From positions 150,037 to 214,036 of the forward strand of contig JAXDML010000010.1 of NCBI GenBank assembly GCA_034666125.1: a DNA stretch of 64,000 nucleotides, read 5' to 3'. The notes under the pieces were generated by a model. That model did not search any database. It had not been told where the DNA came from and saw only the letters and a list, made by a program, of their open reading frames with translations. Below are positions 1-64,000 of this stretch, piece after piece. Source of the stretch: Candidatus Parcubacteria bacterium. Its GTDB lineage: Bacteria; Patescibacteriota; Minisyncoccia; Phycocordibacterales; Phycocordibacteraceae. Numbering within the stretch: the first letter of the stretch is position 1; each line of letters begins with the position of its first letter. The position numbers and the translations under genes are program-made.

Positions 1-119
1 TGAACGCGCGCGAGAAGCCGACCGGTTGAATACCGGGAATCAGGGTAGTACGCACTTTTGTTCTCCTCGTTTGAATCCCTCTAGTTCCTATTATAACACT
101 TCCTATACTTTATATCAAA

Positions 120-815
120 TCAGCCTTCGTGCGCCTGCAGCTCGCGTATCGAGCGGTTCCTATGGATGAGCTCGTCATTCCGGATCGACTCGAAGAGCTC
201 GTACTCGCTCCGTACCTGGCGGCCGTAGAAATCGAGGAAATCGGAGGCGAACGGGGTCACCTTGAGGCGCGCCTCGTGGTCCCGGAGGAATTCGTCATAC
301 TGTTCGAACGCATGATTCTCGAACATGAAGTTCAGTTCGAGGGACGCGCGGCGCGAGAACACGTACAGGATATAGAGCGCCCAGAAGTAGAAGAAAGCGA
401 AGATGAGGGGGATAAGGGTGTGACGGATGAAGCTCTCGCACTTCAAGCGCTGCACGATCTGGGACATGAGGACCACATGCAGGGTCTCGTTGTCCTGCGC
501 CATGCGGCTGAAAGCCGAGGTCTTCGCGAGCTCGATGGCCTTCTTCTCGTTGCTGTAGAAGCCGGTGAGCATGGTGTACGAGGCGACCTCCCAGGACTGG
601 TACGGGATGCGCGCGATGACCTCGAGCGCCTTGAACTTCTGGTACGAGGGCTTGCGGCCGTAAAGGAGATTCCCGGAGTTCACGAAGAAACTGCCCAAGG
701 CGCGGGCGATCCACATGGGGCGGTAGCCGTCATAGGCGGCGGCGTATTCGGCCCGCAGTGCGGGGTCGAAAAGCTTCCGATTCAGTTCCTCATGTTCGAC
801 GTGCTCATCATCCAT
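120..815 (-). CDS. Alternative oxidase (AOX/PTOX)-like di-iron carboxylate protein
   Basis: 231-aa ORF with four Glu/His motifs spaced like AOX iron ligands (SWEVAS, QDNETLHVVLM ~ NERMHL, FEQYDEFL, RNDELIHRNRS ~ RADEAHHRDVNH) and a hydrophobic helical stretch. Recognised by motif only. Confidence 0.5.
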   Translation of the reverse strand: MDDEHVEHEELNRKLFDPALRAEYAAAYDGYRPMWIARALGSFFVNSGNLLYGRKPSYQKFKALEVIARIPYQSWEVASYTMLTGFYSNEKKAIELAKTSAFSRMAQDNETLHVVLMSQIVQRLKCESFIRHTLIPLIFAFFYFWALYILYVFSRRASLELNFMFENHAFEQYDEFLRDHEARLKVTPFASDFLDFYGRQVRSEYELFESIRNDELIHRNRSIRELQAHEG

Positions 816-836
816 GTCGGGTACTGTAGCACGCCC

Positions 837-2498
837 TTATACGTCCTGGATAAGGTATTTTTCGATGTCCACGAACGTGCCGCCGATCTTCTTGCCGGGG
901 TTGAAGAGGTTGTCCGGATCGAAGATGCGTTTGGTCTCCTCGAAGAGACGCACGATGTCGTTGCCGAAGAGCTGGGGAAGATACGGCGTGCGGATGATGC
1001 CGTCGTTGTGCTCGCCGGTCGTGGTGCCGCCGTACTCGATGACGAGCGCGTACACCTTCGGAGCGAGTTCGAGAATGACGTTACGCACTTCGGCGCGCGA
1101 CAGGTCCATGAGCGGGATGATATGGAAATTGCCGTTTCCGACGTGGCCGGCGATCGTATAGATGAAGCGGTCGGCGTACTCGTCGAGCAGTTTGGAAAGG
1201 CGCGGGAGGAATTCGGTATACGAGTCCACGGGAACGACGAAGTCGTCGATGAAGGGCGCGGCGTAGTAGCCGTGGAGGCTTTTCCGGAGGAGCGAGAAGC
1301 TCTCGCGCCGCACGATCCAGAACTTCTCGCTCTCCTCCTCGTTCTTTTCAATGGCCGTGTGGAGGCCGAGGTCGGCAAGCGCAGCCTGCGCCTCTGCGGC
1401 TTTGCGGTCCGCCTCCTCGATGGAGTCCTCGGCGAATTCGGCCATGAGGAGCAGCTTCGGGACGCCTCCCGTTATGACGCTTCCGATCTCCGGGAGGAAC
1501 TCGATGCCGAGGTGGATGGCGCGCGCGAGCCCCATCTGCTTGAGCAGGTCGAACAGGAACCGGATGGCGAGCGTGAAGGTCTTGTCATCGTACGATTCAA
1601 AGGATTCCGGGTTGAAGGGAAGTACGCGGCGCACGATCTCCGGAAGAAGTGCCACGTCAGAGAGAAAGACGACGAGCATCGCGCGATGCTCCTTCGGCTT
1701 CACGAGCCGGAGCTTCATCTTCGTGGTGAGCGCGAGGGTGCCCTGCGCGCCGGTGATGAGCTGCGCGAGATCGAACGTGCCTTTCACCTCATTTTTCACG
1801 TTCCAAAGTGAATAGCCGGCGGAGTTCTTGGAGACCTTCGGTTTGGCGGCCGCGATAGCGTCAGCGTTCTTGGTTAAAAGCTCGTCCATGTCACGGTATA
1901 TCGAACCCTCGAGCGTATCGAGCCTCTTCTTTTCCGCCAGCTCATCGTTCGTGAGCGCCTTGAATGTACTTACAGAACCGTCCGACAGGACGACCTCGAG
2001 CTCCTCGACGTACTCCTCGGTCTTTCCGTACTTGAGCGTGCGCTCTCCGCCGGAGTTGTTGTTCACGATGCCGCCCAGCGCCGCGATGTCGCGGGAAGCG
2101 GGATACGAGGGAAGCATCTGGCGGCCGTGCGTGAGCGTGGCCTTCTCGAAGTCGCGGTAGTAGGCGCCCGGTTCGGCAATTGCATGACCGTCAGTAACCT
2201 CAAGCACCTTGTTCATGTATTTGGTGAACACGGCGACGACCGAGTCGTTCAGCGGCCCGCCCGACATGTCCGTGCCTGCCGAGCGCGCGGTGACGCTTGC
2301 GGGCAGACCGACCTTCTTAGCTTCACCGACCGCCTTCACGAGCGCCGACACGTCCTCCGTATCCTTCGGGAATACCACGACCTCGGGCATGCGCATGAAC
2401 ACGCTCGTGTCGCGGGAGTACAGCAGCCGCGACGCGTCGTCCGCGAGCACGTCGCCGCGCATATCCTTCTTAAGACGTTCGAACAGGCTCATATCCAT
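837..2498 (-). CDS. FAD-linked oxidase (GlcD/D-lactate dehydrogenase family)
   Basis: 553-aa ORF. N-terminal FAD-binding PCMH-type domain pattern (RMPEVVVFPKDTEDVSALVKA..GTDMSGGPL) and C-terminal FAD-oxidase_C-like region. The long antisense ORF 129..1811 (+) is the typical high-GC shadow ORF. Confidence 0.7.
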   Translation of the reverse strand: MDMSLFERLKKDMRGDVLADDASRLLYSRDTSVFMRMPEVVVFPKDTEDVSALVKAVGEAKKVGLPASVTARSAGTDMSGGPLNDSVVAVFTKYMNKVLEVTDGHAIAEPGAYYRDFEKATLTHGRQMLPSYPASRDIAALGGIVNNNSGGERTLKYGKTEEYVEELEVVLSDGSVSTFKALTNDELAEKKRLDTLEGSIYRDMDELLTKNADAIAAAKPKVSKNSAGYSLWNVKNEVKGTFDLAQLITGAQGTLALTTKMKLRLVKPKEHRAMLVVFLSDVALLPEIVRRVLPFNPESFESYDDKTFTLAIRFLFDLLKQMGLARAIHLGIEFLPEIGSVITGGVPKLLLMAEFAEDSIEEADRKAAEAQAALADLGLHTAIEKNEEESEKFWIVRRESFSLLRKSLHGYYAAPFIDDFVVPVDSYTEFLPRLSKLLDEYADRFIYTIAGHVGNGNFHIIPLMDLSRAEVRNVILELAPKVYALVIEYGGTTTGEHNDGIIRTPYLPQLFGNDIVRLFEETKRIFDPDNLFNPGKKIGGTFVDIEKYLIQDV

Positions 2499-2500
2499 GG

Positions 2501-3289
2501 ATGCAGTATAGCTTCCGTAAGCGGTTTCCTAAGCATGGGAAAGCGGCAGTTGTTCCGCATGACCAAAGATGGGATAGTAAGAGGCATGAAATCTCGGGGG
2601 GGGGGGGGGTACCACATGGTAAGAGCTCGCTCGCTGACTACCAGCGGTTCGTAGATGCCCTGTACGGTCGCAATAACCAGAGGCATTTCACGACCGATGA
2701 GATGCTCATCAATATCAACCGCTTTACCGGACGGGGACTGAAGGGCATCCGCAAGGGGGATGCCGGGAAGACCGTCAAGAACCTGACCATCGCGCTGAAC
2801 TGGACCTGTTCCCTGGCGAACCAACTCGATATCGATCTGGAGAAACAGGTATGGGAGCGCTTCCCGTATCTCTGCCTCTATTGCGGAAGCTGCCCGTGCG
2901 CGTGCAGGCTCCGGAAGGCGAAGAAACGGATGACGAAAAAGACGTTCGCGCACTCGCAGCCCCGTACCCTCCGGGGCCTCCAGGACATGTTCGGCGACAT
3001 CTACCCGCCCGCATCGCGCACGCTCGAGCACGCGGGCATCCACCTCGCCGAGGAAGTAGGCGAGCTCTCGGAAGCCGTCATGGGCTTTCGCGGTCGGCAT
3101 ACCCAGAAGGATTTCGAGAACATCAAGGTCGAAGCGGCGGATGTCTTCTCCTGCTTCATGGGCATCTTCAATTCCCTGAAGTTCGACTATCACGAGTACC
3201 TTATCAGCGCGCATGCGAACGGATGCTATTCCTGCAGGCATCTGCCGTGCACCTGCGAATATCGTTTCGTGATGAGCTTCAAGTCCTAA
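2501..3289 (+). CDS. MazG-like nucleoside triphosphate pyrophosphohydrolase; start uncertain (poly-G lies inside the ORF as called, first in-frame ATG after it is at 2702)
   Basis: C-terminal half carries MazG-type motifs (LAEEVGELSEAV..; EAADVFSCFMGIFNSL). A Cys cluster (CLYCGSCPCAC) is inserted mid-protein. The N-terminal part of the ORF spans the G14 tract. Confidence 0.5.
   Translation: MQYSFRKRFPKHGKAAVVPHDQRWDSKRHEISGGGGVPHGKSSLADYQRFVDALYGRNNQRHFTTDEMLININRFTGRGLKGIRKGDAGKTVKNLTIALNWTCSLANQLDIDLEKQVWERFPYLCLYCGSCPCACRLRKAKKRMTKKTFAHSQPRTLRGLQDMFGDIYPPASRTLEHAGIHLAEEVGELSEAVMGFRGRHTQKDFENIKVEAADVFSCFMGIFNSLKFDYHEYLISAHANGCYSCRHLPCTCEYRFVMSFKS
2596..2609. repeat. Homopolymeric G tract (14 nt) in a divergent promoter region
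   Basis: Direct read: c-GGGGGGGGGGGGGG-tacc, between the minus-strand FAD oxidase start (2498) and the plus-strand MazG-like gene. Confidence 0.9.
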
Positions 3290-3351
3290 TTTTTACAAAT
3301 GAATCCGGAGCGCCTATAATCGGAAAAGACGCGTTCACCGCCATTCATGGC

Positions 3352-4050
3352 ATGGGGAGATTTGACATGATCGTTGCTCAGGAAGCGATTGGAAGGGCAG
3401 TGATGCCCATGCCCGGCCGTTCTCGGCCAAAGCGGAAAAGATATTCAAGCGGCACGAAAAGCACTATCCTCGTATTCGATCAAGCGATCGGCGCGCCGGT
3501 CCGCAGAAACGTGCTCGACGTCCTCGACGAGATGCTTCTCCTGTATCGGAAAGAGGAGAGCTCGTACCTGGAGATCGCCGCCAGATTCCGCCTGCGGCGT
3601 GCGTTCGTGACGTCCCTATTCGCTCTTCGAAGACTGGTACCCGCAGTGCGCAAAATGCTTGCGGCGTCCACGCGCTACGTCGACCGCCTGAGCCTGATCG
3701 AGGCCAGGTATATCTCCGGATTGCGTCCGAAGCTGCAGGCTAAGGTGGCGGCACGGGTCCTGTCCGGGGAACTGTCCTTGAAGGACCTCGGCGACCTTCT
3801 TCGGGATCCTAAGAACAAGGCGCCCCATAAGAAGATCTCGCAAGGGAGACGGTCCCGAAAGGTGCCGTACGACCTGATGCGTAGGGCGCACAGGAAGATC
3901 GCCGCACTCGAACGCGAGGCCGATGCGCTCGCGGAAGTCATGGGCGCTATCAGCCAGCTCAAGCCGGCCAATTCTCATGATGCGCAACAGCTCCTCGAAG
4001 GGATACGGCTTCGCGTGCGCATGAAATTCGAAAGCCTGGGCGCGGAGTAG
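3352..4050 (+). CDS. Hypothetical helical protein (possible HTH/ParB-like C-terminus, unproven)
   Basis: The ORF 2851..4050 overlaps the MazG gene in another frame at its 5' end. The first non-overlapping in-frame ATG is 3352 (MGRFDMIVAQ..). No confident family match by eye. Confidence 0.35.
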   Translation: MGRFDMIVAQEAIGRAVMPMPGRSRPKRKRYSSGTKSTILVFDQAIGAPVRRNVLDVLDEMLLLYRKEESSYLEIAARFRLRRAFVTSLFALRRLVPAVRKMLAASTRYVDRLSLIEARYISGLRPKLQAKVAARVLSGELSLKDLGDLLRDPKNKAPHKKISQGRRSRKVPYDLMRRAHRKIAALEREADALAEVMGAISQLKPANSHDAQQLLEGIRLRVRMKFESLGAE

Positions 4051-4136
4051 GGCCTGAACCTGAAGAGAATGGCCGGCGCGCAGGGCGCGCCGGCTGTTTC
4101 TTATCTATCCAACGCTACTCCTAAAAGTTTTTGTTG

Positions 4137-4142
4137 TATACT
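4137..4142 (+). promoter_or_regulatory. -10-like TATACT 8 nt upstream of the ABC ATPase ATG (leaderless-type start)
   Basis: TATACT at 4137-4142, ATG at 4151, no Shine-Dalgarno purine run. Confidence 0.35.
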
Positions 4143-4150
4143 GCTCTTTC

Positions 4151-5086
4151 ATGAATTCGACTGCGCCGGCCATCCTCATCAAGGACGTGAGGAAGACGTA
4201 CGACCTCGAGAAGGGCGGGAAGACCGAAGCCCTGAAGGGCGTTTCGCTTTCTATTCCGCGAGGCGAGTTCTTCTCGTTGCTCGGCCCGAACGGGGCGGGA
4301 AAGACGACGCTCATCAGCATCGCGACCGGACTCGCCAACAAGACGAGCGGTACGGTCGAGATCGAGGGAGTATCGATCGACGAAGATCCGTCGAAAGCCA
4401 AGACATTCATCGGTCTCGTCCCGCAGGAGATGAACTTCGACATCTTCGAGAAGGTCATCAATATCATCATCTATCAGGCCGGCTATTACGGCATCACGAA
4501 GCGCGAGGCCATGCCATATGCCGAGGAACTCCTGAAGCAGCTCGGGCTCTGGGAGAAGCGCAACGACAAAGCGGAAACGCTCTCGGGCGGCATGAAGCGC
4601 CGCCTCTTGATCGCCCGCGCGCTCATACACAAACCGGCGATATTGCTGCTCGACGAGCCGACGGCCGGAGTCGATGTAGAGCTACGCCGTGGCATGTGGG
4701 ATTTCCTGCGGGAATTGAACGCCTCGGGAACGACCATCGTGCTCACGACACACTACCTCGAGGAAGCAGAGCAGCTTTCCAGAAAGGTCGCCATCATCAA
4801 CAAGGGCGAGATCATCGAGGAGGGCAGCGTAAAGGAGCTTCTCTCGAAACTGAATTACGTGACCCTGCTTGTCGACACGGTCGAGACAGTCACCGTGGAA
4901 TCGGTGCGCGCGCTCGGCGAGTCCGCAAAGCGCATTGACGAGCATACGATCGAGCTGACGCTCCCGCCGGGCGGCCTGGTGAACGACGCCTTCAAGAGGC
5001 TGTCCGACGCGGATATCAGGGTCGCGAACGTGCGAAACCCGGGCAGTCGGCTCGAGGAGGTATTCCTGCACCTCATCAATAACTAG
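4151..5086 (+). CDS. ABC transporter ATP-binding protein (ABC-2 type exporter)
   Basis: Walker A GPNGAGKTT, signature LSGGMKRR, Walker B LLLDEPTAGVD, H-loop TTHYLEEA. Confidence 0.88.
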   Translation: MNSTAPAILIKDVRKTYDLEKGGKTEALKGVSLSIPRGEFFSLLGPNGAGKTTLISIATGLANKTSGTVEIEGVSIDEDPSKAKTFIGLVPQEMNFDIFEKVINIIIYQAGYYGITKREAMPYAEELLKQLGLWEKRNDKAETLSGGMKRRLLIARALIHKPAILLLDEPTAGVDVELRRGMWDFLRELNASGTTIVLTTHYLEEAEQLSRKVAIINKGEIIEEGSVKELLSKLNYVTLLVDTVETVTVESVRALGESAKRIDEHTIELTLPPGGLVNDAFKRLSDADIRVANVRNPGSRLEEVFLHLINN

Positions 5087-5087
5087 T

Positions 5088-5858
5088 ATGAAATCTCCCG
5101 CACTCATCGGCTACGCCACCATGGTCCGCAAGGACGTCGGACGCATGATCCGGATCTGGGCGCAGACCCTGCTGCCCCCGGTGGTCACGTCCTCACTGTA
5201 CTTCACCATTTTCGGTGCCTTCATCGGGAATCAGGTCCAGCCCATCGACGGCTTCACTTATATGCAATTCATCGTGCCGGGACTCATCATGATGAACATG
5301 CTTACCAGCGCGTATTCGAATACCGTATTCAGCTTCTACTTCGCCAAGTGGACGCATACCATCGACGAGCTCCTCGTGTCGCCCATGCCGAACTGGGTCG
5401 TCATCGCAGGGTTCCTCTCGGGCGGCATCGTACGCGGATTCCTCACCGGTATCCTCGTCACTCTCGTCTCGCTCTTGTTCACGGACCTCGCGCTCACGAA
5501 TATCATAGTGCTTTTTGCGGCAGGGTTCCTGACCGCGCTCGCGTTCTCCATCGGCGGCATCATCAACGCCATCTACGCGAAATCCTTCGACGGCATGACG
5601 ATCGTGCCGACCTTCGTGCTCACGCCGCTCACGTACCTCGGCGGGGTCTTCTACTCGATCGACCTGCTTCCGCCGTTCTTCCGCACGCTCTCGCTCTTCA
5701 ACCCCATCCTCTATATGGTGAACGCCTTCCGCTACGGCTTCCTCGGTATCTCGGACGTGCCGCTCGCGACCTGCTTCGCCGTCATCATCGGCTTCACGCT
5801 CGCCATGTTCCTCTGGGCGATGTACCTCTTCAAGAAGGGCGCGGGGCTGAAACGCTAG
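5088..5858 (+). CDS. ABC-2 family transporter permease
   Basis: 256 aa, six predicted TM helices. Start overlaps the ATPase stop (operon). Confidence 0.8.
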   Translation: MKSPALIGYATMVRKDVGRMIRIWAQTLLPPVVTSSLYFTIFGAFIGNQVQPIDGFTYMQFIVPGLIMMNMLTSAYSNTVFSFYFAKWTHTIDELLVSPMPNWVVIAGFLSGGIVRGFLTGILVTLVSLLFTDLALTNIIVLFAAGFLTALAFSIGGIINAIYAKSFDGMTIVPTFVLTPLTYLGGVFYSIDLLPPFFRTLSLFNPILYMVNAFRYGFLGISDVPLATCFAVIIGFTLAMFLWAMYLFKKGAGLKR

Positions 5859-5884
5859 TTTTTGCCGAGTTAGGTTTAGCGCCG

Positions 5885-5890
5885 TATACT
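5885..5890 (+). promoter_or_regulatory. -10-like TATACT 9 nt upstream of the proS ATG
   Basis: gccgTATACTagggaaaccATG. Confidence 0.35.
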
Positions 5891-5899
5891 AGGGAAACC

Positions 5900-7147
5900 A
5901 TGCGGCAGAGCCATCTATTCACGAAGACGAGGCGCGAGGCGCCTTCGGACGAGGTGGCCAAGAACGCCCAGCTCCTCATCCGGGCCGGCTATATCCATAA
6001 GGAGATGGCGGGTGTCTACGGGTACCTGCCTCTCGGCCTGCGGGTAGTGGAGAAGATCAAGCAGATCGTGCGCGAGGAGATGGACGCCATCGGCGGCCAG
6101 GAGATGATCATGACATCCCTCCAGCGCAAGGAGCTCTGGGAAGTAACGGGCCGATGGGACGACAAGAACGTGGACGTCTGGTTCAAGTCGAAGCTCGCAA
6201 GCGGCGGGGAGGTCGGCTTCGGCTGGTCGCACGAGGAGCCCATCACCGACATGATGAAGCACTTCATCGGAAGCTACCGCGATCTGCCCGCGTACACGTA
6301 CCAATTCCAGACGAAGCTCCGCAACGAGCTGCGCGCGAAGTCGGGCATCATGCGCGGCCGCGAATTCGTCATGAAGGACCTGTATTCGTATACGAAGGAT
6401 GAGGCCGCGCACGAGGTTTTCTATAACTCTGCGATCGAGGCGTACAAGCGCGTCTTCGAGCGCGTGGGTCTTGGCGACCGCACGTACCTTACCTACGCCT
6501 CCGGAGGCGCGTTCACGGAGTTCTCGCACGAGTTCCAGACCGTATCCGATGTCGGCGAAGACGTCATTTATATACATAAAAGCAAGGGCATTGCCGTGAA
6601 CAAGGAGGTGCTCACCCCGGAAGTCCTCGAGAAGCTCGATATCGAGGAGAACGAGCTTGAGGAGGCGAAGTCCATCGAGGTCGGCAATATCTTCAACTTC
6701 GGCGATACGAAATCGAAGCAGCTCGGTCTTCTGTATCGCGATGACAACGGCGAAGAAAAGCCGGTCATTCTCGGTTCGTACGGTCTCGGCATCACGCGCC
6801 TTATGGGCACACTCGTTGAGGTCTTCGCCGACGACAAGGGCATCGTATGGCCTGAAGCGGTAGCGCCGTTCCGGGTGCACCTGGTCGCGCTCGTCCCTGA
6901 CGGGGTCACGGTGGCGTATGCGGACTCGGTATACGAGGACCTCGTGCGCGCGGGCGTGGACGTGCTCTATGACGACCGCGACGCCCGTGCCGGACAGAAG
7001 CTCACGGATTCGGACCTGCTCGGCATCCCGACGCGGCTCCTCATCGGCAAGGAGACGATCGAGACCGGGAAGATAGAGGCGGTCGATCGCAGGAGCGGGG
7101 AAGGGAAGCGCATCCCGCGCGGCGAGATCGTGGGCGCATTTGCATAG
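5900..7147 (+). CDS. proS: Prolyl-tRNA synthetase (short bacterial form without INS editing domain)
   Basis: The in-frame ATG at 5900 begins MRQSHLFTKTRREAP..; class II motifs and the anticodon-binding C-terminus are recognisable. The 5' part of ORF 5348..7147 is a read-through artifact overlapping the permease. Confidence 0.9.
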   Translation: MRQSHLFTKTRREAPSDEVAKNAQLLIRAGYIHKEMAGVYGYLPLGLRVVEKIKQIVREEMDAIGGQEMIMTSLQRKELWEVTGRWDDKNVDVWFKSKLASGGEVGFGWSHEEPITDMMKHFIGSYRDLPAYTYQFQTKLRNELRAKSGIMRGREFVMKDLYSYTKDEAAHEVFYNSAIEAYKRVFERVGLGDRTYLTYASGGAFTEFSHEFQTVSDVGEDVIYIHKSKGIAVNKEVLTPEVLEKLDIEENELEEAKSIEVGNIFNFGDTKSKQLGLLYRDDNGEEKPVILGSYGLGITRLMGTLVEVFADDKGIVWPEAVAPFRVHLVALVPDGVTVAYADSVYEDLVRAGVDVLYDDRDARAGQKLTDSDLLGIPTRLLIGKETIETGKIEAVDRRSGEGKRIPRGEIVGAFA

Positions 7148-7149
7148 AT

Positions 7150-8208
7150 ATGGCGCGCGGACTCTCCAAAAGCTCGTTCTTCTCCAGCGACATCGGAGTC
7201 GATCTCGGGACCGGGAACACCCTCGTGTACGTGCGTGGGCGCGGCATCGTGCTCAACGAGCCGTCGGTGGTGACCGTGAACGAGAAGACGGGACAGGTGG
7301 TCGCGGTGGGCCAGGACGCGAAGAACATGCTCGGGAAGACGCCGCCGCACGTACGCGTAGTGCGTCCGCTCGCGCACGGCGTCATCTCGGACTTCGAGGT
7401 GACGCAGGAGCTTCTCGCGTACCTGATTCAGAAGGCGCAGTCGGGAAGCACGAAGCTCTTCGGACCGCGGGTGGTGGTGGGCGTGCCCACGGGCGTGACG
7501 AATGTGGAGAGCCGCGCGGTGCGCGACGCCGCCCTTACGGCGGGCGCCCGCGAGGTCTTCGTGCTCGAGGAGCCGATGGCGGGAGCCATCGGCGCGAAGC
7601 TCCCGGTGACGGAAGCGGTCGGCACCATGGTGCTCGACATAGGCGCGGGTACGACCGACATCGCCGTCATCGCGCTCGGCGGCACGGTGGCCAGCAAGAG
7701 CTCGCAGGTAGCGGGCGACCGGTTCAACGAGAACATTACCGATTTCGTGAGAAGCGAGTTCCAGCTCGCCATCGGCGAGAAGACCGCCGAGGAGACGAAG
7801 ATCGCCATCGGCGCGGTGCTGCCGCTCGATGAGGAACTCGTCCATCCGATCCGCGGACGCGACCTCGCGACGGGATTGCCGCGCGAAGTGATGCTCACGG
7901 ACAGCCACGTGCGCGAGGCGCTCGCGTCCTCGCTCGACAGTCTCATGGAGGCGATGAAGGATGTCATCGAGCATACGCCTCCAGAGCTGCTGTCCGACGT
8001 GCTCGAGCGGGGAGTGACGGTCTTCGGCGGCGGGGCTCTCCTGCGCGGGCTGCCGGAGCTCCTCTCGAAGATGCTCGGCGTGCCGGTATACGTGGCTCCG
8101 GACCCGCTCACTGCCGTCGTGCGGGGTACGGGCATCGTGACCGAGGATCCGGGTCCGTGGGGCGATACTTTCATGCATGAAGAGGCGATCCTACCTCACC
8201 ACGCGTAG
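7150..8208 (+). CDS. mreB: Rod shape-determining protein MreB
   Basis: DIGVDLGTGNTLVY.. actin-fold phosphate-1 motif; full-length similarity pattern of MreB. Confidence 0.92.
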   Translation: MARGLSKSSFFSSDIGVDLGTGNTLVYVRGRGIVLNEPSVVTVNEKTGQVVAVGQDAKNMLGKTPPHVRVVRPLAHGVISDFEVTQELLAYLIQKAQSGSTKLFGPRVVVGVPTGVTNVESRAVRDAALTAGAREVFVLEEPMAGAIGAKLPVTEAVGTMVLDIGAGTTDIAVIALGGTVASKSSQVAGDRFNENITDFVRSEFQLAIGEKTAEETKIAIGAVLPLDEELVHPIRGRDLATGLPREVMLTDSHVREALASSLDSLMEAMKDVIEHTPPELLSDVLERGVTVFGGGALLRGLPELLSKMLGVPVYVAPDPLTAVVRGTGIVTEDPGPWGDTFMHEEAILPHHA

Positions 8209-8974
8209 GTTCGGCGGCGGGGGAGGCGGCCTGTTCTCGTCCATCGGCAGGCTTGTCGGCGCCCTCGTCGCGCTTTTGATACTCGTGCTCCTGGTCCTGC
8301 GGCTCGCCGCCCCCGGATTGCTTACGTCCCTCGCTTCGCCTTTCCTTCGCACGGGACAGGCTTTGACTGAGGGGGTAGGGAGTTCGATGACGCTTGATTC
8401 ACGCAGTTCTCTTATAAAGGATCGAGAGCGGCTCATACGCGAGAACGAGGCGCTCAACGTACAGAACGCGACATTTGCCGCACGCGTTGCGGACCTCCAG
8501 CGTCTGCTCGGGAACCGCACCGAACGCGCGGGCGGTGTGCTCGCGGGAGTCCTCGCGCGACCGCCGGTGTCGCCGTACGACGTGCTCGTCGTCGACCAGG
8601 GGTCGGACGCAGGCGTCAGGATCGGCGCGACCGCGTACGGCTCGGGCGGAGTGCCGCTCGGAACCGTAACGAGCGCGGATGCGCGCTCCGCTCGCGTCAC
8701 CCTCTACTCCCATACCGGCAATGTCACGGAAGGCTGGGCGGGCGCGTCGCGTATCCCGGTGAAGCTTACCGGCACCGGCGCGGGAGGATTCGATGCGGAG
8801 ATACCGGGGACGGCAGGCGCGCTGGTCGGCGACGAGATATTCGTGCCGGGACCGGGCGCGCTCCCGATCGCCGTCATCACGGAGGTCGTGACGGACCCGT
8901 CGTCGCCGTCGGTCGTACTGCGTATCCGCTCGCAGGTGAACCCTTTTTCCCTGACGTGGGTGACGATTCAGTAG
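8177..8974 (+). CDS. mreC: Rod shape-determining protein MreC
   Basis: Directly downstream of mreB. N-terminal TM, coiled-coil (ENEALNVQNATFAARVADLQRLL), and a beta-rich C-terminal domain. Confidence 0.75.
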   Translation: MKRRSYLTTRRFGGGGGGLFSSIGRLVGALVALLILVLLVLRLAAPGLLTSLASPFLRTGQALTEGVGSSMTLDSRSSLIKDRERLIRENEALNVQNATFAARVADLQRLLGNRTERAGGVLAGVLARPPVSPYDVLVVDQGSDAGVRIGATAYGSGGVPLGTVTSADARSARVTLYSHTGNVTEGWAGASRIPVKLTGTGAGGFDAEIPGTAGALVGDEIFVPGPGALPIAVITEVVTDPSSPSVVLRIRSQVNPFSLTWVTIQ

Positions 8975-8975
8975 C

Positions 8976-9236
8976 ATGACGAATCCTCCCAAGTGGCTCA
9001 AGATATTCTTCGCCATATTCCCGTTCGTATCCTTATTCTTCTTCCCGTGGCCGATGACGCTCGTCGCAAGCTTCGCTGCCGGCCTCGTCTTTCCTCCGCT
9101 CGCGCTCGTCGTCGGCATTCTAGTGGATGTGCTCTATAGCCCGGGGACGGGATGGTTCATCGGGGCTACTTCGGGGGTCATACTGTGCGCGCTTTCATAT
9201 GGGGTGCGTCATATAGTGAAAACCCGTATCATGTAG
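8976..9236 (+). CDS. mreD: Small membrane protein, MreD-like by position
   Basis: 86 aa with two or three TM helices, located between mreC and mrdA. Confidence 0.45.
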   Translation: MTNPPKWLKIFFAIFPFVSLFFFPWPMTLVASFAAGLVFPPLALVVGILVDVLYSPGTGWFIGATSGVILCALSYGVRHIVKTRIM

Positions 9237-9240
9237 GGAA

Positions 9241-10929
9241 ATGCTGTTCCGCAGGCGCCGTAAGAAATACAAGAACCACGAGCTCGCCCCCGACGAGATA
9301 TTCCTCGATTCGAGCAACCTTCCGGAATTCAACCAGGGCAGCCTTGAGGGGCGGCTCGAGAAGCCGATATCGCGCGGGAGCTACCTCGGCATCGCCGGCG
9401 TCATGGGGCTCATCCTGTTCGCGCTCGTCGCGCAGGCGGCAAACCTCGGAATCATGCAGGGAACGAAATACGCCCTGCAGAGCGAGCGGAACCGCCTGCG
9501 CCCGGAGGTCATCTTCGCGAAGCGCGGCGCGATCATGGACCGGAACGGCACGCATCTCGTGTCGAACAACGAGGAGCCGCAGGAAGGCGGAGGAATGCAG
9601 ATCCGTCGCACGTATGAGGCGCCCGGCTTCGCGCACCTCCTGGGTTACGTCTCGTACCCGAAGAAGGACTCTTCCGGGAATTATTACGACACCGACATAA
9701 CCGGGCTCGCCGGCGTTGAAGCCGCCTTCAACGATAGGCTCGCCGGAGAGAACGGCACGCTCCTCATCGAGGAGAACGCGAAGGGCGATCTGCAGTCCCA
9801 GGGGAGCGTGACGCCGGTCAAGAACGGCGATGCGGTCACGCTGTCGATAGACGCGCGCGCACAACGCGCGTTCTATGACGCTATCAAGGAACGCGCGGAC
9901 GCATCCGGCTTCCAGGGAGGCGCTGCGGTGCTCATGGACGTGGAGACCGGGGAAGTGCATGCGCTTGTGTCGTATCCCGAATACGATCCGAACATCCTCT
10001 CGAAGGGCACGCCTGCGGATGTCATCGAGGGATACGCGAACGACCACCGTCAGGTGTACCTCGACCGTGCCATATCCGGCCTGTATACTCCCGGCTCCAT
10101 CGTGAAGCCCGCTGAGGCGGCGGGTGCCATCTCGGACGGGGTTATTTTCCCGGAGAAGAGCATCTACTCCGCGGGTTCCATTTCCATACCGAACCCGTAT
10201 GACGCGTCGAAGCCCTCCATATTCAAGGACTGGAAGGCGCATGGGTGGGTGGACGCCCGCCGCGCCATCGCCGTCTCCTCCGACATCTATTTCTATGCGG
10301 TGGGCGGCGGGTACCAGGACCAGCGCGGGCTCGGCATCGAGCGGCTCGGCTACTGGTTCCGCGCGTTCGGGCTTACGAGCAAGACCGGCATCGAGCTTGG
10401 GAACGAGGCGGCGGGCATCATGCCGAGCCCCGCGTGGAAGGAGGAGAACTTCGGGGACCCGTGGCGGCTCGGTGACACGTACAACACGTCGATCGGCCAG
10501 TACGGCATGCAGATCACGATGATGGAGATCGCGCGCGCGTACGCCGCCATAGCCAACGGCGGCAGGCTCGTCCGTCCGACCCTGCGTTTCGGGCAGTCCA
10601 CTGCAAGCGAGAAGATCGAGATAAGCCCGTACGCGCTCCAGGTCGCGCGCGAAGGCATGCGCGACGGCGTGATCGGAGGGGGTACCTCGCAGGGGCTCGG
10701 AGACCTGTCATTCGCACGGCTCGCCGGAAAGACCGGCACCGCACAGCTGGGCGTCAACAACGAGTTCTATAACATGTGGGCCGTCGGCTTCTGGCCGTAC
10801 GAGCACCCGAAGTACGTGTACGTCGTGCTTATGGATCGGGGGCCGGCAGGCACCACCGTGGGCTCCATAGCGGCGACGCATAAGGCGCTTTCGGGACTCC
10901 ACGAGGCCGCGCCGGAGTATTTTGAATAA
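9241..10929 (+). CDS. mrdA: Penicillin-binding protein 2 (elongasome transpeptidase)
   Basis: N-terminal TM, SxxK (GSIVKP), SxN (SSD), KTG (KTGTA). Lies in the mreBCD-mrdA order. Confidence 0.85.
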   Translation: MLFRRRRKKYKNHELAPDEIFLDSSNLPEFNQGSLEGRLEKPISRGSYLGIAGVMGLILFALVAQAANLGIMQGTKYALQSERNRLRPEVIFAKRGAIMDRNGTHLVSNNEEPQEGGGMQIRRTYEAPGFAHLLGYVSYPKKDSSGNYYDTDITGLAGVEAAFNDRLAGENGTLLIEENAKGDLQSQGSVTPVKNGDAVTLSIDARAQRAFYDAIKERADASGFQGGAAVLMDVETGEVHALVSYPEYDPNILSKGTPADVIEGYANDHRQVYLDRAISGLYTPGSIVKPAEAAGAISDGVIFPEKSIYSAGSISIPNPYDASKPSIFKDWKAHGWVDARRAIAVSSDIYFYAVGGGYQDQRGLGIERLGYWFRAFGLTSKTGIELGNEAAGIMPSPAWKEENFGDPWRLGDTYNTSIGQYGMQITMMEIARAYAAIANGGRLVRPTLRFGQSTASEKIEISPYALQVAREGMRDGVIGGGTSQGLGDLSFARLAGKTGTAQLGVNNEFYNMWAVGFWPYEHPKYVYVVLMDRGPAGTTVGSIAATHKALSGLHEAAPEYFE

Positions 10930-11083
10930 TGATAAAAGACCCCAATTTCTAGACCGCACGGACTTGACTATTCCGCCTTAGATGCTATGCTATATGCGGT
11001 TCCTGCTTCGACAGGCCGTTCCTATCCGGTAGCTTGTTAGATCAAGCGCCGGGTCCCCAATCTAGAATGGAAGGAAAAGGGCA

Positions 11084-11845
11084 ATGCCCGTCAACCTCGA
11101 AAAAGCGACCGAGTCGCTGGGAATCTCGCTCAAGAAGAAGGGCGTCCTGACGTTGCCGACCGTCGATGTCGTCTTCGACTTCGACGTATCCGGCTCCTAT
11201 AAGGACGAGCACGAAGACGGCCTCACCGAGGCGCTGATGACGAGGGTTTTCCCCTGGGGGCTGCTGCTCGATCCGGACAAGAAGATGGAAGTCTTCACGT
11301 TCAGCGACGGCGCACGTCACGCCCACTATGTCGGCGACGTCACCGAGGCGACCTACCTCGGCTACGTCAAGCGCAACATCATCAATAAGGTGCCCGGCTG
11401 GTGCGGCTACACGGACTATGCGCATGTGCTTCGCCTCAATCTGCAGCAGCTCGGCTATGTGGGCGGCGGCAAGACGAGCGACGCTCCTCTGACGATGCCT
11501 GCACATATCGGGTGGTACAAGCCCGGTGAAAAGCCCGCAACGCTCGACTATCTGGCTTCCCGCAAATCGCTGATCATCTTCAACACCGACGGCGCCAACG
11601 ACGACGAGTCTGAAACCGAAGCGCTGTTCGAGGAAATGGAGCGGAAAGGCTACAGCGTCTACGTCATGTTCATCGGCGTTTCGAACCAGAACGAGAAGTT
11701 CACCTTCCTCAAGAAACTGGCCAAGCGGTTCGCGAACTGCGGCCTGACGATCATCAGGGATATGGACGCCTGGGTCAAGAAAACCGACGAAGAAATCGCC
11801 GACGAGCTCATCACGGAGGAGCTGATCGCGTGGTTCAACAATTGA
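11084..11845 (+). CDS. von Willebrand factor A (vWA) domain protein, TerY-like
   Basis: MIDAS DxSGS (DFDVSGSY) and the downstream vWA motif LIIFNTDGANDDE. The antisense ORF 11042..11989 is a shadow ORF. Confidence 0.6.
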   Translation: MPVNLEKATESLGISLKKKGVLTLPTVDVVFDFDVSGSYKDEHEDGLTEALMTRVFPWGLLLDPDKKMEVFTFSDGARHAHYVGDVTEATYLGYVKRNIINKVPGWCGYTDYAHVLRLNLQQLGYVGGGKTSDAPLTMPAHIGWYKPGEKPATLDYLASRKSLIIFNTDGANDDESETEALFEEMERKGYSVYVMFIGVSNQNEKFTFLKKLAKRFANCGLTIIRDMDAWVKKTDEEIADELITEELIAWFNN

Positions 11846-11970
11846 TCCTTCGCGCGCAAGCGCGGACTGGGGCCGGCGGAAACGCTGGCCCCCTCTTTTA
11901 TATACAGCCAAAGCCTGATTTGACGTCCCGATTTTTCCACGTAGAATAGGGTGAACTTCATAGGAACTAC

Positions 11971-12441
11971 ATGACCGAGCAAGAAACAATGGTGAGTCAG
12001 GAGAAGTTCGACGAGATGGTGAAAGAGCTCGAGAATCTCAAGACCGTGCGCCGGACCGAGATCGCTAAGAATCTCGAGTACGCCCGTTCCCTGGGCGATC
12101 TTTCTGAAAACGCCGAATACCAGGAGGCGCGCGAGCTTCAGGCCGCCACCGAGGAGCGCATCCGGAAGCTCGAGGAGCTCGTGAAGCGCGCCAAGATCGT
12201 CACCGACGGCAAGAAGCAGAAGGACATCGTCGGCTTCGGCTCGGTGGTCACCATCAAGAAGGAGGGAGGGGAAGCGCACCAATACACTATTGTCGGGAGC
12301 GAGGAGGCCGACATGCGCGACCACAAGCTCTCGCACGTCTCACCCCTCGGCGCCGCACTCATGGGCAAGAAGAAGGGAGAGGTGTTCACGTTCGAGACCC
12401 CGAACGGCAAGCAGACCTATACGATAGAGAAGGTGTCATAA
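11971..12441 (+). CDS. greA: Transcription elongation factor GreA
   Basis: Coiled-coil N-terminus with conserved acidic tip (ARSLGDLSENAEYQEA), and an FKBP-like C-terminus. Confidence 0.9.
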   Translation: MTEQETMVSQEKFDEMVKELENLKTVRRTEIAKNLEYARSLGDLSENAEYQEARELQAATEERIRKLEELVKRAKIVTDGKKQKDIVGFGSVVTIKKEGGEAHQYTIVGSEEADMRDHKLSHVSPLGAALMGKKKGEVFTFETPNGKQTYTIEKVS

Positions 12442-12463
12442 CTATAATAAGGACTGGGATGAC

Positions 12464-12492
12464 AAAACGCTGCAGGAATTCTGCAGCGTTTT
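12464..12492 (+). terminator. Rho-independent terminator after greA
   Basis: AAAACGCTGCAG-gaatt-CTGCAGCGTTTT perfect hairpin followed by a T-run. Confidence 0.7.
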
Positions 12493-12539
12493 GCCCTAAT
12501 CCACAGGGCGATTTCGATCCCCCTGTTAAAATAGGCTTT

Positions 12540-12935
12540 ATGACCAGGAAGAGAGAAAAGAAGCCGGAGCCTACGCTGCACGATATTCTTGCTGCTACCC
12601 AGGCACTCGATGATCGTTTGACCATAGAAATGCACGACGTCCTTAGTGCTATTCAAACGCTCGATAAGCGCCTGACCACAGAAATTGAAGGCGTGGTCGA
12701 GATTATGGGTACCAGGTTCCTCATAGTTGATAAGAAGCTCATAGCAATCCACGATCGAGTGGAGAATCTTAGTGAGCAGTTAAGTGAGGTAAAGAGACGC
12801 GTGGGAACTGTTGAACGCATTATGCTCGAAGTTCAGGATGAGCTGGATGACTCGCTTGCGATAAGGGATAAGGATGCCGAGACGGTTGTTGACCATGAGA
12901 GGCGCATTACTCGACTCGAAACGGCGACGCAATAG
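12540..12935 (+). CDS. Hypothetical coiled-coil protein with an internal tandem repeat
   Basis: Start taken at MTRKREKK. Two tandem ~18-aa repeats (LAATQALDDRLTIEM / LSAIQTLDKRLTTEI). No family assignment. Confidence 0.4.
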   Translation: MTRKREKKPEPTLHDILAATQALDDRLTIEMHDVLSAIQTLDKRLTTEIEGVVEIMGTRFLIVDKKLIAIHDRVENLSEQLSEVKRRVGTVERIMLEVQDELDDSLAIRDKDAETVVDHERRITRLETATQ

Positions 12936-12956
12936 GTATCGTGCTACGCTAGGAAT

Positions 12957-14861
12957 ATGTCGACGTTAGAGAATATCCGGCAGGAACGGATAGCGAAACT
13001 GCAGCGCCTCCGGGACAACGGCATGGACCCGTATCCGGCGCGGACCGAGCGGACTCACACGATTACGGACTTCCTTGAAGCGTACGGAGAGCTTGAAAAG
13101 GCTCAGACCAGCGTTACGATCGCGGGCCGCATCATGTCCATCCGCGACCAGGGCGGGGTACTGTTCGCCGACCTGATGGACGGAACGGGGAAGGCGCAGC
13201 TCGTCATCCAGGCCGACACCCTCGGCGAGGAGAAGCTTGAACTCTTCCGTTCATTGGTCGACGGCGGAGACATCATCGAGGCCGCCGGTACCGCGTACAC
13301 GACCAAGCGCGGCATGCAGTCGCTCTCGGTCAGCGGCTGGCGCATGCTCGCAAAGTCGCTGCAACCGGTGCCGGACCAGTGGTACGGCATCAAGGACGAG
13401 GATGAGCGATACCGGAAGCGGTACCTCGACATCCTGCTCTCGCCTGAGATCGCCGACCGCATCCGCCGCCGTTCGCTCTTCTGGAATACCATCCGCTCGT
13501 ACCTGCTTGAGCAGGATTTCGTCGAGGTCGAAACTCCGGCGCTCGAGACGACGACCGGCGGCGCGGATGCGCGCCCGTTCGTCACCCATCATCACGCGCT
13601 CGACATCGACGTGTACCTGCGTATCTCGGCAGGGGAGCTCTGGCAGAAGCGGCTTATGGTCGCGGGGCTGCCGAAGGTCTTCGAGATCGGGCGTATCTTC
13701 CGCAACGAAGGCATGTCCTTCGAGCATCTCCAGGACTACACCCAGCTCGAGTACTATCAGGCGTTCTCGGACTACGAGAAGGGCATGGAGATGATTACCG
13801 ACTTGTACCGCACGATCGCGGACAAGGTGTATGGGACGCGGATATTTACCATAAAGGACTTCACGGTCGACCTCGGCAAGGACTGGGTAATCTACGACTA
13901 CTGCACGCTTATACAGAAGGAGTTCGGCATCGACCCGCTCAAGAAGGATACGGCCGAGGTGGCGAAAGCGCTCACAAGCCGGGCTATACCGTTCGACGAG
14001 GAAGGGTTCAGCATCGAGCGTGGCGTGGACCTACTATGGAAGCAGTTGCGAAAGACCCTCACGGGTCCGGGCTTCCTGGTGCGCGTTCCCGCATACCTCG
14101 AGCCTCTTGCGAAGCGGAGCGCGGATGACGAGCGCGTCGTGGAGCGCTTCCAGGTGCTCATCGCCGGTTCAGAAATGGGGAAGGGATTCAGCGAACTGAA
14201 CGATCCGGTCGACCAGGCCGGACGATTCCAGCACCAGCAGGCGCTCCGGGATGGGGGAGACGAGGAGGCGCAGATGAACGATGCCTCGTACGTAGAAGCG
14301 CTCGAGTACGGCATGCCTCCAGCGTTCGGCTTCGGTCTCTCGGAACGCTTCTTCAGCTTCCTCGAAGGCGTGTCGGCGCGCGAAGCGCAGATATTCCCGC
14401 TTATGCGTCCAAAGACGGAAGATGCCAAGGAACCCAAGACCAAGGAACGGCAGGTCGCCGTCGCGGTCGTGCGTAAAGAAGGACTCGAGCCGTGGCAGGT
14501 GCTCAACACCGTCGCGCATCTCGCAGCCGAGCTCGGCATCCGCGAAGGCCGCACGCTTCTCACCCAGGATGCGCTCACGACCGCGGACGACGAGCGCATA
14601 CCGCTCAACATGCGCCACGCGATCATCCTTAAGGAGACCGGTGACGTAGCGGAACTGCGCAACCTCCTCCGGGGTGCGCAGGCCAATGGGCTCCAGGCCG
14701 GGGCGTTCACGCGCGAGATGATCGAGACGACGAACGATCGAAAGATCATCGAGACGACCGCGAAGATGACGTTCGACGAGGTTGATCTGCTCGGCGTGCT
14801 TGTGTTCGGTCCGGCTTCGGCGGTAGAGCCCATGACTGAAAGTTTCAATAGATACGCATAG
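12957..14861 (+). CDS. lysS: Lysyl-tRNA synthetase (class II) with a ~150-aa C-terminal PTH2/DUF2000-like extension
   Basis: OB-fold N-terminus; class II motifs (FRNEG, GxGxGxDR-like GFGLSERF). The core ends near IFPLMRPK. Beyond it are VAVAVVRKEGLEPWQVLNTVAHLAAELG and ...LLGVLVFGPAS, which resemble peptidyl-tRNA hydrolase 2-type motifs. Confidence 0.88.
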   Translation: MSTLENIRQERIAKLQRLRDNGMDPYPARTERTHTITDFLEAYGELEKAQTSVTIAGRIMSIRDQGGVLFADLMDGTGKAQLVIQADTLGEEKLELFRSLVDGGDIIEAAGTAYTTKRGMQSLSVSGWRMLAKSLQPVPDQWYGIKDEDERYRKRYLDILLSPEIADRIRRRSLFWNTIRSYLLEQDFVEVETPALETTTGGADARPFVTHHHALDIDVYLRISAGELWQKRLMVAGLPKVFEIGRIFRNEGMSFEHLQDYTQLEYYQAFSDYEKGMEMITDLYRTIADKVYGTRIFTIKDFTVDLGKDWVIYDYCTLIQKEFGIDPLKKDTAEVAKALTSRAIPFDEEGFSIERGVDLLWKQLRKTLTGPGFLVRVPAYLEPLAKRSADDERVVERFQVLIAGSEMGKGFSELNDPVDQAGRFQHQQALRDGGDEEAQMNDASYVEALEYGMPPAFGFGLSERFFSFLEGVSAREAQIFPLMRPKTEDAKEPKTKERQVAVAVVRKEGLEPWQVLNTVAHLAAELGIREGRTLLTQDALTTADDERIPLNMRHAIILKETGDVAELRNLLRGAQANGLQAGAFTREMIETTNDRKIIETTAKMTFDEVDLLGVLVFGPASAVEPMTESFNRYA

Positions 14862-14872
14862 GACATAGAAAA

Positions 14873-14905
14873 AAGCGGCCATAAAAGAGCCGCCGCCTTT
14901 CTCCA
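14873..14905 (+). terminator. Possible weak terminator after lysS
   Basis: GCGGC-cataaaaga-GCCGC followed by CCTTTCTCC. Confidence 0.35.
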
Positions 14906-15329
14906 TAAAGATAAGGCTACAGGTCCGTCCGAATCCGTCCATATAAATGAGTTAGAGCCCCCTTCCCGAACGGGGGCCCTTCCTCAAGGTGGATCGATCA
15001 CGTACAGCCGCGTTGTCCGAGGCGGCACGCCCTCGTCGCGGTTGCGGATTCATGCGGATCCCGATCTCCGAGACTCCGCAAAACAATTGCAGGTTCATCC
15101 GAATCGCCTTGACCCGGGGTATGGACTTTGTCTTCACCCGAATCCTGGCCAGAAATCCTGCCGTCTGGACTACCGTTTCCCTCGATCATAAATCCTCCCA
15201 GAGGTGTTGGGACGCCTTGGCCTGACGTCCGAAAGTACAACATTACCCGCGCGGCCAAAACGCAAGGCTTCATCCTAGACCCGAGACCGAAACCTGTCAA
15301 AAAGTTATCAACAGGGCCTTTTTATGATG

Positions 15330-15375
15330 GTGGGATGAAGTGGCATATACTTACCTACTAGTGGGAAAGAGTGGG
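15330..15375 (+). promoter_or_regulatory. Putative MraZ operator: four phased GTGG(G/C) direct repeats upstream of mraZ
   Basis: GTGGG at 15330, GTGGC at 15340, GTGGG at 15361 and 15371, giving 10/21/10-nt spacing. They end 36 nt before the mraZ ATG. Confidence 0.55.
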
Positions 15376-15410
15376 AAACCGCTCCAGACCACGAGACCTT
15401 CCTTTTTACT

Positions 15411-15842
15411 ATGTTTATCGGCGAATACAGGCACACCTTCGACGCGAAGAACCGTATTTCGCTGCCGTCCCGGTTCCGTAAGGAGCTTGGCGGGTCCGTT
15501 ATCGTGACGCGCGGCCTCGATAGATGCCTGTTCGTATACCCCAAGGCCGCGTGGAAGAAAGAAGCTGAGAAGCTCGCTGAGCACTCGACCGGCAATGCCG
15601 CTGGCCGAGGGCTTTCGCGTTTGATGCTCGCGGGCGCGTCCGAGGCGGACGTGGACTCCGCGGGCAGGATACTGGTGCCGGATTATCTGAAGTCGTTCGC
15701 CGGGCTTGCGGTGAAGACCGTCGTTGCCGGCGTTTCGGGACGGGTAGAGCTGTGGGACGAGCGCGCATGGGCGCAGTACACCAAGACGATCGAGAAGCAC
15801 GCTGACGAGTTCGCGGAGTCGCTTCAGCTCGGTAGCAAATAG
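15411..15842 (+). CDS. mraZ: Transcriptional regulator MraZ
   Basis: Two MraZ/SpoVT-AbrB repeats (DAKNRISLPSRFR.. and DSAGRILVPDYL..). Confidence 0.9.
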   Translation: MFIGEYRHTFDAKNRISLPSRFRKELGGSVIVTRGLDRCLFVYPKAAWKKEAEKLAEHSTGNAAGRGLSRLMLAGASEADVDSAGRILVPDYLKSFAGLAVKTVVAGVSGRVELWDERAWAQYTKTIEKHADEFAESLQLGSK

Positions 15843-15845
15843 CGT

Positions 15846-16826
15846 ATGCAAAGCCGCCACGACACCGTCCTGTTAAGCGAAGCTGTCGAAGGCCTTATGG
15901 TCCAGGCAAGGGACGTGGTCGTCGACGCGACCATCGGCGCGGCGGGACACTTCGCGCTGCTGCATGAAAAGCTCGGGTACGAGGGTATTTTGATAGGCAT
16001 TGATGCTGACCGGGATGCGGTGGATCGCGCCGAGAAAGTGGTAGAAGGGAAGAAGCAGGGCAAGAATGCGCCGAAGGTTCGCGTCATGCACGATAACTTC
16101 CGCAACCTCGACAAGATACTGGATGCCGTAGGCGCCGCGAAGGTCGACCGCGTGCTCTTCGACCTCGGCTGGAGCGGATACCACCTGGACAGCGGCCGCG
16201 GCTTCTCCTTCCAAACGTACGAGCCGCTCATCATGACGTACGGCACGCCTGCCGAGGGAGAGAGTGCGGCCGAGCTCGTGAACAGCGCGACCGAGGAGGA
16301 GCTGTCCGACATTTTGTATACGTACGGCGAAGAACGCTTCGCCCGCAAGATCGCGAAGTCGATAGTCCAGGCGCGGAAGAAGGCACCGATCTTGATGACC
16401 GATGACCTCGTGCGCGCGGTGGAGGACGGTACGCCCGACTGGTACAAGCATCGGAAGCTTCACCCGGCGACGAAGACCTTCCAGGCGCTCCGCATCGCGG
16501 TGAACGACGAGCTCGGCGCGCTTCGGGAAGGACTTGCAGCGGCGATCGACCGGCTCGGCACCAACGGACGCATCGCCGTCATCAGCTTCCATAGCATCGA
16601 GGACCGGATCGTGAAGCAGATGTTCCGGGACGCATCGCACGAAGGGAAGGGAACCTTGGTGACCCGGAAGCCACTCACCGCGTCCGCTGAAGAGACCGCG
16701 CGCAATCCCCGCGCACGGAGCGCCAAGCTCCGGATCTTCGCGGCAAATGTCGAAGGAGCGGCGCTTCTCTGCGTCGTACTGGCCGCGCTCCCGGTCGCAT
16801 TCGGCGTCATCAGCTACCGCCTATGA
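15846..16826 (+). CDS. rsmH: 16S rRNA (cytosine1402-N4)-methyltransferase RsmH (MraW)
   Basis: SAM-binding DATIGAAGH and DLGWSGYHLD motifs, with the typical C-terminal domain. Confidence 0.9.
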   Translation: MQSRHDTVLLSEAVEGLMVQARDVVVDATIGAAGHFALLHEKLGYEGILIGIDADRDAVDRAEKVVEGKKQGKNAPKVRVMHDNFRNLDKILDAVGAAKVDRVLFDLGWSGYHLDSGRGFSFQTYEPLIMTYGTPAEGESAAELVNSATEEELSDILYTYGEERFARKIAKSIVQARKKAPILMTDDLVRAVEDGTPDWYKHRKLHPATKTFQALRIAVNDELGALREGLAAAIDRLGTNGRIAVISFHSIEDRIVKQMFRDASHEGKGTLVTRKPLTASAEETARNPRARSAKLRIFAANVEGAALLCVVLAALPVAFGVISYRL

Positions 16827-17176
16827 ACGCATCCATGGCCATGAGAGCTCCCAGAAGGTCCGGAAACCGCGGTCAGGGCCTGGCCTTCGCCATGCCCGAC
16901 CGCACGAATTTCGTACTCGGCATCGCGGTCGCGGCGCTCGTCATCGTGTACGTAGGTCTCATGATCACGACCATCGTCTTCGCTTCATGGCAGACCCAGC
17001 TCGCCCGGGGTATCGACGACAGCCGGTCGCGCATCCAGGCCCTTGAGAGCGACTATTACGGCGCGATCGCGAAGCTCGACTCCACCGATCCGTACTCGGT
17101 CGGGCTCGTCGCGCCATCGAAAGTGGAATACGTAGTCGCCGCGCGGATGCCCGGCCTCACGTTCGCGGGCCGTTAA
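16823..17176 (+). CDS. ftsL: Cell division protein FtsL-like
   Basis: 117 aa with a single TM then a periplasmic coiled-coil, in the dcw position between rsmH and ftsI. Confidence 0.5.
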   Translation: MNASMAMRAPRRSGNRGQGLAFAMPDRTNFVLGIAVAALVIVYVGLMITTIVFASWQTQLARGIDDSRSRIQALESDYYGAIAKLDSTDPYSVGLVAPSKVEYVVAARMPGLTFAGR

Positions 17177-17179
17177 CGT

Positions 17180-18907
17180 ATGCGCAGAGCCTTTCGCGCG
17201 CGGCTCCGCATCGTCTGTTTCGGCGTCATCGTCGCCGCGTTCCTTCTCACCTCGCGGCTGTACTTCGTGCAGGTCGTGCAGGGCGAGGAATTCGCGCTTC
17301 GCGCCGAGCGGCAGTATGTGAGCTCTTCCCAAGAGCTTTTCGATCGCGGCAGCATCTTCTTCACGCGCAAGGACGGCACGCTTATTTCAGCCGCGAGCCT
17401 TACGAACGGCTTCCTGCTCGCCATCGACCCGGCTCGTATCGTCGACGAGGACAAGGCGTACGGGGCTATTTCCGGAATCCTGACCGATCTCGACCGCGAA
17501 GCGTTCCGGACATCGGCGTCGAAGCGGGACGACCCGTACGAAGTGATCCGCCGCAGGCTTTCGGACGAGCAAGGAAGGGCCATAGACGCGCTCGACATCC
17601 CGGGCGTCATCGTCGAGCGCGAGCGATGGCGGAACTATCCGGCAGGCAACCATGCGGCGCAGACCATCGGACTCATCGCGTACGACAACGACAACACCAT
17701 TGCCGGGCGCTTCGGCCTCGAGCGCTACTACAACGACGTGCTCACTCACGGCGGGCAGGGCGTTTTCGGAAACTTCTTCGCCGAGCTCTTCGCGAACCTC
17801 GACAGCGTGGTCGTGGACGCGCGCAGCGCCCGCGAGGGCGACGTCATCACGTCGATCGAGCCGGTCGCGCAGCAGAAGCTCGACGAGATACTGAGGGAGA
17901 CGAACGCACAGTACGGGAGCCGCGAAACGGGCGGCATCATCATGGACCCCAAGACCGGCGAGATCATCGCGATGGGCACGTACCCGTCCTTCGATCCGAA
18001 CGATTTCCAGAACGAGAACAGCGACAACTTCGGGAACCCGCTCGTGGAGAGCCGGTACGAGTTCGGGTCCATCGTGAAGGCGCTCACGGTGACGTCGGGA
18101 CTCGATTCGGGAGTCATCACGCCGGCGACGACGTATAACGACACGGGCTGCATGACCCTGAACACCCGGGAGATCTGCAACTACGACCTCAAGGCCCGCG
18201 GCGTCGTGCCCATGCAGGAGATTCTCTCGCAATCCCTGAACCTGGGCGCGACCTTCGTCGCGCTGCGCGTCGGCCACGAGCGCCAGCGGAAGTACTTCAC
18301 CGAGCTCGGCCTCGCCGAGGAGACGGGCATCGACCTGCCGAGCGAGATCAGGGGCGATATCCAGAACCTCGAGAGTCCCCGCGACGTGGAGCACGCGACC
18401 GCGTCCTTCGGACAGGGCATCGCTTCTACCCCGGTGGAGATGATCAGGGCCCTCGGCGCGCTCGCCAACGGCGGGGCGACCGTGACCCCGCATGTGGGGA
18501 AGGCGATACGTCTCGAGTCGGGAGTCACGCGGAAGCTCTCCTGGGGGAACCCGACGCGCGTATTCACGCCGGATGCCGTACGGGACGCCACCGGCATGCT
18601 CGTAGAGGTCGTCGATACGAAGCTTGGCGGGGGGACGGCGAAGATACCGAGCATGTCGGTGGCCGCGAAGACCGGTACCGCGCAGATGGCCGCGCCGGGA
18701 GGAGGTTATTACGAGAACCTCTACTTCCACTCCTTCTTCGGCTATTTCCCGGCGTATGAGCCGAAGTTCGTGATCCTCCTCTATACCCGCGAGCCGAACG
18801 GCGTGAAATATGCGTCCGAGACGCTCACGAAGCCCTTCACCGATCTTACGCACTTTCTGATCAATTATTACGAGATCCCGCCCGATAGGGCACAATACGC
18901 AGATTAG
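17180..18907 (+). CDS. ftsI: Peptidoglycan D,D-transpeptidase FtsI (PBP3-like)
   Basis: N-terminal TM; SxxK (GSIVKA), SxN (SLN), KTG (KTGTA). Confidence 0.85.
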   Translation: MRRAFRARLRIVCFGVIVAAFLLTSRLYFVQVVQGEEFALRAERQYVSSSQELFDRGSIFFTRKDGTLISAASLTNGFLLAIDPARIVDEDKAYGAISGILTDLDREAFRTSASKRDDPYEVIRRRLSDEQGRAIDALDIPGVIVERERWRNYPAGNHAAQTIGLIAYDNDNTIAGRFGLERYYNDVLTHGGQGVFGNFFAELFANLDSVVVDARSAREGDVITSIEPVAQQKLDEILRETNAQYGSRETGGIIMDPKTGEIIAMGTYPSFDPNDFQNENSDNFGNPLVESRYEFGSIVKALTVTSGLDSGVITPATTYNDTGCMTLNTREICNYDLKARGVVPMQEILSQSLNLGATFVALRVGHERQRKYFTELGLAEETGIDLPSEIRGDIQNLESPRDVEHATASFGQGIASTPVEMIRALGALANGGATVTPHVGKAIRLESGVTRKLSWGNPTRVFTPDAVRDATGMLVEVVDTKLGGGTAKIPSMSVAAKTGTAQMAAPGGGYYENLYFHSFFGYFPAYEPKFVILLYTREPNGVKYASETLTKPFTDLTHFLINYYEIPPDRAQYAD

Positions 18908-18909
18908 TC

Positions 18910-20217
18910 ATGAATCGCCTCTTCCGTAATCTCTTCGCCAGCTTCCTTGCCGTCTTCGCGCGGGCGGTGCTTCGAAAATACAGGCCCACGATCGTCATGG
19001 TGACGGGAAGCGTGGGAAAGACCTCCACCCGCGATGCGATCGCCGCCGCGCTCTCCCCGAGCGCGTACGTACGCGCGAGCATAAAGAGCTACAACAACGA
19101 GTTCGGCGTACCGCTCACCGTCCTCGGCGTCGTGAGCCCGGCGAGGAGCATTCCGGGGTGGCTGCACCTGTTCGGGGAGGCGTTCGCGCTCATCTGGCTG
19201 CCGAACGCGTATCCGAAGATCCTGGTGCTCGAGGTCGGGGCCGATCGTCCCGGAGACCTTGCCCGGGTGCTGCGCATCGCGACGCCGGACGCCGTGACGG
19301 TGACCCGCCTGCCCGATATACCGGTGCACGTGGAAGCGTACGCGACGCCCGACGCCGTGCGCGAGGAGGAGTTCCAGCCGGCCTACGCGCTCCGGCCCGG
19401 CGCGCCGCTCATCCTCTCCTGCGACGACCCGTTCGCGATGAAGCTCGCCGCGCCGCTTTCCGCCCGGAAGACATCCTTCGGCTTTGCGGAGAACTCCGAC
19501 ATAAGGCTCGGCGAACCGCGTCTCATGATGGAGGACGGCTATCCGGTCGGCATGGAGGCGGAAGTGACGATATCGGGAGGGACGGGAAGCGGGAAGCATC
19601 GGCTCACCGTGCGCGGTGCCGTAGGCATCCCGCAGCTCCTCGCTCCGGCGGCTGCGCTCGCGACATCGATCGCGCTCGGTTTCAGCCCCAAGGACGCGTT
19701 CAAAGGGCTCGAAGCGTATACGCCGCCACCGGGACGGGCGCGGCTCCTGCGCGGGAAGGAGGGCAGCATCCTGATAGACGATACGTATAACGCCTCACCG
19801 TCGGCCATGGAGGAAGCGCTCGCTACGCTCGCGCTCGTAGCGTGCGCAGTGCCCGCCGCCCGCCGCGTCGCCGTCCTCGGCGATATGCTCGAGCTCGGCC
19901 GCTACTCCAGGGACGAGCACGAGAAGATCGGGAAGCTCGCACGTGAGCGAGTCGACCTCCTCATCACCGTCGGTCCGCGCGCCCGCGCGATAGCGAACGC
20001 CGCTATCGAAGCCGGCATGCCCGATGAGGCCGTGCAGTCCTTCGAGACGTCGGACGAAGCGGCGCCTCAGGTGACCGCCCGCATCGGAGCGGGGGATATC
20101 GTTCTCGTTAAAGGCTCCCAGAGCGTCCGTACGGAGAAGATCGTCGATGCCCTCCTCGCCGACTACGCCGACCGCGAGCTCCTCGTACGGCAGGATAAGG
20201 ATTGGAAGAGGCGCTAG
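18910..20217 (+). CDS. murF: UDP-N-acetylmuramoyl-tripeptide--D-alanyl-D-alanine ligase MurF
   Basis: Mur ligase P-loop TGSVGKTST and the DDTYNASP motif. Confidence 0.85.
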   Translation: MNRLFRNLFASFLAVFARAVLRKYRPTIVMVTGSVGKTSTRDAIAAALSPSAYVRASIKSYNNEFGVPLTVLGVVSPARSIPGWLHLFGEAFALIWLPNAYPKILVLEVGADRPGDLARVLRIATPDAVTVTRLPDIPVHVEAYATPDAVREEEFQPAYALRPGAPLILSCDDPFAMKLAAPLSARKTSFGFAENSDIRLGEPRLMMEDGYPVGMEAEVTISGGTGSGKHRLTVRGAVGIPQLLAPAAALATSIALGFSPKDAFKGLEAYTPPPGRARLLRGKEGSILIDDTYNASPSAMEEALATLALVACAVPAARRVAVLGDMLELGRYSRDEHEKIGKLARERVDLLITVGPRARAIANAAIEAGMPDEAVQSFETSDEAAPQVTARIGAGDIVLVKGSQSVRTEKIVDALLADYADRELLVRQDKDWKRR

Positions 20218-20259
20218 CGCCCCTCCCTATTTTTTGTTATAAAACCTGGGTCGCCAGAC

Positions 20260-20334
20260 GGCCTCATCGTCTAACGGTTAGGACAGATCCCTCTCACGGA
20301 TCAAATCGGGGTTCGATTCCCCGTGAGGTCACCA
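20260..20334 (+). tRNA. tRNA-Glu (anticodon CTC)
   Basis: Manual cloverleaf: acceptor GGCCTCA/TGAGGTC with one G-U; D-arm GTCT/GGAC; anticodon stem GATCC/GGATC with loop CTCTCAC (U33, CTC, A37); T-arm CGGGG-TTCGATT-CCCCG; encoded CCA. Confidence 0.8.
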
Positions 20335-20400
20335 CAGCAGCTTTATCGGTTCTTGGAAGATGCTCCAACCTATAGGGAACTTGCCAATCTGGACCTTCCT

Positions 20401-21525
20401 ATGCATCATAATCGTATGACCCTCAAATCACGGGCGGAGGTGCTTGTTGCGCGTGCCGGTATCGAGATTGATGGCCCGAATCCCTGGGATCCTCAGGTCC
20501 ATGATGAGCGCTTGTACGGCCGCGTCATCAAGGAGGGGACGCTCGGGCTCGGAGAAGCGTACATGGACGGGTGGTGGGACGTCCCGAAGCTCGACCAATT
20601 CTTCGAACGGGTGCTCGGTGCGGACCTCGATGAGGACCTGACGCCTTTCCAGCAATGGCTCCGTAGCACCTGGCATAAGCTCTACAACTTCCAGTCGCAG
20701 GCGCGTGCCTTTCAGGTGGGGGAGCAGCACTACGATCTCGGGAACGATCTGTACGAAGGCATGCTCGACAAGCGCCTGGTGTACACCTGCGGGTACTGGA
20801 AGGACTCGAAGACGCTCGACGAGGCTCAGGAGGCGAAACTCGACCTCGTGTGCCGGAAGCTGAACTTCAAGCCAGGGGACCGGGTGCTCGACATCGGCTG
20901 CGGATGGGGGAGCTTCACGAAGTACGCGGCTGAGAAATACGGAGTGGAAGCCGTAGGCATCACGGTCTCGAAGGAGCAGGCGGCGCTCGCACGCGAGCTC
21001 TGTGCGGGGCTCCCGGTCGAGATACGGGTGCAGGACTACCGCGACGTCCGCGAACGTTTCGACCACATCGTGTCCCTCGGCATGTTCGAGCACGTGGGCC
21101 GCAAGAATTACCGCGAATACATGGAGGTCGCGCGCCGCTGCCTTAAGGAGGACGGATTGTTCCTGCTGCACACCATAGGCGGAAACCGCTCGTCATCGCC
21201 CCCGGACGCGTGGATGGACAAGTACATCTTTCCGAATGGAGTGGTGCCCTCGCTTAAGGAAATAGCCAGGGCGATCGAAGGCGTATTCATCATGGAAGAC
21301 TGGCACAACTTCGGTTCCAACTATGACAGGACCCTTATGGCATGGCACGCGAACTTCGAACGCTCGTGGCCGGGACTGCGCGACAAGTACGGCGACCGTT
21401 TCAAGCGCATGTGGGATTACTATCTCCTCCAGTGCGCCGGCGTCTTCCGGGCGCGCAAAAACCAGCTCTGGCAGATCGTGCTGTCGCCGAACGGCGTTCC
21501 GGGCGGGTATACGCCCGTACGATAG
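20401..21525 (+). CDS. cfa: Cyclopropane-fatty-acyl-phospholipid synthase
   Basis: SAM-MTase motif VLDIGCGWG and the CFA synthase C-terminus. The ORF as called (20323) overlaps the tRNA; start taken at the in-frame ATG 20401. Confidence 0.85.
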   Translation: MHHNRMTLKSRAEVLVARAGIEIDGPNPWDPQVHDERLYGRVIKEGTLGLGEAYMDGWWDVPKLDQFFERVLGADLDEDLTPFQQWLRSTWHKLYNFQSQARAFQVGEQHYDLGNDLYEGMLDKRLVYTCGYWKDSKTLDEAQEAKLDLVCRKLNFKPGDRVLDIGCGWGSFTKYAAEKYGVEAVGITVSKEQAALARELCAGLPVEIRVQDYRDVRERFDHIVSLGMFEHVGRKNYREYMEVARRCLKEDGLFLLHTIGGNRSSSPPDAWMDKYIFPNGVVPSLKEIARAIEGVFIMEDWHNFGSNYDRTLMAWHANFERSWPGLRDKYGDRFKRMWDYYLLQCAGVFRARKNQLWQIVLSPNGVPGGYTPVR

Positions 21526-21527
21526 CC

Positions 21528-21890
21528 ATGTACGACGATAAGCGCGGTATGGATATGGCGGTACCCGAGCAGATACCCGAAGCCGGCTTCTACTACCACT
21601 ACAAGCACGATCCGGAAGGACCGGAAGAGAACTATGCGTACGAGCTTCTTGCCGTAGGACACCATACCGAAGAAGATTCTCGTCCGGAGGACAAGTTCCT
21701 CGCGGTCTATCGTCCCCTGTACGAGTCGGCACTCGTGTACCGGCTCGGACGCATGTACGACGTGCGTCCCCTCGGCATGTTCATGGAACCGGTCACCCGG
21801 GACGGGAAGGAGCAGCCGCGCTTTTCGCGCGTCACCGATCCGGAACTCATCGGGCGGTTGGAGGAGCGACGCGATCGTATGTATCCCTAG
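21528..21890 (+). CDS. DUF1653 family protein
   Basis: YYHYKHDPEG...YAYELLAVGHHTE...LAVYRPLY pattern typical of DUF1653. The ATG at 21528 immediately follows the cfa stop. Confidence 0.55.
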   Translation: MYDDKRGMDMAVPEQIPEAGFYYHYKHDPEGPEENYAYELLAVGHHTEEDSRPEDKFLAVYRPLYESALVYRLGRMYDVRPLGMFMEPVTRDGKEQPRFSRVTDPELIGRLEERRDRMYP

Positions 21891-22699
21891 AACGACCTCG
21901 TCCAGAGACGGAACGGACCCAATTTCGCGTACGTGCCGATCTTCGTACGCTTGATGGAAAGCGCGAACCCATGCGTGCCGAGCTCCTTCGCGATGCGGGC
22001 GGCGAGCGTGCGCATATACGTGCCCGATCCGCAGGCGACGCGGAGCTTGAGGACGGTGAACTCGCGTTCCGGCATATGCTCGAACAGCACGCGCCAGCCA
22101 GCCCGGATGACATCCTGGCGGAAGTCGGCGCCGAGGGCCTTGCTTGCCTCGTCGCTGCGCGGCACATCCCTGAGCGCGACCGTGATGCGTTCCAGGAGGT
22201 CCGCGGGAGAGTACGTTCTTGTCTTAAGAAGCCTTATGCGATACACGGTCTCGTCGTGCTCGGGCATCCGGATCGTATCGAGCGTCCCTTCGAGCGCGTA
22301 CATAAAAAGCGACTTTCCGCCGACGGTCTTCGAGGAGAAGGCGGGATAGGGAACGCGATGCGTGCCCAGGACGGTGGTGAACGCTTCCCGGACACGCGCC
22401 CGCTCCGGATGCGTCTCCGTGGTGTCGTATGAAGGGATGCCGAGTGCGTCGCCCGTATCGGTCGCAAGGTCGAGGACGATCTCTATCGCGTACTCCTTAT
22501 CCAGTCCCGTATACGATTCCTGTTTCTTGCACTCGTCGCCGAGGAGCACGAGCAGTTTCCCGCTCGCCATGGGATCGAGGCGCCCGGCATATGACGCGAG
22601 CAGGGAAGCGTATGCGGGATTCTCAAGCCGCCATTTCTCCACCGCCTGAAGCGGCGTCTCACCCGGTTCCTTATGGATGACGGCGTAACGGGGTGCCAC
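21887..22699 (-). CDS. truB: tRNA pseudouridine synthase, TruB family
   Basis: HKEPGET...GRLDPMASGKLLVLLG (catalytic Asp in LDP) plus a PUA-like C-terminus. Confidence 0.7.
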   Translation of the reverse strand: MAPRYAVIHKEPGETPLQAVEKWRLENPAYASLLASYAGRLDPMASGKLLVLLGDECKKQESYTGLDKEYAIEIVLDLATDTGDALGIPSYDTTETHPERARVREAFTTVLGTHRVPYPAFSSKTVGGKSLFMYALEGTLDTIRMPEHDETVYRIRLLKTRTYSPADLLERITVALRDVPRSDEASKALGADFRQDVIRAGWRVLFEHMPEREFTVLKLRVACGSGTYMRTLAARIAKELGTHGFALSIKRTKIGTYAKLGPFRLWTRSF

Positions 22700-23154
22700 T
22701 AGGAAAGCAGGGAATCCACCACCTCTTTCACCGCGCCGCCGTCCGCCTTGCCCTTGAGCTCCTGCATGACCGCACCCGTGAGCTTTCCGGCTCCGGACTT
22801 GTCCGTAACTCCGAGAGCGGCGATCTTTGCCTTCACCACCGCCTCTATCTCCTCACGCGGCATCTGGGCAGGAAGAAGCTCCTCGATGATGGAGAGCTCG
22901 ATCTTCTCTGTTTCAGCAAGTTCCGGACGGCCGCCGTTCTCGTACTGCTGAATGGAGTCCTTCCGCTGGTTAGAAGCCCGCTTAATGACGGCAAGCGCTT
23001 CTTCGTCGGTGAGGAACTCGTCGGGCTTGCGCTTCTTCGCGACGACCTCGTTGGTCATCATGGTGACGAGGGAGCGGTACGTGGTGAGGCGGACGGTATC
23101 CTTGGCGCGCATAGCGTCCGGGATGCCGGCCTTGATGGTTTCGTGAATGGTCAT
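22699..23154 (-). CDS. GatB/YqeY domain protein
   Basis: 151 aa with YqeY-type repeat pattern (MRAKDTVRLTTYRSL..; ..KAKIAALGVTDKSGAGKLTGAVMQELKGKADG). Confidence 0.75.
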   Translation of the reverse strand: MTIHETIKAGIPDAMRAKDTVRLTTYRSLVTMMTNEVVAKKRKPDEFLTDEEALAVIKRASNQRKDSIQQYENGGRPELAETEKIELSIIEELLPAQMPREEIEAVVKAKIAALGVTDKSGAGKLTGAVMQELKGKADGGAVKEVVDSLLS

Positions 23155-23188
23155 GATGGAGCGATTTTAGCACGGGAAATAGTCGCGT

Positions 23189-23194
23189 TATAAT
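23189..23194 (+). promoter_or_regulatory. -10 TATAAT 7 nt upstream of the rmuC ATG (leaderless-type)
   Basis: gcgtTATAATaagcgatATG. Confidence 0.4.
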
Positions 23195-23201
23195 AAGCGA
23201 T

Positions 23202-24263
23202 ATGGACCCGCTCGTCATAGCCATCATCGTGCTGACGCTTATCTTTTTCCAGACGCTCGGCCTCTGGTTCATCCTCAAGCGACAGGGGAAGTTACGAGAA
23301 GCGCCTCAGGACAGCGACAGCGGCCTTATGCTCCTCCAGAAGCAGATTCAGAACATGGAGTCGGCGCTCGACTCCCGTATGAACGAGTCCTCTCGCAATG
23401 TGAACGAGACCATGCGCTCGCAGCTCGGCGAGTCGGCGAAGCTTATCCGCGAGATCACGGCCGAGATCACGAGCGTGAAGGAGATAGGGCGCGAGACCGG
23501 AAAGTTCGCTGAGCAGTTGAAGTCCCTCCAGGACATCCTGAAGAACCCGAAGCAGCGCGGCATCCTGGGCGAGTACTACCTCGAGACCGTCCTCAAGAAC
23601 GTGCTCCCGCCCGGCATGTACCAGATGCAGTACCCGTTCCCGAACGGGGAGATCGTTGACGCCGCGGTTTTCGTGAACGATAAGATCGTGCCGATCGACT
23701 CGAAGTTTTCATTAGATAACTACAACCGCCTCGTGCACGCCGAAGGTCCGGAGCGCGCGGTCCTCGAGAAAGCCTTCGTGAACGACCTGAAGCTCCGCAT
23801 CACCGAGACCGCGAAATACATCCGACCGGAGGAAGGCACGATGGACTTCGCCTTCATGTTCATTCCTTCCGAAGGCATCTACTACGACCTCCTCACCAAC
23901 CAGGTGGGCGCAGGGGAGGACGAGAACCTCATCCAGCGCGCGGCCGGGAAGCACAAGGTCATCATCGTCTCGCCGACCTCCTTCCTCGCCTACCTTCAAA
24001 CGGTCATGCAGGGGCTGAAAGCGCTGCAGATCGAGAAGCAGGCCGAGGAGATACAGAAACGCGTGGGGGAACTCGGGAAGCACCTGACCAGCTACGAGGA
24101 CTACTATAAGAAGCTCGGGAATGCGCTCGGTACCGCGGTCTCCCACTACAACAGCGGATACAAGGAGCTCGGAAAGGTGGAGAAGGACGTATATCGCATC
24201 GCGAAGGAGAAGATGGAGCTCGATGTGGAGTTGCTCGAGAAGCCGGGAATGCGGGAAGAATAA
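23202..24263 (+). CDS. rmuC: DNA recombination protein RmuC
   Basis: N-terminal TM, long coiled-coil, and the RmuC nuclease-like C-terminus (..MDFAFMFIPSEGIYYDLL..). Confidence 0.85.
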   Translation: MDPLVIAIIVLTLIFFQTLGLWFILKRQGKLREAPQDSDSGLMLLQKQIQNMESALDSRMNESSRNVNETMRSQLGESAKLIREITAEITSVKEIGRETGKFAEQLKSLQDILKNPKQRGILGEYYLETVLKNVLPPGMYQMQYPFPNGEIVDAAVFVNDKIVPIDSKFSLDNYNRLVHAEGPERAVLEKAFVNDLKLRITETAKYIRPEEGTMDFAFMFIPSEGIYYDLLTNQVGAGEDENLIQRAAGKHKVIIVSPTSFLAYLQTVMQGLKALQIEKQAEEIQKRVGELGKHLTSYEDYYKKLGNALGTAVSHYNSGYKELGKVEKDVYRIAKEKMELDVELLEKPGMREE

Positions 24264-24296
24264 AAAAACGCCGCCCCCTTTCGGAAGCGGCGCGAC
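24262..24296. terminator. Bidirectional terminator between rmuC (+) and the OMP gene (-)
   Basis: AAAAAAACGCCGC-cccctttcggaa-GCGGCG hairpin flanked by A and T runs. Confidence 0.55.
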
Positions 24297-24313
24297 ACCG
24301 GATTGGCGTCAGG

Positions 24314-25198
24314 CTAGAAGCGGACTTGGAACCTGGCCAGGATCTCGCCGCGGGAGGTCACGTCCCCGATCAGCTGGAACCGGTCGTGGTTGAACCGAAC
24401 GCCGACCGTCGCGAGGAACGGATCCTCGGCGCCGTGCTGATAGTCGAGCTGCACGTGCGGCTCGACCCCGTTCCCCACCCGGTAGCTGTAGAACGCAAAC
24501 CCGCCGGTGACGGGCCGATCGCCGAAGGTCTTGTAGACGGCCGCGTTCAGCAGGTGGCGTTCGGTCGGCCGCCAGGTGACGTCGCCAGCGAAGCGCTGAA
24601 AGTCGCCCGACACCTGGTAGGTGCCGCCGACCTGCAGCCTCTCGTTCACGTCGTAGGTGAGCCGGCCGGAGCTTTCGATCCCATTGAAGCTTTTGCTTTC
24701 GTTGAAGCGGGAGCGGCTGTTGGCGGTGACGTCCGCGACCAGGTTCACGCCGTCGCCGACGCGCGCCTGGATCTGCACCCCCCACGCGAAAGCGGAGAAG
24801 GGTGTCCGCATGTAATCGGCGGTTCGGAGCAGGAACGGGGGCGGCGTGACCATCGGCGCGGCCAGGAACAGGCGGCCGGCCCGGACGGTCACGTTCTCGG
24901 AAGGCGTGTAGGTCACGTAGGCCTGCCGGAGCCAATTCTGGTCGCCGTCCAGGCCGCGGGTCACGTCGAACTCGACAAAGGCGTCAAACGGCGTTTCGGT
25001 CTCGACGGTGACCCGGAGGCGCGCCATGCTGAGCAGCTCGTCCTCGCGGTCGGTGCCGATGGTGGTCCACGTCCAGCCGTGAGGCCTGATGTCGATGCTG
25101 CCGACCTCGATCGTCGGGATGACGGGATCCGGATTCTGGGCGTTCGCGGTCGAAGCGAGTCCGAACGCGAACAAGGGCGCAAGTAACAAGGTCCTCAT
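24314..25198 (-). CDS. Outer-membrane beta-barrel protein (porin-like) with signal peptide
   Basis: Start taken at MRTLLLAPLFAFGLASTANAQ (cleavable signal peptide). Alternating amphipathic beta-strand pattern and a C-terminal ...FQVRF aromatic terminus typical of OMPs. The upstream GTG-extended ORF and the antisense ORF 24326..25186 are rejected. Confidence 0.5.
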   Translation of the reverse strand: MRTLLLAPLFAFGLASTANAQNPDPVIPTIEVGSIDIRPHGWTWTTIGTDREDELLSMARLRVTVETETPFDAFVEFDVTRGLDGDQNWLRQAYVTYTPSENVTVRAGRLFLAAPMVTPPPFLLRTADYMRTPFSAFAWGVQIQARVGDGVNLVADVTANSRSRFNESKSFNGIESSGRLTYDVNERLQVGGTYQVSGDFQRFAGDVTWRPTERHLLNAAVYKTFGDRPVTGGFAFYSYRVGNGVEPHVQLDYQHGAEDPFLATVGVRFNHDRFQLIGDVTSRGEILARFQVRF

Positions 25199-25347
25199 GG
25201 GTTCTCTCCCCCAAGGGTGGACGTCTGAAGACGTGAAGAGCGGATGCCCTCTAAAATGAATTATATACACAATTTTTACGTCTTGTCAAGGATGCATCGT
25301 GGCCAGGCATTGCTTTTATGCAAAGAAACCCGTAAGATAGCCCCTAT

Positions 25348-25680
25348 ATGGAATTCGCGGTCATCAAGACGGGCGGGAAGCAGTACGTCGTCGCCCCGGG
25401 CGATGTCGTCACCATCGAGAAGCTCGGCAGCCGCTCGAAAACCGAACCCCTCAAGAAAGGGGACTCCGTGACCTTCTCCGAGGTGCTTCTCGTCGATAAC
25501 GGCAAGGATACGACCATCGGCGTTCCCACCATCTCCGGTGCCGCAGTCATGGGGACCGTACAGGTCGTCGGCCGCGCCCCTAAGGTCGAGGTCGTGAAGT
25601 ACAAGGCCAAGAGCCGGTACCTGAAGCGACGCGGCCACCGCCAGCCGTACATCAAAGTGAAGATCGACAAGATCAAGTAG
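25348..25680 (+). CDS. rplU: 50S ribosomal protein L21
   Basis: MEFAVIKTGGKQYVVAPGDVV.. matches the conserved L21 N-terminus. Confidence 0.9.
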   Translation: MEFAVIKTGGKQYVVAPGDVVTIEKLGSRSKTEPLKKGDSVTFSEVLLVDNGKDTTIGVPTISGAAVMGTVQVVGRAPKVEVVKYKAKSRYLKRRGHRQPYIKVKIDKIK

Positions 25681-25706
25681 AAACCGTCCCGAAAGGACGG
25701 TTTCTT
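25681..25706 (+). terminator. Rho-independent terminator after rplU
   Basis: AAACCGTCC-cgaaa-GGACGGTTTCTTG. Confidence 0.7.
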
Positions 25707-25726
25707 GCTGTGCTACCCTATATCCC

Positions 25727-26695
25727 ATGCCAAATCCTGAATTTCTCCAACCGAATCCCACAGGAAAGCCCCCGGTTCCGCCAGTCCTTGCTTCAGTCGA
25801 CGATTTCCTCGACAGTCAGGAGATATACACGCGCTTGAAGCGTCTTCCTCCGGAACTTCGTGCCCGGCACCTGGAGCGGATAACGATTATGGAAGAAGCA
25901 GAAGATGCGGACGACATTGCCATCGTCGCCTACCTCGACGGCATCCTCGAAAAGCGCAAGGAGGCCATGCAGGAGTCAGTAGTGAGCGACCCTTCCATAC
26001 AGGAATACTTCGGACGGCACGCCGAGGAGATCTGGAAGGAGATCGAGACGGATGTCTTTAACGATGCCGACTCGCTCCTTGGCCGCGGACAGACCGCTCG
26101 CGTCATGCGCTACGAGCTTGACAACCCGAGCGAAGACTTCTCAGCCAAGTTCGCGGTCAAGTACCTCGTCACGCCCTCCGAGAAGACCCTCTCGGCAAGC
26201 GGTGAGCATGACCTCCTTATGGAAGTCGAGCGGATAGAGCAGATCGAGCGGGCCGAGGCAATGCGCGCCGACGAGGTAAAGCATTTCCGCGTCCCACATC
26301 CTTACTTCCACCACCAGCGGGGCGAGCTCCAGTGCTATGGAATGGAACTTGTCGATGGACTCGACCTTCAGCAATATGTCGACGGAAAGGGCGATGAAAA
26401 AACGCGCTCTGATATCAGAGCAGCGCTTCACGGCATTAACCGTGAAGCGCTTTTCCGCGAAGTTGATATTTTTTTCAGTGTCATGCATACCATCTGCCTC
26501 CATGGCGACATGCTGAAATTGGGTAACCTGATGGTCAATCGCGAAGGGCGTTTCTATGTCATCGACTTCGGCCAATCCGTACTTGCGAACGATATCGACG
26601 AGAAGTCGCAGGAAAGCTTCGGGAACCTCAAAGAGGATGAGATCCGGAATACCAAACTCCTCCTTACGCAGTTCCTGAACGCCCTCGAAGCCTAA
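25727..26695 (+). CDS. Eukaryotic-like protein kinase-fold protein
   Basis: Gly-loop/VAIK-like (GRGQTARV..FAVKYL), catalytic loop HGDMLKLGNLMV, and a DFG motif (VIDFGQS). Local GC is lower than flanks. Confidence 0.6.
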   Translation: MPNPEFLQPNPTGKPPVPPVLASVDDFLDSQEIYTRLKRLPPELRARHLERITIMEEAEDADDIAIVAYLDGILEKRKEAMQESVVSDPSIQEYFGRHAEEIWKEIETDVFNDADSLLGRGQTARVMRYELDNPSEDFSAKFAVKYLVTPSEKTLSASGEHDLLMEVERIEQIERAEAMRADEVKHFRVPHPYFHHQRGELQCYGMELVDGLDLQQYVDGKGDEKTRSDIRAALHGINREALFREVDIFFSVMHTICLHGDMLKLGNLMVNREGRFYVIDFGQSVLANDIDEKSQESFGNLKEDEIRNTKLLLTQFLNALEA

Positions 26696-27291
26696 GTCTC
26701 CTTGCGATTCTGTAAGGCCGCCGAGAGGGTGGTGGAGTCGGCGTACTCGAGCTCGGAACCGGTGGCGAGGCCGCGGCCGAGCGCGTAGAAGCGTAGATGG
26801 CCGCGCAGCGGCTGCAGGAGCCCCCGGATGTGGTCGGCGGTGTGTTCGCCCTCGCTCGTCGCGGACAGCGCGAGCACGATCTCCGTGAGAACGCCCTGAG
26901 CGCCTTTTTCCACCCGGTTCACTAATTCTTTTTCACGTATCGCGCCTTTGCCGGAAAGGGTGAGGGAGCCGCCGAGCACGAAATACCGGCCCTTGTAGCT
27001 TCCGGAGCGCTCGACCGCGAGGAGATCCTGGTCTTTCTCGACGAGCATAAGCTGGGCGTCGTCGCGCGACGGATCGCTGCAGTACGTGCACATGGCGGCC
27101 TTGCCGCTCCAGAAGCGCATGCATTCGGAACACTGCCTGACGTCCTCAGAGAGGCGGGAGATAAGCTCGGAGAGCTTCGAGCGGTCGCTCTGCGTGCGTG
27201 CAAGGAGATAGTACACGAAGCGCTTCGCCTGCCGCGGCCCGATGCCCGGAAAACGCTCGAAGGCGTGCGCAAGATCCTCGACTCTATCCAT
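26692..27291 (-). CDS. recR: Recombination protein RecR
   Basis: Start at MDRVEDLAHAFERFPGIGPRQAKRF (HhH), C4 zinc finger CSEC..CTYC, and a Toprim domain. The long N-terminal extension of ORF 26692..27687 is rejected. Confidence 0.85.
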   Translation of the reverse strand: MDRVEDLAHAFERFPGIGPRQAKRFVYYLLARTQSDRSKLSELISRLSEDVRQCSECMRFWSGKAAMCTYCSDPSRDDAQLMLVEKDQDLLAVERSGSYKGRYFVLGGSLTLSGKGAIREKELVNRVEKGAQGVLTEIVLALSATSEGEHTADHIRGLLQPLRGHLRFYALGRGLATGSELEYADSTTLSAALQNRKET

Positions 27292-27354
27292 ATCATTAAC
27301 AATACTAAGCCGTACAAGGTATGTCCAAGTCCCGTTGTCTGAAGGACTTGACAA

Positions 27355-27369
27355 CGGGGGGGGGGGGGG
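27355..27369. repeat. Homopolymeric G tract (15 nt) in a divergent promoter region, preceded by a 9-bp hairpin
   Basis: Direct read: caac-GGGGGGGGGGGGGGG-tacat. It lies between the recR start (27291, -) and ORF 27421 (+). The hairpin CCCGTTGTC...GACAACGGG sits immediately 5' of it. Confidence 0.9.
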
Positions 27370-27420
27370 TACATTCGATGTGGACGAAGTGTCCGAGCCA
27401 ATAACCTGGGGAGACCTGAG

Positions 27421-27747
27421 ATGAGCCTGCAACCGATGCCGCTTCCGCCAACCGCCCTCGAGCCTTCGGGCATCAACGACATCATGGTCGCGCTCGAGCG
27501 CATCGAGCCGGGCCAGCTCGTCGTCTACCATCGCGGTCGCCTCGCCGTCGATCGCATCGACGACGAGAGGCTCGAGCCCGAAGAGAGGGGGCATCGCAGG
27601 GAAATCGCCCTGATCGCTACGCGCGCCCACGAGATGGCAACCGAGGACCGTCCGCGGATTCACCTGACGCAATTCAGGATGGATCACGGCAACTTCGCCT
27701 ATGTCGCCACCGGCGCGGCGGGATGCGATCGCCGCCTCTACAACTAG
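27421..27747 (+). CDS. Hypothetical protein (weak call)
   Basis: 108-aa ORF in the high-GC background with no recognisable motifs. Confidence 0.25.
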   Translation: MSLQPMPLPPTALEPSGINDIMVALERIEPGQLVVYHRGRLAVDRIDDERLEPEERGHRREIALIATRAHEMATEDRPRIHLTQFRMDHGNFAYVATGAAGCDRRLYN

Positions 27748-27842
27748 ACGCCAAGGTTTCCGGGGAGCTACCTTCGAACGCTCCCCACAGCACCGCCACG
27801 GATTCTACATCGTGGCGGTCTACTTTTATACTTTGTAATCAA

Positions 27843-29222
27843 TTAAAACTCGCTCCCCAAATCTCCATATCCCGATTTGTCCATCGGCATGAAGCTTGTG
27901 CGCTTCTCGTCGAAGTAGAGCTCCACGCGCCCCGTCGGGCCGTTGCGGTGCTTCTCGATGAGGATCTCGGCGATGTTGGGCCGGTCGCTGTCGGGGTTAC
28001 GCTTGTCATCACGATGGATGAACATCACAACGTCGGCATCCTGCTCGATCGATCCCGAGTCGCGGAGGTCCGATAGGCGGGGCTTACCGCCACGCTGCTC
28101 CACGGCGCGCGAAAGCTGCGAGAGAGCGAGGACGGGCACTTCGAGCTCGCGGGCCAGCGACTTGAGCGAGCGTGATATCTCGGTGACCTGCTGCACCATG
28201 GAATCCGATGCCTTAAGGCCGCCCGAGGGCGCCATGAGCTGGAGATAGTCGACGACGATGAGCCCGATGCCGCGTTCTCGCTTCAGGCGCCGGGCGACCG
28301 CGCGCATCGCGAGGATGTTATTGCCCGGCTTGTCGTCGATATAGATAGGGGCCTTGGAAAGGGTCTCGAGCGCGTCGCGGATACGGCCGAACTCCTCCTC
28401 GGCACGCACAGCGCCCGTACGGATCTTCCAGGAGTTCACGTACGACTCGGCCGCAAGCATGCGGTCGACGAGCTGCTCGGAGCTCATCTCGAGCGAGAAG
28501 ATGCCGACCGGCACGTTGTGCTTCACCGCGGCATTGCGGGCGATATCGAGTCCGAGCGACGTCTTACCGACCGACGGACGCGCGGCGAGGATAACGAGGT
28601 CCGACGGATGGAGCCCTGAAAGCAGGTTGTCGAGGTCGGGGAAGCCGGTCGGCACACCGCGGATGGCCCCGTCCTGCTTCGATAGCGACTCGATGCGCTC
28701 CCAGGCATTCTCGAGCTTGTCCGAGATAGCCGTGAACTTATGCGATGCCGAGCCGTTGCCGACCTCGTAGATGGCCTTTTCGGCGGAGTCGAGGACCTCG
28801 GCGGCATCGCGTCCTTCCTCGTACGCGTGCTCGGTGATCTCATGCGCGACGTCTATAAGCGAACGCATGACGTGCTTGCGCGAGACGAGTTCGGCATAGT
28901 GCGCGAAGTTGCCCGGGGTGGGGGAAGAGTTCGCGAGCTCCGCGATGTACGCGCGACCGCCGCAGCGCTCGAGCGTGCTGCGTCCCTGGAGTCGTTCGGA
29001 AAGCGAGAGGATGTCGATGGGCTCGCCGCGATCCGAGAGATCGCGCATCGCCTCGAAGATCAGCTTGTGCTTCTCGGCGTAGAAGGAGTCCGCACGTATG
29101 GTGTCGGAGACGTCATGAATAGCGTCCGGCTTGAGGAGCAGGGAACCGAGGAGCCCGCGCTCGCTGTCGAGGCTCTGGGGAGGGATGCGGGAGAAGTCGG
29201 CCATGTAGACCGATTGTATCAA
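27843..29222 (-). CDS. dnaB: Replicative DNA helicase DnaB
   Basis: N-terminal DnaB domain. RecA-like core with Walker A (ARPSVGKTS), Walker B (LIVVDYLQLM), and the H4 motif. Confidence 0.9.
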   Translation of the reverse strand: MIQSVYMADFSRIPPQSLDSERGLLGSLLLKPDAIHDVSDTIRADSFYAEKHKLIFEAMRDLSDRGEPIDILSLSERLQGRSTLERCGGRAYIAELANSSPTPGNFAHYAELVSRKHVMRSLIDVAHEITEHAYEEGRDAAEVLDSAEKAIYEVGNGSASHKFTAISDKLENAWERIESLSKQDGAIRGVPTGFPDLDNLLSGLHPSDLVILAARPSVGKTSLGLDIARNAAVKHNVPVGIFSLEMSSEQLVDRMLAAESYVNSWKIRTGAVRAEEEFGRIRDALETLSKAPIYIDDKPGNNILAMRAVARRLKRERGIGLIVVDYLQLMAPSGGLKASDSMVQQVTEISRSLKSLARELEVPVLALSQLSRAVEQRGGKPRLSDLRDSGSIEQDADVVMFIHRDDKRNPDSDRPNIAEILIEKHRNGPTGRVELYFDEKRTSFMPMDKSGYGDLGSEF

Positions 29223-30661
29223 CCGGGCCGCCTGGTGACCATCGCGCCTTCAGGCCGGTCGTCCACATCATATCCCCGTTCCTGTATGTGGATACGGAGC
29301 CCGTCGGCTTTCTTGAAATCGCCCTGCTGACGGGCCTGCTGGCGGCTGGCGATGAGCTTCTGCACGTCTTCAGGAATATCCGTGTCCTTGAGGCGTCCAT
29401 AGAACGGAGGCTCGATCAGAGAAAGGCCGAGAATGCTATCCGCCGCCTTGATGACCCCCCAGGCAGTCTTGGCTTGGACACCGTCGTCGCGCACGGTCTC
29501 CCAGAGGAGGGCGAGCGCAGCAGGAGTCGAAAGGTCATCTCGCAGGAGCGCCGTTATGCGGTCCGATGCAGGAGACGATGTGGCGGCTCCTCTCGACTCC
29601 TCCTTGAACTCGCGCGCGTGGCGCCAGAGGCGCGTAAGGGCTTCGTTCGCGGCCTCGAGCGACTCCCACGAGAAGGAGAGGGGAGATCGGTAGTGCGCCT
29701 GGAGGAAGAGGTAGCGGAGTGCGAGTGGGTGGATGCCGCGCTCGATGATGTCGGAGAGGTATACGACGCGGTTCTCAGACTTGGCAAAGCGTTCTCCTTC
29801 GAGGTTCAGGAACGCACCGTGCATGAAGTACCTCACGAACGGCTTTCCGTTCGCCGCTTCCGACTGCGCGATCTCATTGTTGTGGTGCGTGGGGATGTGA
29901 TCGATCCCGCCCGTATGAATATCAAGCGTCTCGCCGAGAAGCGCTTTCGACATCGCCGAGCACTCGATGTGCCAACCGGGGAAACCTCGACCCCAGGGGC
30001 TGTCCCATTCCTGCTGGCGCTTCTCTCCCGGTGCGGAGAATTTCCAGAGGGCGAAGTCCGCAGGACTTCGCTTCTCCGCGTTCTCTTCGATGCGCGCCTC
30101 GGTCTTCTTCGAGATACCGCCAAGTTTCCCGTATCCTGAGAACTTCGTTGTATCAAAGTAGATACCGTCGCGGATCTCATACGTAAGTCCTTTCTCTTCG
30201 AGCGTCTTGATGAGCGCGATCTGTTCCTTTATATATTCGGTCGCGCGCGGGAAGAGGATATCGCCCGTATCAAGGTTCAGCGCCCGGATGTCCTCCAAAA
30301 AGAGCTTCGTGTAGCGCTCGGCGATATCGGCAGCGGTTGCGCCCGCTTCGCGTGCGCTCTTCTCCATTTTGTCCTCGCCTTCGTCAGCGTCCGACACCAG
30401 GTGCCCGACATCCGTGATGTTGATGACTCTGCGCACGCGGTACCCCGACTCGCCGAGAACGCGGGCAATAAGGTCAGAGAACACATACTGACGGAGATTC
30501 CCGATGTGCGCCTGGCTATACACCGTCGGTCCGCAGGAATACAGGCTCGCCTGGCCAGCTTTAAGGGGGGCGAAAGGCTCCTTTTTGCCTGAAAGGGTAT
30601 TAGTAAAAAAGATAGGCGAAGTATTCTTTCGCTCCGTTTCCTTATTAGAAAAGGGCCACAT
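29219..30661 (-). CDS. cysS: Cysteinyl-tRNA synthetase
   Basis: HIGH-region (LYSCGPTVYSQAHIGN) and the CysRS zinc/active-site segment (IHTGGIDHIPTHHNNEIAQSEA). Confidence 0.85.
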   Translation of the reverse strand: MWPFSNKETERKNTSPIFFTNTLSGKKEPFAPLKAGQASLYSCGPTVYSQAHIGNLRQYVFSDLIARVLGESGYRVRRVINITDVGHLVSDADEGEDKMEKSAREAGATAADIAERYTKLFLEDIRALNLDTGDILFPRATEYIKEQIALIKTLEEKGLTYEIRDGIYFDTTKFSGYGKLGGISKKTEARIEENAEKRSPADFALWKFSAPGEKRQQEWDSPWGRGFPGWHIECSAMSKALLGETLDIHTGGIDHIPTHHNNEIAQSEAANGKPFVRYFMHGAFLNLEGERFAKSENRVVYLSDIIERGIHPLALRYLFLQAHYRSPLSFSWESLEAANEALTRLWRHAREFKEESRGAATSSPASDRITALLRDDLSTPAALALLWETVRDDGVQAKTAWGVIKAADSILGLSLIEPPFYGRLKDTDIPEDVQKLIASRQQARQQGDFKKADGLRIHIQERGYDVDDRPEGAMVTRRPG

Positions 30662-30794
30662 AGTCCTTATACGGTAGCACGTCGTTTTAATTACGTATGA
30701 TCTACAGGCCCACCACTAGGGATTGGAAACGAAATACGCTCCAGCCAAAGCCGGAGCGCCGCACTTGTACCAGGTGTGCGAAACCTCGTCGAGA

Positions 30795-31214
30795 TTAGTC
30801 GCCCTCGCGAAGTCGCCGACGAACGTCCTCGGGAACGCCTGCTAAAGCGCTACGGAGCACCCCAAGCAGACGAGCTTCCTGTTGAGCGAGGTCGAGCCAA
30901 TATTGAACATAACGTGCGACCACCACACGAAGCTCCTCGGGAATCGGCTGACCTTTGACGAAAGACCGCAGGCTAAGCACGATCGCACGGAGCGCGTCCG
31001 TAACCTTCGCCGCGTCCTCATCGTGGTGCAGAACGGCCTGCATCGAAACCCGAGACACGAAATACCGAATACGGCCTTCGTTATCCTCGGTATGCTCGAG
31101 GAAGTCGGCAACTGCTTGCCGATCCCCATCCGAAATGGCACCTGGGTGCCGCTGAACGGCAGCAAGAGCCGTCGTGTAGATGTCAGTTCTTTCCGCGTCC
31201 ATATGTACCTCCAT
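30795..31214 (-). CDS. Hypothetical protein
   Basis: 139-aa acidic helical protein with no family recognised. Confidence 0.35.
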   Translation of the reverse strand: MEVHMDAERTDIYTTALAAVQRHPGAISDGDRQAVADFLEHTEDNEGRIRYFVSRVSMQAVLHHDEDAAKVTDALRAIVLSLRSFVKGQPIPEELRVVVARYVQYWLDLAQQEARLLGVLRSALAGVPEDVRRRLREGD

Positions 31215-31343
31215 CGACAGTGCGGTTCTGGGTCAACCGTACCACAACATCTTTATTTAACCAGGCAGAAGATAATTCGAACGACTACCAGGATAGCCTT
31301 AGAGAAACCTGTATTTAAAAACCGAATAACGGTGTTTGGATTC

Positions 31344-32690
31344 CTACACAAACGACACGAGCAGCGCGACCCCGAAGACGGCCATGACCGCGAATGCCGC
31401 CCAGAGCCCGAGCTTCGATAGCCAGCCGCTCTTATGGTTCCCCATGATGTCGCTCCGGCCGGAAAGCCGCGCGATGAGGTAGATGAGCGGGACCGCGGCG
31501 ATGCCGTTGAACACGGCGGTGAACACGAGGACCTTGATGGGGTCGAAGCCGACGAAGTTAAACAGGAGGCCGGCCAGGGTGCCGAAGATGATGACGAGGT
31601 AGAAGTTGCGCGACTGCTTGAACTTGCGGAAAAGACCTTCGCGCCAGTTGAAGGTCTCGGACACGGCGTACGCGGAACTTCCCGCGAGGACCGGGATGCT
31701 CTGGAGCCCGATACCGATGACGCCGATCGCGAAGATGAGCTTGGCGAGGAAACCGGCGTTCGGGAACGTCTGGACGAGCGGCTCGAGCGCTCGGGCCGCG
31801 TCAGCGGCGTTCTCAATGTTCGTGATGCCCGCCTGGTTCAGCACCACCGCGCCGACAATGATGATGAACCATGCGGTGACGTTCGAGAAGAGCATGCCGA
31901 TGAACGTATCGATCCGGAGGCGCTTCAGATACGGCTTGCTCAGTTTCGGGACGCCGCCGCGCTGCGGCAGCCGGTGGTCCGCGATCTCGTCTTCGACGAC
32001 GTTGCTCGTCTGCCAGAAGAACAGGTACGGCGAGATCGTGGTCCCGAAGATGGCGACGATAATATAGATGAATGACTCATTGAATTGTATCTGTGGCGTG
32101 AGCGTTGCCTTCAGCACCGTCGTCCACGGAACGTCTATCAGAAAGGCCGTGATGATGTACGCGAACAGGGCCATGGCGAGCCACTTCAGGATGCGTATGT
32201 ACGTGCGGTAGGGGATGAAGACCTCGAGGACCAGGATGAGCATGGCGAACCCTATGGCGAGCGCCGGGAACGGCAGCCACGGAACGAGCAGCTCCGCGCT
32301 CGCGGCCATCGCCCCGATGTCAGCGCCGATGTTGAGGGTGTTCGCGCATACCACTAATAGAACGATCGGGTACAGGACTTTCTTCGGGTAGTGCTCCCTG
32401 ACGACCGCAGCCAGCCCTTTTCCCGTCACGGCGCCGATGCGCATGCACGCCTCCTGTACGGCCGTCATGAGCGGGTAGGTGAAGAGCATCGTCCATGGCG
32501 TCTGTAAGCCGAACTGCGCTCCCGCCTGGGAATAGGTGGCGATGCCGCTGGGATCGTCGTCGGCGGCACCCGTCACGACGCCCGGGCCGAGTATGCGCAG
32601 GAACCTGCCGAACTTCTTCGGCTGCTTCCGTTTCTTGGCGCCCGCGTCCAGCTGCGCTTCGGCGATGACCTCGTCCGGGAATTTGACCAT
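31344..32690 (-). CDS. mntH: NRAMP-family divalent metal (Mn2+/Fe2+) transporter MntH
   Basis: GPGVVTGAADDDPSGIATYSQAGAQFG (NRAMP consensus DPGN-like segment) and 11-12 TM helices. Confidence 0.85.
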   Translation of the reverse strand: MVKFPDEVIAEAQLDAGAKKRKQPKKFGRFLRILGPGVVTGAADDDPSGIATYSQAGAQFGLQTPWTMLFTYPLMTAVQEACMRIGAVTGKGLAAVVREHYPKKVLYPIVLLVVCANTLNIGADIGAMAASAELLVPWLPFPALAIGFAMLILVLEVFIPYRTYIRILKWLAMALFAYIITAFLIDVPWTTVLKATLTPQIQFNESFIYIIVAIFGTTISPYLFFWQTSNVVEDEIADHRLPQRGGVPKLSKPYLKRLRIDTFIGMLFSNVTAWFIIIVGAVVLNQAGITNIENAADAARALEPLVQTFPNAGFLAKLIFAIGVIGIGLQSIPVLAGSSAYAVSETFNWREGLFRKFKQSRNFYLVIIFGTLAGLLFNFVGFDPIKVLVFTAVFNGIAAVPLIYLIARLSGRSDIMGNHKSGWLSKLGLWAAFAVMAVFGVALLVSFV

Positions 32691-32692
32691 GC

Positions 32693-33604
32693 TTACAGTA
32701 TCTCTATGAAGGCGGCGATTAGGGACAGCGCGATCGCGACGAAGGAGACGGCCGTAAGGCGTTTGATGACCTCGTTCTGGGATGCGGAGAGAAGCGAGTC
32801 GTTGGTGCTGCGCAGCTCAGCGACGACGGCCCGGTACGTGCGCACGATCGCGGTGGTATGGTCGTGCTCCGCCTGGATGTGCGCGGCGCGGATCGCGAAG
32901 CGCTTTCCGAAGAAGCCGCTTCCCGAAAGGTATTCGAGGAAGGACTTGAGCGGCACGGCATGCCGCGCGAGGGCCGTATCGAAGCGCAGGAGCACCCGCC
33001 CGACGAGCGAGATGGTGCGTACCATCTTCCGTTCCTTCCCCGCGAATATGTCCTCCTCGATGCGTTCGGTCGAACGCGCGGTCTCATGCGCCTGCTCGCG
33101 GATGGCCCGGTACATGTGCCGGAGTATCCGCTCCACGAGCACGTCGGCATGCGTCGCCCGCGCCGGCAGGCCGAGGAGCTCCTCGGCCTCGAACACCCGA
33201 TGCAGGGCGAGCATGGGTTCCACTACCTCGTACCGGACCGTGATAAGGAACTCCTTGCCGACGATGAAGTCGATCTCCTGGTTCCGGGCGCCGCCCTTGG
33301 GGTCGGTCGTGGGAAAATGGAGGATAAGGTACACGTAGCCTTCGGAGGGAAGGACAAGCGGGTACGGAGTGGGGGAGACGATCTCGTCTTCCACCCTCTC
33401 TTCGACGCCGAATTCCTGCATCACCGCGTGCAGCTCCTCGCGCGCAGGCGCTTCCAGGTCCACCCATGTAACTCCGTTCCGGCTATGTCGCTTTACCATG
33501 CTGTCTTTAGTATACAAGCGTTGTGCGCGGGGACCGCGCACGGGCTGGGTATAGACCGCATCATGCAGCAGGAACACCTCCTGTGATACACTTTGCGCAT
33601 GCAA
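32693..33604 (-). CDS. corA: CorA-family Mg2+/Co2+ transporter homolog, truncated immediately before the GMN pore motif
   Basis: The cytoplasmic CorA-like domain and TM1 (..NEVIKRLTAVSFVAIALSLIAAFIEIL*) are present. The stop falls where YGMNF and TM2 are expected. Its stop abuts the mntH start codon. Confidence 0.55.
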   Translation of the reverse strand: MHAQSVSQEVFLLHDAVYTQPVRGPRAQRLYTKDSMVKRHSRNGVTWVDLEAPAREELHAVMQEFGVEERVEDEIVSPTPYPLVLPSEGYVYLILHFPTTDPKGGARNQEIDFIVGKEFLITVRYEVVEPMLALHRVFEAEELLGLPARATHADVLVERILRHMYRAIREQAHETARSTERIEEDIFAGKERKMVRTISLVGRVLLRFDTALARHAVPLKSFLEYLSGSGFFGKRFAIRAAHIQAEHDHTTAIVRTYRAVVAELRSTNDSLLSASQNEVIKRLTAVSFVAIALSLIAAFIEIL

Positions 33605-34879
33605 GGCGAACCTTCTCGATCTTTCGAGGATTCGGCGATTTCGAGTAAACGATTCAGGCGGACGCTCCGCCTGGGCGTGCTGTTCGCTCTCGTGCTCTCG
33701 CTCGGCTTCGCGGGCGGGCTCTCCGTGGGGGCCGCAGGCGGCTCGCGCATTATCTCAAGCCTGCCGCTCATCGGCGACGGCCTGAATGCCACGCCCGATC
33801 CCAGCCTCGACTTCACCGAGTTCTGGAAGGTGTACAACACGCTGAACGGCAAGTTCGTGCAGACCCACGGCTCGTCGACCCTCCCGACCCTCGAAGAGAG
33901 GATGTGGGGCGCCATCCAGGGCCTGACCGACTCCTATGGCGACCCCTACACCGTCTTCCTTCCTCCCGAGGAGGCGAAGCTGTTCCAGGAGGAGATATCC
34001 GGTAATTTTGAAGGCGTCGGCATGGAGATCGGCCTCAGTCCGGAGGGCGTGCTTACGGTCATCGCGCCACTCAAGGGAACGCCTGCCGAGCGCGCCGGTC
34101 TCGTGCCGGGTGACCTCATCCTTTCCATAGACGGCAAATCGACCGAGGGCATGACGACGGAAGCCGCCGTGAAACTCATCCGCGGCCCCAAGGGATCGAC
34201 CGTGAAGTTCACCATTCTTCGTGAGGGGAAGCCGCGCGACATATCCGTCGTGCGTGACACTATCCAGGTCCCGACCCTCGACACGAACTTCGATCGCGAT
34301 ACGGGCATCTACACCATTGCGCTCTATGAGTTCACCGGAAACTCGGTGACCCTCTTCGAGAACGCCCTCGCGGACTTCAGGTCCTCCGGAAGCAAGAAGC
34401 TCATTCTCGACCTGCGGGGCAATCCGGGCGGGTACCTCGACGCCGCCGTGGACATGTCGAGCCATTTCCTCCCGCGCGGCGAGATCGTCGTCACCGAGGA
34501 CTACAAGGGCAAGGAGCAGAACCTCGTGCATAAGAGCACGGGTACGGGCGGGCTTCCGGCAGGCACGAAGATCGTCATATTGATCGACAAGGGCTCGGCA
34601 AGCGCGTCCGAGATCCTTGCGGGCGCGCTGAAGGACCACGGCCTCGCGACGCTTATCGGCACGCGCTCCTTCGGCAAGGGATCGGTCCAGGAGCTCATCC
34701 CGGTCGGGCAGGGAGCCCTCAAGGTCACGGTCGCGCGCTGGCTCACGCCTTCCGGCAAGTCGATCTCGGACGGAGGACTCGCGCCCGACATCGAGGTCGA
34801 GCGAACGCCCGAGGACGTCACTGCGGGCAAGGACCCGCAGATGGATCGGGCGGTGGAGTTTTTAAATACGGGAAAATAG
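33593..34879 (+). CDS. ctpA: C-terminal processing peptidase (S41, CtpA/Prc family)
   Basis: PDZ domain (GVLTVIAPLKGTPAERAGLVPGDLILSIDG), the S41 motif LILDLRGNPGG, and the catalytic Ser/Lys region. Confidence 0.85.
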   Translation: MRMQGEPSRSFEDSAISSKRFRRTLRLGVLFALVLSLGFAGGLSVGAAGGSRIISSLPLIGDGLNATPDPSLDFTEFWKVYNTLNGKFVQTHGSSTLPTLEERMWGAIQGLTDSYGDPYTVFLPPEEAKLFQEEISGNFEGVGMEIGLSPEGVLTVIAPLKGTPAERAGLVPGDLILSIDGKSTEGMTTEAAVKLIRGPKGSTVKFTILREGKPRDISVVRDTIQVPTLDTNFDRDTGIYTIALYEFTGNSVTLFENALADFRSSGSKKLILDLRGNPGGYLDAAVDMSSHFLPRGEIVVTEDYKGKEQNLVHKSTGTGGLPAGTKIVILIDKGSASASEILAGALKDHGLATLIGTRSFGKGSVQELIPVGQGALKVTVARWLTPSGKSISDGGLAPDIEVERTPEDVTAGKDPQMDRAVEFLNTGK

Positions 34880-34923
34880 CCGCAGTTGCGGGAAGCAGGC
34901 GGAAACGGTAGGATACCCCCACT

Positions 34924-35349
34924 ATGAAAGTCGTATTACTGAAGGATGTGCGTGATATGGGCAGGGCAGGGAGCGCGGTCGACGTCGCGGACGGACACGC
35001 GCTCAACTTCCTCATCCCCCGCAAGATGGCCGTGCTCGCCACTCCCGTGGCACTCAAGCGCGCCGAATCACTTGCCAAGGCTGCGACTGAGCGCCGGGAG
35101 CTCGATGCGAAACTCATCTCCGATCGCCTCACCGCGCTTGCCGAAGAGCGTATCGTCATCAGGAAGAAGGCGAATGATCAGGGTCATCTCTATGACGCCG
35201 TCGACGCGAAGGACATCGCCGAAGCCGCGCAGCTTCCCGTAGAGGCCGTCCACATCGAGCGGCCGTTCAAGGAGATCGGCGAGTTCGAGGTTCCCGTCGC
35301 CAAAGGCGAGGATTTCGGGAAGATCACGATAGTGATCGAAGCAGAATAA
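34924..35349 (+). CDS. rplI: 50S ribosomal protein L9
   Basis: MKVVLLKDV..G..G..VDVADGHALNFLIP matches the conserved L9 N-terminus. Confidence 0.9.
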   Translation: MKVVLLKDVRDMGRAGSAVDVADGHALNFLIPRKMAVLATPVALKRAESLAKAATERRELDAKLISDRLTALAEERIVIRKKANDQGHLYDAVDAKDIAEAAQLPVEAVHIERPFKEIGEFEVPVAKGEDFGKITIVIEAE

Positions 35350-35370
35350 ATAAGGAGGGAAGGGGAAAAG

Positions 35371-35406
35371 AAAAACCGCCGGACATCATGGGTCCGGCGG
35401 CTTTTC
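35371..35406. terminator. Bidirectional terminator between convergent rplI (+) and rpmA (-)
   Basis: AAAAACCGCCGGAC-atcatgg-GTCCGGCGGCTTTTCTG. Confidence 0.7.
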
Positions 35407-35418
35407 TGCAGGAAGACG

Positions 35419-35700
35419 TTAGGCTATCGCCAGGACATCTACCACTTTCTTGCGGACGACGCGCCCGTCGAAGTTCGTCTTGCGACGATCACGGAAGCTC
35501 ACCTTGCCGGTGATCATCGCGTAGAGCGTATGATCTTTGCCGACTTTCACGTTCTTGCCGGGCATGATCTTCGTGCCGCGCTGGCGAACGATGACCATCC
35601 CGGGACGCGCTGCCTGCCCGTCGGAAAGTTTTACCCCGAGGTACTTGGGGTTCGAAGTATTCAGGTTTCGTGCTGACCCGCCAGCTTTTGTATGTGCCAT
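35419..35700 (-). CDS. rpmA: 50S ribosomal protein L27
   Basis: MAHTKAGGSARNLNTSNPKYLGVK..VIVRQRGTKIMPGKNVKVGKDHTLYAMITGKV matches L27, with a short C-terminal extension. Confidence 0.9.
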   Translation of the reverse strand: MAHTKAGGSARNLNTSNPKYLGVKLSDGQAARPGMVIVRQRGTKIMPGKNVKVGKDHTLYAMITGKVSFRDRRKTNFDGRVVRKKVVDVLAIA

Positions 35701-35887
35701 GGTGTTACGTTGTGAATATGACTATAGCAGAAAGGCTGAGGCGGAGCAAGGGCGTAGATACGGGGCAGAATGAGGAAGTCCCGGCGGGCGCCGGCAAAGA
35801 ACTGAAAGGGAATCTAAACGTACGAATCCCGCTTGCGCGGGGTTCTCGGAGGCCGGAACCATTTGTACCTCAAGTGTATCACGCTGC

Positions 35888-35893
35888 TATACT
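35888..35893 (+). promoter_or_regulatory. -10 TATACT 6 nt upstream of the exonuclease ATG (leaderless-type), with TTGTAC 17 nt further upstream
   Basis: TTGTAC-N17-TATACT-gcacgc-ATG. Confidence 0.4.
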
Positions 35894-35899
35894 GCACGC

Positions 35900-36502
35900 A
35901 TGATCGCCGTGGACGTGGAAGCGACCGGAATCGACGCCGAACGGGCGTCGATCGTGTCGATAGGCGCCGTCGATCTCGACGACCCCGCGAACCAGTTCTA
36001 TGAGGAGTGCCGGGCATGGGACGGCGCGCATCTTTCCAATGAAGCCCTCGCCATCACCGGCTTCTCGAAGGACGAGATAGGGGAGGAGAGCGGCAAGCAA
36101 ACGGAGGGCGAGCTTGTCCGGAATTTCATCACCTGGGCCATGGACCGTCCGCAGACCCATACGTTCGTCGGACAGAACCCGCGCTTCGACAGCGACTTCA
36201 TCGCGGCGGCCTGCCGCCGCGCCGGCACGGAGTTCCCGTTCGCGTACCGCTCCATCGATACGCATACGCTTTGCTGGAACCATATCGTACAGAGAGGGGA
36301 GCAGCCGCCCGTGGCGAATAAGCGTTCCGCCATCAACCTCGACTATATCCTCCAGTACTGCGGGGTGCCAGCCGAACCGAAGCCTCACAACGCCCTCAAC
36401 GGCGCGTTATCCCATGCCGAGGTCTTCTTCCGCTTGGTCTATACTAAGAAAGTATTACCCGAGTTCCTTGAACATGACATTCCATGGATAAAGACGCAGT
36501 AG
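35900..36502 (+). CDS. DEDDh 3'-5' exonuclease (DnaQ/epsilon-like)
   Basis: Exo I (IAVDVEATG), Exo II (FVGQNPRFDSDF), and Exo III (HNALNGALSHAEVF) motifs. Confidence 0.75.
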   Translation: MIAVDVEATGIDAERASIVSIGAVDLDDPANQFYEECRAWDGAHLSNEALAITGFSKDEIGEESGKQTEGELVRNFITWAMDRPQTHTFVGQNPRFDSDFIAAACRRAGTEFPFAYRSIDTHTLCWNHIVQRGEQPPVANKRSAINLDYILQYCGVPAEPKPHNALNGALSHAEVFFRLVYTKKVLPEFLEHDIPWIKTQ

Positions 36503-37305
36503 GGCAGCAGCCGGCAGGCCCGAAGGAGCAGAGGGGCGGAACGACCGTACCGCCCGTACCGACCCCCGAGCACTCGAACACGCCCGAGCATCACGAGGCG
36601 ATGGGGCGGATCCTGTCGCAGACTATCGAGCGCGGGAAGCAGGAAGTGCCGGACAATCCGTCTCCGCTCGTCTGCAAGCCGCGGGAGCTCGAGAGCTGGC
36701 GCGTGTTCAAGATCATGTCCGAGTTTGTCGAGGGGTTCGAGCTCATCAGGAAATATGGGCTCGCGGTGAGCTTCTTCGGCACCGCGCGTGTGGGCTTCGA
36801 GGAGCATTTCTATAAGGAAGCGACCGACCTCGCCGGGAAGCTTGCGAAGGCCGGCTTCGCGGTCATCACGGGCGGGAGCTCCGGCGTCATGGAGGCGGCG
36901 AACAAGGGAGCGTTCGAAGCGGGCGGCGCATCCGTCGGTCTCAACATACGCCTCGACCAGAACCAGGGACTTAACACGTACCTCACCGACTCGTACACCT
37001 TCGAGCACTTCTTCGTACGGAAGGTCATGCTCGCCTTCGCCTCAGAGGTGTACGTCTTCTTCCCGGGTGGATACGGCACCATGGACGAGTTCTTCGAGAT
37101 AGTCACGCTCGTGCAGACGGGGAAAATACGGAAAGTCCCGATCGTCGTCTTCGGCAAGGAATACTGGGAACCGCTCATCGCCTTCATGCAGCTGAAGTTC
37201 CTCGAAGAGCACGCGGCCATCGACGCTCCCGATCTCGAGCTCTTTTTCGTGGCCGATACGGTGGATGAGGCGTATGAATTCATCACGAAGAACGTGCAGT
37301 GCTAG
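36484..37305 (+). CDS. LOG family protein (cytokinin riboside 5'-monophosphate phosphoribohydrolase-like, TIGR00730). The start is probably an internal ATG near 36598.
   Basis: GGSSGVMEAANKGA and PGGYGTMDEF LOG motifs. The ORF as called overlaps the exonuclease 3' end by 19 nt. Confidence 0.75.
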   Translation: MDKDAVGQQPAGPKEQRGGTTVPPVPTPEHSNTPEHHEAMGRILSQTIERGKQEVPDNPSPLVCKPRELESWRVFKIMSEFVEGFELIRKYGLAVSFFGTARVGFEEHFYKEATDLAGKLAKAGFAVITGGSSGVMEAANKGAFEAGGASVGLNIRLDQNQGLNTYLTDSYTFEHFFVRKVMLAFASEVYVFFPGGYGTMDEFFEIVTLVQTGKIRKVPIVVFGKEYWEPLIAFMQLKFLEEHAAIDAPDLELFFVADTVDEAYEFITKNVQC

Positions 37306-37345
37306 TCCGAGAGCAGAGAAAGGGAAGAGGAGAAAGCAGGATAAC

Positions 37346-37372
37346 GCAAAAACGCCCCGAGGGGCGTTTTTG
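37346..37372 (+). terminator. Rho-independent terminator after the LOG gene
   Basis: AAAAACGCCCC-gag-GGGCGTTTTTGC. Confidence 0.7.
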
Positions 37373-37624
37373 CTGATAGCCGGTTGATGTCTCATCCCGA
37401 TCGCGCCGGAGAGGGTTTACCGCATCTCTCCCGAAGGTTCGATGCAGGACCGGACTCCAACACTCGCTTACAAGACCCGGTTCTCAATCGATAGGCTGCT
37501 TTTGGCCGAAGCCTCGAACAGTTATCTACCGACCCTGCCCGAGGCCGAAGCCAAGGGCTAAGTTCGAGTATCGCGCCTGCCGCAAAACCCGGCAACTGTG
37601 GATACTGTTTATAAGGTGGGGACA

Positions 37625-37690
37625 AAAAATATAATAGGGAAAAGCCGTTTCTTCAACGCGGCTTGATATCCCAGGTTTGAAGAAGCGGCT
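37625..37690 (-). terminator. Long hairpin terminator downstream of the minus-strand gene 37692..37922
   Basis: AGCCGTTTCTTCAA...TTGAAGAAGCGGCT: a 13-bp stem with one mismatch. On the minus strand it is followed by TTTTCCCTATTATATTTTTTG. Confidence 0.5.
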
Positions 37691-37691
37691 T

Positions 37692-37922
37692 TCAACTCAG
37701 CCCGGGGATGTGCAGGTCCCCCTCCACGAAGAGCCAGAAAATGAGCCCGGCGACGACGACGATCAGCGATGTCTCGGGCCATGGCAACCCTATCCAATGG
37801 CAGATCAGCGCGATGAGGGCCAGAAGGATTAGTCCCCAGATGGTCGGGCCTAGACTGTTACCCCTCAACATGATGATCAGCGTCCAGATTGCGCACAACG
37901 CAAAGGGCAGGTACTGGGTCAC
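37692..37922 (-). CDS. Small membrane protein (2 TM)
   Basis: 76 aa, hydrophobic. Confidence 0.35.
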   Translation of the reverse strand: MTQYLPFALCAIWTLIIMLRGNSLGPTIWGLILLALIALICHWIGLPWPETSLIVVVAGLIFWLFVEGDLHIPGLS

Positions 37923-38118
37923 GGTGACCTCCTTTCGTTTCAGTACCCTATGACTGTACGACTTACAAAGTAGAGAGTCAATAGAGAAGAGAATCGTATC
38001 AAAAGGAAAAAACTATCACATTCAACAGGGAGGCAAAGAAGACGGATGGCCGTTTTCCTTACAATGGCGACACGTGACCATAGGCATGTCGAGTGGCGGG
38101 GAAAGGCCCGAACCGTAT

Positions 38119-38292
38119 TTATATCTGAGGCGGAGTCTTCTTCTTGCTCTTCACTACGCTGACGATGCCGATAATTACCACTACGAGTCCGAGCAACTGC
38201 GCTCCGGGACTATCATCGATTCCGCCGTATACGAACATGAATGCTCCGAAAGCTATCGCGAGAATGGAACATAGCAACCTTCCTTTATTCAT
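38119..38292 (-). CDS. Small membrane protein (57 aa, 2 TM), not in the supplied ORF track
   Basis: Manual translation: MNKGRLLCSILAIAFGAFMFVYGGIDDSPGAQLLGLVVVIIGIVSVVKSKKKTPPQI. Confidence 0.3.
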   Translation of the reverse strand: MNKGRLLCSILAIAFGAFMFVYGGIDDSPGAQLLGLVVVIIGIVSVVKSKKKTPPQI

Positions 38293-38433
38293 ATAAAGAT
38301 CCTACCAAATGGGGAAATAAAAGAAAAAGGGCCCGGTATTTACTCCGGGACAGGGAAGTATACAAAAGGAAAAGGCCATCTGGGGGGAGACGACCGATTC
38401 CTTTGGTCCTCTCCCGGCTGATGGCCTTGGGCG

Positions 38434-38676
38434 TCAGTCCTCCTTGGTCGACGCCGCCGCTTCGAGCCGCTGCGCCACGTGCTCGATGTAGAGCAGGATG
38501 GCGCAGAGCATGAAGCCCAGTGTGATGACGACGAGCACCGCACCCCCGCCGATCTTGATGAAGCTCTGGTTCGGCGACGCCAGGACGATGGTGGCGAAGA
38601 AGGCGAAGATCAGCGCCATGACGACGTAGGTCGCGCTATCTTTGGCACCCCTGGCAATTCTTTCCGACTTGGACAT
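38434..38676 (-). CDS. Small membrane protein (2 TM)
   Basis: 80 aa, with an N-terminal charged segment then two TM helices. Confidence 0.4.
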   Translation of the reverse strand: MSKSERIARGAKDSATYVVMALIFAFFATIVLASPNQSFIKIGGGAVLVVITLGFMLCAILLYIEHVAQRLEAAASTKED

Positions 38677-38773
38677 CTTTCTCTCCTTGAAACATCAGTG
38701 GATTCATAGGCAGATTGGCACATATAGCCTACTTTTGTCAATCCAGCAGGGAAGTCAGATCTATACTGGAGGG

Positions 38774-38947
38774 ATGGAGAGAAAATGCGATGGGTGCGGA
38801 AATGAGATGCGTAGGATCGGTTCTTTTGCTCGAACAAAACGAGAAGGAGAGCGCTCATTCAAGAGCGACGGCTCGGTGCAATACCAGTGTATCAACGAAG
38901 TTTGCTCTGAGTACGAGAAAGTAGTGACGATTCAGCCGGGGGAGTAA
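38774..38947 (+). CDS. Small zinc-ribbon protein
   Basis: MERKCDGCGNEM...CINEVCSEYEK: two CxxC pairs. It sits at the beginning of the low-GC island. Confidence 0.35.
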   Translation: MERKCDGCGNEMRRIGSFARTKREGERSFKSDGSVQYQCINEVCSEYEKVVTIQPGE

Positions 38948-39517
38948 CCGGGTTGCGCGAAGTGGGGTTAATTCTTTGTTTCTAGAAGAGGGCATAGACT
39001 TGGACGACTCAAAGAAGTCTTGAGGAAAACTTGAGAACCTCTTCTGTAGGGTAGGGGAGTCCCCGGCACTTAGATCGGGGACGTGAGTAACTGCAGATTA
39101 CCGCTATGACGAAGGTAAAAGCGTGGCATTCGGCCAGGGAGACTGACCGTCAGGTATACCACGACAACGATGCGTGCACAGAAGGGAACAACATTGAAGA
39201 GAAGTACCGCCGGGAAGGTACTGACAATCGTCCTCAATGTGACCACTGTAGACGCCTCAGTTAAGGGTTTGTAGCGGAGTCTGCCCGGACGTAGCATCCC
39301 TGATACTTCTTCGGGAGGTCTGGGTGATCGCTCCTCTGGCACTCCCCGTGCAACCAGAACCATCGTCCCGTCTTGTCTTCGTCGGCAGCCGGGACGATGG
39401 TCTTTTGTATTACTGAGAGCTCGTAGTGAAGTCCGTCGTGTATGTAGGTGTCATCCTCTTCGGCCTCCGTCTTAGCCGCGCAGTAGATTTGACCGTTTTT
39501 TCGTATCCGTAGAGCCA

Positions 39518-39541
39518 TAGGGTAGGGAAGTCAGGTATAAT
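39518..39541 (+). promoter_or_regulatory. Island promoter motif copy 1: TAGGGTAGGGAAG-N5-TATAAT, followed by an ORF-free structured region
   Basis: Direct read. Nothing codes for >1 kb downstream. Confidence 0.45.
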
Positions 39542-39762
39542 GGGGGTGTAAGGTCAAGTCGAGCAAAGTTTAGTAAAGTCGAGTTAAGCAGATGAACTAT
39601 GGGCCTCGTGCCCTGCCCTCGCTTGCGAGGAAAAAGAGACCTTAGACCTGGGAACCTAGATCAGTAACATGGCTCCGCGCTCCAAAAGTCCACGCGCGTG
39701 GCAGGGAAGAGTTCGTTTGTCGTTACTGACCTAATCACTCCCAGGTCTAAACTCTATTTAAG

Positions 39763-39844
39763 TACAACGCACAATATCTGGATCAAATATTTCTGTCTTT
39801 TGTCAAGGCTTTGGGGCTCATTATTGAAAAGTGGGGAGACCCTT
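39763..39844 (+). repeat. 82-bp direct repeat, copy A (partner at 42953..43035)
   Basis: ACAACGCACAATATCTGGATCAAATATTTCTGTCTTTTGTCAAGGCTTTGGGGCTCATTATTGAAAAGTGGGGAGACCCTTA. Differs from copy B by 1 substitution and 1 indel. Confidence 0.9.
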
Positions 39845-40109
39845 AGAACGATCTAGGGGAGGCTCGGCAAGAAGAGAAATATGTTGTAGTTTGGACGCGA
39901 AAATCGTCCACAAGTTGTCCACTTAGGGTCGCGCTTGCGTCAAAATAGCCTCGGGTTAGGATACTTGGAGGAGAGTGGTTACCTTCCTTTTCCACTCCTC
40001 TGAAACGGTCAGTCCGGCCTTTTTATCAGACAACTACTAGCTCGCGGGCTCTAAATCCCAGAAAGGGGTTATTTTTCGTCCTTGTGCGTTCAGAACTTTG
40101 AAAACTTGA

Positions 40110-40214
40110 GTATTGAAGTGTGCCCCGACCGGGAATCGAACCCGGATCATTTCCTGAGAGAGGGAACGCCCTTTCGGGTGGAGTTTTCTAGACTCTTGCT
40201 CTATCCATTGAGCT
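40110..40214 (-). tRNA. tRNA-like gene with a ~34-nt insertion between anticodon stem and T-arm (apparent anticodon AGA); possible intron-containing or degenerate tRNA
   Basis: On the minus strand: perfect 7-bp acceptor (GCCCCGA/TCGGGGC), canonical D-arm (GCTC-AATGGATA-GAGC), anticodon stem-loop AGAGT-CTAGAAA-ACTCC, and a perfect T-arm (CCGGG-TTCGATT-CCCGG). A 34-nt segment with two hairpins (CCC-GAAA-GGG and TTCC...GGAA) sits where the 4-5 nt variable loop should be. Confidence 0.45.
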
Positions 40215-40909
40215 ATCGGGGCACGCTTCAGTACTCAAGATGCTTATGAGATGGGCAGTAGGTCGAAACCTTTTCGGCACACTGCCCAGCCCGTAAGGAC
40301 TGGGTAAATCTCTGGCGAGATTTAGGAAAGGGATCGGGTATTACCTGGTCCTTTTTCCGTTATCATTTCGCTCGCGGATGGTAGTGTCGGGGAACTTGTC
40401 GTTCACCCATTCACGGACATACCTTCCGGTCTTGGCGCTGCGATAAGAGTAGGGAATAAGCCTAGTCGTTAGTCGCGTCTAAACACCCGCATTGTCACTG
40501 CGGGGCCACTTTTCTCGGGAGACCGACCTCCGTCGCCTGCCGCTACGTATCGGCGGGGTATAGTGAGAAACGACACTTGTATCCGATACAAATAGAACCC
40601 ATCCCGACATCTGGCGTAGGCGCTCTCCCTTTCGGGTATCACGCCATACTGGCGAGTGGTCTCTTGAAACCTACGCCAGATGTCGAAACAGGTTCTCTGT
40701 TTCGGGAGAGCATATGAGGGGGACCAACCCCTGTTTATGAAAGTACCGCCCAGCGATTGAGCGTAGCTTTAGTATAACCGAACCGCGCCAAGCTCGTCTT
40801 GGGGATAGGGGTCGCTCCGAAACAGTCCGGCTATAAGGCAAGGGCAAATTGAGCGCTCCTTCTTGGTCCAGGTATTGTGCGATACAGCGATATAAACCGA
40901 GAAGGGAAG

Positions 40910-41125
40910 TTAACCTTTCAGTTTCTTCAGAGCGGCCTTCATGATTTTCTTACGTCCTTCACTCGGGCTGATCTCACGTGCCGCTTCGAAAAGGGCTTCT
41001 TTAGAGGCTTTCTTGGTCGCTTCCGCGAGCTTCGCCAGTTGCTTCACCGCGAAGTCAACCTCCCACTTCTGCTTAAAGGCTATAAGGTTGCGGTCTTCTT
41101 TCACTTTCTTTGGGTCGTCGGCCAT
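40910..41125 (-). CDS. Small basic lysine-rich protein (module 1)
   Basis: 71 aa, MADDPKKVKEDRNLIAFKQKW.. Preceded on its strand by the conserved CAGAGTCCGTATTTGGC motif and TATACT immediately before the ATG. Confidence 0.4.
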   Translation of the reverse strand: MADDPKKVKEDRNLIAFKQKWEVDFAVKQLAKLAEATKKASKEALFEAAREISPSEGRKKIMKAALKKLKG

Positions 41126-41142
41126 AAGTATAGAGTTACTAA

Positions 41143-41177
41143 TACCCCTTAACCCTATCAGAGTCCGTATTTGGCGG
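41143..41177. repeat. Island repeat family 2, copy 1 (CTAYCAGAGTCCGTATTTGGC-GGGGAGGG)
   Basis: Direct read. Partner at 44046..44080. Confidence 0.8.
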
Positions 41178-41189
41178 GGGAGGGTAGTC

Positions 41190-41567
41190 CTACTTTCCCT
41201 GAAGCTTCTTGAGCTCTTTAGTGAGCTTTTCTATCTGTTTCAGGAGCTCGTCGATTCGCTTCTGGTTCTTAGAGACGGCGGGACCGTTCGCCTTACACTC
41301 GCCCCCTTTGGTTAGGTAGTAGCCTGCGTTGCAACTGAACTTACAAGTGCTTTTGGCGGTTATGAGAACGGTCGCGTTCTTGGGAGCACTCTTCGTACAG
41401 GCTTTGAGGGCCTTGTTCTCGCAAGATCTGAGCTCGATCTTCTGACTCGCGGTCGGATTCGGTCCGAACGAAGTACGCATCGATGCGCAGCTGGAAGTGT
41501 TAAATGCCGCGTGTGCAGGCACCGACAAAAGAAATACAGCAATTAGCCCTATAAGGGTCTTTTTCAT
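41190..41567 (-). CDS. Secreted Cys-rich protein with C-terminal coiled-coil (paralog of 44659..45027)
   Basis: Signal peptide MKKTLIGLIAVFLLSVPAHAA, 10 Cys, and a C-terminal KRIDELLKQIEKLTKELKKLQGK. Confidence 0.5.
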   Translation of the reverse strand: MKKTLIGLIAVFLLSVPAHAAFNTSSCASMRTSFGPNPTASQKIELRSCENKALKACTKSAPKNATVLITAKSTCKFSCNAGYYLTKGGECKANGPAVSKNQKRIDELLKQIEKLTKELKKLQGK

Positions 41568-41736
41568 AGTGGAAGGTTTAAGTGTCTAAACGGTGCACCG
41601 CCCGAGGGTATCCCGGAAACCTTCCACGGAAACCGGGACCTGAACTCAGCCGGTGCATTGGTGGAAGGTTATATGTGGCCCTCTAGGGTACTGAACCTCA
41701 GTATACAACGGCTCCTTTTGAGGAAACAACGGGTCG

Positions 41737-41760
41737 TGGGGTAGGGGAGGCCTTATACTT
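41737..41760 (+). promoter_or_regulatory. Island promoter motif copy 2: TGGGGTAGGGGAG-N5-TATACT, 5 nt before the ATG at 41766
   Basis: Direct read. Confidence 0.45.
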
Positions 41761-41765
41761 TGGGG

Positions 41766-42614
41766 ATGGTCGATTTCCTATATAACTGGCAGACCCTGCT
41801 GGGCTCTTTGCTGGGAGCAGGCGTCCCATTGTCTTTACTGCTCGTCGGTAGGTTTTATTTTCAGAGACGGGATCACTTACGATCTCTGCATAAATTTGTG
41901 CTCCTTGCGAGCAATAACCTGATTGAGATAGATAGAACCGTTAGGGAGTTCAGGGACATTCGTATCGAGAAGCTCCTCTCAGACCTGGCGCGGGACCTGG
42001 AGGCGAACGAACCAAAATTCGTGGTGCCAATGGCGTATTTTCCACTTCAATCAGTCTTACGTTTACCAGACGACCTAATTAATCAGTCCACTGAAAGTGG
42101 GTATGTTGACACATGGGGACTCGAAGTTCTCTCGAAGTCCCGCGATCTTGAGAAGATAATGGACGACCTCCAGAGACAGTTCGAAGCGACTCTGGCTATG
42201 AATAAGGAATTAACTTTCTTGCTGTCGAATAAAATTGACGAAAAGGATAGAGAAGCCGCCCTAAGGCATTCGAGAGGCCTTATTTCCAGTCTGCGCCAAC
42301 AAATTACAGATTACGCAATCGTTCTCGAAAGAGACTTCTTTGGAAAGAACGTGCCTATCTATCTAAAGAGTCTCGCCACAACGTTGGCGGTCATAGATGA
42401 ATACAACCGAATTGGTTATATGTCTTGGAAATGGAAGTTCCGGATAGGCTTTAAGTGCTACAGAAATAAGGAATCGTATTTGCATGCAAAGGCCAACATC
42501 ATGAAAAAGATCGATCTTTACCTAAAAGAGAAAGTAGACGCAAAAATTGCCAGTACATTAGAACTGCTTACGCAGAGTCAATCGACATCTGTAGTGGTCC
42601 GTCAGGAGAGCTGA
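41766..42614 (+). CDS. Hypothetical protein with N-terminal TM helix
   Basis: The ORF as called starts at TTG 41760; first ATG at 41766 (MVDFLYNWQTLLGSLLGAGVPLSLLLVG..). Helical, with no family recognised. Confidence 0.5.
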   Translation: MVDFLYNWQTLLGSLLGAGVPLSLLLVGRFYFQRRDHLRSLHKFVLLASNNLIEIDRTVREFRDIRIEKLLSDLARDLEANEPKFVVPMAYFPLQSVLRLPDDLINQSTESGYVDTWGLEVLSKSRDLEKIMDDLQRQFEATLAMNKELTFLLSNKIDEKDREAALRHSRGLISSLRQQITDYAIVLERDFFGKNVPIYLKSLATTLAVIDEYNRIGYMSWKWKFRIGFKCYRNKESYLHAKANIMKKIDLYLKEKVDAKIASTLELLTQSQSTSVVVRQES

Positions 42615-42952
42615 TAGTCCAAATAGTGCTCGGGTAATGTCTGACCAAAAGGGCAGGGGAGTCAGCCTTAGACACCCCTAAAGGCTGATCTTCTTCTTTT
42701 TTGTTCATAGGGTAGGGAAGTCAGGGTGTGAGCCCTGAAAAGCCAGCCTGATTTTGCTACTATTCTCGTGGGGTAGGGAGACAAGTCCCTACCCCAGTCA
42801 GTTACGGCCATAGAGGGGACCCAGATTCATGGACATCCTCGAACTGATCCTTATCTACCTGATTCTTAAAAAGATCCTGTAGAGAAGGGAGTACGGACCG
42901 CGTTACAAGCGCGGTTTCTGCTTTCGGGCTGGCTTTTGAAGGTTCAAATCAA

Positions 42953-43035
42953 ACAACGCACAATATCTGGAACAAATATTTCTGTCTTTTGTCAAGGCTT
43001 TGGGGCTCATTATTGAAAAGTGGGGAAGACCCTTA
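42953..43035 (+). repeat. 83-bp direct repeat, copy B; overlaps the 5' end of ORF 43000..43530
   Basis: Near-identical to 39763..39844. Confidence 0.9.
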
Positions 43036-43530
43036 AAGCAATTCGAAGCAGCCTCGCCGAAAACAGAAGTGTGTTCTAGTTTGACGCATCTTCAGCGAAG
43101 ATTTAGGCTTAATGTTACAAACTTGAAGAACACCAAGAAAAAGAAGGTCCGGACAAGACCACATACCCGTACTGATGTGATTTCAGACACGGAAAGGCTG
43201 GAGATCCACTACTGGACCTTAGGAAGTAGGGTGACTAGATTTGCTGTTTGCTACTGCTGCGAGATCGACGGGGAATGGGTGAGTATCACTTGGTGTGATG
43301 ACGCGCATCTCGAAAAAGGAAGGTATGTCGGCAAAGGCCGAAAAGGGCATTGCCACAGTTTCTCGGCCCAGGGTGGCAAACTTGTAGAAAACGAGTATCT
43401 TTTAGGTCTGGGGACTCCGGCTGAGCATCTGACTGAGGTTCTGAATAATTTCAAGAAGAATCACGAGCAAATACGGGCTCAGTATATGAAGGCTGTGGAG
43501 AAAGCCGCTAGACAGGCAAAGAATAGGTAA
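43000..43530 (+). CDS. Hypothetical Cys/His-rich protein (start uncertain; ORF as called begins at TTG inside the repeat)
   Basis: VCYCCEIDGEWVSITWCDDAHLEKGRYVGKGRKGHCHSF suggests metal binding. The lysine-rich N-terminus may not be translated. Confidence 0.4.
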   Translation: MGLIIEKWGRPLKQFEAASPKTEVCSSLTHLQRRFRLNVTNLKNTKKKKVRTRPHTRTDVISDTERLEIHYWTLGSRVTRFAVCYCCEIDGEWVSITWCDDAHLEKGRYVGKGRKGHCHSFSAQGGKLVENEYLLGLGTPAEHLTEVLNNFKKNHEQIRAQYMKAVEKAARQAKNR

Positions 43531-43540
43531 GAATATAGAT

Positions 43541-43801
43541 ATGGCTGCTACTAACAAAAGGATCGTAAGAAAGAATCTGACCTGCTCAGTGGCTTTTAAC
43601 GAATACTTAATCAAGAACTCTGGTAAGAGAATCCTGCCTAATGGAGCAACCGTAGTTTTTAGTGATACGAGAGACGCCGCCTTTTCGGCTGCGAATAGAT
43701 TACTTTGTAATAGCATAGTCAGAAGTGGGGAAAGTTGCTACATAGCAGAAAAAAGCGGCAGGTCTTGGAATGTAGATAGAATATCTCCGGTCAGCAGATA
43801 G
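43541..43801 (+). CDS. Hypothetical protein
   Basis: 86 aa with no motifs. Confidence 0.3.
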   Translation: MAATNKRIVRKNLTCSVAFNEYLIKNSGKRILPNGATVVFSDTRDAAFSAANRLLCNSIVRSGESCYIAEKSGRSWNVDRISPVSR

Positions 43802-43860
43802 AGGTAGTTGTCTAAACAGAAAAGCCGCCCTACGGCGGTTCTTTTCTTGGAGGAGGGGAG

Positions 43861-44013
43861 TTACTTCTTCCCGCGAGGCTTGTTGGCTGCGTTATCAAGA
43901 GCAACTGCCGCTAACGTCTTCACTTGGGCACTTGTTGGCTTGATCGCACCACTGAGAACCTTCGAAGCCAGGGTCGCATTCTTCGAGGAGGTCACGTCAT
44001 CTTTCTTTGCCAT
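43861..44013 (-). CDS. Small basic lysine-rich protein (module 2; 50 aa, not in ORF track)
   Basis: Manual translation MAKKDDVTSSKNATLASKVLSGAIKPTSAQVKTLAAVALDNAANKPRGKK. Preceded by repeat family 2, copy 2. Confidence 0.3.
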   Translation of the reverse strand: MAKKDDVTSSKNATLASKVLSGAIKPTSAQVKTLAAVALDNAANKPRGKK

Positions 44014-44045
44014 AACTGTAGTGGTTAACTAATAATCTCCTATAA

Positions 44046-44080
44046 CTCTACCAGAGTCCGTATTTGGCCAGGGGAGGGGA
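44046..44080. repeat. Island repeat family 2, copy 2
   Basis: CTACCAGAGTCCGTATTTGGCCAGGGGAGGGG. Confidence 0.8.
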
Positions 44081-44089
44081 TAACGGGAG

Positions 44090-44674
44090 TTAGTCGTCTC
44101 CAATCCTCCCGGCAGTTAATCTGCTTAACTCTGCCTTCCATTTCGCCCGGGCAGCTGCATTGGCTGATACTGTGACCGATATATCGCTTGGTATCGGGTC
44201 GGCATCCATCTTCTGTATTTCGGGGTTCGAGATCCTCTCGCTAAGAGGCGAGTAACTGCTCAGTAACTCGTTTGTGCCGAGGTTCTGTATGAAGTAACTT
44301 GTCTCAGTAATCCAACTGCGCTCCCCAGTACTCATCACTTGGAACGAGTCTTCTGTAGTGCTGTATCCGCCCACACACTCTTTGAGTTCAGGACTGAACC
44401 CGACAAGGAAACTACTCATGTCCATACGAACGACCATTCTCTCTGGGTACCCGTTTGTTATGGCTTTCTGGCTATAGAAGTCCTGGATCCCAGCCGTACG
44501 CTCACGGAATGCGTCTAGTTTCTGAGAACAGTCTTTCGAGTCGGCACTGCCTAACGTCTTTGGAGTCGAACTGCCAATGGCGTAAACCGTAATTGCAAAA
44601 ATCAAGAGGACGACACACGCGCCCAGGGCGAATCCCTCAAAGGAGATTTTCCTCATAGCTAGAAGGAGCCACAA
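44090..44674 (-). CDS. Membrane-anchored/secreted hypothetical protein
   Basis: Probable start at MRKISFEGFALGACVVLLIFAITVYA (signal anchor). No family. Confidence 0.45.
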   Translation of the reverse strand: MWLLLAMRKISFEGFALGACVVLLIFAITVYAIGSSTPKTLGSADSKDCSQKLDAFRERTAGIQDFYSQKAITNGYPERMVVRMDMSSFLVGFSPELKECVGGYSTTEDSFQVMSTGERSWITETSYFIQNLGTNELLSSYSPLSERISNPEIQKMDADPIPSDISVTVSANAAARAKWKAELSRLTAGRIGDD

Positions 44675-45027
44675 GCCTGTACCATACCGTTAGATAGGTA
44701 GCTGCATACGGACGTCTGGGTCCCCAATTGCTTGTCGATCTCCTGTATCTCTTTCGCCGCAGCGTTCCTCTGCTGTGCGGTTACCTTCATATTCCGGTTC
44801 AGTTTGACGAGCTCCGCTTTGCGCCGCTCAAGCTTCTCAGTCTTAGCCGAGGTCTTAACTGGGGTCTTTTTGTCGATCTGAACGACCGACCTTCCTTCAA
44901 GAGCAGAGACACGTTTCTCAAGGGCCAGGAGCCTTGAAGCGAGAGAACCGATAGAGTCAGGGGCTGCGTACGTGAAGGCGGGCACGATCAGGACGCCCAG
45001 AACGAAGCCCGCAAGGGTCTTTTTCAT
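44659..45027 (-). CDS. Secreted coiled-coil protein with C-terminal Cys pair (paralog of 41190..41567, domains in the opposite order)
   Basis: Start at MKKTLAGFVLGVLIVPAFTYA (signal peptide), coiled-coil LASRLLALEKRVSALEGR.., and C-terminal ..VCSYLSNGMVQACGSF. The upstream extension of the ORF as called is rejected. Confidence 0.45.
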   Translation of the reverse strand: MKKTLAGFVLGVLIVPAFTYAAPDSIGSLASRLLALEKRVSALEGRSVVQIDKKTPVKTSAKTEKLERRKAELVKLNRNMKVTAQQRNAAAKEIQEIDKQLGTQTSVCSYLSNGMVQACGSF

Positions 45028-45260
45028 AGGGAAGTTTGCGTGAGGTTTCGTGGAATAAACGCACCGCCCAAGGATGGAATCTCCGAGCAAACTTCCCAGA
45101 AAGCCGGAGACCCCAAGGAACTTGGGCGGTGCGGTCGGGAAGTTTGCTGCTATGGGTGGTGTCACTACCACGATACAACAGGGCAGACCCCTTGTAAATA
45201 CTAGCCTGGGGACACATTTCACGTCCCTAAAGTTTTTCTAAAGGCGTTATCAACTGGAAA

Positions 45261-45284
45261 TAGGGCAGGGAAGTGTGGTATAAT
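45261..45284 (+). promoter_or_regulatory. Island promoter motif copy 3: TAGGGCAGGGAAG-N5-TATAAT, 8 nt before the ATG at 45293
   Basis: Direct read. Confidence 0.45.
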
Positions 45285-45292
45285 GCAGAAGC

Positions 45293-45538
45293 ATGGACTT
45301 GAATAAACAAGAGAAAACCATGGCTGACGTGATACTCGTGTCCTACAATCCAGCGTTTTTCATGCTTGGAATGCAGCACGGGGAATCAGTCTCGGTGTAC
45401 ACCACTACCCCAGAAGGGGCTAAGGCGTTCGCCGAGAACCTTACGAAGCGTGTGGCTGAGTACGAATCCACGATACGTAAGATTGATTCCTCGGGTCTAC
45501 AGTTAGGGACCGTGTCACCGATCCAGCCTCGCAAATAA
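45293..45538 (+). CDS. Hypothetical protein
   Basis: 81 aa with no motifs. Confidence 0.35.
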   Translation: MDLNKQEKTMADVILVSYNPAFFMLGMQHGESVSVYTTTPEGAKAFAENLTKRVAEYESTIRKIDSSGLQLGTVSPIQPRK

Positions 45539-45640
45539 AGCTTTTTGTTCCTGTTACTTTAGAGAGTCCTTCTTTCATATTTCTACATCGCACAATATCT
45601 GTTTTGCGTAATACAAATACGTAAAGCACGCAAAGGCAGA

Positions 45641-45826
45641 TTAGGACTTTGCCCTTGGAGAGAGACTCTCAAGTAGTTTAGTGACTTGACTTACCATCTG
45701 TTCAACGACTGAACGCTTCATATGGAAGCTTGTAACGCGTCCTTGTTTGTTATGAAGATGAAGAAGTATCTCATCTTCAGCCTCCCTAACGTCCATTTTG
45801 ATATCTATGATAGGCAAGTTTTCCAT
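45641..45826 (-). CDS. Hypothetical small protein
   Basis: 61 aa. Confidence 0.25.
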   Translation of the reverse strand: MENLPIIDIKMDVREAEDEILLHLHNKQGRVTSFHMKRSVVEQMVSQVTKLLESLSPRAKS

Positions 45827-45995
45827 AGATCCATTATACTCGTTTATCCGAGATATGGCTCACTTATTGGTTTCTTTAGTACCAAGACCTACTCAACTTA
45901 TATGAAGAGCTGTGCGGGTCTTGAAGACTGCCAATAGGTGTTGGACTTCCGGTGAAGAATGAGACTAGTTTCTGAAGATTCCAAGGCTCCAGCTA

Positions 45996-46607
45996 TCAAG
46001 TAAGGGGTTGCGACTCCCCTACCTTCAAATTTGGAAGGAATGTGTTGAAAATAGAAAGCCTAAAACTATCTGAGAAATGCTTCCATTCTTCCATTAAGGA
46101 TCGGAGAGTCTCGAAGCCCGCTTTTATAAGAAGCTGGTCTCTCTCGTCGTCAGGATTCTTGCCACCGTGAAAGAGGTTATTTCGTATTGAATGCCAGAAC
46201 TCAATCATATTTCTCCAGTCTTCCAGATTACGAATCCTTCCCTGTTGGTCACAAAAATGACTTTCCTGGTCCTGTACGTTCTGACAGTCACAATCCCAGT
46301 ACCAGATCGCATGAACATCGTCCGTATTTTTGTCGAGCTCGCCCAAGGGACGTTCATCCAGCTCATTTTTAATAGACTGCCAAGACTGCTGAAGATGGTT
46401 ATCCCTAGCAACTAAGTCAAGGTACATATTTCGCACCTCTGCATCGTATTTAAGAGCTCGAATTGCGCTTGAGTCTGTCACTCTGTTTGTAAACTTAATT
46501 CGCTTCAAATATGCAATAAATGCCAGGTACTCGAAAACATACTTTGAAAAGTAGTCCTCACTACCGGCCTGGGCGTGCCAACTTCTTATTAATTGTTCGA
46601 AGTCCAT
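45996..46607 (-). CDS. Hypothetical protein with HEPN-type Rx4H motif (candidate RNase), third gene of a compact 3-gene operon
   Basis: WHSIRNNLFHGGK contains R-N-x3-H, as in HEPN catalytic motifs. 203 aa, helical. Starts 9 nt after the stop of the 4-TM gene. Confidence 0.45.
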   Translation of the reverse strand: MDFEQLIRSWHAQAGSEDYFSKYVFEYLAFIAYLKRIKFTNRVTDSSAIRALKYDAEVRNMYLDLVARDNHLQQSWQSIKNELDERPLGELDKNTDDVHAIWYWDCDCQNVQDQESHFCDQQGRIRNLEDWRNMIEFWHSIRNNLFHGGKNPDDERDQLLIKAGFETLRSLMEEWKHFSDSFRLSIFNTFLPNLKVGESQPLT

Positions 46608-46616
46608 TAGCAGTCT

Positions 46617-47066
46617 CTACTTAATTGATAGGTTAAAGATTCTCCTTGTAATCCAAATACAGCGTCCAGTTTTTATAATAACTAAAAAAACAATGGCCAA
46701 GAACATGAACATTTCTACCTTCGGAGATGCGTCTATGTTTAGTACCTCTCTTAGGATCAGAATAATAACTCCAAAGGATATCCAAAAAAGTGCGTTTACA
46801 ATTATATCCATTACAGTTCGAAACGACTTTGTCTTTTTGAAATAAACTAATTTTTCACTGTCGTTAAAAGAGAAAATTATAGCCATGAAAGCCATAACAA
46901 ACCCCAAGAGTCCAATCAGTGACTCAGTCATATTAAGTAAAAACTCGTTGCTTAACGAGGAAGACAAATTGAAACGGAATAAGAAATACGTTATTCCACC
47001 CGCGCATAGAAAAGTGAGTAAGGTATCTATAGGCTGAAAGAATTTTTGATACCAATTCTTTAACAT
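46617..47066 (-). CDS. Small 4-TM membrane protein (middle gene of the 3-gene operon)
   Basis: 149 aa with four hydrophobic helices. ~33% GC. Starts 3 nt after the stop of the upstream 306-aa gene. Confidence 0.55.
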   Translation of the reverse strand: MLKNWYQKFFQPIDTLLTFLCAGGITYFLFRFNLSSSLSNEFLLNMTESLIGLLGFVMAFMAIIFSFNDSEKLVYFKKTKSFRTVMDIIVNALFWISFGVIILILREVLNIDASPKVEMFMFLAIVFLVIIKTGRCIWITRRIFNLSIK

Positions 47067-47069
47067 ATT

Positions 47070-47990
47070 TTATTCACCTATAATACTTAGAAGATCGCCC
47101 CGCTTCTTTTTGTAGGCAGCGCAGATATTTTCGAACATATCTTTCGGGTCAACTTCTCGAGCGTTGTTTAATTTAGTAGTTCTAACTTCGTACACCATTT
47201 TGTCTTTGAGGAGGTCAAAGTCTTGAATTTTTTGTGTCTGAGAGTCCCAGGCTTTGATATTAAAACGATCAAATTGCTCACCGGGGTAGAAACGTCCCAC
47301 ATACCCCTTTAAGTTTTTAAGGAATGTCTTTCGTTCAGTGCCCTTAAGAATCGGCTTCCTGCCGTTCTTTTTTGGTCTTAGTACTAGTTCGATTTCTTCC
47401 AAATCTCCAAAGGAAGACGCAGTCCTGAGGGATGAATAAAGATTCGAGTCCAGATTTTTTATACTGTCGACGTGATTCTTATGTACCATTAGGGAGATTG
47501 ATGTAATATCTCCCATTCTACTAATTTGTCGGAGCGCGTCCTTATTAAATAGAATATTAAAGTATAAGAAAAGTGGATTCTTTACTCCAATATTTACGTT
47601 CTCCATCTTTTCGTTCAGATACTTAGCAAGTGTGCCAATGCGCGGTCCATAAAAGTTATATTCCATAGCTACGATGCCCTTCTCAGGGAAATACACAAAG
47701 TGTGTAGGTATGACCAGACCCTCGCTATCTTTAAGTTTTAGGGGATGAACTTTTGTGTCGTCAACCGACGCGACAGAAGGAAAGTCACTACCTCTCCATT
47801 CGTATAAACTTCCGTAAATTACCCCCTTGCCCGTGTCTTTTACGGTGCAGAATATCTTTCTGTCCCTCTCTCTTTCCCAGAAGATATCTTTTTGATCCAG
47901 TGAACTTAATTCTTTAACAACGTCAACAAAAGTGCCGTTCATAACAGCCGATCGGTAGAAGTAGACCTGTCGCACAACAGTTTCCTTCAT
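47070..47990 (-). CDS. Hypothetical 306-aa cytoplasmic protein (first gene of the 3-gene operon), unknown function
   Basis: No TM and no confidently recognisable catalytic motif. A weak GS..DD nucleotidyltransferase-like pattern (YGSLYEWRGSDFPSVASVDD) does not fit the canonical spacing. Lowest GC in the window. Confidence 0.5.
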   Translation of the reverse strand: MKETVVRQVYFYRSAVMNGTFVDVVKELSSLDQKDIFWERERDRKIFCTVKDTGKGVIYGSLYEWRGSDFPSVASVDDTKVHPLKLKDSEGLVIPTHFVYFPEKGIVAMEYNFYGPRIGTLAKYLNEKMENVNIGVKNPLFLYFNILFNKDALRQISRMGDITSISLMVHKNHVDSIKNLDSNLYSSLRTASSFGDLEEIELVLRPKKNGRKPILKGTERKTFLKNLKGYVGRFYPGEQFDRFNIKAWDSQTQKIQDFDLLKDKMVYEVRTTKLNNAREVDPKDMFENICAAYKKKRGDLLSIIGE

Positions 47991-48315
47991 GAGGCCTTCA
48001 TTTTACCACCAGGGTGAATCTTGTACAGACGGACCCAATGTCAAGCCTTTAAAAGGCTTGTGAGCTCCTTTCGCTTTGATAGAAACTTTGCTTCTATATT
48101 TCCGTGACTGATTTCAAAACACGTTAGGATCTACTTGACCTAAACTAGGCTGTTTGGCCTGGCGTGGTCTAAAAACGCGACAAACATAGAAAACCCGTCA
48201 TCAGGGCGTTTGTCGCGTTATAGGGGTAAACTCCTATAGGGGCTTCGGCCCTACTGGTGGCGGGTTTTGTGTTTGCCCACCTCCCCGCCCCGTCTTACTT
48301 CCCTAGTAAACGAAC

Positions 48316-48798
48316 ATGGCACAAGAAACTACTGTTACTGAAGACACTAAGGTCTGTCCGAAATGTGCGACAAATATCCCCAAGCAAGCAATACGCTGCC
48401 CTAACTGTAGGAGCAAGATAGGAACCTCGAGACTTGGAAAGCTTCTTGCGATCTTCTTCGGGCTCTTCATTGTCATGATGGTCATCTCAGTTCAAAGTGC
48501 CACCCCTACCCCACGAGTCCCTGGACCTGAGACGGAACCGGGCTGGGCTGACTCTGCCGCAGGAAAACTTTGTTCCAAGCACCCTGACTGGCAACCGGAA
48601 GAATGCGTTAAGGTTGCTGGAAAGAAGATCTGGATCGGTATGGACTACGATATGCTCGTATATCAATACGGAAAGCCAGATTCTATAAACCCTTCTAACT
48701 ATGGAGGCGGAACAAGATACCAATACTGTTGGCATGATTACTCCCCTTCTTGCTTTTATGACGAGAATGGGGATAACAAGATAGACGCTTATAACTAA
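48316..48798 (+). CDS. Zinc-ribbon / TM / extracytoplasmic domain protein
   Basis: CPKC...CPNC zinc ribbon, one TM (LLAIFFGLFIVMMVISV), and a C-terminal Cys-containing domain. Confidence 0.5.
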   Translation: MAQETTVTEDTKVCPKCATNIPKQAIRCPNCRSKIGTSRLGKLLAIFFGLFIVMMVISVQSATPTPRVPGPETEPGWADSAAGKLCSKHPDWQPEECVKVAGKKIWIGMDYDMLVYQYGKPDSINPSNYGGGTRYQYCWHDYSPSCFYDENGDNKIDAYN

Positions 48799-48886
48799 GC
48801 TGTTTATAATTATTGGAACAAAGACGCGTGCGTAACGAGTCAATGGAAGTCTTTGGTGAGGAAATTCCCTTATCAGTTAGGTTCCA

Positions 48887-49258
48887 TTGACTATGTCAAC
48901 ATCCATAAAAACGAAGACATACGAGTGTCTTACAAGTGTATTTAGCTCCGAATATATAGAGATTGCGAAAGATCTCTATATACGAATGGTGCGTGACTAT
49001 AGACCAAGTACCTCGGGAGAACTTGCTCTAATTGAGATGGCAGTACGATCTCTCGTACGGTCTATGCATTTATCGAAAGAAATTAGCGGTCAGATAGATT
49101 GGGAAGGCTGCTCGAAGACACGCACGATCGTTTCTTATATAGACCTATTAAGTAAGCAAGTCGATCGAGAAGATAGGAAGTTTATTCAGCTTATAAACGA
49201 GCTCAAGAACTTTACCCCTAGTGTAATTCGACTTAAGGGTACTGTTCTCCCTACTTAA
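48887..49258 (+). CDS. Hypothetical protein
   Basis: 123 aa with no motifs. Confidence 0.35.
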   Translation: MTMSTSIKTKTYECLTSVFSSEYIEIAKDLYIRMVRDYRPSTSGELALIEMAVRSLVRSMHLSKEISGQIDWEGCSKTRTIVSYIDLLSKQVDREDRKFIQLINELKNFTPSVIRLKGTVLPT

Positions 49259-49368
49259 AATCGTACTAATTCGTTCCGAATAAGGTGAGGTTGATATACT
49301 GGACTCGGTAGGCTATAAGTGGAATAAGGCAGGGACAAAATGTGTTCTAAAATAGACTGATTCTCGAC

Positions 49369-50004
49369 TCACTTGTTTATCTCAAGGAAGATTGTCGCAA
49401 GCAAGTCCATCATGGTGGCAGCCGTAGGTTTAGACTCGGGAGTTTCGGATGCACACGCATTATCTGCCCACAGTCCCTCCTTATTCACTCGTGCTGTTGT
49501 CTCTGCCTCTTTAAACTGAGCCTGGTATTTGTACGGTAAGTTGTATGTATATTCCTGGGCAAACCCTTCCTGGATCATCTTTAAATTAAGGTTAGATCCG
49601 TTTTCAAGAAAAATATATCCAAGTCTCCTATTGTATTTGTCGTAGGTACCCTGGGATGGGTCTGTCTCGACATACACTTTTGCGTCAGTAAGGAGCGCCT
49701 TGGCTCGATTAGAGGCCTCGCGACCAAAACACTCGACCGCTTGAGTTGGATGAACTGTTTCAGGAGTATCTATACCAATGAGTCGGAATGTCTGAACTTC
49801 GTTATCTATGCGAATTTTTACCGTATCTCCATCTACGACGTCAACAACAGAGTAGAGACTGCTAGGTGCTTGGAAGCCTTCCTCAACAGATTGAGTTTGT
49901 TTCGCTACTTCCCCTCCCGATCTATCTGTAAGAAATAGTAAGCCCCCACCAACAAAAAGGATGCCAATGCAACATGCTGTTAATTTTTTGAGAGCCGCAC
50001 TCAT
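49369..50004 (-). CDS. Secreted thermonuclease (staphylococcal nuclease/SNase family)
   Basis: Signal anchor; SNase motifs VVDGDTVKI, FRLIGIDTPE, RRLGYIF, GLW. Confidence 0.75.
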   Translation of the reverse strand: MSAALKKLTACCIGILFVGGGLLFLTDRSGGEVAKQTQSVEEGFQAPSSLYSVVDVVDGDTVKIRIDNEVQTFRLIGIDTPETVHPTQAVECFGREASNRAKALLTDAKVYVETDPSQGTYDKYNRRLGYIFLENGSNLNLKMIQEGFAQEYTYNLPYKYQAQFKEAETTARVNKEGLWADNACASETPESKPTAATMMDLLATIFLEINK

Positions 50005-50019
50005 TCCTAGAGTATATCT

Positions 50020-51015
50020 CTAGGGCGTGTGATTCATGGGTAACCGAAATTCACCCATATCCTCCCCTATCTGATACTGAGTGGCAGAAATAACCTTTAA
50101 GTCCCCCAAATCGAGCATTTTGTGATGGTTAGGACATAGCACGAGCATATTTGATGGGAGGTCTGCACCAGGAAGTCGTTTGGCAATTGGCACAATGTGG
50201 GCTACTTCAGAATAAAGGTTTCCGCTTCTCTGTCTGAAGGTAAATCCACAAATTTGGCATTCGTTTTTATACTTCTCCTTCATCCGACGAACGAGAGATA
50301 CGTTGCGCTTAATAACGGTCACCTTCCTGGCTACAGATTCAGGCACGTCATCCGCATGACGTTGCTGCCATTCGAGTAGCAGTGAATCCTCTTCCTTATC
50401 TCGTGTAAGCGCGTCGACCTCCGCGAGTTCACTTGCAGTGAGGTCTTCCTTCCCACTAATACTATCGAGCAAAGCCACGTCTTTTGCCTTAAGTCCAGGA
50501 GAGTATGCGTCGAAGAATGAATCTAGACTTCCGTAAGTTGCATAGATCCTGTCCAAAGCACCTTCACGTAGACTTACGAAACCCTGAACAACCATCTTGT
50601 CGTCATAGGCTCCTAATTCGCGGATAATCTCAAGAGGAAGCTGAATTGGCCGAAGTTCGTCGAGAAAGAATAGGTATTCCCAGGTTTCTTCTTTTTGCGG
50701 GATATTGCCCCACAGAGCTCTCGCGATCTCGGCGCTCTGCTTTTTCAATATACATTTACCCGTATACACAAAAACTCCTTTTGCGTAAAAAAGAACACTG
50801 TCACCCGGTTGCATTTGATCCCAATAGAAGCGCCTCCCTTCTCCACTTCCCCATATATAAAGCTGGTCTTGTACACCCAGAGCCTGCTCTTCCTCGGTCG
50901 AGAGATATTGATGTATATGGTCACGTGGGTAACCGCTGGCAAGCGTTGCAATAAAGTTTGCCTGCGATGTTTCGTTGCTCCGAGGAGCCAGGTATATCTT
51001 TGGACGTTCAGCCAT
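50020..51015 (-). CDS. HNH endonuclease with N-terminal PUA-like (EVE/ASCH-type) domain, candidate modification-dependent nuclease
   Basis: Start at MAERPKIY. HNH: CQICGFTF..SEVAHIVPIA..N.LVLCPNHHKMLD. N-terminal GDSVLFYAKGVFVYTGK-type PUA-like pattern (fold assignment is inference). Confidence 0.65.
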   Translation of the reverse strand: MAERPKIYLAPRSNETSQANFIATLASGYPRDHIHQYLSTEEEQALGVQDQLYIWGSGEGRRFYWDQMQPGDSVLFYAKGVFVYTGKCILKKQSAEIARALWGNIPQKEETWEYLFFLDELRPIQLPLEIIRELGAYDDKMVVQGFVSLREGALDRIYATYGSLDSFFDAYSPGLKAKDVALLDSISGKEDLTASELAEVDALTRDKEEDSLLLEWQQRHADDVPESVARKVTVIKRNVSLVRRMKEKYKNECQICGFTFRQRSGNLYSEVAHIVPIAKRLPGADLPSNMLVLCPNHHKMLDLGDLKVISATQYQIGEDMGEFRLPMNHTP

Positions 51016-51116
51016 ATTTCCTTGCACAAAGGCTACGCCTGAACCGTAGTATGTCAATCGCCGCTGATTTGAGACAATCTTAAAAACAAAAAGATCACAT
51101 AGCGCGGACACCAACT

Positions 51117-51320
51117 ATGTCTCGGTCCCGGGAACGTATAGCCGAACATGTCGTTCAGCGCATAGCGCATCCGTATTTTCGGAGAAAGGTCGCGGAAGAA
51201 TTTCGGCAGGGCTTCCAGGGTTCTGTCGGTGACGACTTGCTCCATGCCGTGGTTCGCGAGAAGGAAGAAACCCGTAGTCGAGAGGGATTCGCGAACGGCC
51301 TCTGTAAACTAAGCCCCGAC
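51117..51320 (-). pseudogene. Fragment of a 2OG-Fe(II) oxygenase gene (DIOX_N region) truncated at the island junction
   Basis: The minus-strand translation ..STTGFFLLANHGMEQVVTDRTLEALPKFFRDLSPKIRMRYALND.. matches the N-terminal GFF(Q/L)VxNHG region of 2OG-dependent dioxygenases. A stop lies upstream and the low-GC island lies downstream; no HxD..H core is present. Confidence 0.4.
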
Positions 51321-51351
51321 CCATTAAAGAAACACCCCGAGCAAGCTCGGG
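51318..51351 (-). terminator. Rho-independent terminator downstream of pyrF
   Basis: CCCCGAG-caag-CTCGGGG. On the minus strand it is followed by TGTTTCTTTAAT. Confidence 0.6.
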
Positions 51352-51387
51352 GCGGCTTCCCTATGAGGGAAGACTCTCTTCTCCGCT

Positions 51388-52137
51388 TCACGCGGCCTTC
51401 GAGATCTCCTCGATGGTTCGCATGGCGGCGTCGTAGGGGTCCTTGGCATGGACGATCGGACGGCCGACCACGATGCGATCGGCACCGGCGGCGATGGCCT
51501 GGGCCGGGGTCATGATCCGGTTCCGGTTCTGGTCGCCCGGGTCGAGTGCCCAGATCGGCCGGATCGCCGGGGTATTGATGGTCATCGCGTTGCCGACGAG
51601 CTGCCGCAGCATTGCGGCTTCGGCACCGGAGGCGATCAAACCGTCAACGCCCGCTTCCTTGGCCATCTCCGCGAATTCGGCGACCGCCTGCTCGGTCAGT
51701 TCGCGGCGATACATCCTCGTCACGTCCCTGTCCTCGAGGCCGGTCAGGACCGTCACGCCGAGCACCTCCGTGTCCGGCAGAAGGGCCTTCAGAGCCGCCA
51801 TCCCCTTCACACCGGAGCCGCACATGACCGTGAGCAGGTCAGGACCGGCCTCGCGCAGGAATATGGCGTCGGTCTCGAGGGTCTCGCGGATGTCGCAGAG
51901 CTTCAGGTCCGCGAACACCCTGAGGCCGCGTTCGCGAAGCTCGCCGATCACACCATAGCCGAAAGCCCGGAGCGGCGCGTTCACTTTGAACGTGACGCCG
52001 GTTCTCCCGAGGCAGTCGGCAAGTGCGAGGACCTGCCGGTAAGCGACGGCGACTCCGTCGGGGCCCTCGGGCCTGAAGTCCGCCGCGACGATCAGGCGTT
52101 GTGCCGGCTCCAATGCCGGTCTCCCGTCCTTGCGCAT
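51388..52137 (-). CDS. pyrF: Orotidine 5'-phosphate decarboxylase
   Basis: Start at MRKDGRPALEPAQRLIVAADF. Conserved FKVN, FADLKLCDI, and IVGRPI motifs. The N-terminal extension of ORF 51388..52293 is rejected. Confidence 0.85.
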   Translation of the reverse strand: MRKDGRPALEPAQRLIVAADFRPEGPDGVAVAYRQVLALADCLGRTGVTFKVNAPLRAFGYGVIGELRERGLRVFADLKLCDIRETLETDAIFLREAGPDLLTVMCGSGVKGMAALKALLPDTEVLGVTVLTGLEDRDVTRMYRRELTEQAVAEFAEMAKEAGVDGLIASGAEAAMLRQLVGNAMTINTPAIRPIWALDPGDQNRNRIMTPAQAIAAGADRIVVGRPIVHAKDPYDAAMRTIEEISKAA

Positions 52138-52168
52138 TTCGTACCGTTCCTTTCTCGGCCGGTGGCCG

Positions 52169-52852
52169 TCAATCGTAATGGGCGTTGAGGCGGCCCCAAT
52201 TCTCCGCAGATTCCTTCGGCCGAATGGCCTCCGAGCCCTGCGCGCACAACGGGCATTCCTCGGCCGCCCAGATCGGCAGATGCCGGGTGACAAGCGCGAT
52301 AATCTTGCGCCCGTCGACTTCCTCGAGGCCCGACCGGTTCACCAGGACCGCGACGTAGGGCAGGAGATCGCCCAAAGCGCCCGTAATGGCCGTAGCCGCA
52401 CGGTTGACGCTCCCGCCGGTCGTGATCACGTCTTCGCACAGAAGAACGCTGTCGCCGTAGATCGCCTTGGCCTCGTCCTGGCTGAAGACCATGGTCCGCT
52501 CCTCGCCTTCCCCGCTTTTGGCTGGCGAGGACCAGGAGCAGCCGAGCTCGTGGGCGATGAGCTCTGCCAGGTCCGTGGCCCCGGTCTGGGGGCCGACGAC
52601 CCGGTCGATGAGGCAAAGGATTTCGCCCCGACCATCGATGAGCTCGACGAGGTCCTGGGCGGCCAGGTTGAGGAGCGGCTTATCTTCGATGACCAGCTTG
52701 CTGTTGAAGAAGCCGTTCGAATGCTGTCCCGAAGTCAGAAGCGCGTGAGGACGGCGCGGATTGCCGTCGTGGATCCAAAGCGCACCCAGATCCTGGTAGG
52801 CTCGAAGCCACCCGTTCTCGTCTCTATGCATTTCCCTTCCTTCTCGTTTCAA
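52169..52852 (-). CDS. pyrE: Orotate phosphoribosyltransferase
   Basis: PRPP-binding motif VLLCEDVITTGGS and the OPRTase N-terminal pattern. Confidence 0.85.
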   Translation of the reverse strand: MKREGREMHRDENGWLRAYQDLGALWIHDGNPRRPHALLTSGQHSNGFFNSKLVIEDKPLLNLAAQDLVELIDGRGEILCLIDRVVGPQTGATDLAELIAHELGCSWSSPAKSGEGEERTMVFSQDEAKAIYGDSVLLCEDVITTGGSVNRAATAITGALGDLLPYVAVLVNRSGLEEVDGRKIIALVTRHLPIWAAEECPLCAQGSEAIRPKESAENWGRLNAHYD

Positions 52853-52945
52853 ACTGCTGCACGCTTAAGGGCGGTGCAATGCCGATACTCCGGAGATAAC
52901 GATAATAGGATATAGGGGAATTGGCAATACTGACGACTTGAAGCT

Positions 52946-53926
52946 CTAAACGTCCCACACGAAGCCGTTCCCGAAGTGCCCGTACTTCGCGGTCTCCCGG
53001 AATTGCGGTTTTCGAAGACCCAGCGCTTCGATGATCGCCGAAGGGCGCAGATCATATCCCTGGATCCCCTCCTGCACGCCGTCTATGGTTACCACGGCCA
53101 TCAGGGGCTCGGCTACGCCTATGGCGTACGCGAGGTGCGCATACGTCTCCTTCGCGCCGTGCTTGCGGAGATAGTCGACGGCGATGCGGCGCGCCATGTA
53201 GGCGGCACTCCGGTCAACCTTCGTCGCATCTTTGCCCGAGAACGCACCGCCACCGAGAGGGATGTTCGGGCCGTAGTTATCGACCGCAAGCTTCCTGCCC
53301 GTAAGTCCGGTGTCGGCGCCGAACCCTCCGACCAGCCACTCGCCGTTCGGATTCCGTAACCATGCGTCCTTGAGTTCCGTGCCGTCCGCGAGGAAGGGGA
53401 CGATCTCCTTCGCGACGGTTTCCTCAAGCCGTTTGTTGTCCTCATCGGACGGCGCGCAGAACGACGTCACGAAGGCGGTGACGCGGCCCTGATCGACCGT
53501 CACCTGGGCCTTGGCATCGTGCGCTCCCATGGCCTTTGCGAGTTTCCGCGAGAGCATGACCTCGAGCGGCAGGAATTCGGGAGTCTCGCTTGTAGCGTAC
53601 CCGACCATGATGCCCTGGTCGCCGGCGCCGTCCTGGTCGACGCCCTTGCCGATCTCGGTGCTCTGCTCGACGACGTTCACTGCAACGCCGATGTCCTCCG
53701 CATACCCGCACTCGCGATACGTGTCTTTCGCGATCTTGCGGATATTCACCTGTGCCGTCGTGGTGAGCTCTCCCGTCACCGTGATAATGCCGTGACCGCC
53801 GAGGACTTCGACGGCTGCTCGCGTATGCGGATCTTGCGCGAGGCAGGCGTCGAGTACCGCGTCCGATATCTGATCGCACACCTTGTCGGGATGGCCGATG
53901 GAAACTGATTCTGCTGTTCTAATCAT
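52946..53926 (-). CDS. metK: S-adenosylmethionine synthetase
   Basis: Start at MIRTAESVSIGHPDKVCDQISDAVLDA. GHPDK and the downstream MetK signature regions are present. The upstream extension of the ORF is rejected. Confidence 0.9.
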   Translation of the reverse strand: MIRTAESVSIGHPDKVCDQISDAVLDACLAQDPHTRAAVEVLGGHGIITVTGELTTTAQVNIRKIAKDTYRECGYAEDIGVAVNVVEQSTEIGKGVDQDGAGDQGIMVGYATSETPEFLPLEVMLSRKLAKAMGAHDAKAQVTVDQGRVTAFVTSFCAPSDEDNKRLEETVAKEIVPFLADGTELKDAWLRNPNGEWLVGGFGADTGLTGRKLAVDNYGPNIPLGGGAFSGKDATKVDRSAAYMARRIAVDYLRKHGAKETYAHLAYAIGVAEPLMAVVTIDGVQEGIQGYDLRPSAIIEALGLRKPQFRETAKYGHFGNGFVWDV

Positions 53927-54134
53927 AAGGGTAGGTGTTATCTCGAAAATAAAAACTCCCTCCGCAGGGAGGGTCGAGCCGTGATAGCTGTATCTTCCCT
54001 TGCGGGTCGGATGGAGCACCTACTTGGTCACGCGCGGTGACTAAGGGTTGCTGGACGGATCACGGAGCCGATTCTCTACCCGTCGCTCTTGATAACGATA
54101 TGGAGTTGTACCGGAAGTATAGCATCGTCGGCGG

Positions 54135-54140
54135 TATACT
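54135..54140 (+). promoter_or_regulatory. -10 TATACT 8 nt upstream of the MBL hydrolase ATG
   Basis: ggTATACTtaggaagtATG. Confidence 0.35.
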
Positions 54141-54148
54141 TAGGAAGT

Positions 54149-54922
54149 ATGAAATGTGTATATTGGATCGTTCCGATGGTCGCGGTCGTTGCACTCGTTC
54201 TCTATATTTACTCGGTAAGAGAAAATCATATGAATACGTCGAAACTGGCAGAGAGCGATAAGGACTTCCCTGTTCAGATCGTCCCGATAGAACATGCGAC
54301 CGCCGTACTGCGCTGGGGTGATACGGTCATCTACACGGATCCGACCGGAGGCGCGGAAGCCTTCGCCGGGCAGCCGCAGGCCGGCATGGTCCTCGTGACC
54401 GACATCCATGGTGATCATCTCGATGCCGATACCCTGGGTGCAGTCATCGGGGACGCCGTGCTTGTCGTCCCGCAGGCGGTTAAGGAACAATTGCCCGAGA
54501 CGTTCGCTTCGCGCGCGCGGGTGCTGCGGAACGGAGAGTCACTTTCAGAAGCAGGCCTTACCGTTACGGCGGTTCCCATGTACAACCTCCCCGAATCCCC
54601 CGACGCCTTCCATACGAAAGGCCGCGGGAACGGATACGTTCTCGAGCGCGACGGCATCCGCGTCTATGTTGCCGGCGATACTGCGGGCATCCCGGAGATG
54701 CGCGCGCTTGAGGATATCGACATCGCGCTTGTGCCCATGAACCTCCCGTACACCATGGACGTCAAAGAAGCGGCCGATGCCGTACTCGCCTTCGCGCCGC
54801 GTACCGTCTATCCGTACCACTACCGCGGCAAGGACGGCTTAAGTGATATAAACCGCTTCAAGGAGCTCGTGAACGCCGGAAACCCGGACATACACGTCGT
54901 GTTTGCGGAGTGGTATCCGTAA
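54149..54922 (+). CDS. MBL-fold metallo-hydrolase (UPF0173-like) with N-terminal signal anchor
   Basis: Start MKCVYWIVPMVAVVALVLYIY. HxHxDH-like VTDIHGDHLD and downstream His/Asp ligands. Confidence 0.7.
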   Translation: MKCVYWIVPMVAVVALVLYIYSVRENHMNTSKLAESDKDFPVQIVPIEHATAVLRWGDTVIYTDPTGGAEAFAGQPQAGMVLVTDIHGDHLDADTLGAVIGDAVLVVPQAVKEQLPETFASRARVLRNGESLSEAGLTVTAVPMYNLPESPDAFHTKGRGNGYVLERDGIRVYVAGDTAGIPEMRALEDIDIALVPMNLPYTMDVKEAADAVLAFAPRTVYPYHYRGKDGLSDINRFKELVNAGNPDIHVVFAEWYP

Positions 54923-54991
54923 ATAGATCGGAAGACACTCTTTATTAATATAAAAAGTTGCCGCCCTGACCGGGGCGGCGCGGTGTGCAGG

Positions 54992-55489
54992 TCATTGTTC
55001 GGGGAACACGACCTGCACAAGATATTCTGAACGATGCACTTCGCGTCTGGCGCGGTCAAGATCGGCACGGGCCGTCTCGATCTCGTTTTCACCAAACGGA
55101 AGCGGGCAGCGGTTGCGAATGCGCAGGACGGCCCCGGTCGCCGGGTCCATCACGATATTCGCATCGCAATCCTCGCGCTCGCGGGAGAACATGATGCCCT
55201 CGAGCTGCCAGGCGCCCGCACGATAGGAATAGGATCCGACGACCCTTCCGTCCGTCCGCACCAGATGCACGGCGGTACCCGGAGCATCGTTGTCGGGCGT
55301 GAAGAAGTCCTCGATCAGGACGCGGTAGCCGCTCATTCGCCCTTCGTAGCTCGAATTCCCGCCAAGGATCGGGACTTGCCCCGCCTCCTGGTACGCGGCG
55401 ACCACGGGTGCCGCCGCCGTCAGCAAGTAGATGAGCGGAAGGGTCGGAATGATTCGCAGCCCCATTTTCTGATATTTCCCCTGACGCAT
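54992..55489 (-). CDS. Secreted hypothetical protein
   Basis: Signal peptide MGLRIIPTLPLIYLLTAAAPVVAA. Confidence 0.4.
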   Translation of the reverse strand: MRQGKYQKMGLRIIPTLPLIYLLTAAAPVVAAYQEAGQVPILGGNSSYEGRMSGYRVLIEDFFTPDNDAPGTAVHLVRTDGRVVGSYSYRAGAWQLEGIMFSREREDCDANIVMDPATGAVLRIRNRCPLPFGENEIETARADLDRARREVHRSEYLVQVVFPEQ

Positions 55490-55576
55490 CTCACTCTCCC
55501 CTTTTCTCCTCTGCCGGCCAAACGCCAGCAGGGCTGTCCTATACCGTAGTACTTCGCAATAGCGGAGTCAATAACC

Positions 55577-55909
55577 CTAGGATCGGGCGTCGATAGGGGG
55601 CAGGGATGCGGTCTGCGCCTCATAGTGCGCGACCGTATCCTCGTTCCATTTGCGAAGCGTGTCGGCCTCGTCGCGGAGGCCCTGGTTCTCCTTCCGGAGA
55701 CGCCGTACGAAAAGGCTCTTATGAATGAGGCTCGGGATGGCCGCGAGGATGCCCAGGAGGGCGCCGACCGCCGCCGTAAGGATGATGACCAGGGCGAGCG
55801 GGCTTGCGAACTGCCATGAGAAGAAGCTGAGGGAAACGACCTCGGTATTCTGGAGCGCGAAGATGATGGTCGCCGCGCCGAGAACGAAGCCTAGAAGAAG
55901 AGGGAGCAT
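55577..55909 (-). CDS. Small inner-membrane protein (LapA/DUF1049-like)
   Basis: Two TM helices then a charged coiled C-terminus. Confidence 0.4.
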   Translation of the reverse strand: MLPLLLGFVLGAATIIFALQNTEVVSLSFFSWQFASPLALVIILTAAVGALLGILAAIPSLIHKSLFVRRLRKENQGLRDEADTLRKWNEDTVAHYEAQTASLPPIDARS

Positions 55910-55994
55910 AAGGTCATTGGTTAGGTGTGTACCTATAGTATCACCGATGATTCATGCGGGTTAGATGAAGCGACCTCTACACGTGCGATGGTCC

Positions 55995-57065
55995 TTAATA
56001 CCCGATCGCCCAGGTGGTACCGCGGAGCGGGAATGCGCCCTTCTCGGTGCCGTTGCCTTCGACTCCGGTGACGTCGAGCATGAGATTCGTGCCGACGATA
56101 GCATTCGTGCCAAGCATTGCTTTTATGGTAAAGAGCTTCATCGCGCCCGGTTCGATCTTCGCGTCGGTGGGCGCGAACGCGCTCCCGCTCGTGAAGGGAT
56201 TCATGGCCGAGGCGCCGCGCGACCCGCCCTTATCATCGCTCGTCGATAGACTCGTGATAACGTTTCCGGAAGCCGTACCGTTCTGCTTCACCGTGAAGCC
56301 GGTCACCTGCACGGCTTCGGTCCCGGTGTTACGGAGCTGGAGGTACGCTACGGGCACCGTCGCGCCCGCGCGCGTCGTGCCCCCCGCAAGGAGTGGGATG
56401 GTCGTGACGGAGAGGACGCCCTTCGAGCTGCCGCCTCCGGAGACCGTGTTCTTGTCGCCTATGGTGAGCGTTGCCGTAGCGATCCCGTTCAGGTCGTAGC
56501 TCTTATCTCCGGTGAGGCGTACCTCGTACTCGCCTTTCTTGAGCGCCTTCGTCACCTTCGCCTCCCACTCCCCGCGCTTCACGGAAATGTTTTTCTTCTC
56601 GAAAACCTTCTTGTTCTTCTGGTAGATAGCGACATTCACTTTCTTGGTCCCGGATACCTCCCCGGAAAGGGCCGGCTTGGTGCCCGAAGTGACGTCGTCT
56701 ACGCTTCCGTCGATGACATTCGCCGTCACTTCGCAGGCGGCTTTTTTGCTGCCGTTCTTGAATTCGAACTCATAGGTCGTGGTCCTTTTCGGAGTGAACG
56801 TCTCGCTGTCCGATTCGGCTACCTCTTCCCCGTCGAGCTCGGCTTCCTGAGCGTTCTTGCTGTCCCACTCGATCTTGAGCGTTCCGCCCTCGCGGATAAT
56901 GACGTCGCCCTCTTTCGTTATCTCGGCTTCCCCTGCTGCGGTCGTTACGGTCAGGGTACAGCTCGGTTTCTTGGTCGCGGCTTCGGCCGTTGTCGGCATA
57001 AAGGCAATGAGAAGGAACGTCGCTCCGGTGAGGAGCGCATAGCGGGTCTTGTGTAGTGATGTCAT
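55995..57065 (-). CDS. Secreted beta-rich protein (Ig-like/repetitive)
   Basis: Signal peptide ..ATFLLIAFMPTTAEA; Thr/Gly/Val-rich repeats. Confidence 0.5.
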   Translation of the reverse strand: MTSLHKTRYALLTGATFLLIAFMPTTAEAATKKPSCTLTVTTAAGEAEITKEGDVIIREGGTLKIEWDSKNAQEAELDGEEVAESDSETFTPKRTTTYEFEFKNGSKKAACEVTANVIDGSVDDVTSGTKPALSGEVSGTKKVNVAIYQKNKKVFEKKNISVKRGEWEAKVTKALKKGEYEVRLTGDKSYDLNGIATATLTIGDKNTVSGGGSSKGVLSVTTIPLLAGGTTRAGATVPVAYLQLRNTGTEAVQVTGFTVKQNGTASGNVITSLSTSDDKGGSRGASAMNPFTSGSAFAPTDAKIEPGAMKLFTIKAMLGTNAIVGTNLMLDVTGVEGNGTEKGAFPLRGTTWAIGY

Positions 57066-57136
57066 GTCTTAAGTATACGTGCGCCGGAGCCAAAGGAAAG
57101 CTGAGCCGTAGATCATAAAAGCACCCCGCAAGATTG

Positions 57137-57172
57137 CGGGGTGCTTTTATCGAACGCAACGCCTCGTGGGTT
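57137..57172. terminator. Strong bidirectional rho-independent terminator
   Basis: AAAAGCACCCCGC-aagatt-GCGGGGTGCTTTTAT. Confidence 0.8.
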
Positions 57173-57407
57173 ATGCGCCCGGAACGTCGTCACCGACGAG
57201 GTCCTCGTCATCGGAGCTGTCGAGCAGCAGCACGCCACTGTGCATGTGAATGCCGGGTGCCGTGCTAAGGGCCGCATTCGGGTTTGCGGCCTCAACGGAG
57301 CGCACGTCGCCGTCCTGGTTTACGTAGGCGAACATGGCCGCGCCTGCTCCAGCAGGACCCGCAACGAGTGCCGCCAGGGCGAGCGTTCCAAGAAGATACT
57401 TTTTCAT
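57171..57407 (-). CDS. Small secreted acidic protein
   Basis: Signal peptide MKKYLLGTLALAALVAGPAGAGAA. Confidence 0.35.
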   Translation of the reverse strand: MKKYLLGTLALAALVAGPAGAGAAMFAYVNQDGDVRSVEAANPNAALSTAPGIHMHSGVLLLDSSDDEDLVGDDVPGA

Positions 57408-57535
57408 AGTCGATCGTAGGTTAGTTCTTAGGATGCCAGCGGCTATCCTTAAATAGAAGTTAAGCGCAAGCGTGATGAATCTTTCATGAACGGCTGAGCT
57501 TGCCTCATCTATAAGCTTACCACCCTTACCCTCTT

Positions 57536-58756
57536 TTATTTCTCTTCCCTGGGAGTAAAAAGGGACAGCATTTCCTCGTATGTCTGGCGTTTTTTAGTAA
57601 GTGTCGCCTTATTACCGGTAATTAGGACCTCTGCCGCGAATCCGTTGAGGTTGTAATTTGAACTCAGCACGCTCGCATGCCCTCCGGAGACGAGAATGGC
57701 GACAAGGTCGCCCTCCCGGGGGTCGGCTAGCTCGATATCCCGGTTGAATACGTCCGCAGATTCGCAAAGATACCCGACGACGGCGACTTTCCGCATTGCG
57801 CCGCCAGGTCTTGAAACGTTGACTATGTGATGATACGCCCCGTACATCGCCGGGCGGATGAGATGGTTGAAACCGGTGTCGAGCCCGACGAACGTCGTAC
57901 CGTCCTTCTCTTTTATCGTCGTTACGCGTGCAAGCAGGACGGTGGTCGTGGAAACCAGGAACTTCCCCGGTTCAAGGTAGAGTTGGATATCCCTCTTGGT
58001 CGACGCGGCGAACGTAGTGAATATCCCACCGATCTCTCGCGCGAATCCGCCGATGTCCACCTCTTCTTCGCCCGGAAGGTACCGCACTCCGTATCCTCCG
58101 CCCACATCCACGAATGTCACTTCCGGCAGGGTCATGGCGACCTCGCACAGTTTTGTTACCGCCTTCCTGAAAGCCGAGGGCTCGTAGAATCCGGAGCCAA
58201 TGTGACCGTGGATACCTACGATCGAGACCCCGGCAACCTTGCAGATAGCCTGCGCTTCTTTCATATCGGTAAGGGAGATGCCGAACTTGCTCCCGATGCC
58301 TCCCGTGAGGTTCGCTTCGAACTCCCCCGCCGCGACTTCGGGGCAGATGCGCACAGAGATCTGCCCGCCAGGAAATATCCCGCAGAAGCGAGAGATTTCC
58401 GAGAGTGAGCCGAGATTCTGAAGCACCCCCTGTTCGCCCACCTCCCTGATCGCGTCCGTAGACGGGTTGCTCGGAGTGAAGATGACCTGTTCGGGCCGAT
58501 ATCCAAGTTCAAGCGCCAGACGGACCTCGTTCGAGGAAACCGCATCGATGCCGTATATCCCCGCATCCTTGATGAGTCGTACGATGTGCGGATTCGAGTT
58601 CGTCTTTATCGCGTAAAAGATCTTAGCGGGAAGGTCCTTGAACGCATCGAGCATCTTACGAGCCTGCTCGGTAACTGCCGCTGCGTCGGTCACGAATGTC
58701 GGCGTCCCGTATTCCTCCGCAATGGATTCGGCCTGCTCCTTCGTAGGGATGAACAT
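57536..58756 (-). CDS. lysA: Diaminopimelate decarboxylase (PLP fold-III decarboxylase)
   Basis: Start MFIPTKEQAE..; PLP-Lys FYAIKTN, EPGKFLV, CESAD motifs. The long Arg/Ser-rich N-terminal extension of the ORF is rejected. Confidence 0.85.
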   Translation of the reverse strand: MFIPTKEQAESIAEEYGTPTFVTDAAAVTEQARKMLDAFKDLPAKIFYAIKTNSNPHIVRLIKDAGIYGIDAVSSNEVRLALELGYRPEQVIFTPSNPSTDAIREVGEQGVLQNLGSLSEISRFCGIFPGGQISVRICPEVAAGEFEANLTGGIGSKFGISLTDMKEAQAICKVAGVSIVGIHGHIGSGFYEPSAFRKAVTKLCEVAMTLPEVTFVDVGGGYGVRYLPGEEEVDIGGFAREIGGIFTTFAASTKRDIQLYLEPGKFLVSTTTVLLARVTTIKEKDGTTFVGLDTGFNHLIRPAMYGAYHHIVNVSRPGGAMRKVAVVGYLCESADVFNRDIELADPREGDLVAILVSGGHASVLSSNYNLNGFAAEVLITGNKATLTKKRQTYEEMLSLFTPREEK

Positions 58757-58757
58757 G

Positions 58758-59012
58758 CTACGACTCCGACATCTGATCGAGATGCCGCGTGAAGTGCTTC
58801 TTGATGGTGGCGTCGAGCGCGCGGCTGAAGTCGATGGCATGCTTGGGCGAGAGCACGATCTCGCCGATGAGCTGTCCCGTGGGCGCCTCCGGCCGTACAT
58901 ACGCGAACTGAATGACGACCGAATCGTCAGAGACCGTGACCTGAGTCGCATTGCTGAAAGTCGGCTTCGCCGCCTGCGGGATGGTGATGGCTATCTGCTT
59001 GCGTTCGGCCAT
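58758..59012 (-). CDS. Hypothetical protein, translationally coupled upstream of lysA
   Basis: 84 aa. Its stop lies 1 nt from the lysA start. Confidence 0.35.
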   Translation of the reverse strand: MAERKQIAITIPQAAKPTFSNATQVTVSDDSVVIQFAYVRPEAPTGQLIGEIVLSPKHAIDFSRALDATIKKHFTRHLDQMSES

Positions 59013-59015
59013 ACG

Positions 59016-59228
59016 TTAGCCGGGAATAAGCCCTGTTATGAGATCCACGACCCCCATGACCACGCCGCTTACGAGGTCCCAGATGGTGTTCCATCCCTGT
59101 TCGACAAGGCCGAGCACGAAGCCCATGTTGGTCTGCGTCGTCGGATTTTCTATGAGCCCTTGGACGGAAATGCCGAAGAACGACAGGAAGAGGACGGCGA
59201 CCACGACCCAGAAGATGATGCGAAGCAT
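59016..59228 (-). CDS. Small membrane protein (2 TM)
   Basis: 70 aa, hydrophobic. Confidence 0.35.
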   Translation of the reverse strand: MLRIIFWVVVAVLFLSFFGISVQGLIENPTTQTNMGFVLGLVEQGWNTIWDLVSGVVMGVVDLITGLIPG

Positions 59229-59253
59229 ATGCCTAGAGTATATACTGCCCGCG

Positions 59254-59907
59254 ATGAGGCGGAAACCGCAGGAACAGGACGAGGCCTTCGCCGCCTATGA
59301 ACGGGAGGCGTATACGCATCTGAAGAAGGCCGACCCGGTGCTCCACCAGGCTGCCCTTCCCTTCCGGGGGAAGTTCGCCATGCGCCCGGACCCGAAGTCC
59401 CGCAACGATCAGCTTTTCGCCGCGCTTGCGGCGAGCGTCGTCGGGCAGCAGCTTTCCATGCGCGCGGCCGACACTATCTGGGTACGCGTAAAGGCCACCT
59501 GCGACGGCTCCGTGACTGCGCATACCATCGCAGCCGCCTCCGTTGCGCGCCTGCGCAAGGCCGGACTCTCGGCTGCGAAGGTGAAGACCCTGAAGGAACT
59601 CTCGAAAGCCGTACTCAAAGACGGCCTCAATCTCCTCGCGCTCCGTAAGCTCACTTACGAGGAAGCTGCCGCGCGCCTCACGAGGATCTGGGGCATCGGT
59701 CCCTGGACCGTCGAGATGTTCCTTATCTTCTCGCTCGGCGCCCGGGACATCTTCTCTCCGGGCGACCTGGCGCTCGCACGTGCTGTGGAGAAGCTCTACG
59801 GACTGCCGAAGAACGTCGCGCGCGCCGAGCTTTCTCGCATCGCCGAACGCTGGGCGCCCCATCGCTCGTTCGCCTGCCTTATCCTTTGGAAGCTGTACGA
59901 GGGGTAG
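59254..59907 (+). CDS. HhH-GPD DNA glycosylase (AlkA/3-methyladenine glycosylase II-like)
   Basis: Start MRRKPQEQ. HhH-GPD motif LTRIWGIGPWTVEMFLIFSLGARDIFSPGDLAL with catalytic Asp. Confidence 0.75.
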   Translation: MRRKPQEQDEAFAAYEREAYTHLKKADPVLHQAALPFRGKFAMRPDPKSRNDQLFAALAASVVGQQLSMRAADTIWVRVKATCDGSVTAHTIAAASVARLRKAGLSAAKVKTLKELSKAVLKDGLNLLALRKLTYEEAAARLTRIWGIGPWTVEMFLIFSLGARDIFSPGDLALARAVEKLYGLPKNVARAELSRIAERWAPHRSFACLILWKLYEG

Positions 59908-59927
59908 GAGTATACTGGAGTAACTAT

Positions 59928-60413
59928 ATGGAAGAAGGATTCAAGTCCAGGGGAGGAATACCAGACCCATCAGACAATCCCTGGTCGCCTGCCGAGAGGC
60001 GACCGGGGGAAATGACCGCCGGCGAGCTGGAATATCGACGGGACGAGTTCCTCAAAGAACCTCACTATATTCAGGATTCAAAGGGTCATCATCTAGGCCG
60101 CATAACAAACATCCTTTCTCCGGATGATGAAATAGTCAGGGTGGCGCTTGATGACGGTGAAGAGATTGAGTATGGATCCGGTGATCCGATACAGGTGCAC
60201 GCAGAGTCGACGAGAATGAATGTTGAGAACAACGAGCTTAAGGTACGAGACTGTATTATTATCGGTTCAAAGATGCTCTATATTGCCGAACTCCCCCTAC
60301 GCGTGGGCGATCCCAACGAGATCAAGGTTATCCTGAAAGACGGATCCAGTATGATTTTTTATAAGGACGATCCGGAATACAAGCGGCTGAACATCATCCG
60401 GACCGGCGCCTAG
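59928..60413 (+). CDS. Hypothetical protein
   Basis: Start MEEGFKSRGG. Lower GC than neighbours, with no motifs. Confidence 0.4.
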   Translation: MEEGFKSRGGIPDPSDNPWSPAERRPGEMTAGELEYRRDEFLKEPHYIQDSKGHHLGRITNILSPDDEIVRVALDDGEEIEYGSGDPIQVHAESTRMNVENNELKVRDCIIIGSKMLYIAELPLRVGDPNEIKVILKDGSSMIFYKDDPEYKRLNIIRTGA

Positions 60414-61768
60414 AGATACGACATCGGATTGAGGTACGCCTCCTTCGGGGCGACCGGCATACGCGCGTTGGCGCAGGGCGTGGTAGCTCCGCGGAACTGC
60501 CCGAGGGTCATGATCTGGACACCTTGCGAGGCATAGGTGGCGAAGTGGAGGTGGGGTCCCGTCGCGTACCCGGTCATGCCGGAGTAGCCGAGCACCGCGC
60601 CGGTCGCCACCGCCTGTCCCGGCGAGACGCTGATGCTTGAGAGGTGGGCGTAGAGGGTGGTGATGCCGTTCGCGTGCTTCACGAGCACCCACTTGCCGAA
60701 GGAGTAGCAGCCGGGGATGGCATCGGTGTTCCCCGTTCCCATGACCGAGCCCCCGAGCGCGGCGAGCACGCTCGTACCGCTCGGCATGCCGATATCGATG
60801 CCGTTATGCCCGCTGCCGTTGTATACCTGCGGGTTGGCGGTCGAGAACGGCGTCGTGCCGAAGTACTGAGTGATGCAGAAGCGGTTGGCAAGGGCTCCCG
60901 CCTTCGAGATGCAGCTGTCCGCGAACGCGCTGGTGTACGGCCAGGCGAGGACGCCCGTACCCACGCTCGGGATGCTCGACGGGCTGACCGTGACGTTCAG
61001 GCTGTCTTCGAGCGCCGACAGCGCGCTCTCGAAGGCCTTCTGCTGCGCGCGCTTCTGCTCGATGATGGACTGGTACGTGGTCGCGGTCTGGTTCGCCTGG
61101 TTGAGGAGCCGCTGCTTCTCGGCCTTGTTCGCGTCGAGCTCGCCCTGCTGCGTGACGAGCTGGCGGCGGAGCTGTCCCAGCTCCGCCTTCGTCGCCTCGA
61201 CGGCGGTGTGTTGGTCGGTGAGCACGATGCGATCATTGGCGAGCCCATCTGCGTTCTCCTTGAGCGCGCCGTTGACCTCGCTCAATTGGTCGACGCTCGT
61301 CCATCCGTCCGTTAGGGTGTCGGCCGCGAAGATCCGTTCGATAAGGCTCGCGTCCTCCTCGTGCTGGAGCCGGCGCATCGCCTGCGCGACGGCCTTCAGG
61401 TCGAGCGCGATGGCCTCCGACTTATCGGTGATCTTGAGCGCGAGCTGGTCGAGCTTCAGGTTCGTAGCCGTGATCTTCGCCTGCGTCACGGATACCTGCG
61501 CGAGGATCTTCTGGCGCGAGATGTCGATGGACTTGATCGCGGACTCGTACGTCTGCTTCTGTCCGCTGATGACGTTCAGTTCCTTTTGATAGATGGCGAT
61601 CTCAGCCTCGAGCTCGGCGATCGCCTGATTGTGCTGATCTATCTGCGACTTGATCTCCGCTATGGACTGCGCGTGAAGCGCATGCGGGTACAGGTTCGCG
61701 AGCAGCGCGGAAATCCCCAGAAGGACCGCGAATATGAGGAAAAGTGACGTGAAGGAACGCAAACTCAT
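60410..61768 (-). CDS. M23 family peptidase with N-terminal coiled-coil (EnvC-like murein hydrolase activator/LytM)
   Basis: Signal anchor, ~250 aa of coiled-coil, then a LytM domain with HxxxD (HNGIDI) and HxH (HLHF). Confidence 0.8.
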   Translation of the reverse strand: MSLRSFTSLFLIFAVLLGISALLANLYPHALHAQSIAEIKSQIDQHNQAIAELEAEIAIYQKELNVISGQKQTYESAIKSIDISRQKILAQVSVTQAKITATNLKLDQLALKITDKSEAIALDLKAVAQAMRRLQHEEDASLIERIFAADTLTDGWTSVDQLSEVNGALKENADGLANDRIVLTDQHTAVEATKAELGQLRRQLVTQQGELDANKAEKQRLLNQANQTATTYQSIIEQKRAQQKAFESALSALEDSLNVTVSPSSIPSVGTGVLAWPYTSAFADSCISKAGALANRFCITQYFGTTPFSTANPQVYNGSGHNGIDIGMPSGTSVLAALGGSVMGTGNTDAIPGCYSFGKWVLVKHANGITTLYAHLSSISVSPGQAVATGAVLGYSGMTGYATGPHLHFATYASQGVQIMTLGQFRGATTPCANARMPVAPKEAYLNPMSYL

Positions 61769-63189
61769 ACAGTCAGTATATCAATAGACGATTGGATGCG
61801 GGACATGCTTTCAGCCTTGCCGAGAATATGGATGAGGGTGAACGGGTCGGGCGACTTCTCGCGGCCAGAGAGCGCGTAGCGGAGCGGCCAGAGGGCCGCT
61901 CCGCGTCCCCCGTCCTCCTTCGCGATACCGTCCGCATACGGCATCAAGGCGGCTTTGGCCTCCTCGGCACCGATGTCTTCATGAAGCGGCTCCAGTAGGG
62001 CTTTTAGGGCCTCTAGATGGCTCTTCGCGGCATTCTGTTCCCCTTTCGCGAGGAGCTGGGACATATCAAGCTCAGGTGTCGTAAAGATGCCCGAAAGCTC
62101 ATCCGCTAGCATCTCCCGGGCCTCCACGAGCGTGTAGGCTCGTTCGCGAATCGTGGGAACGGCGCGGCGGAGCCGCGCCGCGTCCGGCACTTTCAAATTG
62201 GCCTTCTTGACGAATTCGTCGTCAGAAAGCTTGCGCATATGCTCGCGATTCAGATAATTCAGTTTCTCTGTATCGAACTGAGCACCGCTCTTCTGTACGC
62301 GCTCGAGTGAGAACTCGGTCATCAGTTCTTGTGCCGTGAACACTTCCTCGTTCCCGCTCGGGTGCCAGCCGAGGAGCGCGAGGAAGTTGACCATCGCTTC
62401 GGGAAGATACCCGTCATCACGATAGTCGAGGAGCCCTTTCGCTCCGTCGCGCTTGGAAAGCTTTTTTGTGCCGTCCTTGCCAAGGATCGGTGGGAGCGTC
62501 GCGAATATCGGTCGCGGCTGATCGAGCGCGTCATACAGGGAGAGGAACTTCGGAGTCGACGCGACGAACTCGTGACCGCGCATGACGTGCGTGACTTCCA
62601 TCTCGATGTCGTCGACCACGTGCGCGAAGTTGTACGTCGGATACCCGTCGCCTTTTAAGAGTATGAAATCGTCGAGCGCTTCCTCCCCCGCCGAGAGCTT
62701 TCCAAGGACGACGTCGTCCCACTCGTACCGCTTGATAAGCGGCGTTTTGAAGCGCACTGGCGATAGGCCGTTCCACTCCTGAACGCGCGCGGGCCGATGT
62801 TCGCGGAACAGGAACGGCTTCTTCGCCATCTCGGCTTCCTTGCGGAAGGCCTCCATGTCCCTTTCCGTGTACGGATCCGGATAGGCGAAACCGGCCTCAA
62901 GCAGCTGCTCCACGTACTTCTTATAGATAGGAAGCCGTTCCGACTGGATGTATGGCTCGTGCGGTCCGCCGACGTCGATGCTCTCGTCCCATTTGATGCC
63001 GAGCCACTTCAAGGATTCCATCAGATTCCCTATGGCGCCTTCGACCTCCCGTTCCTTGTCCGTGTCCTCGATACGCAATATGAACGAGCCGCCGTGCTTG
63101 CGGGCATAGAGCCAGGCATAGAGCGCGGTGCGCGCTCCTCCCACGTGCATGAATCCTGTCGGACTGACGGCGAATCGTGTCCGTACCAT
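61765..63189 (-). CDS. gltX: Glutamyl-tRNA synthetase
   Basis: HIGH-type PTGFMHVGGAR and KMSKS-type KLSKRDG motifs, with the GluRS anticodon-binding C-terminus. Confidence 0.9.
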   Translation of the reverse strand: MVRTRFAVSPTGFMHVGGARTALYAWLYARKHGGSFILRIEDTDKEREVEGAIGNLMESLKWLGIKWDESIDVGGPHEPYIQSERLPIYKKYVEQLLEAGFAYPDPYTERDMEAFRKEAEMAKKPFLFREHRPARVQEWNGLSPVRFKTPLIKRYEWDDVVLGKLSAGEEALDDFILLKGDGYPTYNFAHVVDDIEMEVTHVMRGHEFVASTPKFLSLYDALDQPRPIFATLPPILGKDGTKKLSKRDGAKGLLDYRDDGYLPEAMVNFLALLGWHPSGNEEVFTAQELMTEFSLERVQKSGAQFDTEKLNYLNREHMRKLSDDEFVKKANLKVPDAARLRRAVPTIRERAYTLVEAREMLADELSGIFTTPELDMSQLLAKGEQNAAKSHLEALKALLEPLHEDIGAEEAKAALMPYADGIAKEDGGRGAALWPLRYALSGREKSPDPFTLIHILGKAESMSRIQSSIDILTV

Positions 63190-63194
63190 AGGCG

Positions 63195-64000
63195 CTAGCG
63201 CTTTACGGGCGCCTGATGAGAAAGCCCGATGCGCAGGAGCTCCTCGGCGATAAGCCGGGCAGCGTCCGGATTCGCGAAGCCTTGTGCGGCCGCGCTCATG
63301 ACGTTCGCCACTGCCGGATTCGTGATGCGCTTGATCTCGGACATGAGGATGTGCGGCGTCATGTTCTCTTCCTCGAGCACGACCGCGGCTCCCGTACGCG
63401 CGTACGCGTACGCGTTCGTCCGTTGATCGTGACTGATGGACTCCGGTATGGGAACGAGGATGGAGGGCTTCCCCCAGAGCGATATCTCCGCGATGGCGGT
63501 CGAGCCCGCGCGCGATACCACCACGTCCGCCGCGCCTGCGGCGCGGCGCAGCGGTTCGAGAGTCAGGTACGGGAATGCATGATACCGACCCGCGTTCCCG
63601 CCGCTTCCCAGGACCACCCTGGAACGCGCAGACACTTCCGGGAAGTTATCCTTCCCCGTCTGGTGGATGACGTTCGCGAACGACGTCAGGTCAAGCAGTC
63701 CTTCAAGCACGATCTCGTTGATGCGCTTCGAGCCGGACGAGCCTCCGATGACGAAGACCGTCGGGACTCCCGGATCAAGGCCGAGTTCCTGCTTCGCGCC
63801 CTCGGGAAGCGGCTGCGTCATGAGCCCGCGCACGGGGATGCCCGTCAGCGCGATGTTCCCCCGCACCTTCTTCGGGAAGTACGGGATGGAGCTTTCGAAG
63901 GAAACCGCGATGCGCTTGGCGAACTTCGCCGCAAGCAGAACCGCCCGGCTCGGCTTCGAATCCGATTCGTGGACCATGACGGGTATGCCGAGCAGCCGTG
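63195..64000 (-). CDS. murG: MurG glycosyltransferase, C-terminal part (gene runs off the window end)
   Basis: GT-B C-terminal domain with VFVIGGSSGSKRIN (GGSQGA-like) motif. No stop reached before 64000 in the minus frame. Confidence 0.7.
   Translation of the reverse strand, partial: RLLGIPVMVHESDSKPSRAVLLAAKFAKRIAVSFESSIPYFPKKVRGNIALTGIPVRGLMTQPLPEGAKQELGLDPGVPTVFVIGGSSGSKRINEIVLEGLLDLTSFANVIHQTGKDNFPEVSARSRVVLGSGGNAGRYHAFPYLTLEPLRRAAGAADVVVSRAGSTAIAEISLWGKPSILVPIPESISHDQRTNAYAYARTGAAVVLEEENMTPHILMSEIKRITNPAVANVMSAAAQGFANPDAARLIAEELLRIGLSHQAPVKR

Follow-up and report, generated by a model that had tools for sequence, protein, structure and literature searches.

KOPS words have been reported as GGGNAGGG in Escherichia coli, GAGAAGGG in Bacillus subtilis and GAAGAAG in Lactococcus lactis. 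[quoted passage not shown] In Helicobacter pylori, the candidate AGTAGGGG is clustered near difH (PMC3325230), and the same source gives the E. coli dif sequence. The present study concerns a 64,000-nt stretch (the window) from a Candidatus Parcubacteria MAG, a host with mainly leaderless mRNAs and -10-only promoters. Previously, a G-rich 13-mer in a low-GC island of this window had been interpreted as a promoter element. Our analysis reveals that the strand of the motif follows where it lies with respect to a dif-like site and does not follow gene starts.

A polar word switches strand at a dif-like palindrome

The motif is borne out: the 13-mer TAGGGYAGGGRAG has four exact matches in the window, each of them on the + strand (39047, 39518, 42708 and 45261), where 0.03 were expected, and there are three variants with a single mismatch (41737, 42649 and 42769). 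Its GGGYAGGGR core was found 13 times in the window against 1.7 expected, with nine of the 13 within 39-48.5 kb. The 13-mer is composed of GGGYAGGG and AGGGRAG overlapping, i.e., of a shorter polar word doubled. The motif had been described as missing from the high-GC core, which is true of the full 13-mer only, whereas the half-words are present there, over-represented and strand-polar. The features that define this polarity are:

1..37300, + strand: high-GC core left of the island, AGGGRAG 14:0 and GGGNAGGG 10:1
45585..45612, + strand: dif-like site C, ACATCGCACAA TATCTG TTTTGCGTAAT, 11-6-11 inverted arms, pivot of the strand switch
46014..46020, - strand: AGGGGAG, first - strand copy right of the pivot
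46237-46243, 48298-48304, 48741-48747, 50062-50068, then core to 69.7 kb, - strand: further copies
48504-48511, - strand: GGGTAGGG, copy right of the pivot

AGGGRAG spans the whole window, high-GC core included. Left of 45589 it occurs 29 times on the + strand and never on the - strand, and to the right 2 and 16 times, respectively (window plus the 7.8-kb L057 extension; Fisher p = 1e-10). The corresponding counts in the core are 14 and 0 on the left and 2 and 6 on the right, and within the extension (64-71.8 kb) five copies point toward the dif-like site and none away. The copy at 45261 is the final + strand copy before the switch. In the left island the word attains about 1.8 copies per kb, with density rising near the pivot, and the short words reach at least 45 kb from it, mainly inside genes, at about one per 2-3 kb. 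In the core left of the island, the majority of AGGGRAG copies fall within coding sequence, three of them antisense in - strand genes, and GGGNAGGG was observed 10 times on the + strand against 3.2 to 4.4 expected. The copies are not located at Shine-Dalgarno positions. The half-words occur throughout irrespective of gene starts, the very pattern that the original proposal had named as speaking against its promoter role.

Five relatives (L009, L046, L051, L054 and L055), each with an orthologous palindrome, were compared. AGGGRAG counts (+:-) to the left and right of it were 2:0 and 0:4 in L009, 11:0 and 0:2 in L046, 15:3 and 0:2 in L051, 11:2 and 0:2 in L054, and 7:1 and 0:2 in L055, which gives 46:6 and 0:12 when pooled (Fisher p = 6e-9). 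In six of six genomes the palindrome is kept, with non-homologous flanks, and lies inside the strand-switch interval, which narrows to 247-281 nt (L009 and L055). The word is thus polar, over-represented and denser toward the pivot, palindrome and strand switch fall together in each of the six genomes, and the polarity is independent of gene orientation. Furthermore, gene-strand bias reverses at the site (2.2:1 on the + strand to the left; to the right, 23 of 27 genes are oriented toward it), and cumulative GC skew has its maximum at 44-46 kb.

Comparison with KOPS, dif and Xer-mobilized modules

We consider it somewhat probable that a dif-like site is here the point of convergence of KOPS-like words, and that the surrounding terminus region carries integrase-less modules between hybrid dif-like sites. 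The 13-mer would be the doubled, non-coding form of a replichore-polar word running along the whole chromosome arm, and the 28-bp palindrome may be the chromosomal dif at the replication terminus. From this arrangement we infer the involvement of FtsK and Xer: the word would orient the FtsK translocase toward dif, with GGGTAGGGAAG as the candidate FtsK-gamma target, and one or more Xer recombinases would resolve chromosome dimers there. The DNA examined holds no FtsK or Xer genes.

The word resembles known KOPS, SRS and AIMS sequences in being short, G-rich and purine-rich. GGGYAGGG fits the E. coli, Vibrio cholerae and Pseudomonas aeruginosa consensus GGGNAGGG and resembles both GAGAAGGG and AGTAGGGG. 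The skew of at least 90%, its inversion at the dif-like site, the over-representation and the greater abundance near the site are likewise shared. In contrast, skew is greatest here for the heptamer AGGGRAG(T), doubling to the 13-mer is frequent, a double copy lies about 250 bp from each dif-like site and several copies abut -10 boxes. Near the site, copies are about 10 times as dense as reported for KOPS, which in E. coli and B. subtilis occur about once per 10-16 kb. The host is moreover a Parcubacteria (CPR) bacterium, in which FtsK binding is putative. The extended 13-nt conservation and the distance of about 250 nt are not needed by a KOPS model, a 15-fold enrichment beside -10 boxes is not predicted by it, and polar sites of Chi or Ter type would give the same strand switch. 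A further point against this reading is the GC skew right of the site, which is about 0 and not clearly negative.

Three further dif-like sequences lie within the island:

39764..39791, + strand: hybrid dif-like site A, right arm GATCAAATATT, opens a 135-nt repeat
42953..42980, + strand: hybrid dif-like site B, right arm GAACAAATATT, opens the second copy of the 135-nt repeat
40858..40885, - strand: possible inverted, weaker dif-like copy, GTATCGCACAA TACCTG GACCAAGAAGG, 19/28 against site A, counted by eye

Site C shares with dif sites bound by XerCD the 11-6-11 layout, imperfect inverted arms, an AT-rich centre and an intergenic position where word polarity and gene-strand bias switch. Its left arm TCGCACAA is similar to the XerC arm GCGCATAA, whereas its right arm (TTTTGCG) mirrors the left one and does not match TTATGTTAAAT, a pattern expected of a divergent Xer system or one with a single recombinase. 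Only 16-19 of 28 positions are identical to E. coli dif; the L009 palindrome reaches 19/28 and is the best match in its locus, and most sites are at the noise level of 16-17/28.

The island also resembles IMEX and pdif modules. Segments of 3.2 kb and 2.6 kb lie between direct sites, and sites A and B share with C an identical centre and a left arm with 10 of 11 positions identical, while the right arms differ. A copy of the 135-nt repeat follows each hybrid site, no integrase is present, and the cargo consists of small orphan genes, a DUF7718/DUF5647 pair and a toxin-like mini-ORF. Unlike those modules, the island carries no replication or phage genes, and its array appears in one genome only. 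The low-GC 'island' would correspond to the terminus region, having gathered integrase-less modules via Xer recombination; sites A and B would be traces of module entry, and the modules may retain the word in the permissive orientation.

Alternative explanations

As originally predicted, the motif would be a promoter element, a G-rich box at about -30 to -18 that is read by a regulator or alternative sigma factor and controls leaderless island genes. As the main role of the word we find this unlikely. The motif copies of the left island are:

38748..38767, + strand: half motif AGGGAAG, then 7 nt, TATACT (38762-38767), 6 nt, ATG 38774
39047..39059, + strand: full double motif TAGGGTAGGGGAG, hairpin 39059-39082 directly 3', 47 nt 5' of a 52-aa ORF at 39106
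39518..39541, + strand: double motif TAGGGTAGGGAAG, then 5 nt, TATAAT (39536-39541)
41737..41759, + strand: variant TGGGGTAGGGGAG, then 4 nt, TATACT (41754-41759), 6 nt, ATG 41766
42649..42661, + strand: variant AAGGGCAGGGGAG, with the 282-aa gene's terminator-like hairpin and T-run just 3'
42708..42720, + strand: double motif without a -10 box, 247 nt left of dif-like site B
42769..42796, + strand: variant motif in a perfect 10-11 bp hairpin, GGGGTAGGGA-gacaag-TCCCTACCCC
45261..45284, + strand: double motif TAGGGCAGGGAAG, then 5 nt, TG-extended TATAAT (45279-45284), ATG 45293

The ORFs at 38774 (57 aa, zinc-ribbon) and 41766 (282 aa, orphan) are leaderless, and that at 45293 encodes 81 aa. 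The 39518 copy has no downstream ORF and is followed by a conserved structured RNA (39625-39765). The promoter-type half copy at 38748 had been overlooked before.

The promoter link is real but secondary, applying to a minority of copies. Between 37310 and 45589, AGGGRAG ends 1-9 nt upstream of four of the five perfect + strand TATAAT/TATACT boxes, a number reached in none of 100,000 random placements. With two further cases in L009 and L051, the arrangement involves six of 103 polar copies (0.4 expected) and six of 52 perfect -10 boxes, a 15-fold enrichment. A G-rich spacer region adjoining the -10 element is able to promote transcription (PMC12641261); next to the four boxes of the left island, 4-7 nt 5' of them, it may be tolerated or even helpful. 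In Omnitrophota contigs a PF02583 gene is preceded by the identical 13-mer, which occupies the spacer between -35 and -10 and is followed by TATAAT/TATACT, as a CsoR-family operator. There, however, a TTGACA -35 element abuts the motif and the G-tract stands between inverted ATA/TAT, whereas our window contains no CsoR-like gene and the polarity of its copies centres on a distant site. Against a promoter role, 97 of the 103 copies lie away from any -10 box, and no such box accompanies the copies that L046, L054 and L055 have at about 250 nt from the site. The word is missing from about 20 other leaderless promoters of the host, and island genes on the - strand never have it on that strand in their promoters. 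To the right of 45.6 kb, copies occupy the - strand even where this makes them antisense within + strand genes. The island ORFs include no identified sigma factor, HTH protein or other regulator. The gap to the box, described as exactly 5 nt in three cases, is 5 nt at 39518 and 45261, 4 nt at 41737, and 1 to 7 nt overall (4-5 nt in the four full-motif cases). Likewise, the ATG does follow the box by 8 nt at 45261, while at 41737 it follows by 6 nt rather than 5. Overall, the original observation is partly confirmed; its promoter or regulator interpretation is partly supported, by the co-location with -10 boxes of few copies.

It is rather improbable that the double motif flanking each dif-like site on one side acts as a separate Xer accessory element, binding a protein like cer/psi accessory DNA or marking the outer end of a cassette, with the genome-wide short words being unrelated to it. 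The distance from double motif to site is confined to 244-264 nt in six units (A 248, B 247, L051 255, L054 264, L055 263 and L046 244) although the intervening DNA is non-homologous, and units A and B, which have the centre and left arm (10/11) of C, carry an identical motif-bearing 20-mer (39516-39535 and 42706-42725). However, unit C of the window measures 326 nt and L009 about 215 nt on the opposite side, the units may be orthologous flanks with a drifted middle, and the short words are polar even far from any site. Furthermore, we know of no accessory protein for this lineage.

We also give little credence to a Chi-like site, i.e., a hotspot for a RecBCD/AddAB-type nuclease that is also enriched on the leading strand. 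The word is indeed skewed, over-represented and G-rich, with a polarity that follows the replichores, but its steep rise in density at the pivot and its tandem or doubled flanking copies suit KOPS/AIMS better, as does its fit to the KOPS consensus. To our knowledge, no Chi sequence matches it.

Equally doubtful is the absence of a dedicated function, in which case codon use and strand-biased mutation would have produced the polarity incidentally, and the island copies would stem from duplication of promoter/terminator modules. Purine heptamers are skewed overall (61% when pooled), in-gene copies prefer the frame NNA-GGG-RAG, and the 20-nt duplicate above is exact. Nevertheless, AGGGRAG is 93% skewed, and among 16,384 heptamers in 134.6 kb, AGGGAAG (59:6) and AGGGGAG (44:2) rank first and second in skew. 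No other arrangement of six G, one A and one N is as common as GGGNAGGG (48:12). Coding bias fails to explain the skew because counter-oriented genes carry the copies antisense (eight pointing to the site, compared with one sense copy pointing away). Over-representation of the word stands against Markov expectations of order 1-3, and the switch at the same palindrome is kept in six genomes.

Finally, a replication fork trap, in which the 13-mers would be polar Ter-like sites for a terminator protein that let forks enter the terminus and not leave it, is very improbable: the opposite orientations on either side of the terminus and a cluster that extends about 7 kb from the pivot would suit it, but known Ter sites are few and long, the short words extend far along the arm, no candidate protein was found, and we know of no likeness between the word and Tus or RTP sites.

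Hairpins and G-runs at the motif copies

G-quadruplex potential had been suggested for several copies but is not confirmed: four runs of at least three G with loops of up to 12 nt occur at no + strand copy. The copies at 39047, 42708 and 42769 had been placed within hairpins; this holds for 42769, which forms a stem (z = -5.3), whereas at 39047 and 42708, as at 42649, a hairpin starts just 3' of the motif. The 3' arm of the 42769 hairpin provides the sole wrong-strand GGGYAGGG in that stretch.

The 13-mer in the island and its halves in the high-GC core

The sequence TAGGGYAGGGRAG is present in the window as four exact copies, all on the + strand, against 0.03 expected, and one-mismatch variants were found at 41737, 42649 and 42769. 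Its core, GGGYAGGGR, occurs 13 times (1.7 expected), with nine of the 13 copies between 39 and 48.5 kb. We treat the 13-mer as a double motif, GGGYAGGG overlapping AGGGRAG (GGGTAGGGAAG; as single words, AGGGAAG or GGGTAGGG). The original prediction had described an island-specific motif. This holds for the look of the whole 13-mer and not for its halves, which are also found in the high-GC core. The whole 13-mer fits only in non-coding DNA, which is plentiful in the island; it therefore looks island-specific, whereas the halves do not. The double motif recurs in the non-coding DNA of related loci.

The original prediction was largely correct in what it observed, and several of its details needed adjustment. 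A distance of exactly 5 nt to the -10 box was confirmed at 39518 and 45261, while at 41737 the gap is 4 nt and the ATG lies 6 nt, not 5 nt, after the TATACT box. A half copy at 38748, absent from that account, reads AGGGAAG, 7 nt, TATACT, 6 nt, ATG. At 42708, the copy lacks a -10 box and falls within a 20-nt segment that duplicates 39516-39535 exactly. Three copies had been placed inside hairpins; only that at 42769 lies in a stem. At 39047 and 42708, as well as at the 42649 variant, the hairpin starts just 3′ of the motif. The suggested G-quadruplex potential was not borne out, as no + strand copy has four runs of at least three G with loops of up to 12 nt, and the sole island match to this pattern is on the - strand at 48303.

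Relatives and lookalikes

The window comes from a Candidatus Parcubacteria MAG; the protein encoded at 36484-37305 corresponds to NCBI 'QOE22_686' of a contig of 252,821 bp. The pattern TAGGGYAGGGRAG-N5-TATAMT had 13, 5 and 25 matches in contigs from genomes, viruses and metagenomes, respectively, where a rough chance estimate for the genome collection is ~17. Most matches were unrelated, among them probable CsoR-family operators in Omnitrophota and two recurrent low-GC loci, one also present in the MAG 'bacterium ADurb.Bin212' and the other in viral contigs; a further match (L029) was judged to be due to chance. Only L009 (Patescibacteria isolate P6-10) proved to be a relative with synteny to the window in its flanks. 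The other relatives' loci (L046, L047, L051, L054 and L055/L056) were found via LOG-family (TIGR00730) homologues of 36484-37305, at 77-87% identity.

Several Omnitrophota contigs carry the same 13-mer exactly between TTGACA and TATAAT/TATACT (L001 2180-2203, L008 676-699, L028, L035, L038). A homologous 94-aa ORF lies downstream of it in L001 and L008, and the L001 product matches PF02583 (CsoR/RcnR family; E = 3e-24). The 13-mer in these contigs is an unrelated lookalike, probably an autoregulatory operator.

A dif-like palindrome lies at a near-constant distance from the double motif

A second conserved sequence, TCGCACAATAT(A/C)T..., is found ~244-264 nt beyond the double motif on the same strand. 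The distance is near-constant although the intervening DNA is non-homologous.

Occurrences of TCGCACAATAT(A/C)T...
Window: 39768, 42957, 45589
L051: 12727
L054: 8336
L055: 4099
L046: 10142
L009: 4160, ~215 nt away and beyond a - strand motif copy, instead of downstream on the same strand

The sequence bearing it has an 11-6-11 layout with inverted arms. The window holds one full palindrome, two hybrids and one weak inverted copy, a set that fits putative integration junctions.

Dif-like sites of the window and of L009
45585-45612, site C, full palindrome: ACATCGCACAA TATCTG TTTTGCGTAAT; arms agree at 7/11
39764-39791, site A, hybrid: left arm (10/11) and central hexamer as in C; right arm GA(T/A)CAAATATT
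42953-42980, site B, hybrid: left arm (10/11) and central hexamer as in C; right arm GA(T/A)CAAATATT
40858-40885, weaker inverted copy
L009 site, AGTGCGCACAATATATCTTTTGCGCACT: AGTGCGCACAA/TATATC/TTTTGCGCACT; arms agree at 10/11 (manual count)

The E. coli dif site is GGTGCGCATAATGTATATTATGTTAAAT (PMC3325230). The L009 site is identical to it at 19/28 positions and is the top match in that locus. The remaining sites reach 16-17/28, a level within noise; that of L046 is the top match in its locus. In the window, cumulative GC skew has its maximum at 44-46 kb, right-side GC skew being weak (~0), and gene-strand bias flips at the island: the left side runs 2.2:1 on the + strand, and 23 of the 27 genes on the right point toward the site. 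The polar words flip there too (see below), and these signals agree with a replication terminus at this point.

The polarity of AGGGRAG switches at the palindrome

Since GGGYAGGG is a subset of the KOPS consensus of E. coli, GGGNAGGG (PMC3384302), strand polarity about the palindrome was tested. Over six genomes, the +:- counts of GGGNAGGG were 42:11 to the left of the palindrome and 1:6 to its right, and it was the commonest (48:12) of all possible orderings of six G, an A and an N. The polarity of AGGGRAG proved sharper than that of this first half.

Strand counts of AGGGRAG on either side of the dif-like palindrome
Window plus the 7.8 kb extension to its right (L057): left +29/-0; right +2/-16
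L009: left +2/-0; right +0/-4
L046: left +11/-0; right +0/-2
L051: left +15/-3; right +0/-2
L054: left +11/-2; right +0/-2
L055: left +7/-1; right +0/-2

The strand switch gave Fisher p values of 1e-10 in the window, 6e-9 in the relatives and 3e-18 overall. Over 134.6 kb, copies pointing toward the site outnumber those pointing away by 103:8 (93%), the window and its extension contributing 45:2. The last + copy in the window is at 45267 and the first - copy at 46020, bracketing site C. In 6/6 genomes the switch interval includes the conserved palindrome, and in L009 and L055 this interval is only ~250-280 nt. The high-GC core alone shows the same switch (left +14/-0, right +2/-6). In the core left of the island (1-37300), GGGNAGGG was observed 10 times against 3.2-4.4 expected, an excess that holds against Markov models of order 1-3. 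There, AGGGRAG has one copy per 2.7 kb; copies are denser close to the site, at a very high ~1.8 per kb.

The heptamer-skew rank of the word, its antisense copies and the conserved pivot all contradict pure compositional bias as the source of this polarity. AGGGAAG (59:6) and AGGGGAG (44:2) rank first and second by skew of all heptamers in the 134.6 kb, and pooled all-purine heptamers reach a skew of 61% only. No - strand copy lies left of the site in the window, despite ~10.8 kb of - strand coding sequence. Core copies are mostly intragenic, mainly in one frame (NNA-GGG-RAG), and away from Shine-Dalgarno distance. In counter-oriented genes, eight copies are antisense and point toward the site, versus one that is sense and points away (binomial p = 0.04, a small sample). 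A Shine-Dalgarno or coding-sense bias was ruled out by the missing Shine-Dalgarno spacing and by these antisense copies.

A KOPS-like word and a candidate dif site

Published prediction of KOPS/AIMS looks for a G-rich word with a skew of at least 90% near dif and inversion at dif, and further for over-representation and a frequency of at least 1 per 40 kb that rises toward the site (PMC3384302). Here, we found a G-rich word, a skew of at least 90%, inversion at the dif-like site, over-representation, abundance, and a skew beyond GC skew and gene orientation. Because the word agrees with the published criteria, we read the 13-mer as what would be a doubled KOPS-like word, GGGYAGGG overlapping AGGGRAG, and the 28-mer as the putative dif site of the clade. 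The word would be acted on by FtsK and the 28-mer by Xer; neither an FtsK gene nor a tyrosine-recombinase (Xer) motif was found in the window or the relatives' loci. A KOPS-like/dif-like system of chromosome architecture, with unusual local features, is the reading best supported for this Parcubacteria genome.

The literature searched contained no account of dif or KOPS in CPR. If the reading is true, sequence alone has located three features of a Parcubacteria (CPR) chromosome, namely its replication terminus, its site of dimer resolution and its FtsK guide word, and a KOPS of the GGGNAGGG type would be common to Proteobacteria and a very distant, reduced-genome lineage. Furthermore, AGGGRAG polarity would offer a simple rule to orient and check CPR MAG contigs and to detect misassemblies or inversions, and integrase-less, Xer-dependent modules would be indicated as a route of gene gain in CPR genomes.

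Candidate Xer-type modules in the island

The low-GC island may be a terminus region that holds Xer-type modules. A 135-nt direct repeat (39764-39898 and 42953-43087) starts at sites A and B; 74 nt are 99% identical and the whole is 85% identical. The called start of a DUF7718 ORF (43000-43530) lies within the second copy; this ORF probably begins further downstream. Sites A and B share one arm and the centre with site C and are each followed by the repeat, which is the pattern expected of tandem integration at dif. Two related elements may thus have integrated in tandem, at ~39.8-42.95 kb and ~42.98-45.58 kb. The segments agree with the definition of IMEX elements and dif modules in being bounded by dif-like sites that share one arm and the centre, and in having no integrase domain in Pfam scans, an enzyme likewise absent from IMEX elements and pdif modules. 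The G-rich copies within the A-C segments are all permissively oriented, save the 3′ arm of the 42769 hairpin. An Xer accessory or cassette-end element would be a rival role for the double motif, one that fits the motif-to-site spacing.

In the JGI assembly of sample 3300044738, 37344-48451 is a separate contig of 11,108 bp, and the neighbouring contig ends at ~48.42 kb. These breaks at 37344 and ~48.4 kb hint at population heterogeneity, as strain-level presence or absence or as coverage differences of this segment. They are the sole hint of integration or excision.

A minority of copies coincides with -10 boxes

The original prediction had proposed a recognition element for an element-encoded regulator or sigma factor, and the co-location with -10 boxes behind it is real at a minority of copies. 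Five perfect TATAAT/TATACT boxes occur on the + strand at 37310-45589, and in four of them AGGGRAG ends 1-9 nt upstream; random placement never reached four in 100,000 placements. In the window and its relatives together, a perfect -10 box follows 6/103 polar copies versus 0.4 expected, a 15-fold enrichment. The remaining 97 polar copies are not at boxes, and 46/52 boxes lack the word. The motif-to-box gap is 4-5 nt at 39518, 41737, 45261 and in L009, 7 nt at 38748 and 1 nt in L051; most copies are boxless.

A promoter box recognised by a regulator or sigma factor would fit these six copies. It fails on strand logic, as the orientation of the motif does not follow that of the gene: no - strand copy lies left of the pivot despite at least seven - strand genes, and right-side copies are antisense within + strand genes. 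It also fails on the copies that lie ~250 nt from a dif-like site without a -10 box, and on the lack of a regulator: Pfam scans of the 23 island ORFs found no cognate regulator or sigma factor encoded nearby. The scans gave no match to integrase, sigma factor or HTH families; only HNH, SNase and DUF7718 exceeded the cut-offs, with sub-threshold matches to zinc-ribbon families, DUF5647 and MASE10. The interpretation as a promoter or regulator element specific to the island has only partial support.

Leaderless mRNAs are widespread in this host, with TATACT/TATAAT 6-9 nt 5′ of the ATG in ~25 genes of the window; these genes have no common upstream box and no recognisable -35 box. G-rich discriminators (TATAATGGGGG, TATACTTTGGGGATG) follow several -10 boxes of leaderless genes. 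For the 282-aa protein, whose gene is driven by one motif copy, a homologue search returned the protein itself alone, so promoter footprinting via orthologues was impossible. G-rich spacer regions adjoining the -10 box have been reported to favour transcription (PMC12641261), so promoters may, as we conjecture, tolerate or exploit the word. The KOPS/dif reading leaves the 15-fold box enrichment unexplained, together with the 244-264 nt spacing and the local density of ~1.8 per kb. As a caution, what looks like a promoter box peculiar to an island can be a signal of chromosome architecture.

An idea that we regard as unlikely joins these features: the double motif would be a dual-purpose module end, a strong FtsK-loading or Xer-accessory site ~250 bp from each dif-like site that travels with small integrase-less cassettes and in several of them also serves as half of a leaderless promoter. 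Cassettes inserting at dif would then carry the motif as a built-in polarity signal for an Xer-based system in a CPR lineage, and the leaderless promoter whose upstream half it forms in several cassettes would read toward the site.

Other candidates

Chi-like or Ter-like polar sites have the strand switch in common with the word, and clustering and sequence fitted them less well. A TAnnnT -10 box formed by TAGGGT was ruled out because the variants TAGGGC and TGGGGT lose key positions, and an ECF-type -35 (GGAAC-like) by spacing. A REP/RAYT-like or MITE repeat was rejected since the hairpins beside the copies differ in sequence, and a DNA uptake sequence because of the strict strand polarity and one-locus clustering.

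RNAs and small genes nearby

The GC content of the window is ~60% and falls to 39-52% at ~37.3-51.3 kb, where the following elements were observed.

Structured RNAs and small genes
37345-37630 (-): conserved structured RNA of ~250 nt, directly downstream of and convergent with the LOG-family gene 36484-37305
39625-39765 (+): conserved long hairpin RNA adjoining site A; the motif and TATAAT of 39518-39541 lie upstream
40121-40222 (-): tRNA-like gene in the 1.1 kb of non-coding DNA that separates site A from the weak inverted copy
42729-42946 (+): unit enclosing a mini-ORF of 17 aa
48137-48252 (+): match to LOOT RNA (RF03000), right of the dif-like site, just 5′ of a 160-aa zinc-ribbon/TM ORF

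The ~250-nt RNA has no Rfam family match. It recurs in L046 (8700-8990), L047 (11175-11470) and L051 (10860-11150) at ~75% identity, with 79 predicted pairs, nine of them showing compensatory changes, and its own terminator. The hairpin RNA, also present in L051 (12583-12722), has invariant loops (CCAAAAGTCCACG...GTGGCAGGGAA) and four compensatory pairs between the two genomes; it contains no ORF and has no Rfam match. The tRNA-like gene scores 56.7 bits against Rfam tRNA without an ARAGORN call, and it carries a 31-nt insertion at the variable-arm position and the anticodon loop CUAGAAA. The LOOT RNA match is full length, at 70.2 bits versus a gathering score of 46.4.

The hydrophobic 17-aa mini-ORF MDILELILIYLILKKIL (42831-42884, +) has an SD-like GAGGGG and a terminator hairpin, and is enclosed by a 23-nt long-range 5′/3′ pairing (42729-42751 with 42924-42946). 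The layout of this unit resembles that of type I toxin mRNAs such as hok. Two small - strand genes, of 71 aa and 50 aa, share a conserved ~65-nt upstream region (41126-41200 and 44014-44090, both -), CCCTCCCC.GCCAAATACGGACTCTG.TAG.GTTA...; upstream of the 71-aa gene, TATACT is preceded at 12 nt by TAGGGTTAAGGGGTA, which is a degenerate relative of the motif. Finally, a common block (TTTCGGGGAAGTGGT or CTTGGGGGAGTCC) was observed ~100 nt past the motif in L054 (8150-8175), L055 (3915-3940) and L046 (9975-9995), in all three within the unit bounded by the double motif and the dif-like site; it either belongs to an unrecognised RNA or is a further G-rich word oriented toward the site.

Follow-up and report, generated by a model that had tools for sequence, protein, structure and literature searches.

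tRNA variable regions comprise 4-5 nt or form one arm of up to ~21 nt, and the bacterial serine identity set consists of G73, G2:C71, a class-II D arm and a single long variable arm. RNase III processing stems, in which the ends of a precursor pair around the mature RNA, are known mainly for rRNA operons. Another type of long helix is found in the YrlA bacterial Y RNAs, tRNA mimics with a long terminal stem, which carry a conserved GNCGAAN0-1G motif and a Ro60-binding stem and whose gene lies beside rsr (PMC4201824).

The locus described here shares features with each of these systems. It is an ORF-free spacer of a Candidatus Parcubacteria genome, enclosed by a low-GC variable island (~37.3-51.1 kb) within the 64-kb stretch of DNA that was analysed (the window). 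The spacer is made up of a promoter-like box that recurs in the island, the decayed start of a copied neighbouring gene, a clamped tRNA-like gene and ~700 hairpin-rich bases, and it contains one real, unusual tRNA-like gene. We read the 1.39-kb stretch as a composite non-coding spacer holding two convergent units and not one large RNA, an interpretation to which we give an even chance of being correct.

The ORF-free spacer and its setting

The GC content of the island is 0.39-0.52 across 37-51 kb, as against ~0.60 outside. The stretch had been described as free of ORFs, which holds on both strands of 39519-40909, where no ORF is longer than 58 aa; the JGI gene caller places zero genes within it, and the genes bordering the spacer carry the consecutive NCBI locus tags QOE22_690 and QOE22_691. 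The remaining copies of the locus are identical at 100%. Among viral contigs, no related loci were found with the 284-aa island protein as query, and a Foldseek search of the PDB with the 85-aa neighbour protein, whose predicted structure is of low confidence (pLDDT 64.7), was empty. Around the homologues of both small proteins that border it, the ORF-free stretch is not kept beside either gene; near the homologue of the 85-aa protein, it is the tRNA-like gene alone that recurs (L004, L005).

The left part: a promoter-like box and a decayed duplicate

At the left end of the spacer, a clean promoter had been proposed. The sequence TAGGGTAGGGAAGTCAGGTATAAT is indeed present at 39518-39541 on the plus strand, with TATAAT at 39536-39541, but it has no sigma-70 -35 element, and a scan of 38500-42000 for -35 and -10 hexamers at a spacing of 16-18 nt returned 0 promoter-like sites. 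The island-specific box, which reads TAGGGTAGGGAAGT-CAGG-TATAAT, may nevertheless have promoter activity. This G-rich box is a real repeated motif of the island: TAGGGYAGGGRAGT has 7 matches in the window versus 0.81 expected, all of them within 39047-46026. A 20-nt copy at 42706 is 100% identical, and a further copy (45261-45284) retains GG-TATAAT, with 8 nt between TATAAT and the ATG of an 81-aa ORF. A second repeated box, CGCACAATATCTG, has 4 matches in the window versus 0.12 expected.

The left ~600 nt (39518-40100) are a partial duplicate of 42706-43095. Within them, 39764-39905 on the plus strand is a decayed duplicate of 42953-43095 that includes a CGCACAATATCTG box at 39768-39780, the identity to the second copy being 99% over 74 nt and 86% over ~137 nt. 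The duplicate contains a frameshifted start of a DUF7718 ORF (39811-39846, LGLIIEKWGDP*), whose reading frame is shortened by a 1-nt indel. A template/variable repeat pair of a DGR was considered for this 140-nt duplicate and rejected, since the mismatches show no specificity for adenine and a reverse transcriptase was not seen.

Hairpins had been reported as dense throughout the spacer. They exceed chance at ~40100-40800 only, whereas the folding of 39516-40100 is indistinguishable from that of shuffled sequences (z -1.3 to -1.6), the exception being 39601-39800, with z ~ -3 in a 200-nt sliding scan. The nested helices noticed earlier in this part were recovered, AGACCTGGGA at 39644-39653 pairing with TCCCAGGTCT at 39739-39748 and TCAGTAAC at 39661-39668 with GTTACTGA at 39722-39729. 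Both belong to a nested long hairpin seen as an inverted repeat and in MFE folds (outer arms 39633-39653/39739-39759, inner arms 39661-39668/39722-39729), and folds of 224-256 nt around it reach a z of only -1.5 to -2.6. A terminator scan called three plus-strand sites, at 40054, 40167 and 40325, and zero sites on the minus strand. The first is a hairpin followed by a T-run (40054-40078, plus strand). It lies shortly ahead of the 3' end of the tRNA-like gene and may act as a terminator.

The clamped tRNA-like gene

The tRNA-like gene reported in the middle of the stretch is present and lies on the minus strand. This atypical tRNA or tRNA-like gene of 102 nt (40121-40222) matches RF00005 at 56.7 bits, versus a gathering score of 29, over model positions 1-71, and is not called by ARAGORN. 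Its cloverleaf is canonical in its 7/4/5/5-bp stems, 7-nt anticodon loop, U33 and purine 37. The D arm is of class I (4-bp D stem, 8-nt D loop), the anticodon loop is CUAGAAA (AGA), the discriminator is A73, the anticodon stem has one non-standard pair (A27.C43), and CCA is not encoded. The variable region falls outside the canonical sizes: it holds an insert of ~31-34 nt (a 31-nt insertion relative to the RF00005 model) that forms two hairpins. The cloverleaf with these two extra hairpins is both the MFE and the centroid structure.

As compared with the serine identity set, the gene differs in A73, C2:G71, the 4-bp D stem and the 8-nt D loop. A normal Parcubacteria tRNA-Ser(CGA), found in L029, shows G73, G2:C71 and one variable arm of 14 nt. 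A27.C43, A34, A73 and C2:G71 in the window gene therefore cast doubt on serine identity and on decoding. In a small sample, UCU accounts for 19% of the Ser codons in island ORFs versus 7% in six host ORFs, and AGU for 25% versus 0%. The reading of the gene as an integration site (att) was rejected, as the 3' half of the tRNA occurs only once in the window. A scan of viral contigs for the pattern of D arm and anticodon loop gave no match; the same pattern in genome and metagenome contigs gave chance matches and, in L025, one unrelated tRNA of class I whose anticodon is CGA, the scanned collections being ones that did not include the source sample.

In the predicted minus-strand fold, the leader (40223-40239) and the trailer (40105-40120, followed by UUUU) form the 5' and 3' arms of a clamp helix, which prolongs the acceptor stem by 17 positions, comprising 15 pairs and two C.A mismatches. 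Cloverleaf and clamp together (40098-40246, minus strand) fold with z = -7.0. By comparison, no clamp helix encloses the window's housekeeping tRNA-Glu (20260). The mismatches are C.A on the tRNA strand and G.U on the plus strand, and the predicted folding energy of 40098-40246 is -77.5 kcal/mol on the plus versus -62.3 kcal/mol on the minus strand. Because of these G.U pairs and the better plus-strand fold, the clamp structure may be selected on the plus strand or as DNA.

The hairpin-rich right part

Beyond the clamp, 40247-40905 is unique DNA that is dense in hairpins, as seen in MFE z-scores and in the sliding scan. Local hairpins occupy 40253-40287, 40306-40323, 40325-40358 (terminator-like on the plus strand), 40486-40504, 40540-40556, 40594-40696 and 40858-40905. 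The 16-bp perfect stem that had been pointed out here does exist (40605-40620 with 40670-40685), and it widens to 27-nt arms at 40594-40620 and 40670-40696. The 683-nt fold of the right part (40223-40905) has an MFE z of -6.1 on the plus and -6.1 on the minus strand, and 200-nt windows across ~40100-40800 give z-scores of -10, -8, -3.9, -4.3 and -5.3. GNRA- or UUCG-capped hairpins with stems of at least 4 bp, which had been reported for the 1.3-kb stretch, number 4; this is no excess over shuffled sequences (1.8 +/- 1.4). Neither blastn against phage and plasmid collections nor comparison with the fetched related loci revealed any sequence similar to 40247-40905. At the far end of this hairpin-rich flank, the fourth copy of the CGCACAATAYCTG box (40869-40881, minus strand) stands at the head of the hairpin-dense stretch leading into the tRNA-like gene; because the other three copies each head a unit, this copy may mark the start of a minus-strand unit.

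Related genes beside IS1595 transposases

Similarly clamped tRNA-like genes were found in three other metagenome loci (L005/L007, L004 and L033), each of them following a gene for an IS1595-family transposase at a distance of 100-450 nt. L005/L007 holds the closest relative, a gene of 104 nt that scores 62.7 bits, has the anticodon UGA and the same kind of variable-region insert, and is enclosed by a 24-nt inverted repeat; the copy in L005 is likewise not called by ARAGORN. The L004 gene (47.7 bits) is followed by a hairpin with 33-nt arms, and the L033 gene (43.4 bits) has a perfect extension of 16 bp. The clamp sequences of the related loci are mutually unrelated. Additionally, between the transposase gene and the tRNA-like gene, L005 and L033 share a conserved element that folds as a three-way junction and shows 8 compensatory pairs. 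A covariance model of this element matched only plain terminators in the window, and the more distant IS1595 loci L029 and L034 have no tRNA-like gene just downstream of the transposase gene.

The window itself contains neither a DDE transposase ORF (PF12762) nor a remnant of one: tblastn with the L004 and L005 transposases detected no transposase remnant, and tblastx likewise. The link of the window gene to IS1595 is therefore by analogy only. It is conceivable, albeit improbable in our estimation, that the clamped tRNA-like gene with its two-hairpin insert and structured flank represents an undescribed, mobile-element-tied ncRNA family of Parcubacteria. The members of such a family might be transposase-associated or defence-related RNAs rather than decoding tRNAs, and the window copy would be an orphan that has outlived its transposase.

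Proposed organization and alternative readings

In the organization we propose, a plus-strand unit would run from the promoter-like box (39518-39541) through the long hairpin into the decayed duplicate of the DUF7718 regulatory region and initial codons, and would end at terminator-like hairpins, the one at 40054-40078 and others further on. This plus-strand half is most likely the remnant of a dead cassette, possibly still transcribed. The minus-strand unit would begin at the CGCACAATACCTG box (40881), continue through a hairpin-rich leader of ~650 nt, whose assignment to this strand is provisional, and reach the 102-nt tRNA-like gene (40222-40121). Leader and trailer would then pair into the 17-position helix that is continuous with the acceptor stem, ahead of the UUUU. 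The tRNA-like module would most likely be made within a longer precursor, with the clamp helix potentially serving as a processing site, a terminator or both. It could function as a supplementary tRNA borne by the island, in keeping with the Ser anticodon AGA and the more frequent use of UCU in the island than in the host, or else as a structural module that resembles a tRNA but does not decode. The module may be regarded as a member of a small family whose other members lie just downstream of IS1595-family transposase genes.

Two readings would treat the stretch as a single entity. A degraded or frameshifted protein-coding gene is the least probable of the explanations considered: stop-free frames do extend to 99 aa (40472-40768, minus strand), but searches of the ten longest against Pfam and PHROG gave no significant result (lowest PHROG E 0.034), and an exhaustive HMMER search of 1.84 billion representatives gave the 99-aa piece one unconvincing match (E 9e-5 over 33 residues). 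The start of the DUF7718 ORF (39811-39846), which also favours this explanation, lies in a remnant that spans just ~140 nt, and tblastx against the related loci found no match inside the ORF-free gap; the earlier claim that the stretch is non-coding is thereby upheld. A single large, ornate plus-strand ncRNA, spanning all 1.3 kb from the 39518 box onward, is scarcely more probable. Such an RNA would be antisense to the tRNA-like gene, because this gene lies on the opposite strand, to which the tRNA-model match is confined; it would also be broken by the terminator-like sites at 40054, 40167 and 40325. The setting, ORF-free island DNA harbouring a tRNA-like gene, is in favour of it, as are the repeated promoter-like box at its 5' end and the slightly better fold, with more G.U pairs, of 40098-40600 on the plus strand. 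However, the first 600 nt, next to the proposed promoter, are shuffle-like and the least structured, and hold the decayed duplicate of a gene start, and the MFE folds lack long-range pairs between the two halves. With Rfam gathering scores, a cmscan of all 64 kb reported only LOOT, tRNA-Glu and the tRNA at 40121-40222; GOLLD, ROOL, HEARO, group I/II introns, RNase P and tmRNA gave no match, and neither did OLE and the other large RNAs of Rfam. A permissive Rfam scan of 39000-41400 (E<=10) added three chance-level matches only, none of them to a large RNA. The preliminary description had favoured one RNA of the GOLLD, ROOL or HEARO type; as matters stand, with neither an Rfam match nor covariation support, that proposal is set aside.

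The remaining alternatives concern the right part. It is rather unlikely that ~40100-40900 encodes a new structured minus-strand ncRNA of ~650-800 nt with the clamped tRNA-like gene as its 3' domain. This part gives the strongest folding signal in the 20 kb scanned (z ~ -6) and carries at its head a box that also introduces other units. Such an RNA would be analogous to the small RNA plus tRNA-like gene that lie downstream of the IS1595 transposases in L005 and L033, where the three-way-junction element with its 8 compensatory pairs precedes the clamped gene, and in L004 the 33-nt-arm hairpin lies behind it. Against such an RNA, the covariance model of the L005/L033 element finds only plain terminators in the window, the phage and plasmid collections and the fetched loci yielded no similar sequence, and neither a promoter nor a minus-strand terminator was called. 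Additionally, the hairpins are mostly perfect, local and Watson-Crick paired, and fold equally on both strands. The equal folding excess, together with the 16-bp perfect stem with zero G.U pairs, the low-GC variable island and the transposase genes that clamped tRNA-like genes abut elsewhere, also supports a reading that we consider unlikely, in which the hairpins act as DNA: they would be palindromes that mobile DNA has left behind or makes use of, and the clamp would consist of terminal inverted repeats instead of an RNA helix. Inverted repeats bound by one protein co-vary like RNA helices. Candidates at the DNA level include the termini of an insertion sequence or MITE that has been lost, recombination sites and an origin. 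The reading as DNA is weakened by the absence of a transposase remnant and of a second copy of any such hairpin in the 64-kb window, and no target-site duplications were seen. Moreover, in four loci the clamp joins the acceptor stem without any gap, a geometry that points to a relationship at the RNA level.

Comparison with known systems

The composite spacer resembles the settings of GOLLD, ROOL and HEARO RNAs in being ORF-free, mobile or variable DNA close to a tRNA-like gene. It differs from them in that no model match, long-range architecture or homologues were found for it, and in that half of it is a decayed duplicate. A hairpin-rich, ORF-free stretch of an island thus need not represent a large ornate RNA.

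As in rRNA and some tRNA precursors with RNase III stems, leader and trailer form a near-perfect long duplex that encloses the mature RNA. Here, in contrast to those stems, what the duplex surrounds is one tRNA-like gene in DNA of mobile type, and its cleavage is hypothetical. YrlA, too, combines a long helix of the 5' and 3' ends with a tRNA-like module that has T and D arms, and RNAs of this kind occur in bacteria and phages. The long stem of YrlA is not known to extend from the acceptor stem, unlike the clamp in the window, and the window module has a full anticodon arm. The GNCGAAN0-1G motif was not found in the clamp arms, and a Pfam scan of 19 island ORFs gave no TROVE/Ro60 match. No Rfam match to a Y RNA was reported, although clan competition with the tRNA model could hide one.

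The closest likeness is to class II tRNAs and to the tRNA genes of mobile elements and phages. The tRNA model is matched over all 71 positions with a cloverleaf, the anticodon loop has 7 nt with U33, and an extra structured variable region accompanies a Ser anticodon (AGA in the window, UGA in L005); as for tRNA genes of mobile elements and phages, the surrounding DNA is acquired, low in GC and unlike the host in codon usage. The differences from class II tRNAs lie in the 31-34-nt variable region, which is two hairpins and not one arm, in the class-I-type D arm, A73 and C2:G71 (not G73 and G2:C71), in the A.C mismatch of the anticodon stem and A34, and in the leader/trailer clamp; in addition, ARAGORN misses the window gene. 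Because of this miss and of the consecutive locus tags on either side, similar genes may be overlooked in genomes of the Candidate Phyla Radiation. The clamped tRNA-like genes beside IS1595 transposases in three loci hint at an RNA component of IS1595 elements. If the tRNA-like gene is functional, it would widen the range of shapes of bacterial tRNAs and tRNA mimics to a two-hairpin variable region combined with an enclosing leader/trailer clamp.

A composite region within a low-GC island

The ORF-free region at 39519-40909 is a composite of three parts: a probable cassette remnant on the plus strand, a clamped tRNA-like gene on the minus strand and a hairpin-rich flank. The preliminary description, whose quoted sequences were all found at or near the positions it assigned to them, noted no ORF >60 aa; indeed, the longest ORF is 58 aa, and zero genes were placed here by the JGI gene caller. 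Furthermore, the ten longest stop-free frames have no significant match in Pfam or PHROG, tblastx of related loci gives no match inside the region, and the 99-aa frame, searched exhaustively against 1.84 billion representatives, yielded a single weak match (E 9e-5 over 33 residues). Thus, as far as can be tested, the region is non-coding. The proteins on either side, both hypothetical, are QOE22_690 and QOE22_691 of a Candidatus Parcubacteria bacterium MAG; as these locus tags are consecutive, the NCBI record appears to hold no annotation between them.

The island itself is confirmed by GC content (~0.60 outside 37-51 kb vs 0.39-0.52 inside). The functions of its ORFs are mostly unknown, and defence-type genes (RexA-like protein, SNase, HNH/type IV restriction-like protein) lie at its right end. 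This part, at 46617-51114 (-), resembles a defence cluster: a 306-aa protein that weakly matches RexA and PDC-M67A comes first and a 149-aa ORF next, and the part also encodes a protein with an SNase domain corresponding to PADLOC C3a212 (E 4.6e-46) and an HNH protein that gave a type IV restriction-like match. A JGI contig of 11.1 kb (L001) matches 37344-48451 at 100% identity, and two short contigs match parts of it equally well; none of them adds variation. L001 is independent and its second end falls inside the island; its end points may mirror population variation at the island borders. A strong terminator follows a LOG-family gene at 37342-37380 (+). Two intergenic island stretches, 48780-48920 (+) and 45030-45170 (+), fold well above chance (141-nt folds, z -4.4 and -2.6; 200-nt windows reach -6.8 and -5.3) and include long imperfect hairpins.

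Known RNA families and folding

At gathering scores, cmscan of the whole window gave three matches: a tRNA-Glu at 20260, a tRNA at 40121-40222 (minus) and a LOOT RNA (RF03000) at 48137-48252 (+, 70.2 bits), with a zinc-ribbon membrane protein ORF starting shortly after it (48316-48798). Another LOOT match (72.7 bits) is found at 2005-2132 (+) of L008, a contig that also encodes a homologue of a 71-aa island protein. No GOLLD, ROOL, HEARO, intron, RNase P or tmRNA signal was obtained by cmscan, and relaxing the cut-off to E<=10 over 39000-41400 added matches at chance level only. The proposal of a large ornate RNA is unsupported by the Rfam and covariation tests put forward with it. In a sliding scan of 33-53 kb with 200-nt windows, the strongest fold signals occur at 40101-40400 (z -10, -8) and 40501-40800 (z -4.3, -5.3), and windows in 39401-40200 score from +1.7 to -3.0; the description as hairpin-dense is only half borne out. 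Longer folds agree: 39542-39765 has z -1.5 and 39766-40120 has -1.3, against -6.1 on either strand of 40223-40905. GNRA- and UUCG-capped hairpins show no excess (4 seen vs 1.8 +/- 1.4 expected).

A decayed duplicate behind a promoter-type box

The left half has a counterpart within the same island. The 20-nt sequence CATAGGGTAGGGAAGTCAGG at 39516 has a 100% identical copy at 42706, and a block of ~140 nt at 39764-39905 recurs at 42953-43095 (99% identity over the initial 74 nt, 86% over the entire block); between the two repeats lies unrelated sequence of 248 nt in the first copy and 247 nt in the second. In both copies a long closing inverted repeat (I6, I4) stands just 5' of the block. The second block continues into a called DUF7718 ORF (43000-43530), whereas in the first a 1-nt deletion closes the frame after 11 codons (LGLIIEKWGDP* vs LGLIIEKWGRPLKQ...), downstream of which similarity between the copies ceases. 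Only the second copy folds significantly better than shuffled sequence. The plus-strand left half, behind its promoter-type box, is probably a dead cassette remnant.

The second segment, 42706-42960 (+), adopts a closed multi-branch fold (z -5.0) and holds a 17-codon hydrophobic ORF (42829-42882, MDILELILIYLILKKIL), a Shine-Dalgarno-like AGAGGGGA and a terminator-like hairpin, a layout resembling type I toxin loci. DUF7718 (176 aa) and DUF5647 (86 aa) are encoded side by side at 43000-43801 (+) and may form a two-gene module of the toxin-antitoxin style. Since the called TTG start at 43000 falls within the duplicated non-coding block, the true DUF7718 start may be further downstream.

The motif TAGGGYAGGGRAGT has 7 matches against 0.81 expected, all within 39047-46026; NNGG-TATAAT follows the motif at 39518 and again at 45261. 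In the latter copy (45261-45295, +), 8 nt lie between TATAAT and the start codon ATG of a called ORF of 81 aa, which suggests a promoter of a leaderless or short-leader mRNA. In the copy at 41737-41768 (+) a start codon likewise follows within about 10-15 nt, and 45 nt 3' of the copy at 39047 begins a 52-aa Cys/His-rich ORF (...YHDNDACTEGNNIE...PQCDHC...; 39106-39264, +) that overlaps the stop of the convergent 85-aa gene by 4 nt. The promoter described at 39518 is accordingly plausible as an island promoter-type box, but it has no sigma-70 -35 element; the identical repeat at 42706 is without TATAAT. A second motif, CGCACAATAYCTG, occurs 4 times where 0.12 would be expected, at 39768, 42957 and 45589 on the plus strand and at 40881 on the minus strand.

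The hairpin-rich flank

The minus-strand copy at 40881 heads a run of local, mostly perfectly Watson-Crick hairpins (40247-40905), including one with 27-nt arms at 40594-40696 and a terminator-like one at 40325-40358 (plus). This flank has no detectable relatives: similar sequences were absent from phages, plasmids and the fetched loci. It could be a structured leader or ncRNA ending in the tRNA-like module, several distinct small RNAs or terminators, or palindromes of mobile origin at the DNA level. Its folding excess is equal on both strands, and G.U pair counts lean slightly to the plus strand for 40098-40600 and to the minus strand for 40590-40700. None of the hairpins has a second copy elsewhere in the window. 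A structured RNA is supported for the tRNA-like module and possible for the flank.

A clamped tRNA-like gene and its relatives in IS1595 loci

The tRNA-like gene noted in the preliminary description is present at 40121-40222 of the minus strand, where an RF00005 match covers the full model and scores 56.7 bits (gathering score 29); ARAGORN does not call it. The 102-nt RNA has an acceptor stem GCCCCGA/UCGGGGC, a D arm GCUC-AAUGGAUA-GAGC, an anticodon arm AGAGU-CUAGAAA-ACUCC (anticodon AGA, A27.C43 mismatch), a T arm CCGGG-UUCGAUU-CCCGG, discriminator A73, and a variable region with 31 inserted nt that form two hairpins (CCC-GAAA-GGG and one of 21 nt). Running on directly from the acceptor stem is a clamp, in which the 17 nt 5' of position 1 face the discriminator and the next 16 nt (15 pairs, two C.A mismatches), the 3' arm being followed by UUUU. 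The 149-nt segment comprising gene and clamp folds with z = -7.0; the housekeeping tRNA-Glu of the window has no such helix (z -0.1). Read on the tRNA strand, both mismatches are C.A; read on the plus strand, they become G.U, a pattern opposite to that of the related locus L004.

Starting from homologues of the 85-aa protein (39261-39518), three loci were reached. L005/L007 carry a 104-nt RF00005 match (62.7 bits, anticodon UGA) with perfect stems, a two-hairpin variable insert similar in length to that of the window gene, and a flanking 24-nt inverted repeat differing in sequence from the window clamp. L004 has a 73-nt match (47.7 bits) with an anticodon read as GCU, a weak anticodon stem and a 14-bp enclosing extension. 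In L033, reached through a transposase sharing 67% identity with the L005 enzyme, the match is 72 nt long (43.4 bits), and a perfect 16-bp helix across acceptor stem and extension encloses it. In 3/3 of these loci (L005/L007, L004, L033) an IS1595-family transposase gene lies 100-450 nt upstream on the same strand, transposase and clamped gene (14-24-bp helix) together occupying L005 2788-4009, L033 2934-4115 and L004 7196-8183. Between the two genes, L005 and L033 share a ~110-nt three-way-junction element ending in a U-run, with 8 compensatory pairs. This arrangement may be an RNA component of IS1595 elements. The more distant transposase loci L029 and L034 lack a tRNA-like gene immediately 3' of the transposase gene. 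The window itself contains no remnant of a transposase, and a covariance model of the junction element found only ordinary terminators there. The window gene is an atypical, clamped member of a small family otherwise adjoining IS1595 transposases. That the region marks a new family of mobile-element-associated RNAs is unlikely.

Four loci keep the clamp, with arms unrelated in sequence, and differ in anticodon arm and variable region (72-104 nt), which suggests that the acceptor/T/D shape plus clamp matters more than decoding. A class-I-shaped tRNA with a CGA serine anticodon and a short variable loop on a soil-metagenome contig (L025 540-625, +) is another case of body and anticodon at odds with the usual serine type. 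The normal Parcubacteria tRNA-Ser of L029 has serine identity features, which the window gene lacks. Nevertheless, the readable anticodons of the family (n=3; AGA, UGA, GCU) are all serine anticodons, and UCU and AGU are far commoner in the island than in six host ORFs, a small sample; both are as expected for a supplementary tRNA on foreign DNA.

Follow-up and report, generated by a model that had tools for sequence, protein, structure and literature searches.

Modules in mosaic phage and island genomes, those of the lambdoid phages among them, are separated by repeated promoter or boundary sequences referred to as 'linkers'. Mycobacteriophages carry 'stoperators' and start-associated sequences, which are asymmetric sites of 13-15 nt located in short intergenic gaps. 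Here we describe a repeat, R, in a 64-kb window (the whole stretch of DNA that was analysed, 64,000 nt) from Candidatus Paceibacterota (CPR). The repeat resembles phage and island linkers in belonging to a set of short conserved non-coding blocks that mark the borders of genes and adjoin genes unrelated to one another. A box at the 5' end of R, taken by itself, resembles stoperators in being oriented with transcription and placed near the end of the preceding unit. R is situated in an island of 40-52% GC flanked by DNA of ~60% GC, and this low-GC island was probably acquired horizontally. The locus is carried by one population represented in three datasets (JGI 3300044738, JGI 3300044739 and Logan SRR24887408), and the R junctions are reproduced in contigs of all three.

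The repeat R and its partial copies

A preliminary description had reported two near-identical direct repeats around a 3.1-kb segment, read them as a duplicated promoter and gene 5' end, and interpreted the segment as an insertion bounded by attL/attR-like scars. The repeats exist in direct orientation, with a start-to-start spacing of 3189 nt. Copy B occupies 42953..43035 (83 nt, + strand) exactly as first given, whereas the 82 nt of copy A lie at 39764..39845 (+ strand) and had been placed one base too far to the left (39763..39844). The reported single substitution (39777 T / 42966 A) and single 1-nt indel (GGGGAGA versus GGGGAAGA) account for all differences within this core, leaving 81 of 83 alignment columns identical. 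When the whole 64-kb window was compared with itself by BLAST, R (E 8e-35) and a second repeat, R2, were the sole repeats found, and R is therefore far above chance. Beyond the core, a diverged 3' extension (39846..39898 in copy A and 43036..43087 in copy B, both + strand) carries the homology to 39898/43087, giving 135 nt at ~86% identity overall and ~68% over the last 53 nt. The left edge of the homology is abrupt and the right edge gradual. A core of 82 nt at ~98% identity beside flanks at 68% means that either constraint is strong or the two copies have recently exchanged a short patch by gene conversion.

The 5' box of R, 13-15 nt in length, is present in four copies in all. The 13-mer CGCACAATATCTG does recur at 45589-45601, as had been noticed, and the match extends to 17 of 18 bases over 45584..45601 (+ strand; box TACATCGCACAATATCTG), 46 nt past the stop of the gene at 45293-45538. 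The remaining copy is inverted (40863..40896, - strand; box TCGCACAATACCTGGACCAA, with upstream similarity to the copy at 45574-45601) and lies immediately 3' of the stop of the minus-strand gene 40910-41125. Both of these extra boxes point in the same direction as the transcription unit that precedes them.

We then examined whether R encodes protein, as copy B had been thought to overlap a gene start and copy A to carry the same start followed by a stop. The frame in copy A reads as described (TTG at 39811, MGLIIEKWGDP, then a stop), but the argument built on it fails, since the repeat lies 5' of the true start. The Pfam domain DUF7718 spans residues 58-166 of the 176-aa ORF 43000-43530. Eight DUF7718 homologues (110-127 aa) have their own starts opposite ORF residues ~39-59 and align only from residues ~43-61; the closest homologue begins opposite residue 58-59. 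Residues 1-38 are covered by none of the eight, so the N-terminus encoded by the repeat is not common to the family. A search for close homologues of the DUF7718 ORF brought up nothing besides that ORF. Because the homologues align only downstream of the repeat-encoded residues, R is non-coding. A small conserved peptide was likewise ruled out, as no ORF is common to both copies in the same frame. From the alignments, ORF 43000-43530 is likely just the longest open frame, with a true start at or after 43123, at least 36 nt past R. Based on Pfam and the starts of homologues, the likeliest start is TTG 43123 (gene 43123..43530, + strand; alternative GTG 43177), and 43000-43122 is probably the 5' UTR. 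The annotated DUF7718 start, here as in the JGI annotation, thus lies at least 41 codons too far 5', and the gene model calls for correction.

Colinear blocks of two proposed tandem units

R is the best preserved of five short blocks that occur in the same order in the segment and in the DNA on its right: P-box, R, tail, R2 and a signal-peptide start. P-box A (39516..39541, + strand) consists of CATAGGGTAGGGAAGTCAGG followed by TATAAT; P-box B (42706..42731, + strand) has the same 20-mer with a degenerate -10 position (GTGTGA), and each lies 227 nt 5' of its copy of R. The 26-nt tail (CTTGGAGGAGAGTGGTTACCTTCC) is found at 39964..39988 and 43846..43871 (both + strand), in the latter case directly past the DUF5647 terminator. 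R2, paired at 41159/44052 with 81% identity, covers the upstream region and start of a 71-aa minus-strand gene (41121..41184, - strand) and of an unrelated 50-aa minus-strand gene (44009..44078, - strand). Finally, an identical 17-nt block at 41553..41569 and 45013..45029 (both - strand) forms the start (MKKTL) of secreted proteins of 125 and 122 aa, respectively. Colinear exact matches of at least 13 nt measured 20, 19+54, 17 and 17 nt, where ~0.1 would be expected by chance; the tail was added to these as a fifth block. The four blocks besides R point to two tandem paralogous units, as a single insertion would not leave them.

Between the blocks no residual similarity was found. The proteins of the two units showed no detectable homology, those adjacent to R2 are not related to each other, and the two secreted proteins are similar at their starts alone. 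Since the unit proteins are not detectably homologous, the duplication must be old and the cargo replaced, and a tandem duplication with ordinary coding divergence was rejected on the same observation. A pseudogene remnant 3' of copy A was also rejected, for tblastx and local alignment gave just the tail block. Unit 1 would comprise 39516-42705 and unit 2 42706-45259, tandem and anciently paralogous, with a third unit beginning at 45260, where a third P-box occurs (45260-45285). Each unit would have kept the order P-box, 227 nt, R, tail, small minus-strand gene with R2 and secreted-protein start, while the cargo between these blocks would have been replaced since the duplication. This cargo would be a tRNA-like gene, a 660-nt structured RNA and a 282-aa gene in unit 1, and DUF7718-DUF5647 with a 188-aa gene in unit 2. 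We infer a history of duplication followed by cargo swapping, and we give about an even chance to the reading that R is a non-coding regulatory block common to two tandem, anciently paralogous units of the island with swapped cargo. If so, the locus shows how accessory islands are assembled in streamlined CPR/Patescibacteria genomes: tandem paralogous units retain a few kinds of regulatory block, and the genes between these are replaced over time. A duplicated promoter or leader region is by itself an ordinary feature, and R overall ranks as ordinary to mildly interesting.

With the conserved LOG-family flank as anchor, 80 related Paceibacterota loci were compared, and neither R nor R2 nor the P-box occurs in any of them. 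The DNA 3' of LOG differed in every relative examined, so the island is not delimited by synteny, and no direct repeats of at least 10 nt were found at its edges. Searches with a 34-mer, a 28-mer and a 21-mer from R gave 0 matches in viral, metagenome and genome contig collections, the P-box and R2 motifs gave 0 in the viral contig collection, and the 3.6-kb region matched none of the phage and plasmid records. A P-box 19-mer had 2 metagenome matches, both due to chance and with no other similarity. R has only two full copies in the 64 kb and none in the collections; on these grounds, and for want of a target-site duplication, a MITE or IS-derived repeat was rejected.

Position of R and alternative explanations

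The DUF7718 gene and its conserved partner, the DUF5647 gene (43541..43801, + strand), form a two-gene module that is conserved and tightly coupled and resembles toxin-antitoxin pairs in size and layout; to our knowledge neither family has a known function. Copy B of R takes up the stretch that separates a terminator-like hairpin from the start of this operon, which makes it a candidate promoter/operator and leader. The hairpin (42895..42917, + strand), GC-rich with a T-rich tail, was read from the sequence and its fold and is absent from the terminator scan list; it ends the structured region 42735-42945 just 5' of copy B and sits within a fold of z -7.5. Copy B would supply the promoter (TTGTCA-N16-TATTGA) and the first part of the leader, and the recurrent box CGCACAATAYCTG in the AT-rich upstream half of R may be an operator. 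This sigma-70-type candidate matches at 8/12 positions, with a weak -10 (3/6) that has no T at position 6, and a consensus promoter scan listed no promoter in R. Copy A, which has no gene downstream, would be an orphan driving ~250 nt of non-coding RNA up to a terminator-like site from the terminator scan (40054..40078, + strand; ~180 nt 3' of copy A). R2 is likewise directly 5' of two unrelated genes. Membership of R in the P-box promoter family was rejected, as neither R nor R2 was among the matches of a P-box profile built from five sites (GGGTAGGGRAG-N4-6-TATAAT; nhmmer --max, E<=100); the P-box motif is island-specific and lies 6-8 nt before ATG in three cases. R was absent 5' of DUF7718-DUF5647 homologues elsewhere. 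Judged solely by its position, R most likely is the promoter/operator and leader of DUF7718-DUF5647, although constraint on a promoter does not normally keep 82 nt nearly identical.

The excess of identity would be accommodated if R were a functionless relic, left by a recent gene-conversion or template-switch patch of ~82 nt between old, decayed paralogous intergenic regions. The two ages suggested by a ~98% core adjoining 53 nt at ~68%, the lack of a gene downstream of copy A and the weakness of the promoter and RNA-structure signals all fit such an origin. However, the P-box, R2 and the 5' box stand at functionally sensible sites, upstream of starts or after gene ends, and the 5' box keeps its orientation relative to the preceding transcription unit in both further places. 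Moreover, CPR bacteria have compact genomes, and direct repeats of 82 nt at a distance of 3 kb are easily lost by deletion. We regard the relic as unlikely. The R copies could serve as recombination substrates in any case: direct repeats of 82 nt suffice for RecA-dependent deletion of 3.19 kb, making the locus a likely point of strain-level structural variation.

Of the original interpretation as a duplicated promoter or 5'-end region, the duplication is genuine, though non-coding; the inserted element with attL/attR-like scars was not supported. It would require that the 3.19-kb segment entered a promoter region by site-specific or Campbell-type recombination, duplicating the core. Near-identical direct repeats do bound a segment in which non-coding RNAs and a tRNA-like gene are found, and the left repeat boundary is abrupt. 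The surrounding low-GC island is foreign and contains defence-type genes, and short-read assemblies break within the repeat. However, integrase, recombinase and transposase genes are absent from the ORFs of the segment and the island (Pfam, PADLOC, NCBIfam, PHROGs), and no integrase was found near R. Neither copy of R has a target-site duplication, the 68% identity runs 53 nt past the right edge of the core, which an insertion boundary would not lead one to expect, and the tRNA-like gene lies outside the repeat. The four further colinear blocks and the lack of other R copies in viral, metagenome, genome, phage and plasmid collections also count against it. A variant with a single copy and no segment was sought, and the look-ups yielded no empty-site or alternative-junction contig; contigs with flanking or internal genes have the same arrangement throughout the three datasets holding this population. 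We consider this origin improbable.

A similarly low probability attaches to conservation of R as RNA, in which the transcript would form a long imperfect hairpin acting as a leader, an RNase III-type processing site or an attenuator between transcription units. The whole 135 nt is predicted to fold as one hairpin whose ends coincide with those of the homology and whose 3' arm is the diverged extension, and copy B has a 22-bp stem and a z of -2.6 against dinucleotide-preserving shuffles. As read from the sequences, several A/G differences in the 3' arm retain pairing as G-U. Copy A, however, folds no better than its shuffles (z -1.5 and -0.8 in two runs), the 3' arm is 30% diverged while the 5' arm is not, a U-tract is absent, and two sequences give no covariation power. 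Rfam 15 covariance models returned nothing over 39000-46000 at E<=1 except the tRNA-like gene. Homologous operons elsewhere have no comparable leader, and a conserved leader structure 5' of DUF7718 operons, for which we also looked, was not found.

More doubtful still is a reading in which the P-box, R, tail and R2 are the scaffold of a previously undescribed CPR cassette-exchange array. The 135-nt R hairpin and oriented 5' box would then be a recombination or boundary site, analogous to integron attC sites or phage linkers, that swaps unrelated cargo without a recognisable integrase. The cargo would be the toxin-antitoxin-like DUF7718-DUF5647 pair, the tRNA-like gene together with the large structured RNA, and the secreted proteins. 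An assembly duplication artefact is effectively refuted: Logan k=31 contigs do stop inside copy B, but an 11,108-nt JGI contig 100% identical to the window holds both copies, a contig from the second JGI sample covers copy A and the DNA on either side of it, the variant specific to B is joined to each of the B flanks in Logan contigs, the copies differ mutually as do their flanks, and each junction is supported by independent contigs of the three datasets.

Comparison with known systems

Several described systems share part of this layout. The attL/attR sites of integrated elements are likewise near-identical direct repeats around a few kb of accessory DNA. Here, by contrast, a recombinase is lacking, the repeat has a fuzzy right edge, neither a tRNA nor a gene end is reconstituted, and the would-be element shares further colinear homology with its right neighbour. 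In integron attC sites and cassette arrays, too, gene units are separated by an imperfect palindrome of ~130 nt and a short box closely follows the preceding unit, but the two copies of R do not both have RYYYAAC/GTTRRRY ends. Read from the sequence, the ends of copy A (GTACAAC...GTTGTAG) comply only in part and those of copy B (AAACAAC...GTTCTAG) do not; moreover, intI and attI are lacking and the genes lie on both strands. Like the promoter/operator of an autoregulated toxin-antitoxin operon, R is directly 5' of a coupled two-gene module (DUF7718-DUF5647), yet it has no evident palindromic operator and its second copy has no such operon.

For the box alone, stoperators are the nearest analogy, although the R 5' box occurs in four copies only and no repressor was identified. 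Phage and island linkers differ in that this locus has no phage structural or replication genes, no relatives displaying module exchange and only two full copies of R. As with linkers, however, the blocks described here are repeated inside a single foreign element, and cargo could plausibly be exchanged by homologous recombination between them.

Repeat R and the start of the DUF7718 gene

The two copies of repeat R lie in direct orientation at 39764-39898 (copy A) and 42953-43087 (copy B), 3189 nt apart from start to start. As the preliminary description stated, they are near-identical direct repeats. The core measures 82 nt in copy A (39764-39845) and 83 nt in copy B (42953-43035), and 81 of 83 columns are identical, the exceptions being one substitution (T at 39777, A at 42966) and an A run that differs in length by a 1-nt indel. 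Sensitive BLAST extended the homology to 39898 and 43087, giving 135 nt at ~86% identity overall and ~68% across the last 53 nt. R and a second repeat, R2, were the only repeats detected by self-BLAST of the 64-kb window. The 13-mer of the repeat previously seen at 45589-45601 was recovered within a partial copy that matches at 17 of 18 bases (45584-45601), and a further partial copy, the fourth in all, is inverted (40863-40896). We also checked whether R could be an assembly artefact, and it is not, as independent contigs reproduce the arrangement of both copies at 100% identity. Specifically, an 11,108-nt contig from JGI 3300044738 corresponds to 37344-48451 and includes both copies, a 1,035-nt contig from JGI 3300044739 runs through copy A into the flanks on either side, and Logan contigs from SRR24887408 contain each flank of copy B and end within the repeat, as expected for a k=31 assembly.

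Copy B had been described as overlapping a gene start. The ORF in question (43000-43530; TTG start, 176 aa) was called mechanically as the longest one, as it also was in the JGI annotation. The Pfam family DUF7718 covers only residues 58-166 of it, and an exhaustive HMMER search retrieved eight homologues of 110-127 aa whose alignments start at query residues 43-61. None of the eight covers residues 1-38 in the multiple alignment, and the closest (56% identity) starts opposite residue 58-59. The DUF7718 start is therefore likely to be TTG 43123 or GTG 43177, at least 36 nt downstream of the end of R. Since the homologues and the Pfam domain start past R, and no small ORF common to both copies was found, R is non-coding; the overlap of copy B with a real gene start does not hold, and the "same start then stop" read in copy A is merely duplicated non-coding sequence. 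The DUF7718-DUF5647 gene pair (43123-43801) is a conserved, tightly coupled module in unrelated metagenomes (loci L088-L092), and its layout resembles toxin-antitoxin systems. The invariant family residues D..H and H.H (D100, H103, H117 and H119 in the 176-aa ORF) suggest a metal-dependent enzyme. A literature search on the two family names gave no match.

Tandem units within a low-GC island

R belongs to a segment of 40-52% GC at about 37.4-51.1 kb (37400-51100), surrounded by ~60% GC DNA of a Candidatus Paceibacterota (Patescibacteria/CPR) genome. In these flanks, the S41 peptidase-L9-L27-exonuclease-LOG synteny is shared with many MAGs, with protein identity up to 85%. In its right part the island has genes for defence-like proteins: a HEPN-like RNxxxH protein (45996-46607; motif recognised in the translation, without a family match), a RexA-like protein (47070-47990) with a membrane partner (46617-47066), an SNase (49369-50004) and an HNH type IV restriction-like gene (50020-51114). 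The island edges showed no boundary repeats, and none of the collections searched yielded a diverged relative of the island. The first base of the larger JGI contig coincides with the left edge (37344), a hint of strain variability at this point. An 81-aa island protein (45293-45538) has ~35%-identity homologues in three related Paceibacterota MAGs (L010 11492-11725, L011 14739-14972 and L012 4174-4407), each a short way downstream of the same LOG-family gene, so the position following LOG may be a variable spot that recurs in this lineage.

Besides R, four short blocks occur in the same order in unit 1 (39516-42705) and unit 2 (42706-45259): the P-box, an identical 20-mer at 39516 and 42706; a 26-nt "tail" at 39964 and 43846; R2 (41121-41184 and 44009-44078; 81% identical), which supplies two small, mutually unrelated minus-strand genes with their upstream region and start codon; and a 17-mer at 41553 and 45013, at the starts of two secreted proteins. 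At these lengths, chance alone would give only ~0.1 exact matches of 13 nt or more. The DNA separating the blocks is unrelated between the units, and no homology was detectable between their proteins. In unit 2, the DUF7718-DUF5647 operon separates R from the tail, and R2 is followed by a 188-aa gene. In unit 1, by contrast, the stretch from the tail to the small gene holds a tRNA-like gene and a 660-nt structured region, and a 282-aa gene closes the unit. Beyond unit 2, at 45260-45601, come a third P-box and a partial R. The most economical history would be an old tandem duplication of one unit followed by cargo turnover, with the non-coding blocks retained; modular reassembly around the blocks would be equivalent. 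The P-box and R are separated by 227 nt between block ends in both units (39516-39763 and 42706-42952), even though the DNA in between is unrelated (ungapped identity 28%, null ~25%), which suggests a possible phasing or length constraint.

The sequence TAGGGTAGGGRAG occurs eight times in the island, and its single match outside, with two mismatches (36078), is probably due to chance. The G-rich island motif (T)AGGGYAGGGRAG lies at 38745, 39047, 39518, 41737, 42649, 42708 and 45261 and, on the minus strand, at 46014 and 48501. Three motif copies are followed by TATAAT/TATACT and, after 6-8 nt, by the ATG of genes at about 38774, 41766 and 45293, a layout that suggests a private promoter type yielding leaderless mRNAs. 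The island motifs, R and R2 were absent from 80 related loci.

Possible roles of R

A strong terminator-like hairpin and its T run, read from the sequence (42662-42705), close the 282-aa gene. The very stable closed fold that comes next (42735-42945) finishes with a GC hairpin and a T-rich tail (42895-42917). Because R occupies most of the gap between this hairpin and the operon start, copy B should, by position, contain the putative DUF7718-DUF5647 promoter. TTGTCA-N16-TATTGA is the sole properly spaced candidate in R and is preceded by an AT-rich half with the recurrent 5' box; its -10 (TATTGA) is weak, the consensus scan listed no promoter in R, and a profile of the P-box promoters did not match it. 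Upstream regions of homologous operons elsewhere are unrelated to R. Copy A is followed by ~250 nt lacking ORFs and a terminator-like site (40054-40078), and would be either the orphan promoter of a short non-coding RNA or a relic. All four copies of the 5' box (A[TA]CGCACAATAYCTG) lie 25-50 nt past the end of the preceding unit and are co-oriented with it, which fits a putative oriented protein-binding or boundary site.

Overall, we consider it an even call that R is a duplicated regulatory (promoter/leader) block common to tandem paralogous units of a foreign island. Its ~98%-identity core adjoins a 68% flank, a pattern that rules out uniform neutral decay; the core would be either strongly constrained or recently homogenised through a short conversion tract. 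That its identity reflects a neutral conversion patch is unlikely, yet this is the best placed of the alternatives. An RNA hairpin element is a more doubtful reading still. The 135 nt form a single long hairpin whose ends match the homology limits, with a 22-bp stem in copy B, and several A/G differences in the 3' arm keep pairing as G-U. However, fold significance is modest (z -2.6 for copy B and -1.5 for copy A with dinucleotide-preserving shuffles; -1.8 and -0.8 for slightly longer stretches with plain shuffles), and R matched no Rfam family. Equally improbable is the original proposal of insertion scars, which the analysis does not support: a single 3.1-kb insertion between attL/attR-like copies does not explain the colinear blocks beyond R, and domain searches of all island ORFs yielded no integrase, recombinase or transposase.

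Neighbouring non-coding RNAs

The tRNA-like gene (40105-40239, minus strand; core 40121-40222) scores 56.7 bits against Rfam tRNA, but ARAGORN reports it, as Ser(AGA), solely when introns are allowed. An insertion of 23-31 nt follows the anticodon arm, the acceptor stem is extended by 16-17 bp of leader/trailer pairing followed by a U-run, and blastn gave no match among phage or plasmid records. The adjoining ~660 nt (40240-40900) lack ORFs, fold far better than shuffles (z -7.5 on the plus strand, -6.1 on the minus strand) and match no Rfam family at E<=1; judged by these folds, they may form a large uncharacterised structured RNA. The ~210 nt from the P-box of unit 2 to copy B (42735-42945) adopt a closed multi-hairpin fold (z -7.5 for 42735-43090) and hold a 17-codon hydrophobic mini-ORF (42830-42883, MDILELILIYLILKKIL), whereas the equivalent at copy A is unrelated and has no notable structure. 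Elsewhere in the island, a match to LOOT RNA (RF03000; 48137-48252) scores 70 bits, above the gathering score, with the RexA-like gene on one side and a zinc-ribbon membrane protein on the other. R itself is a further instance of an already known kind of feature, and these neighbouring non-coding RNAs are arguably more unusual.
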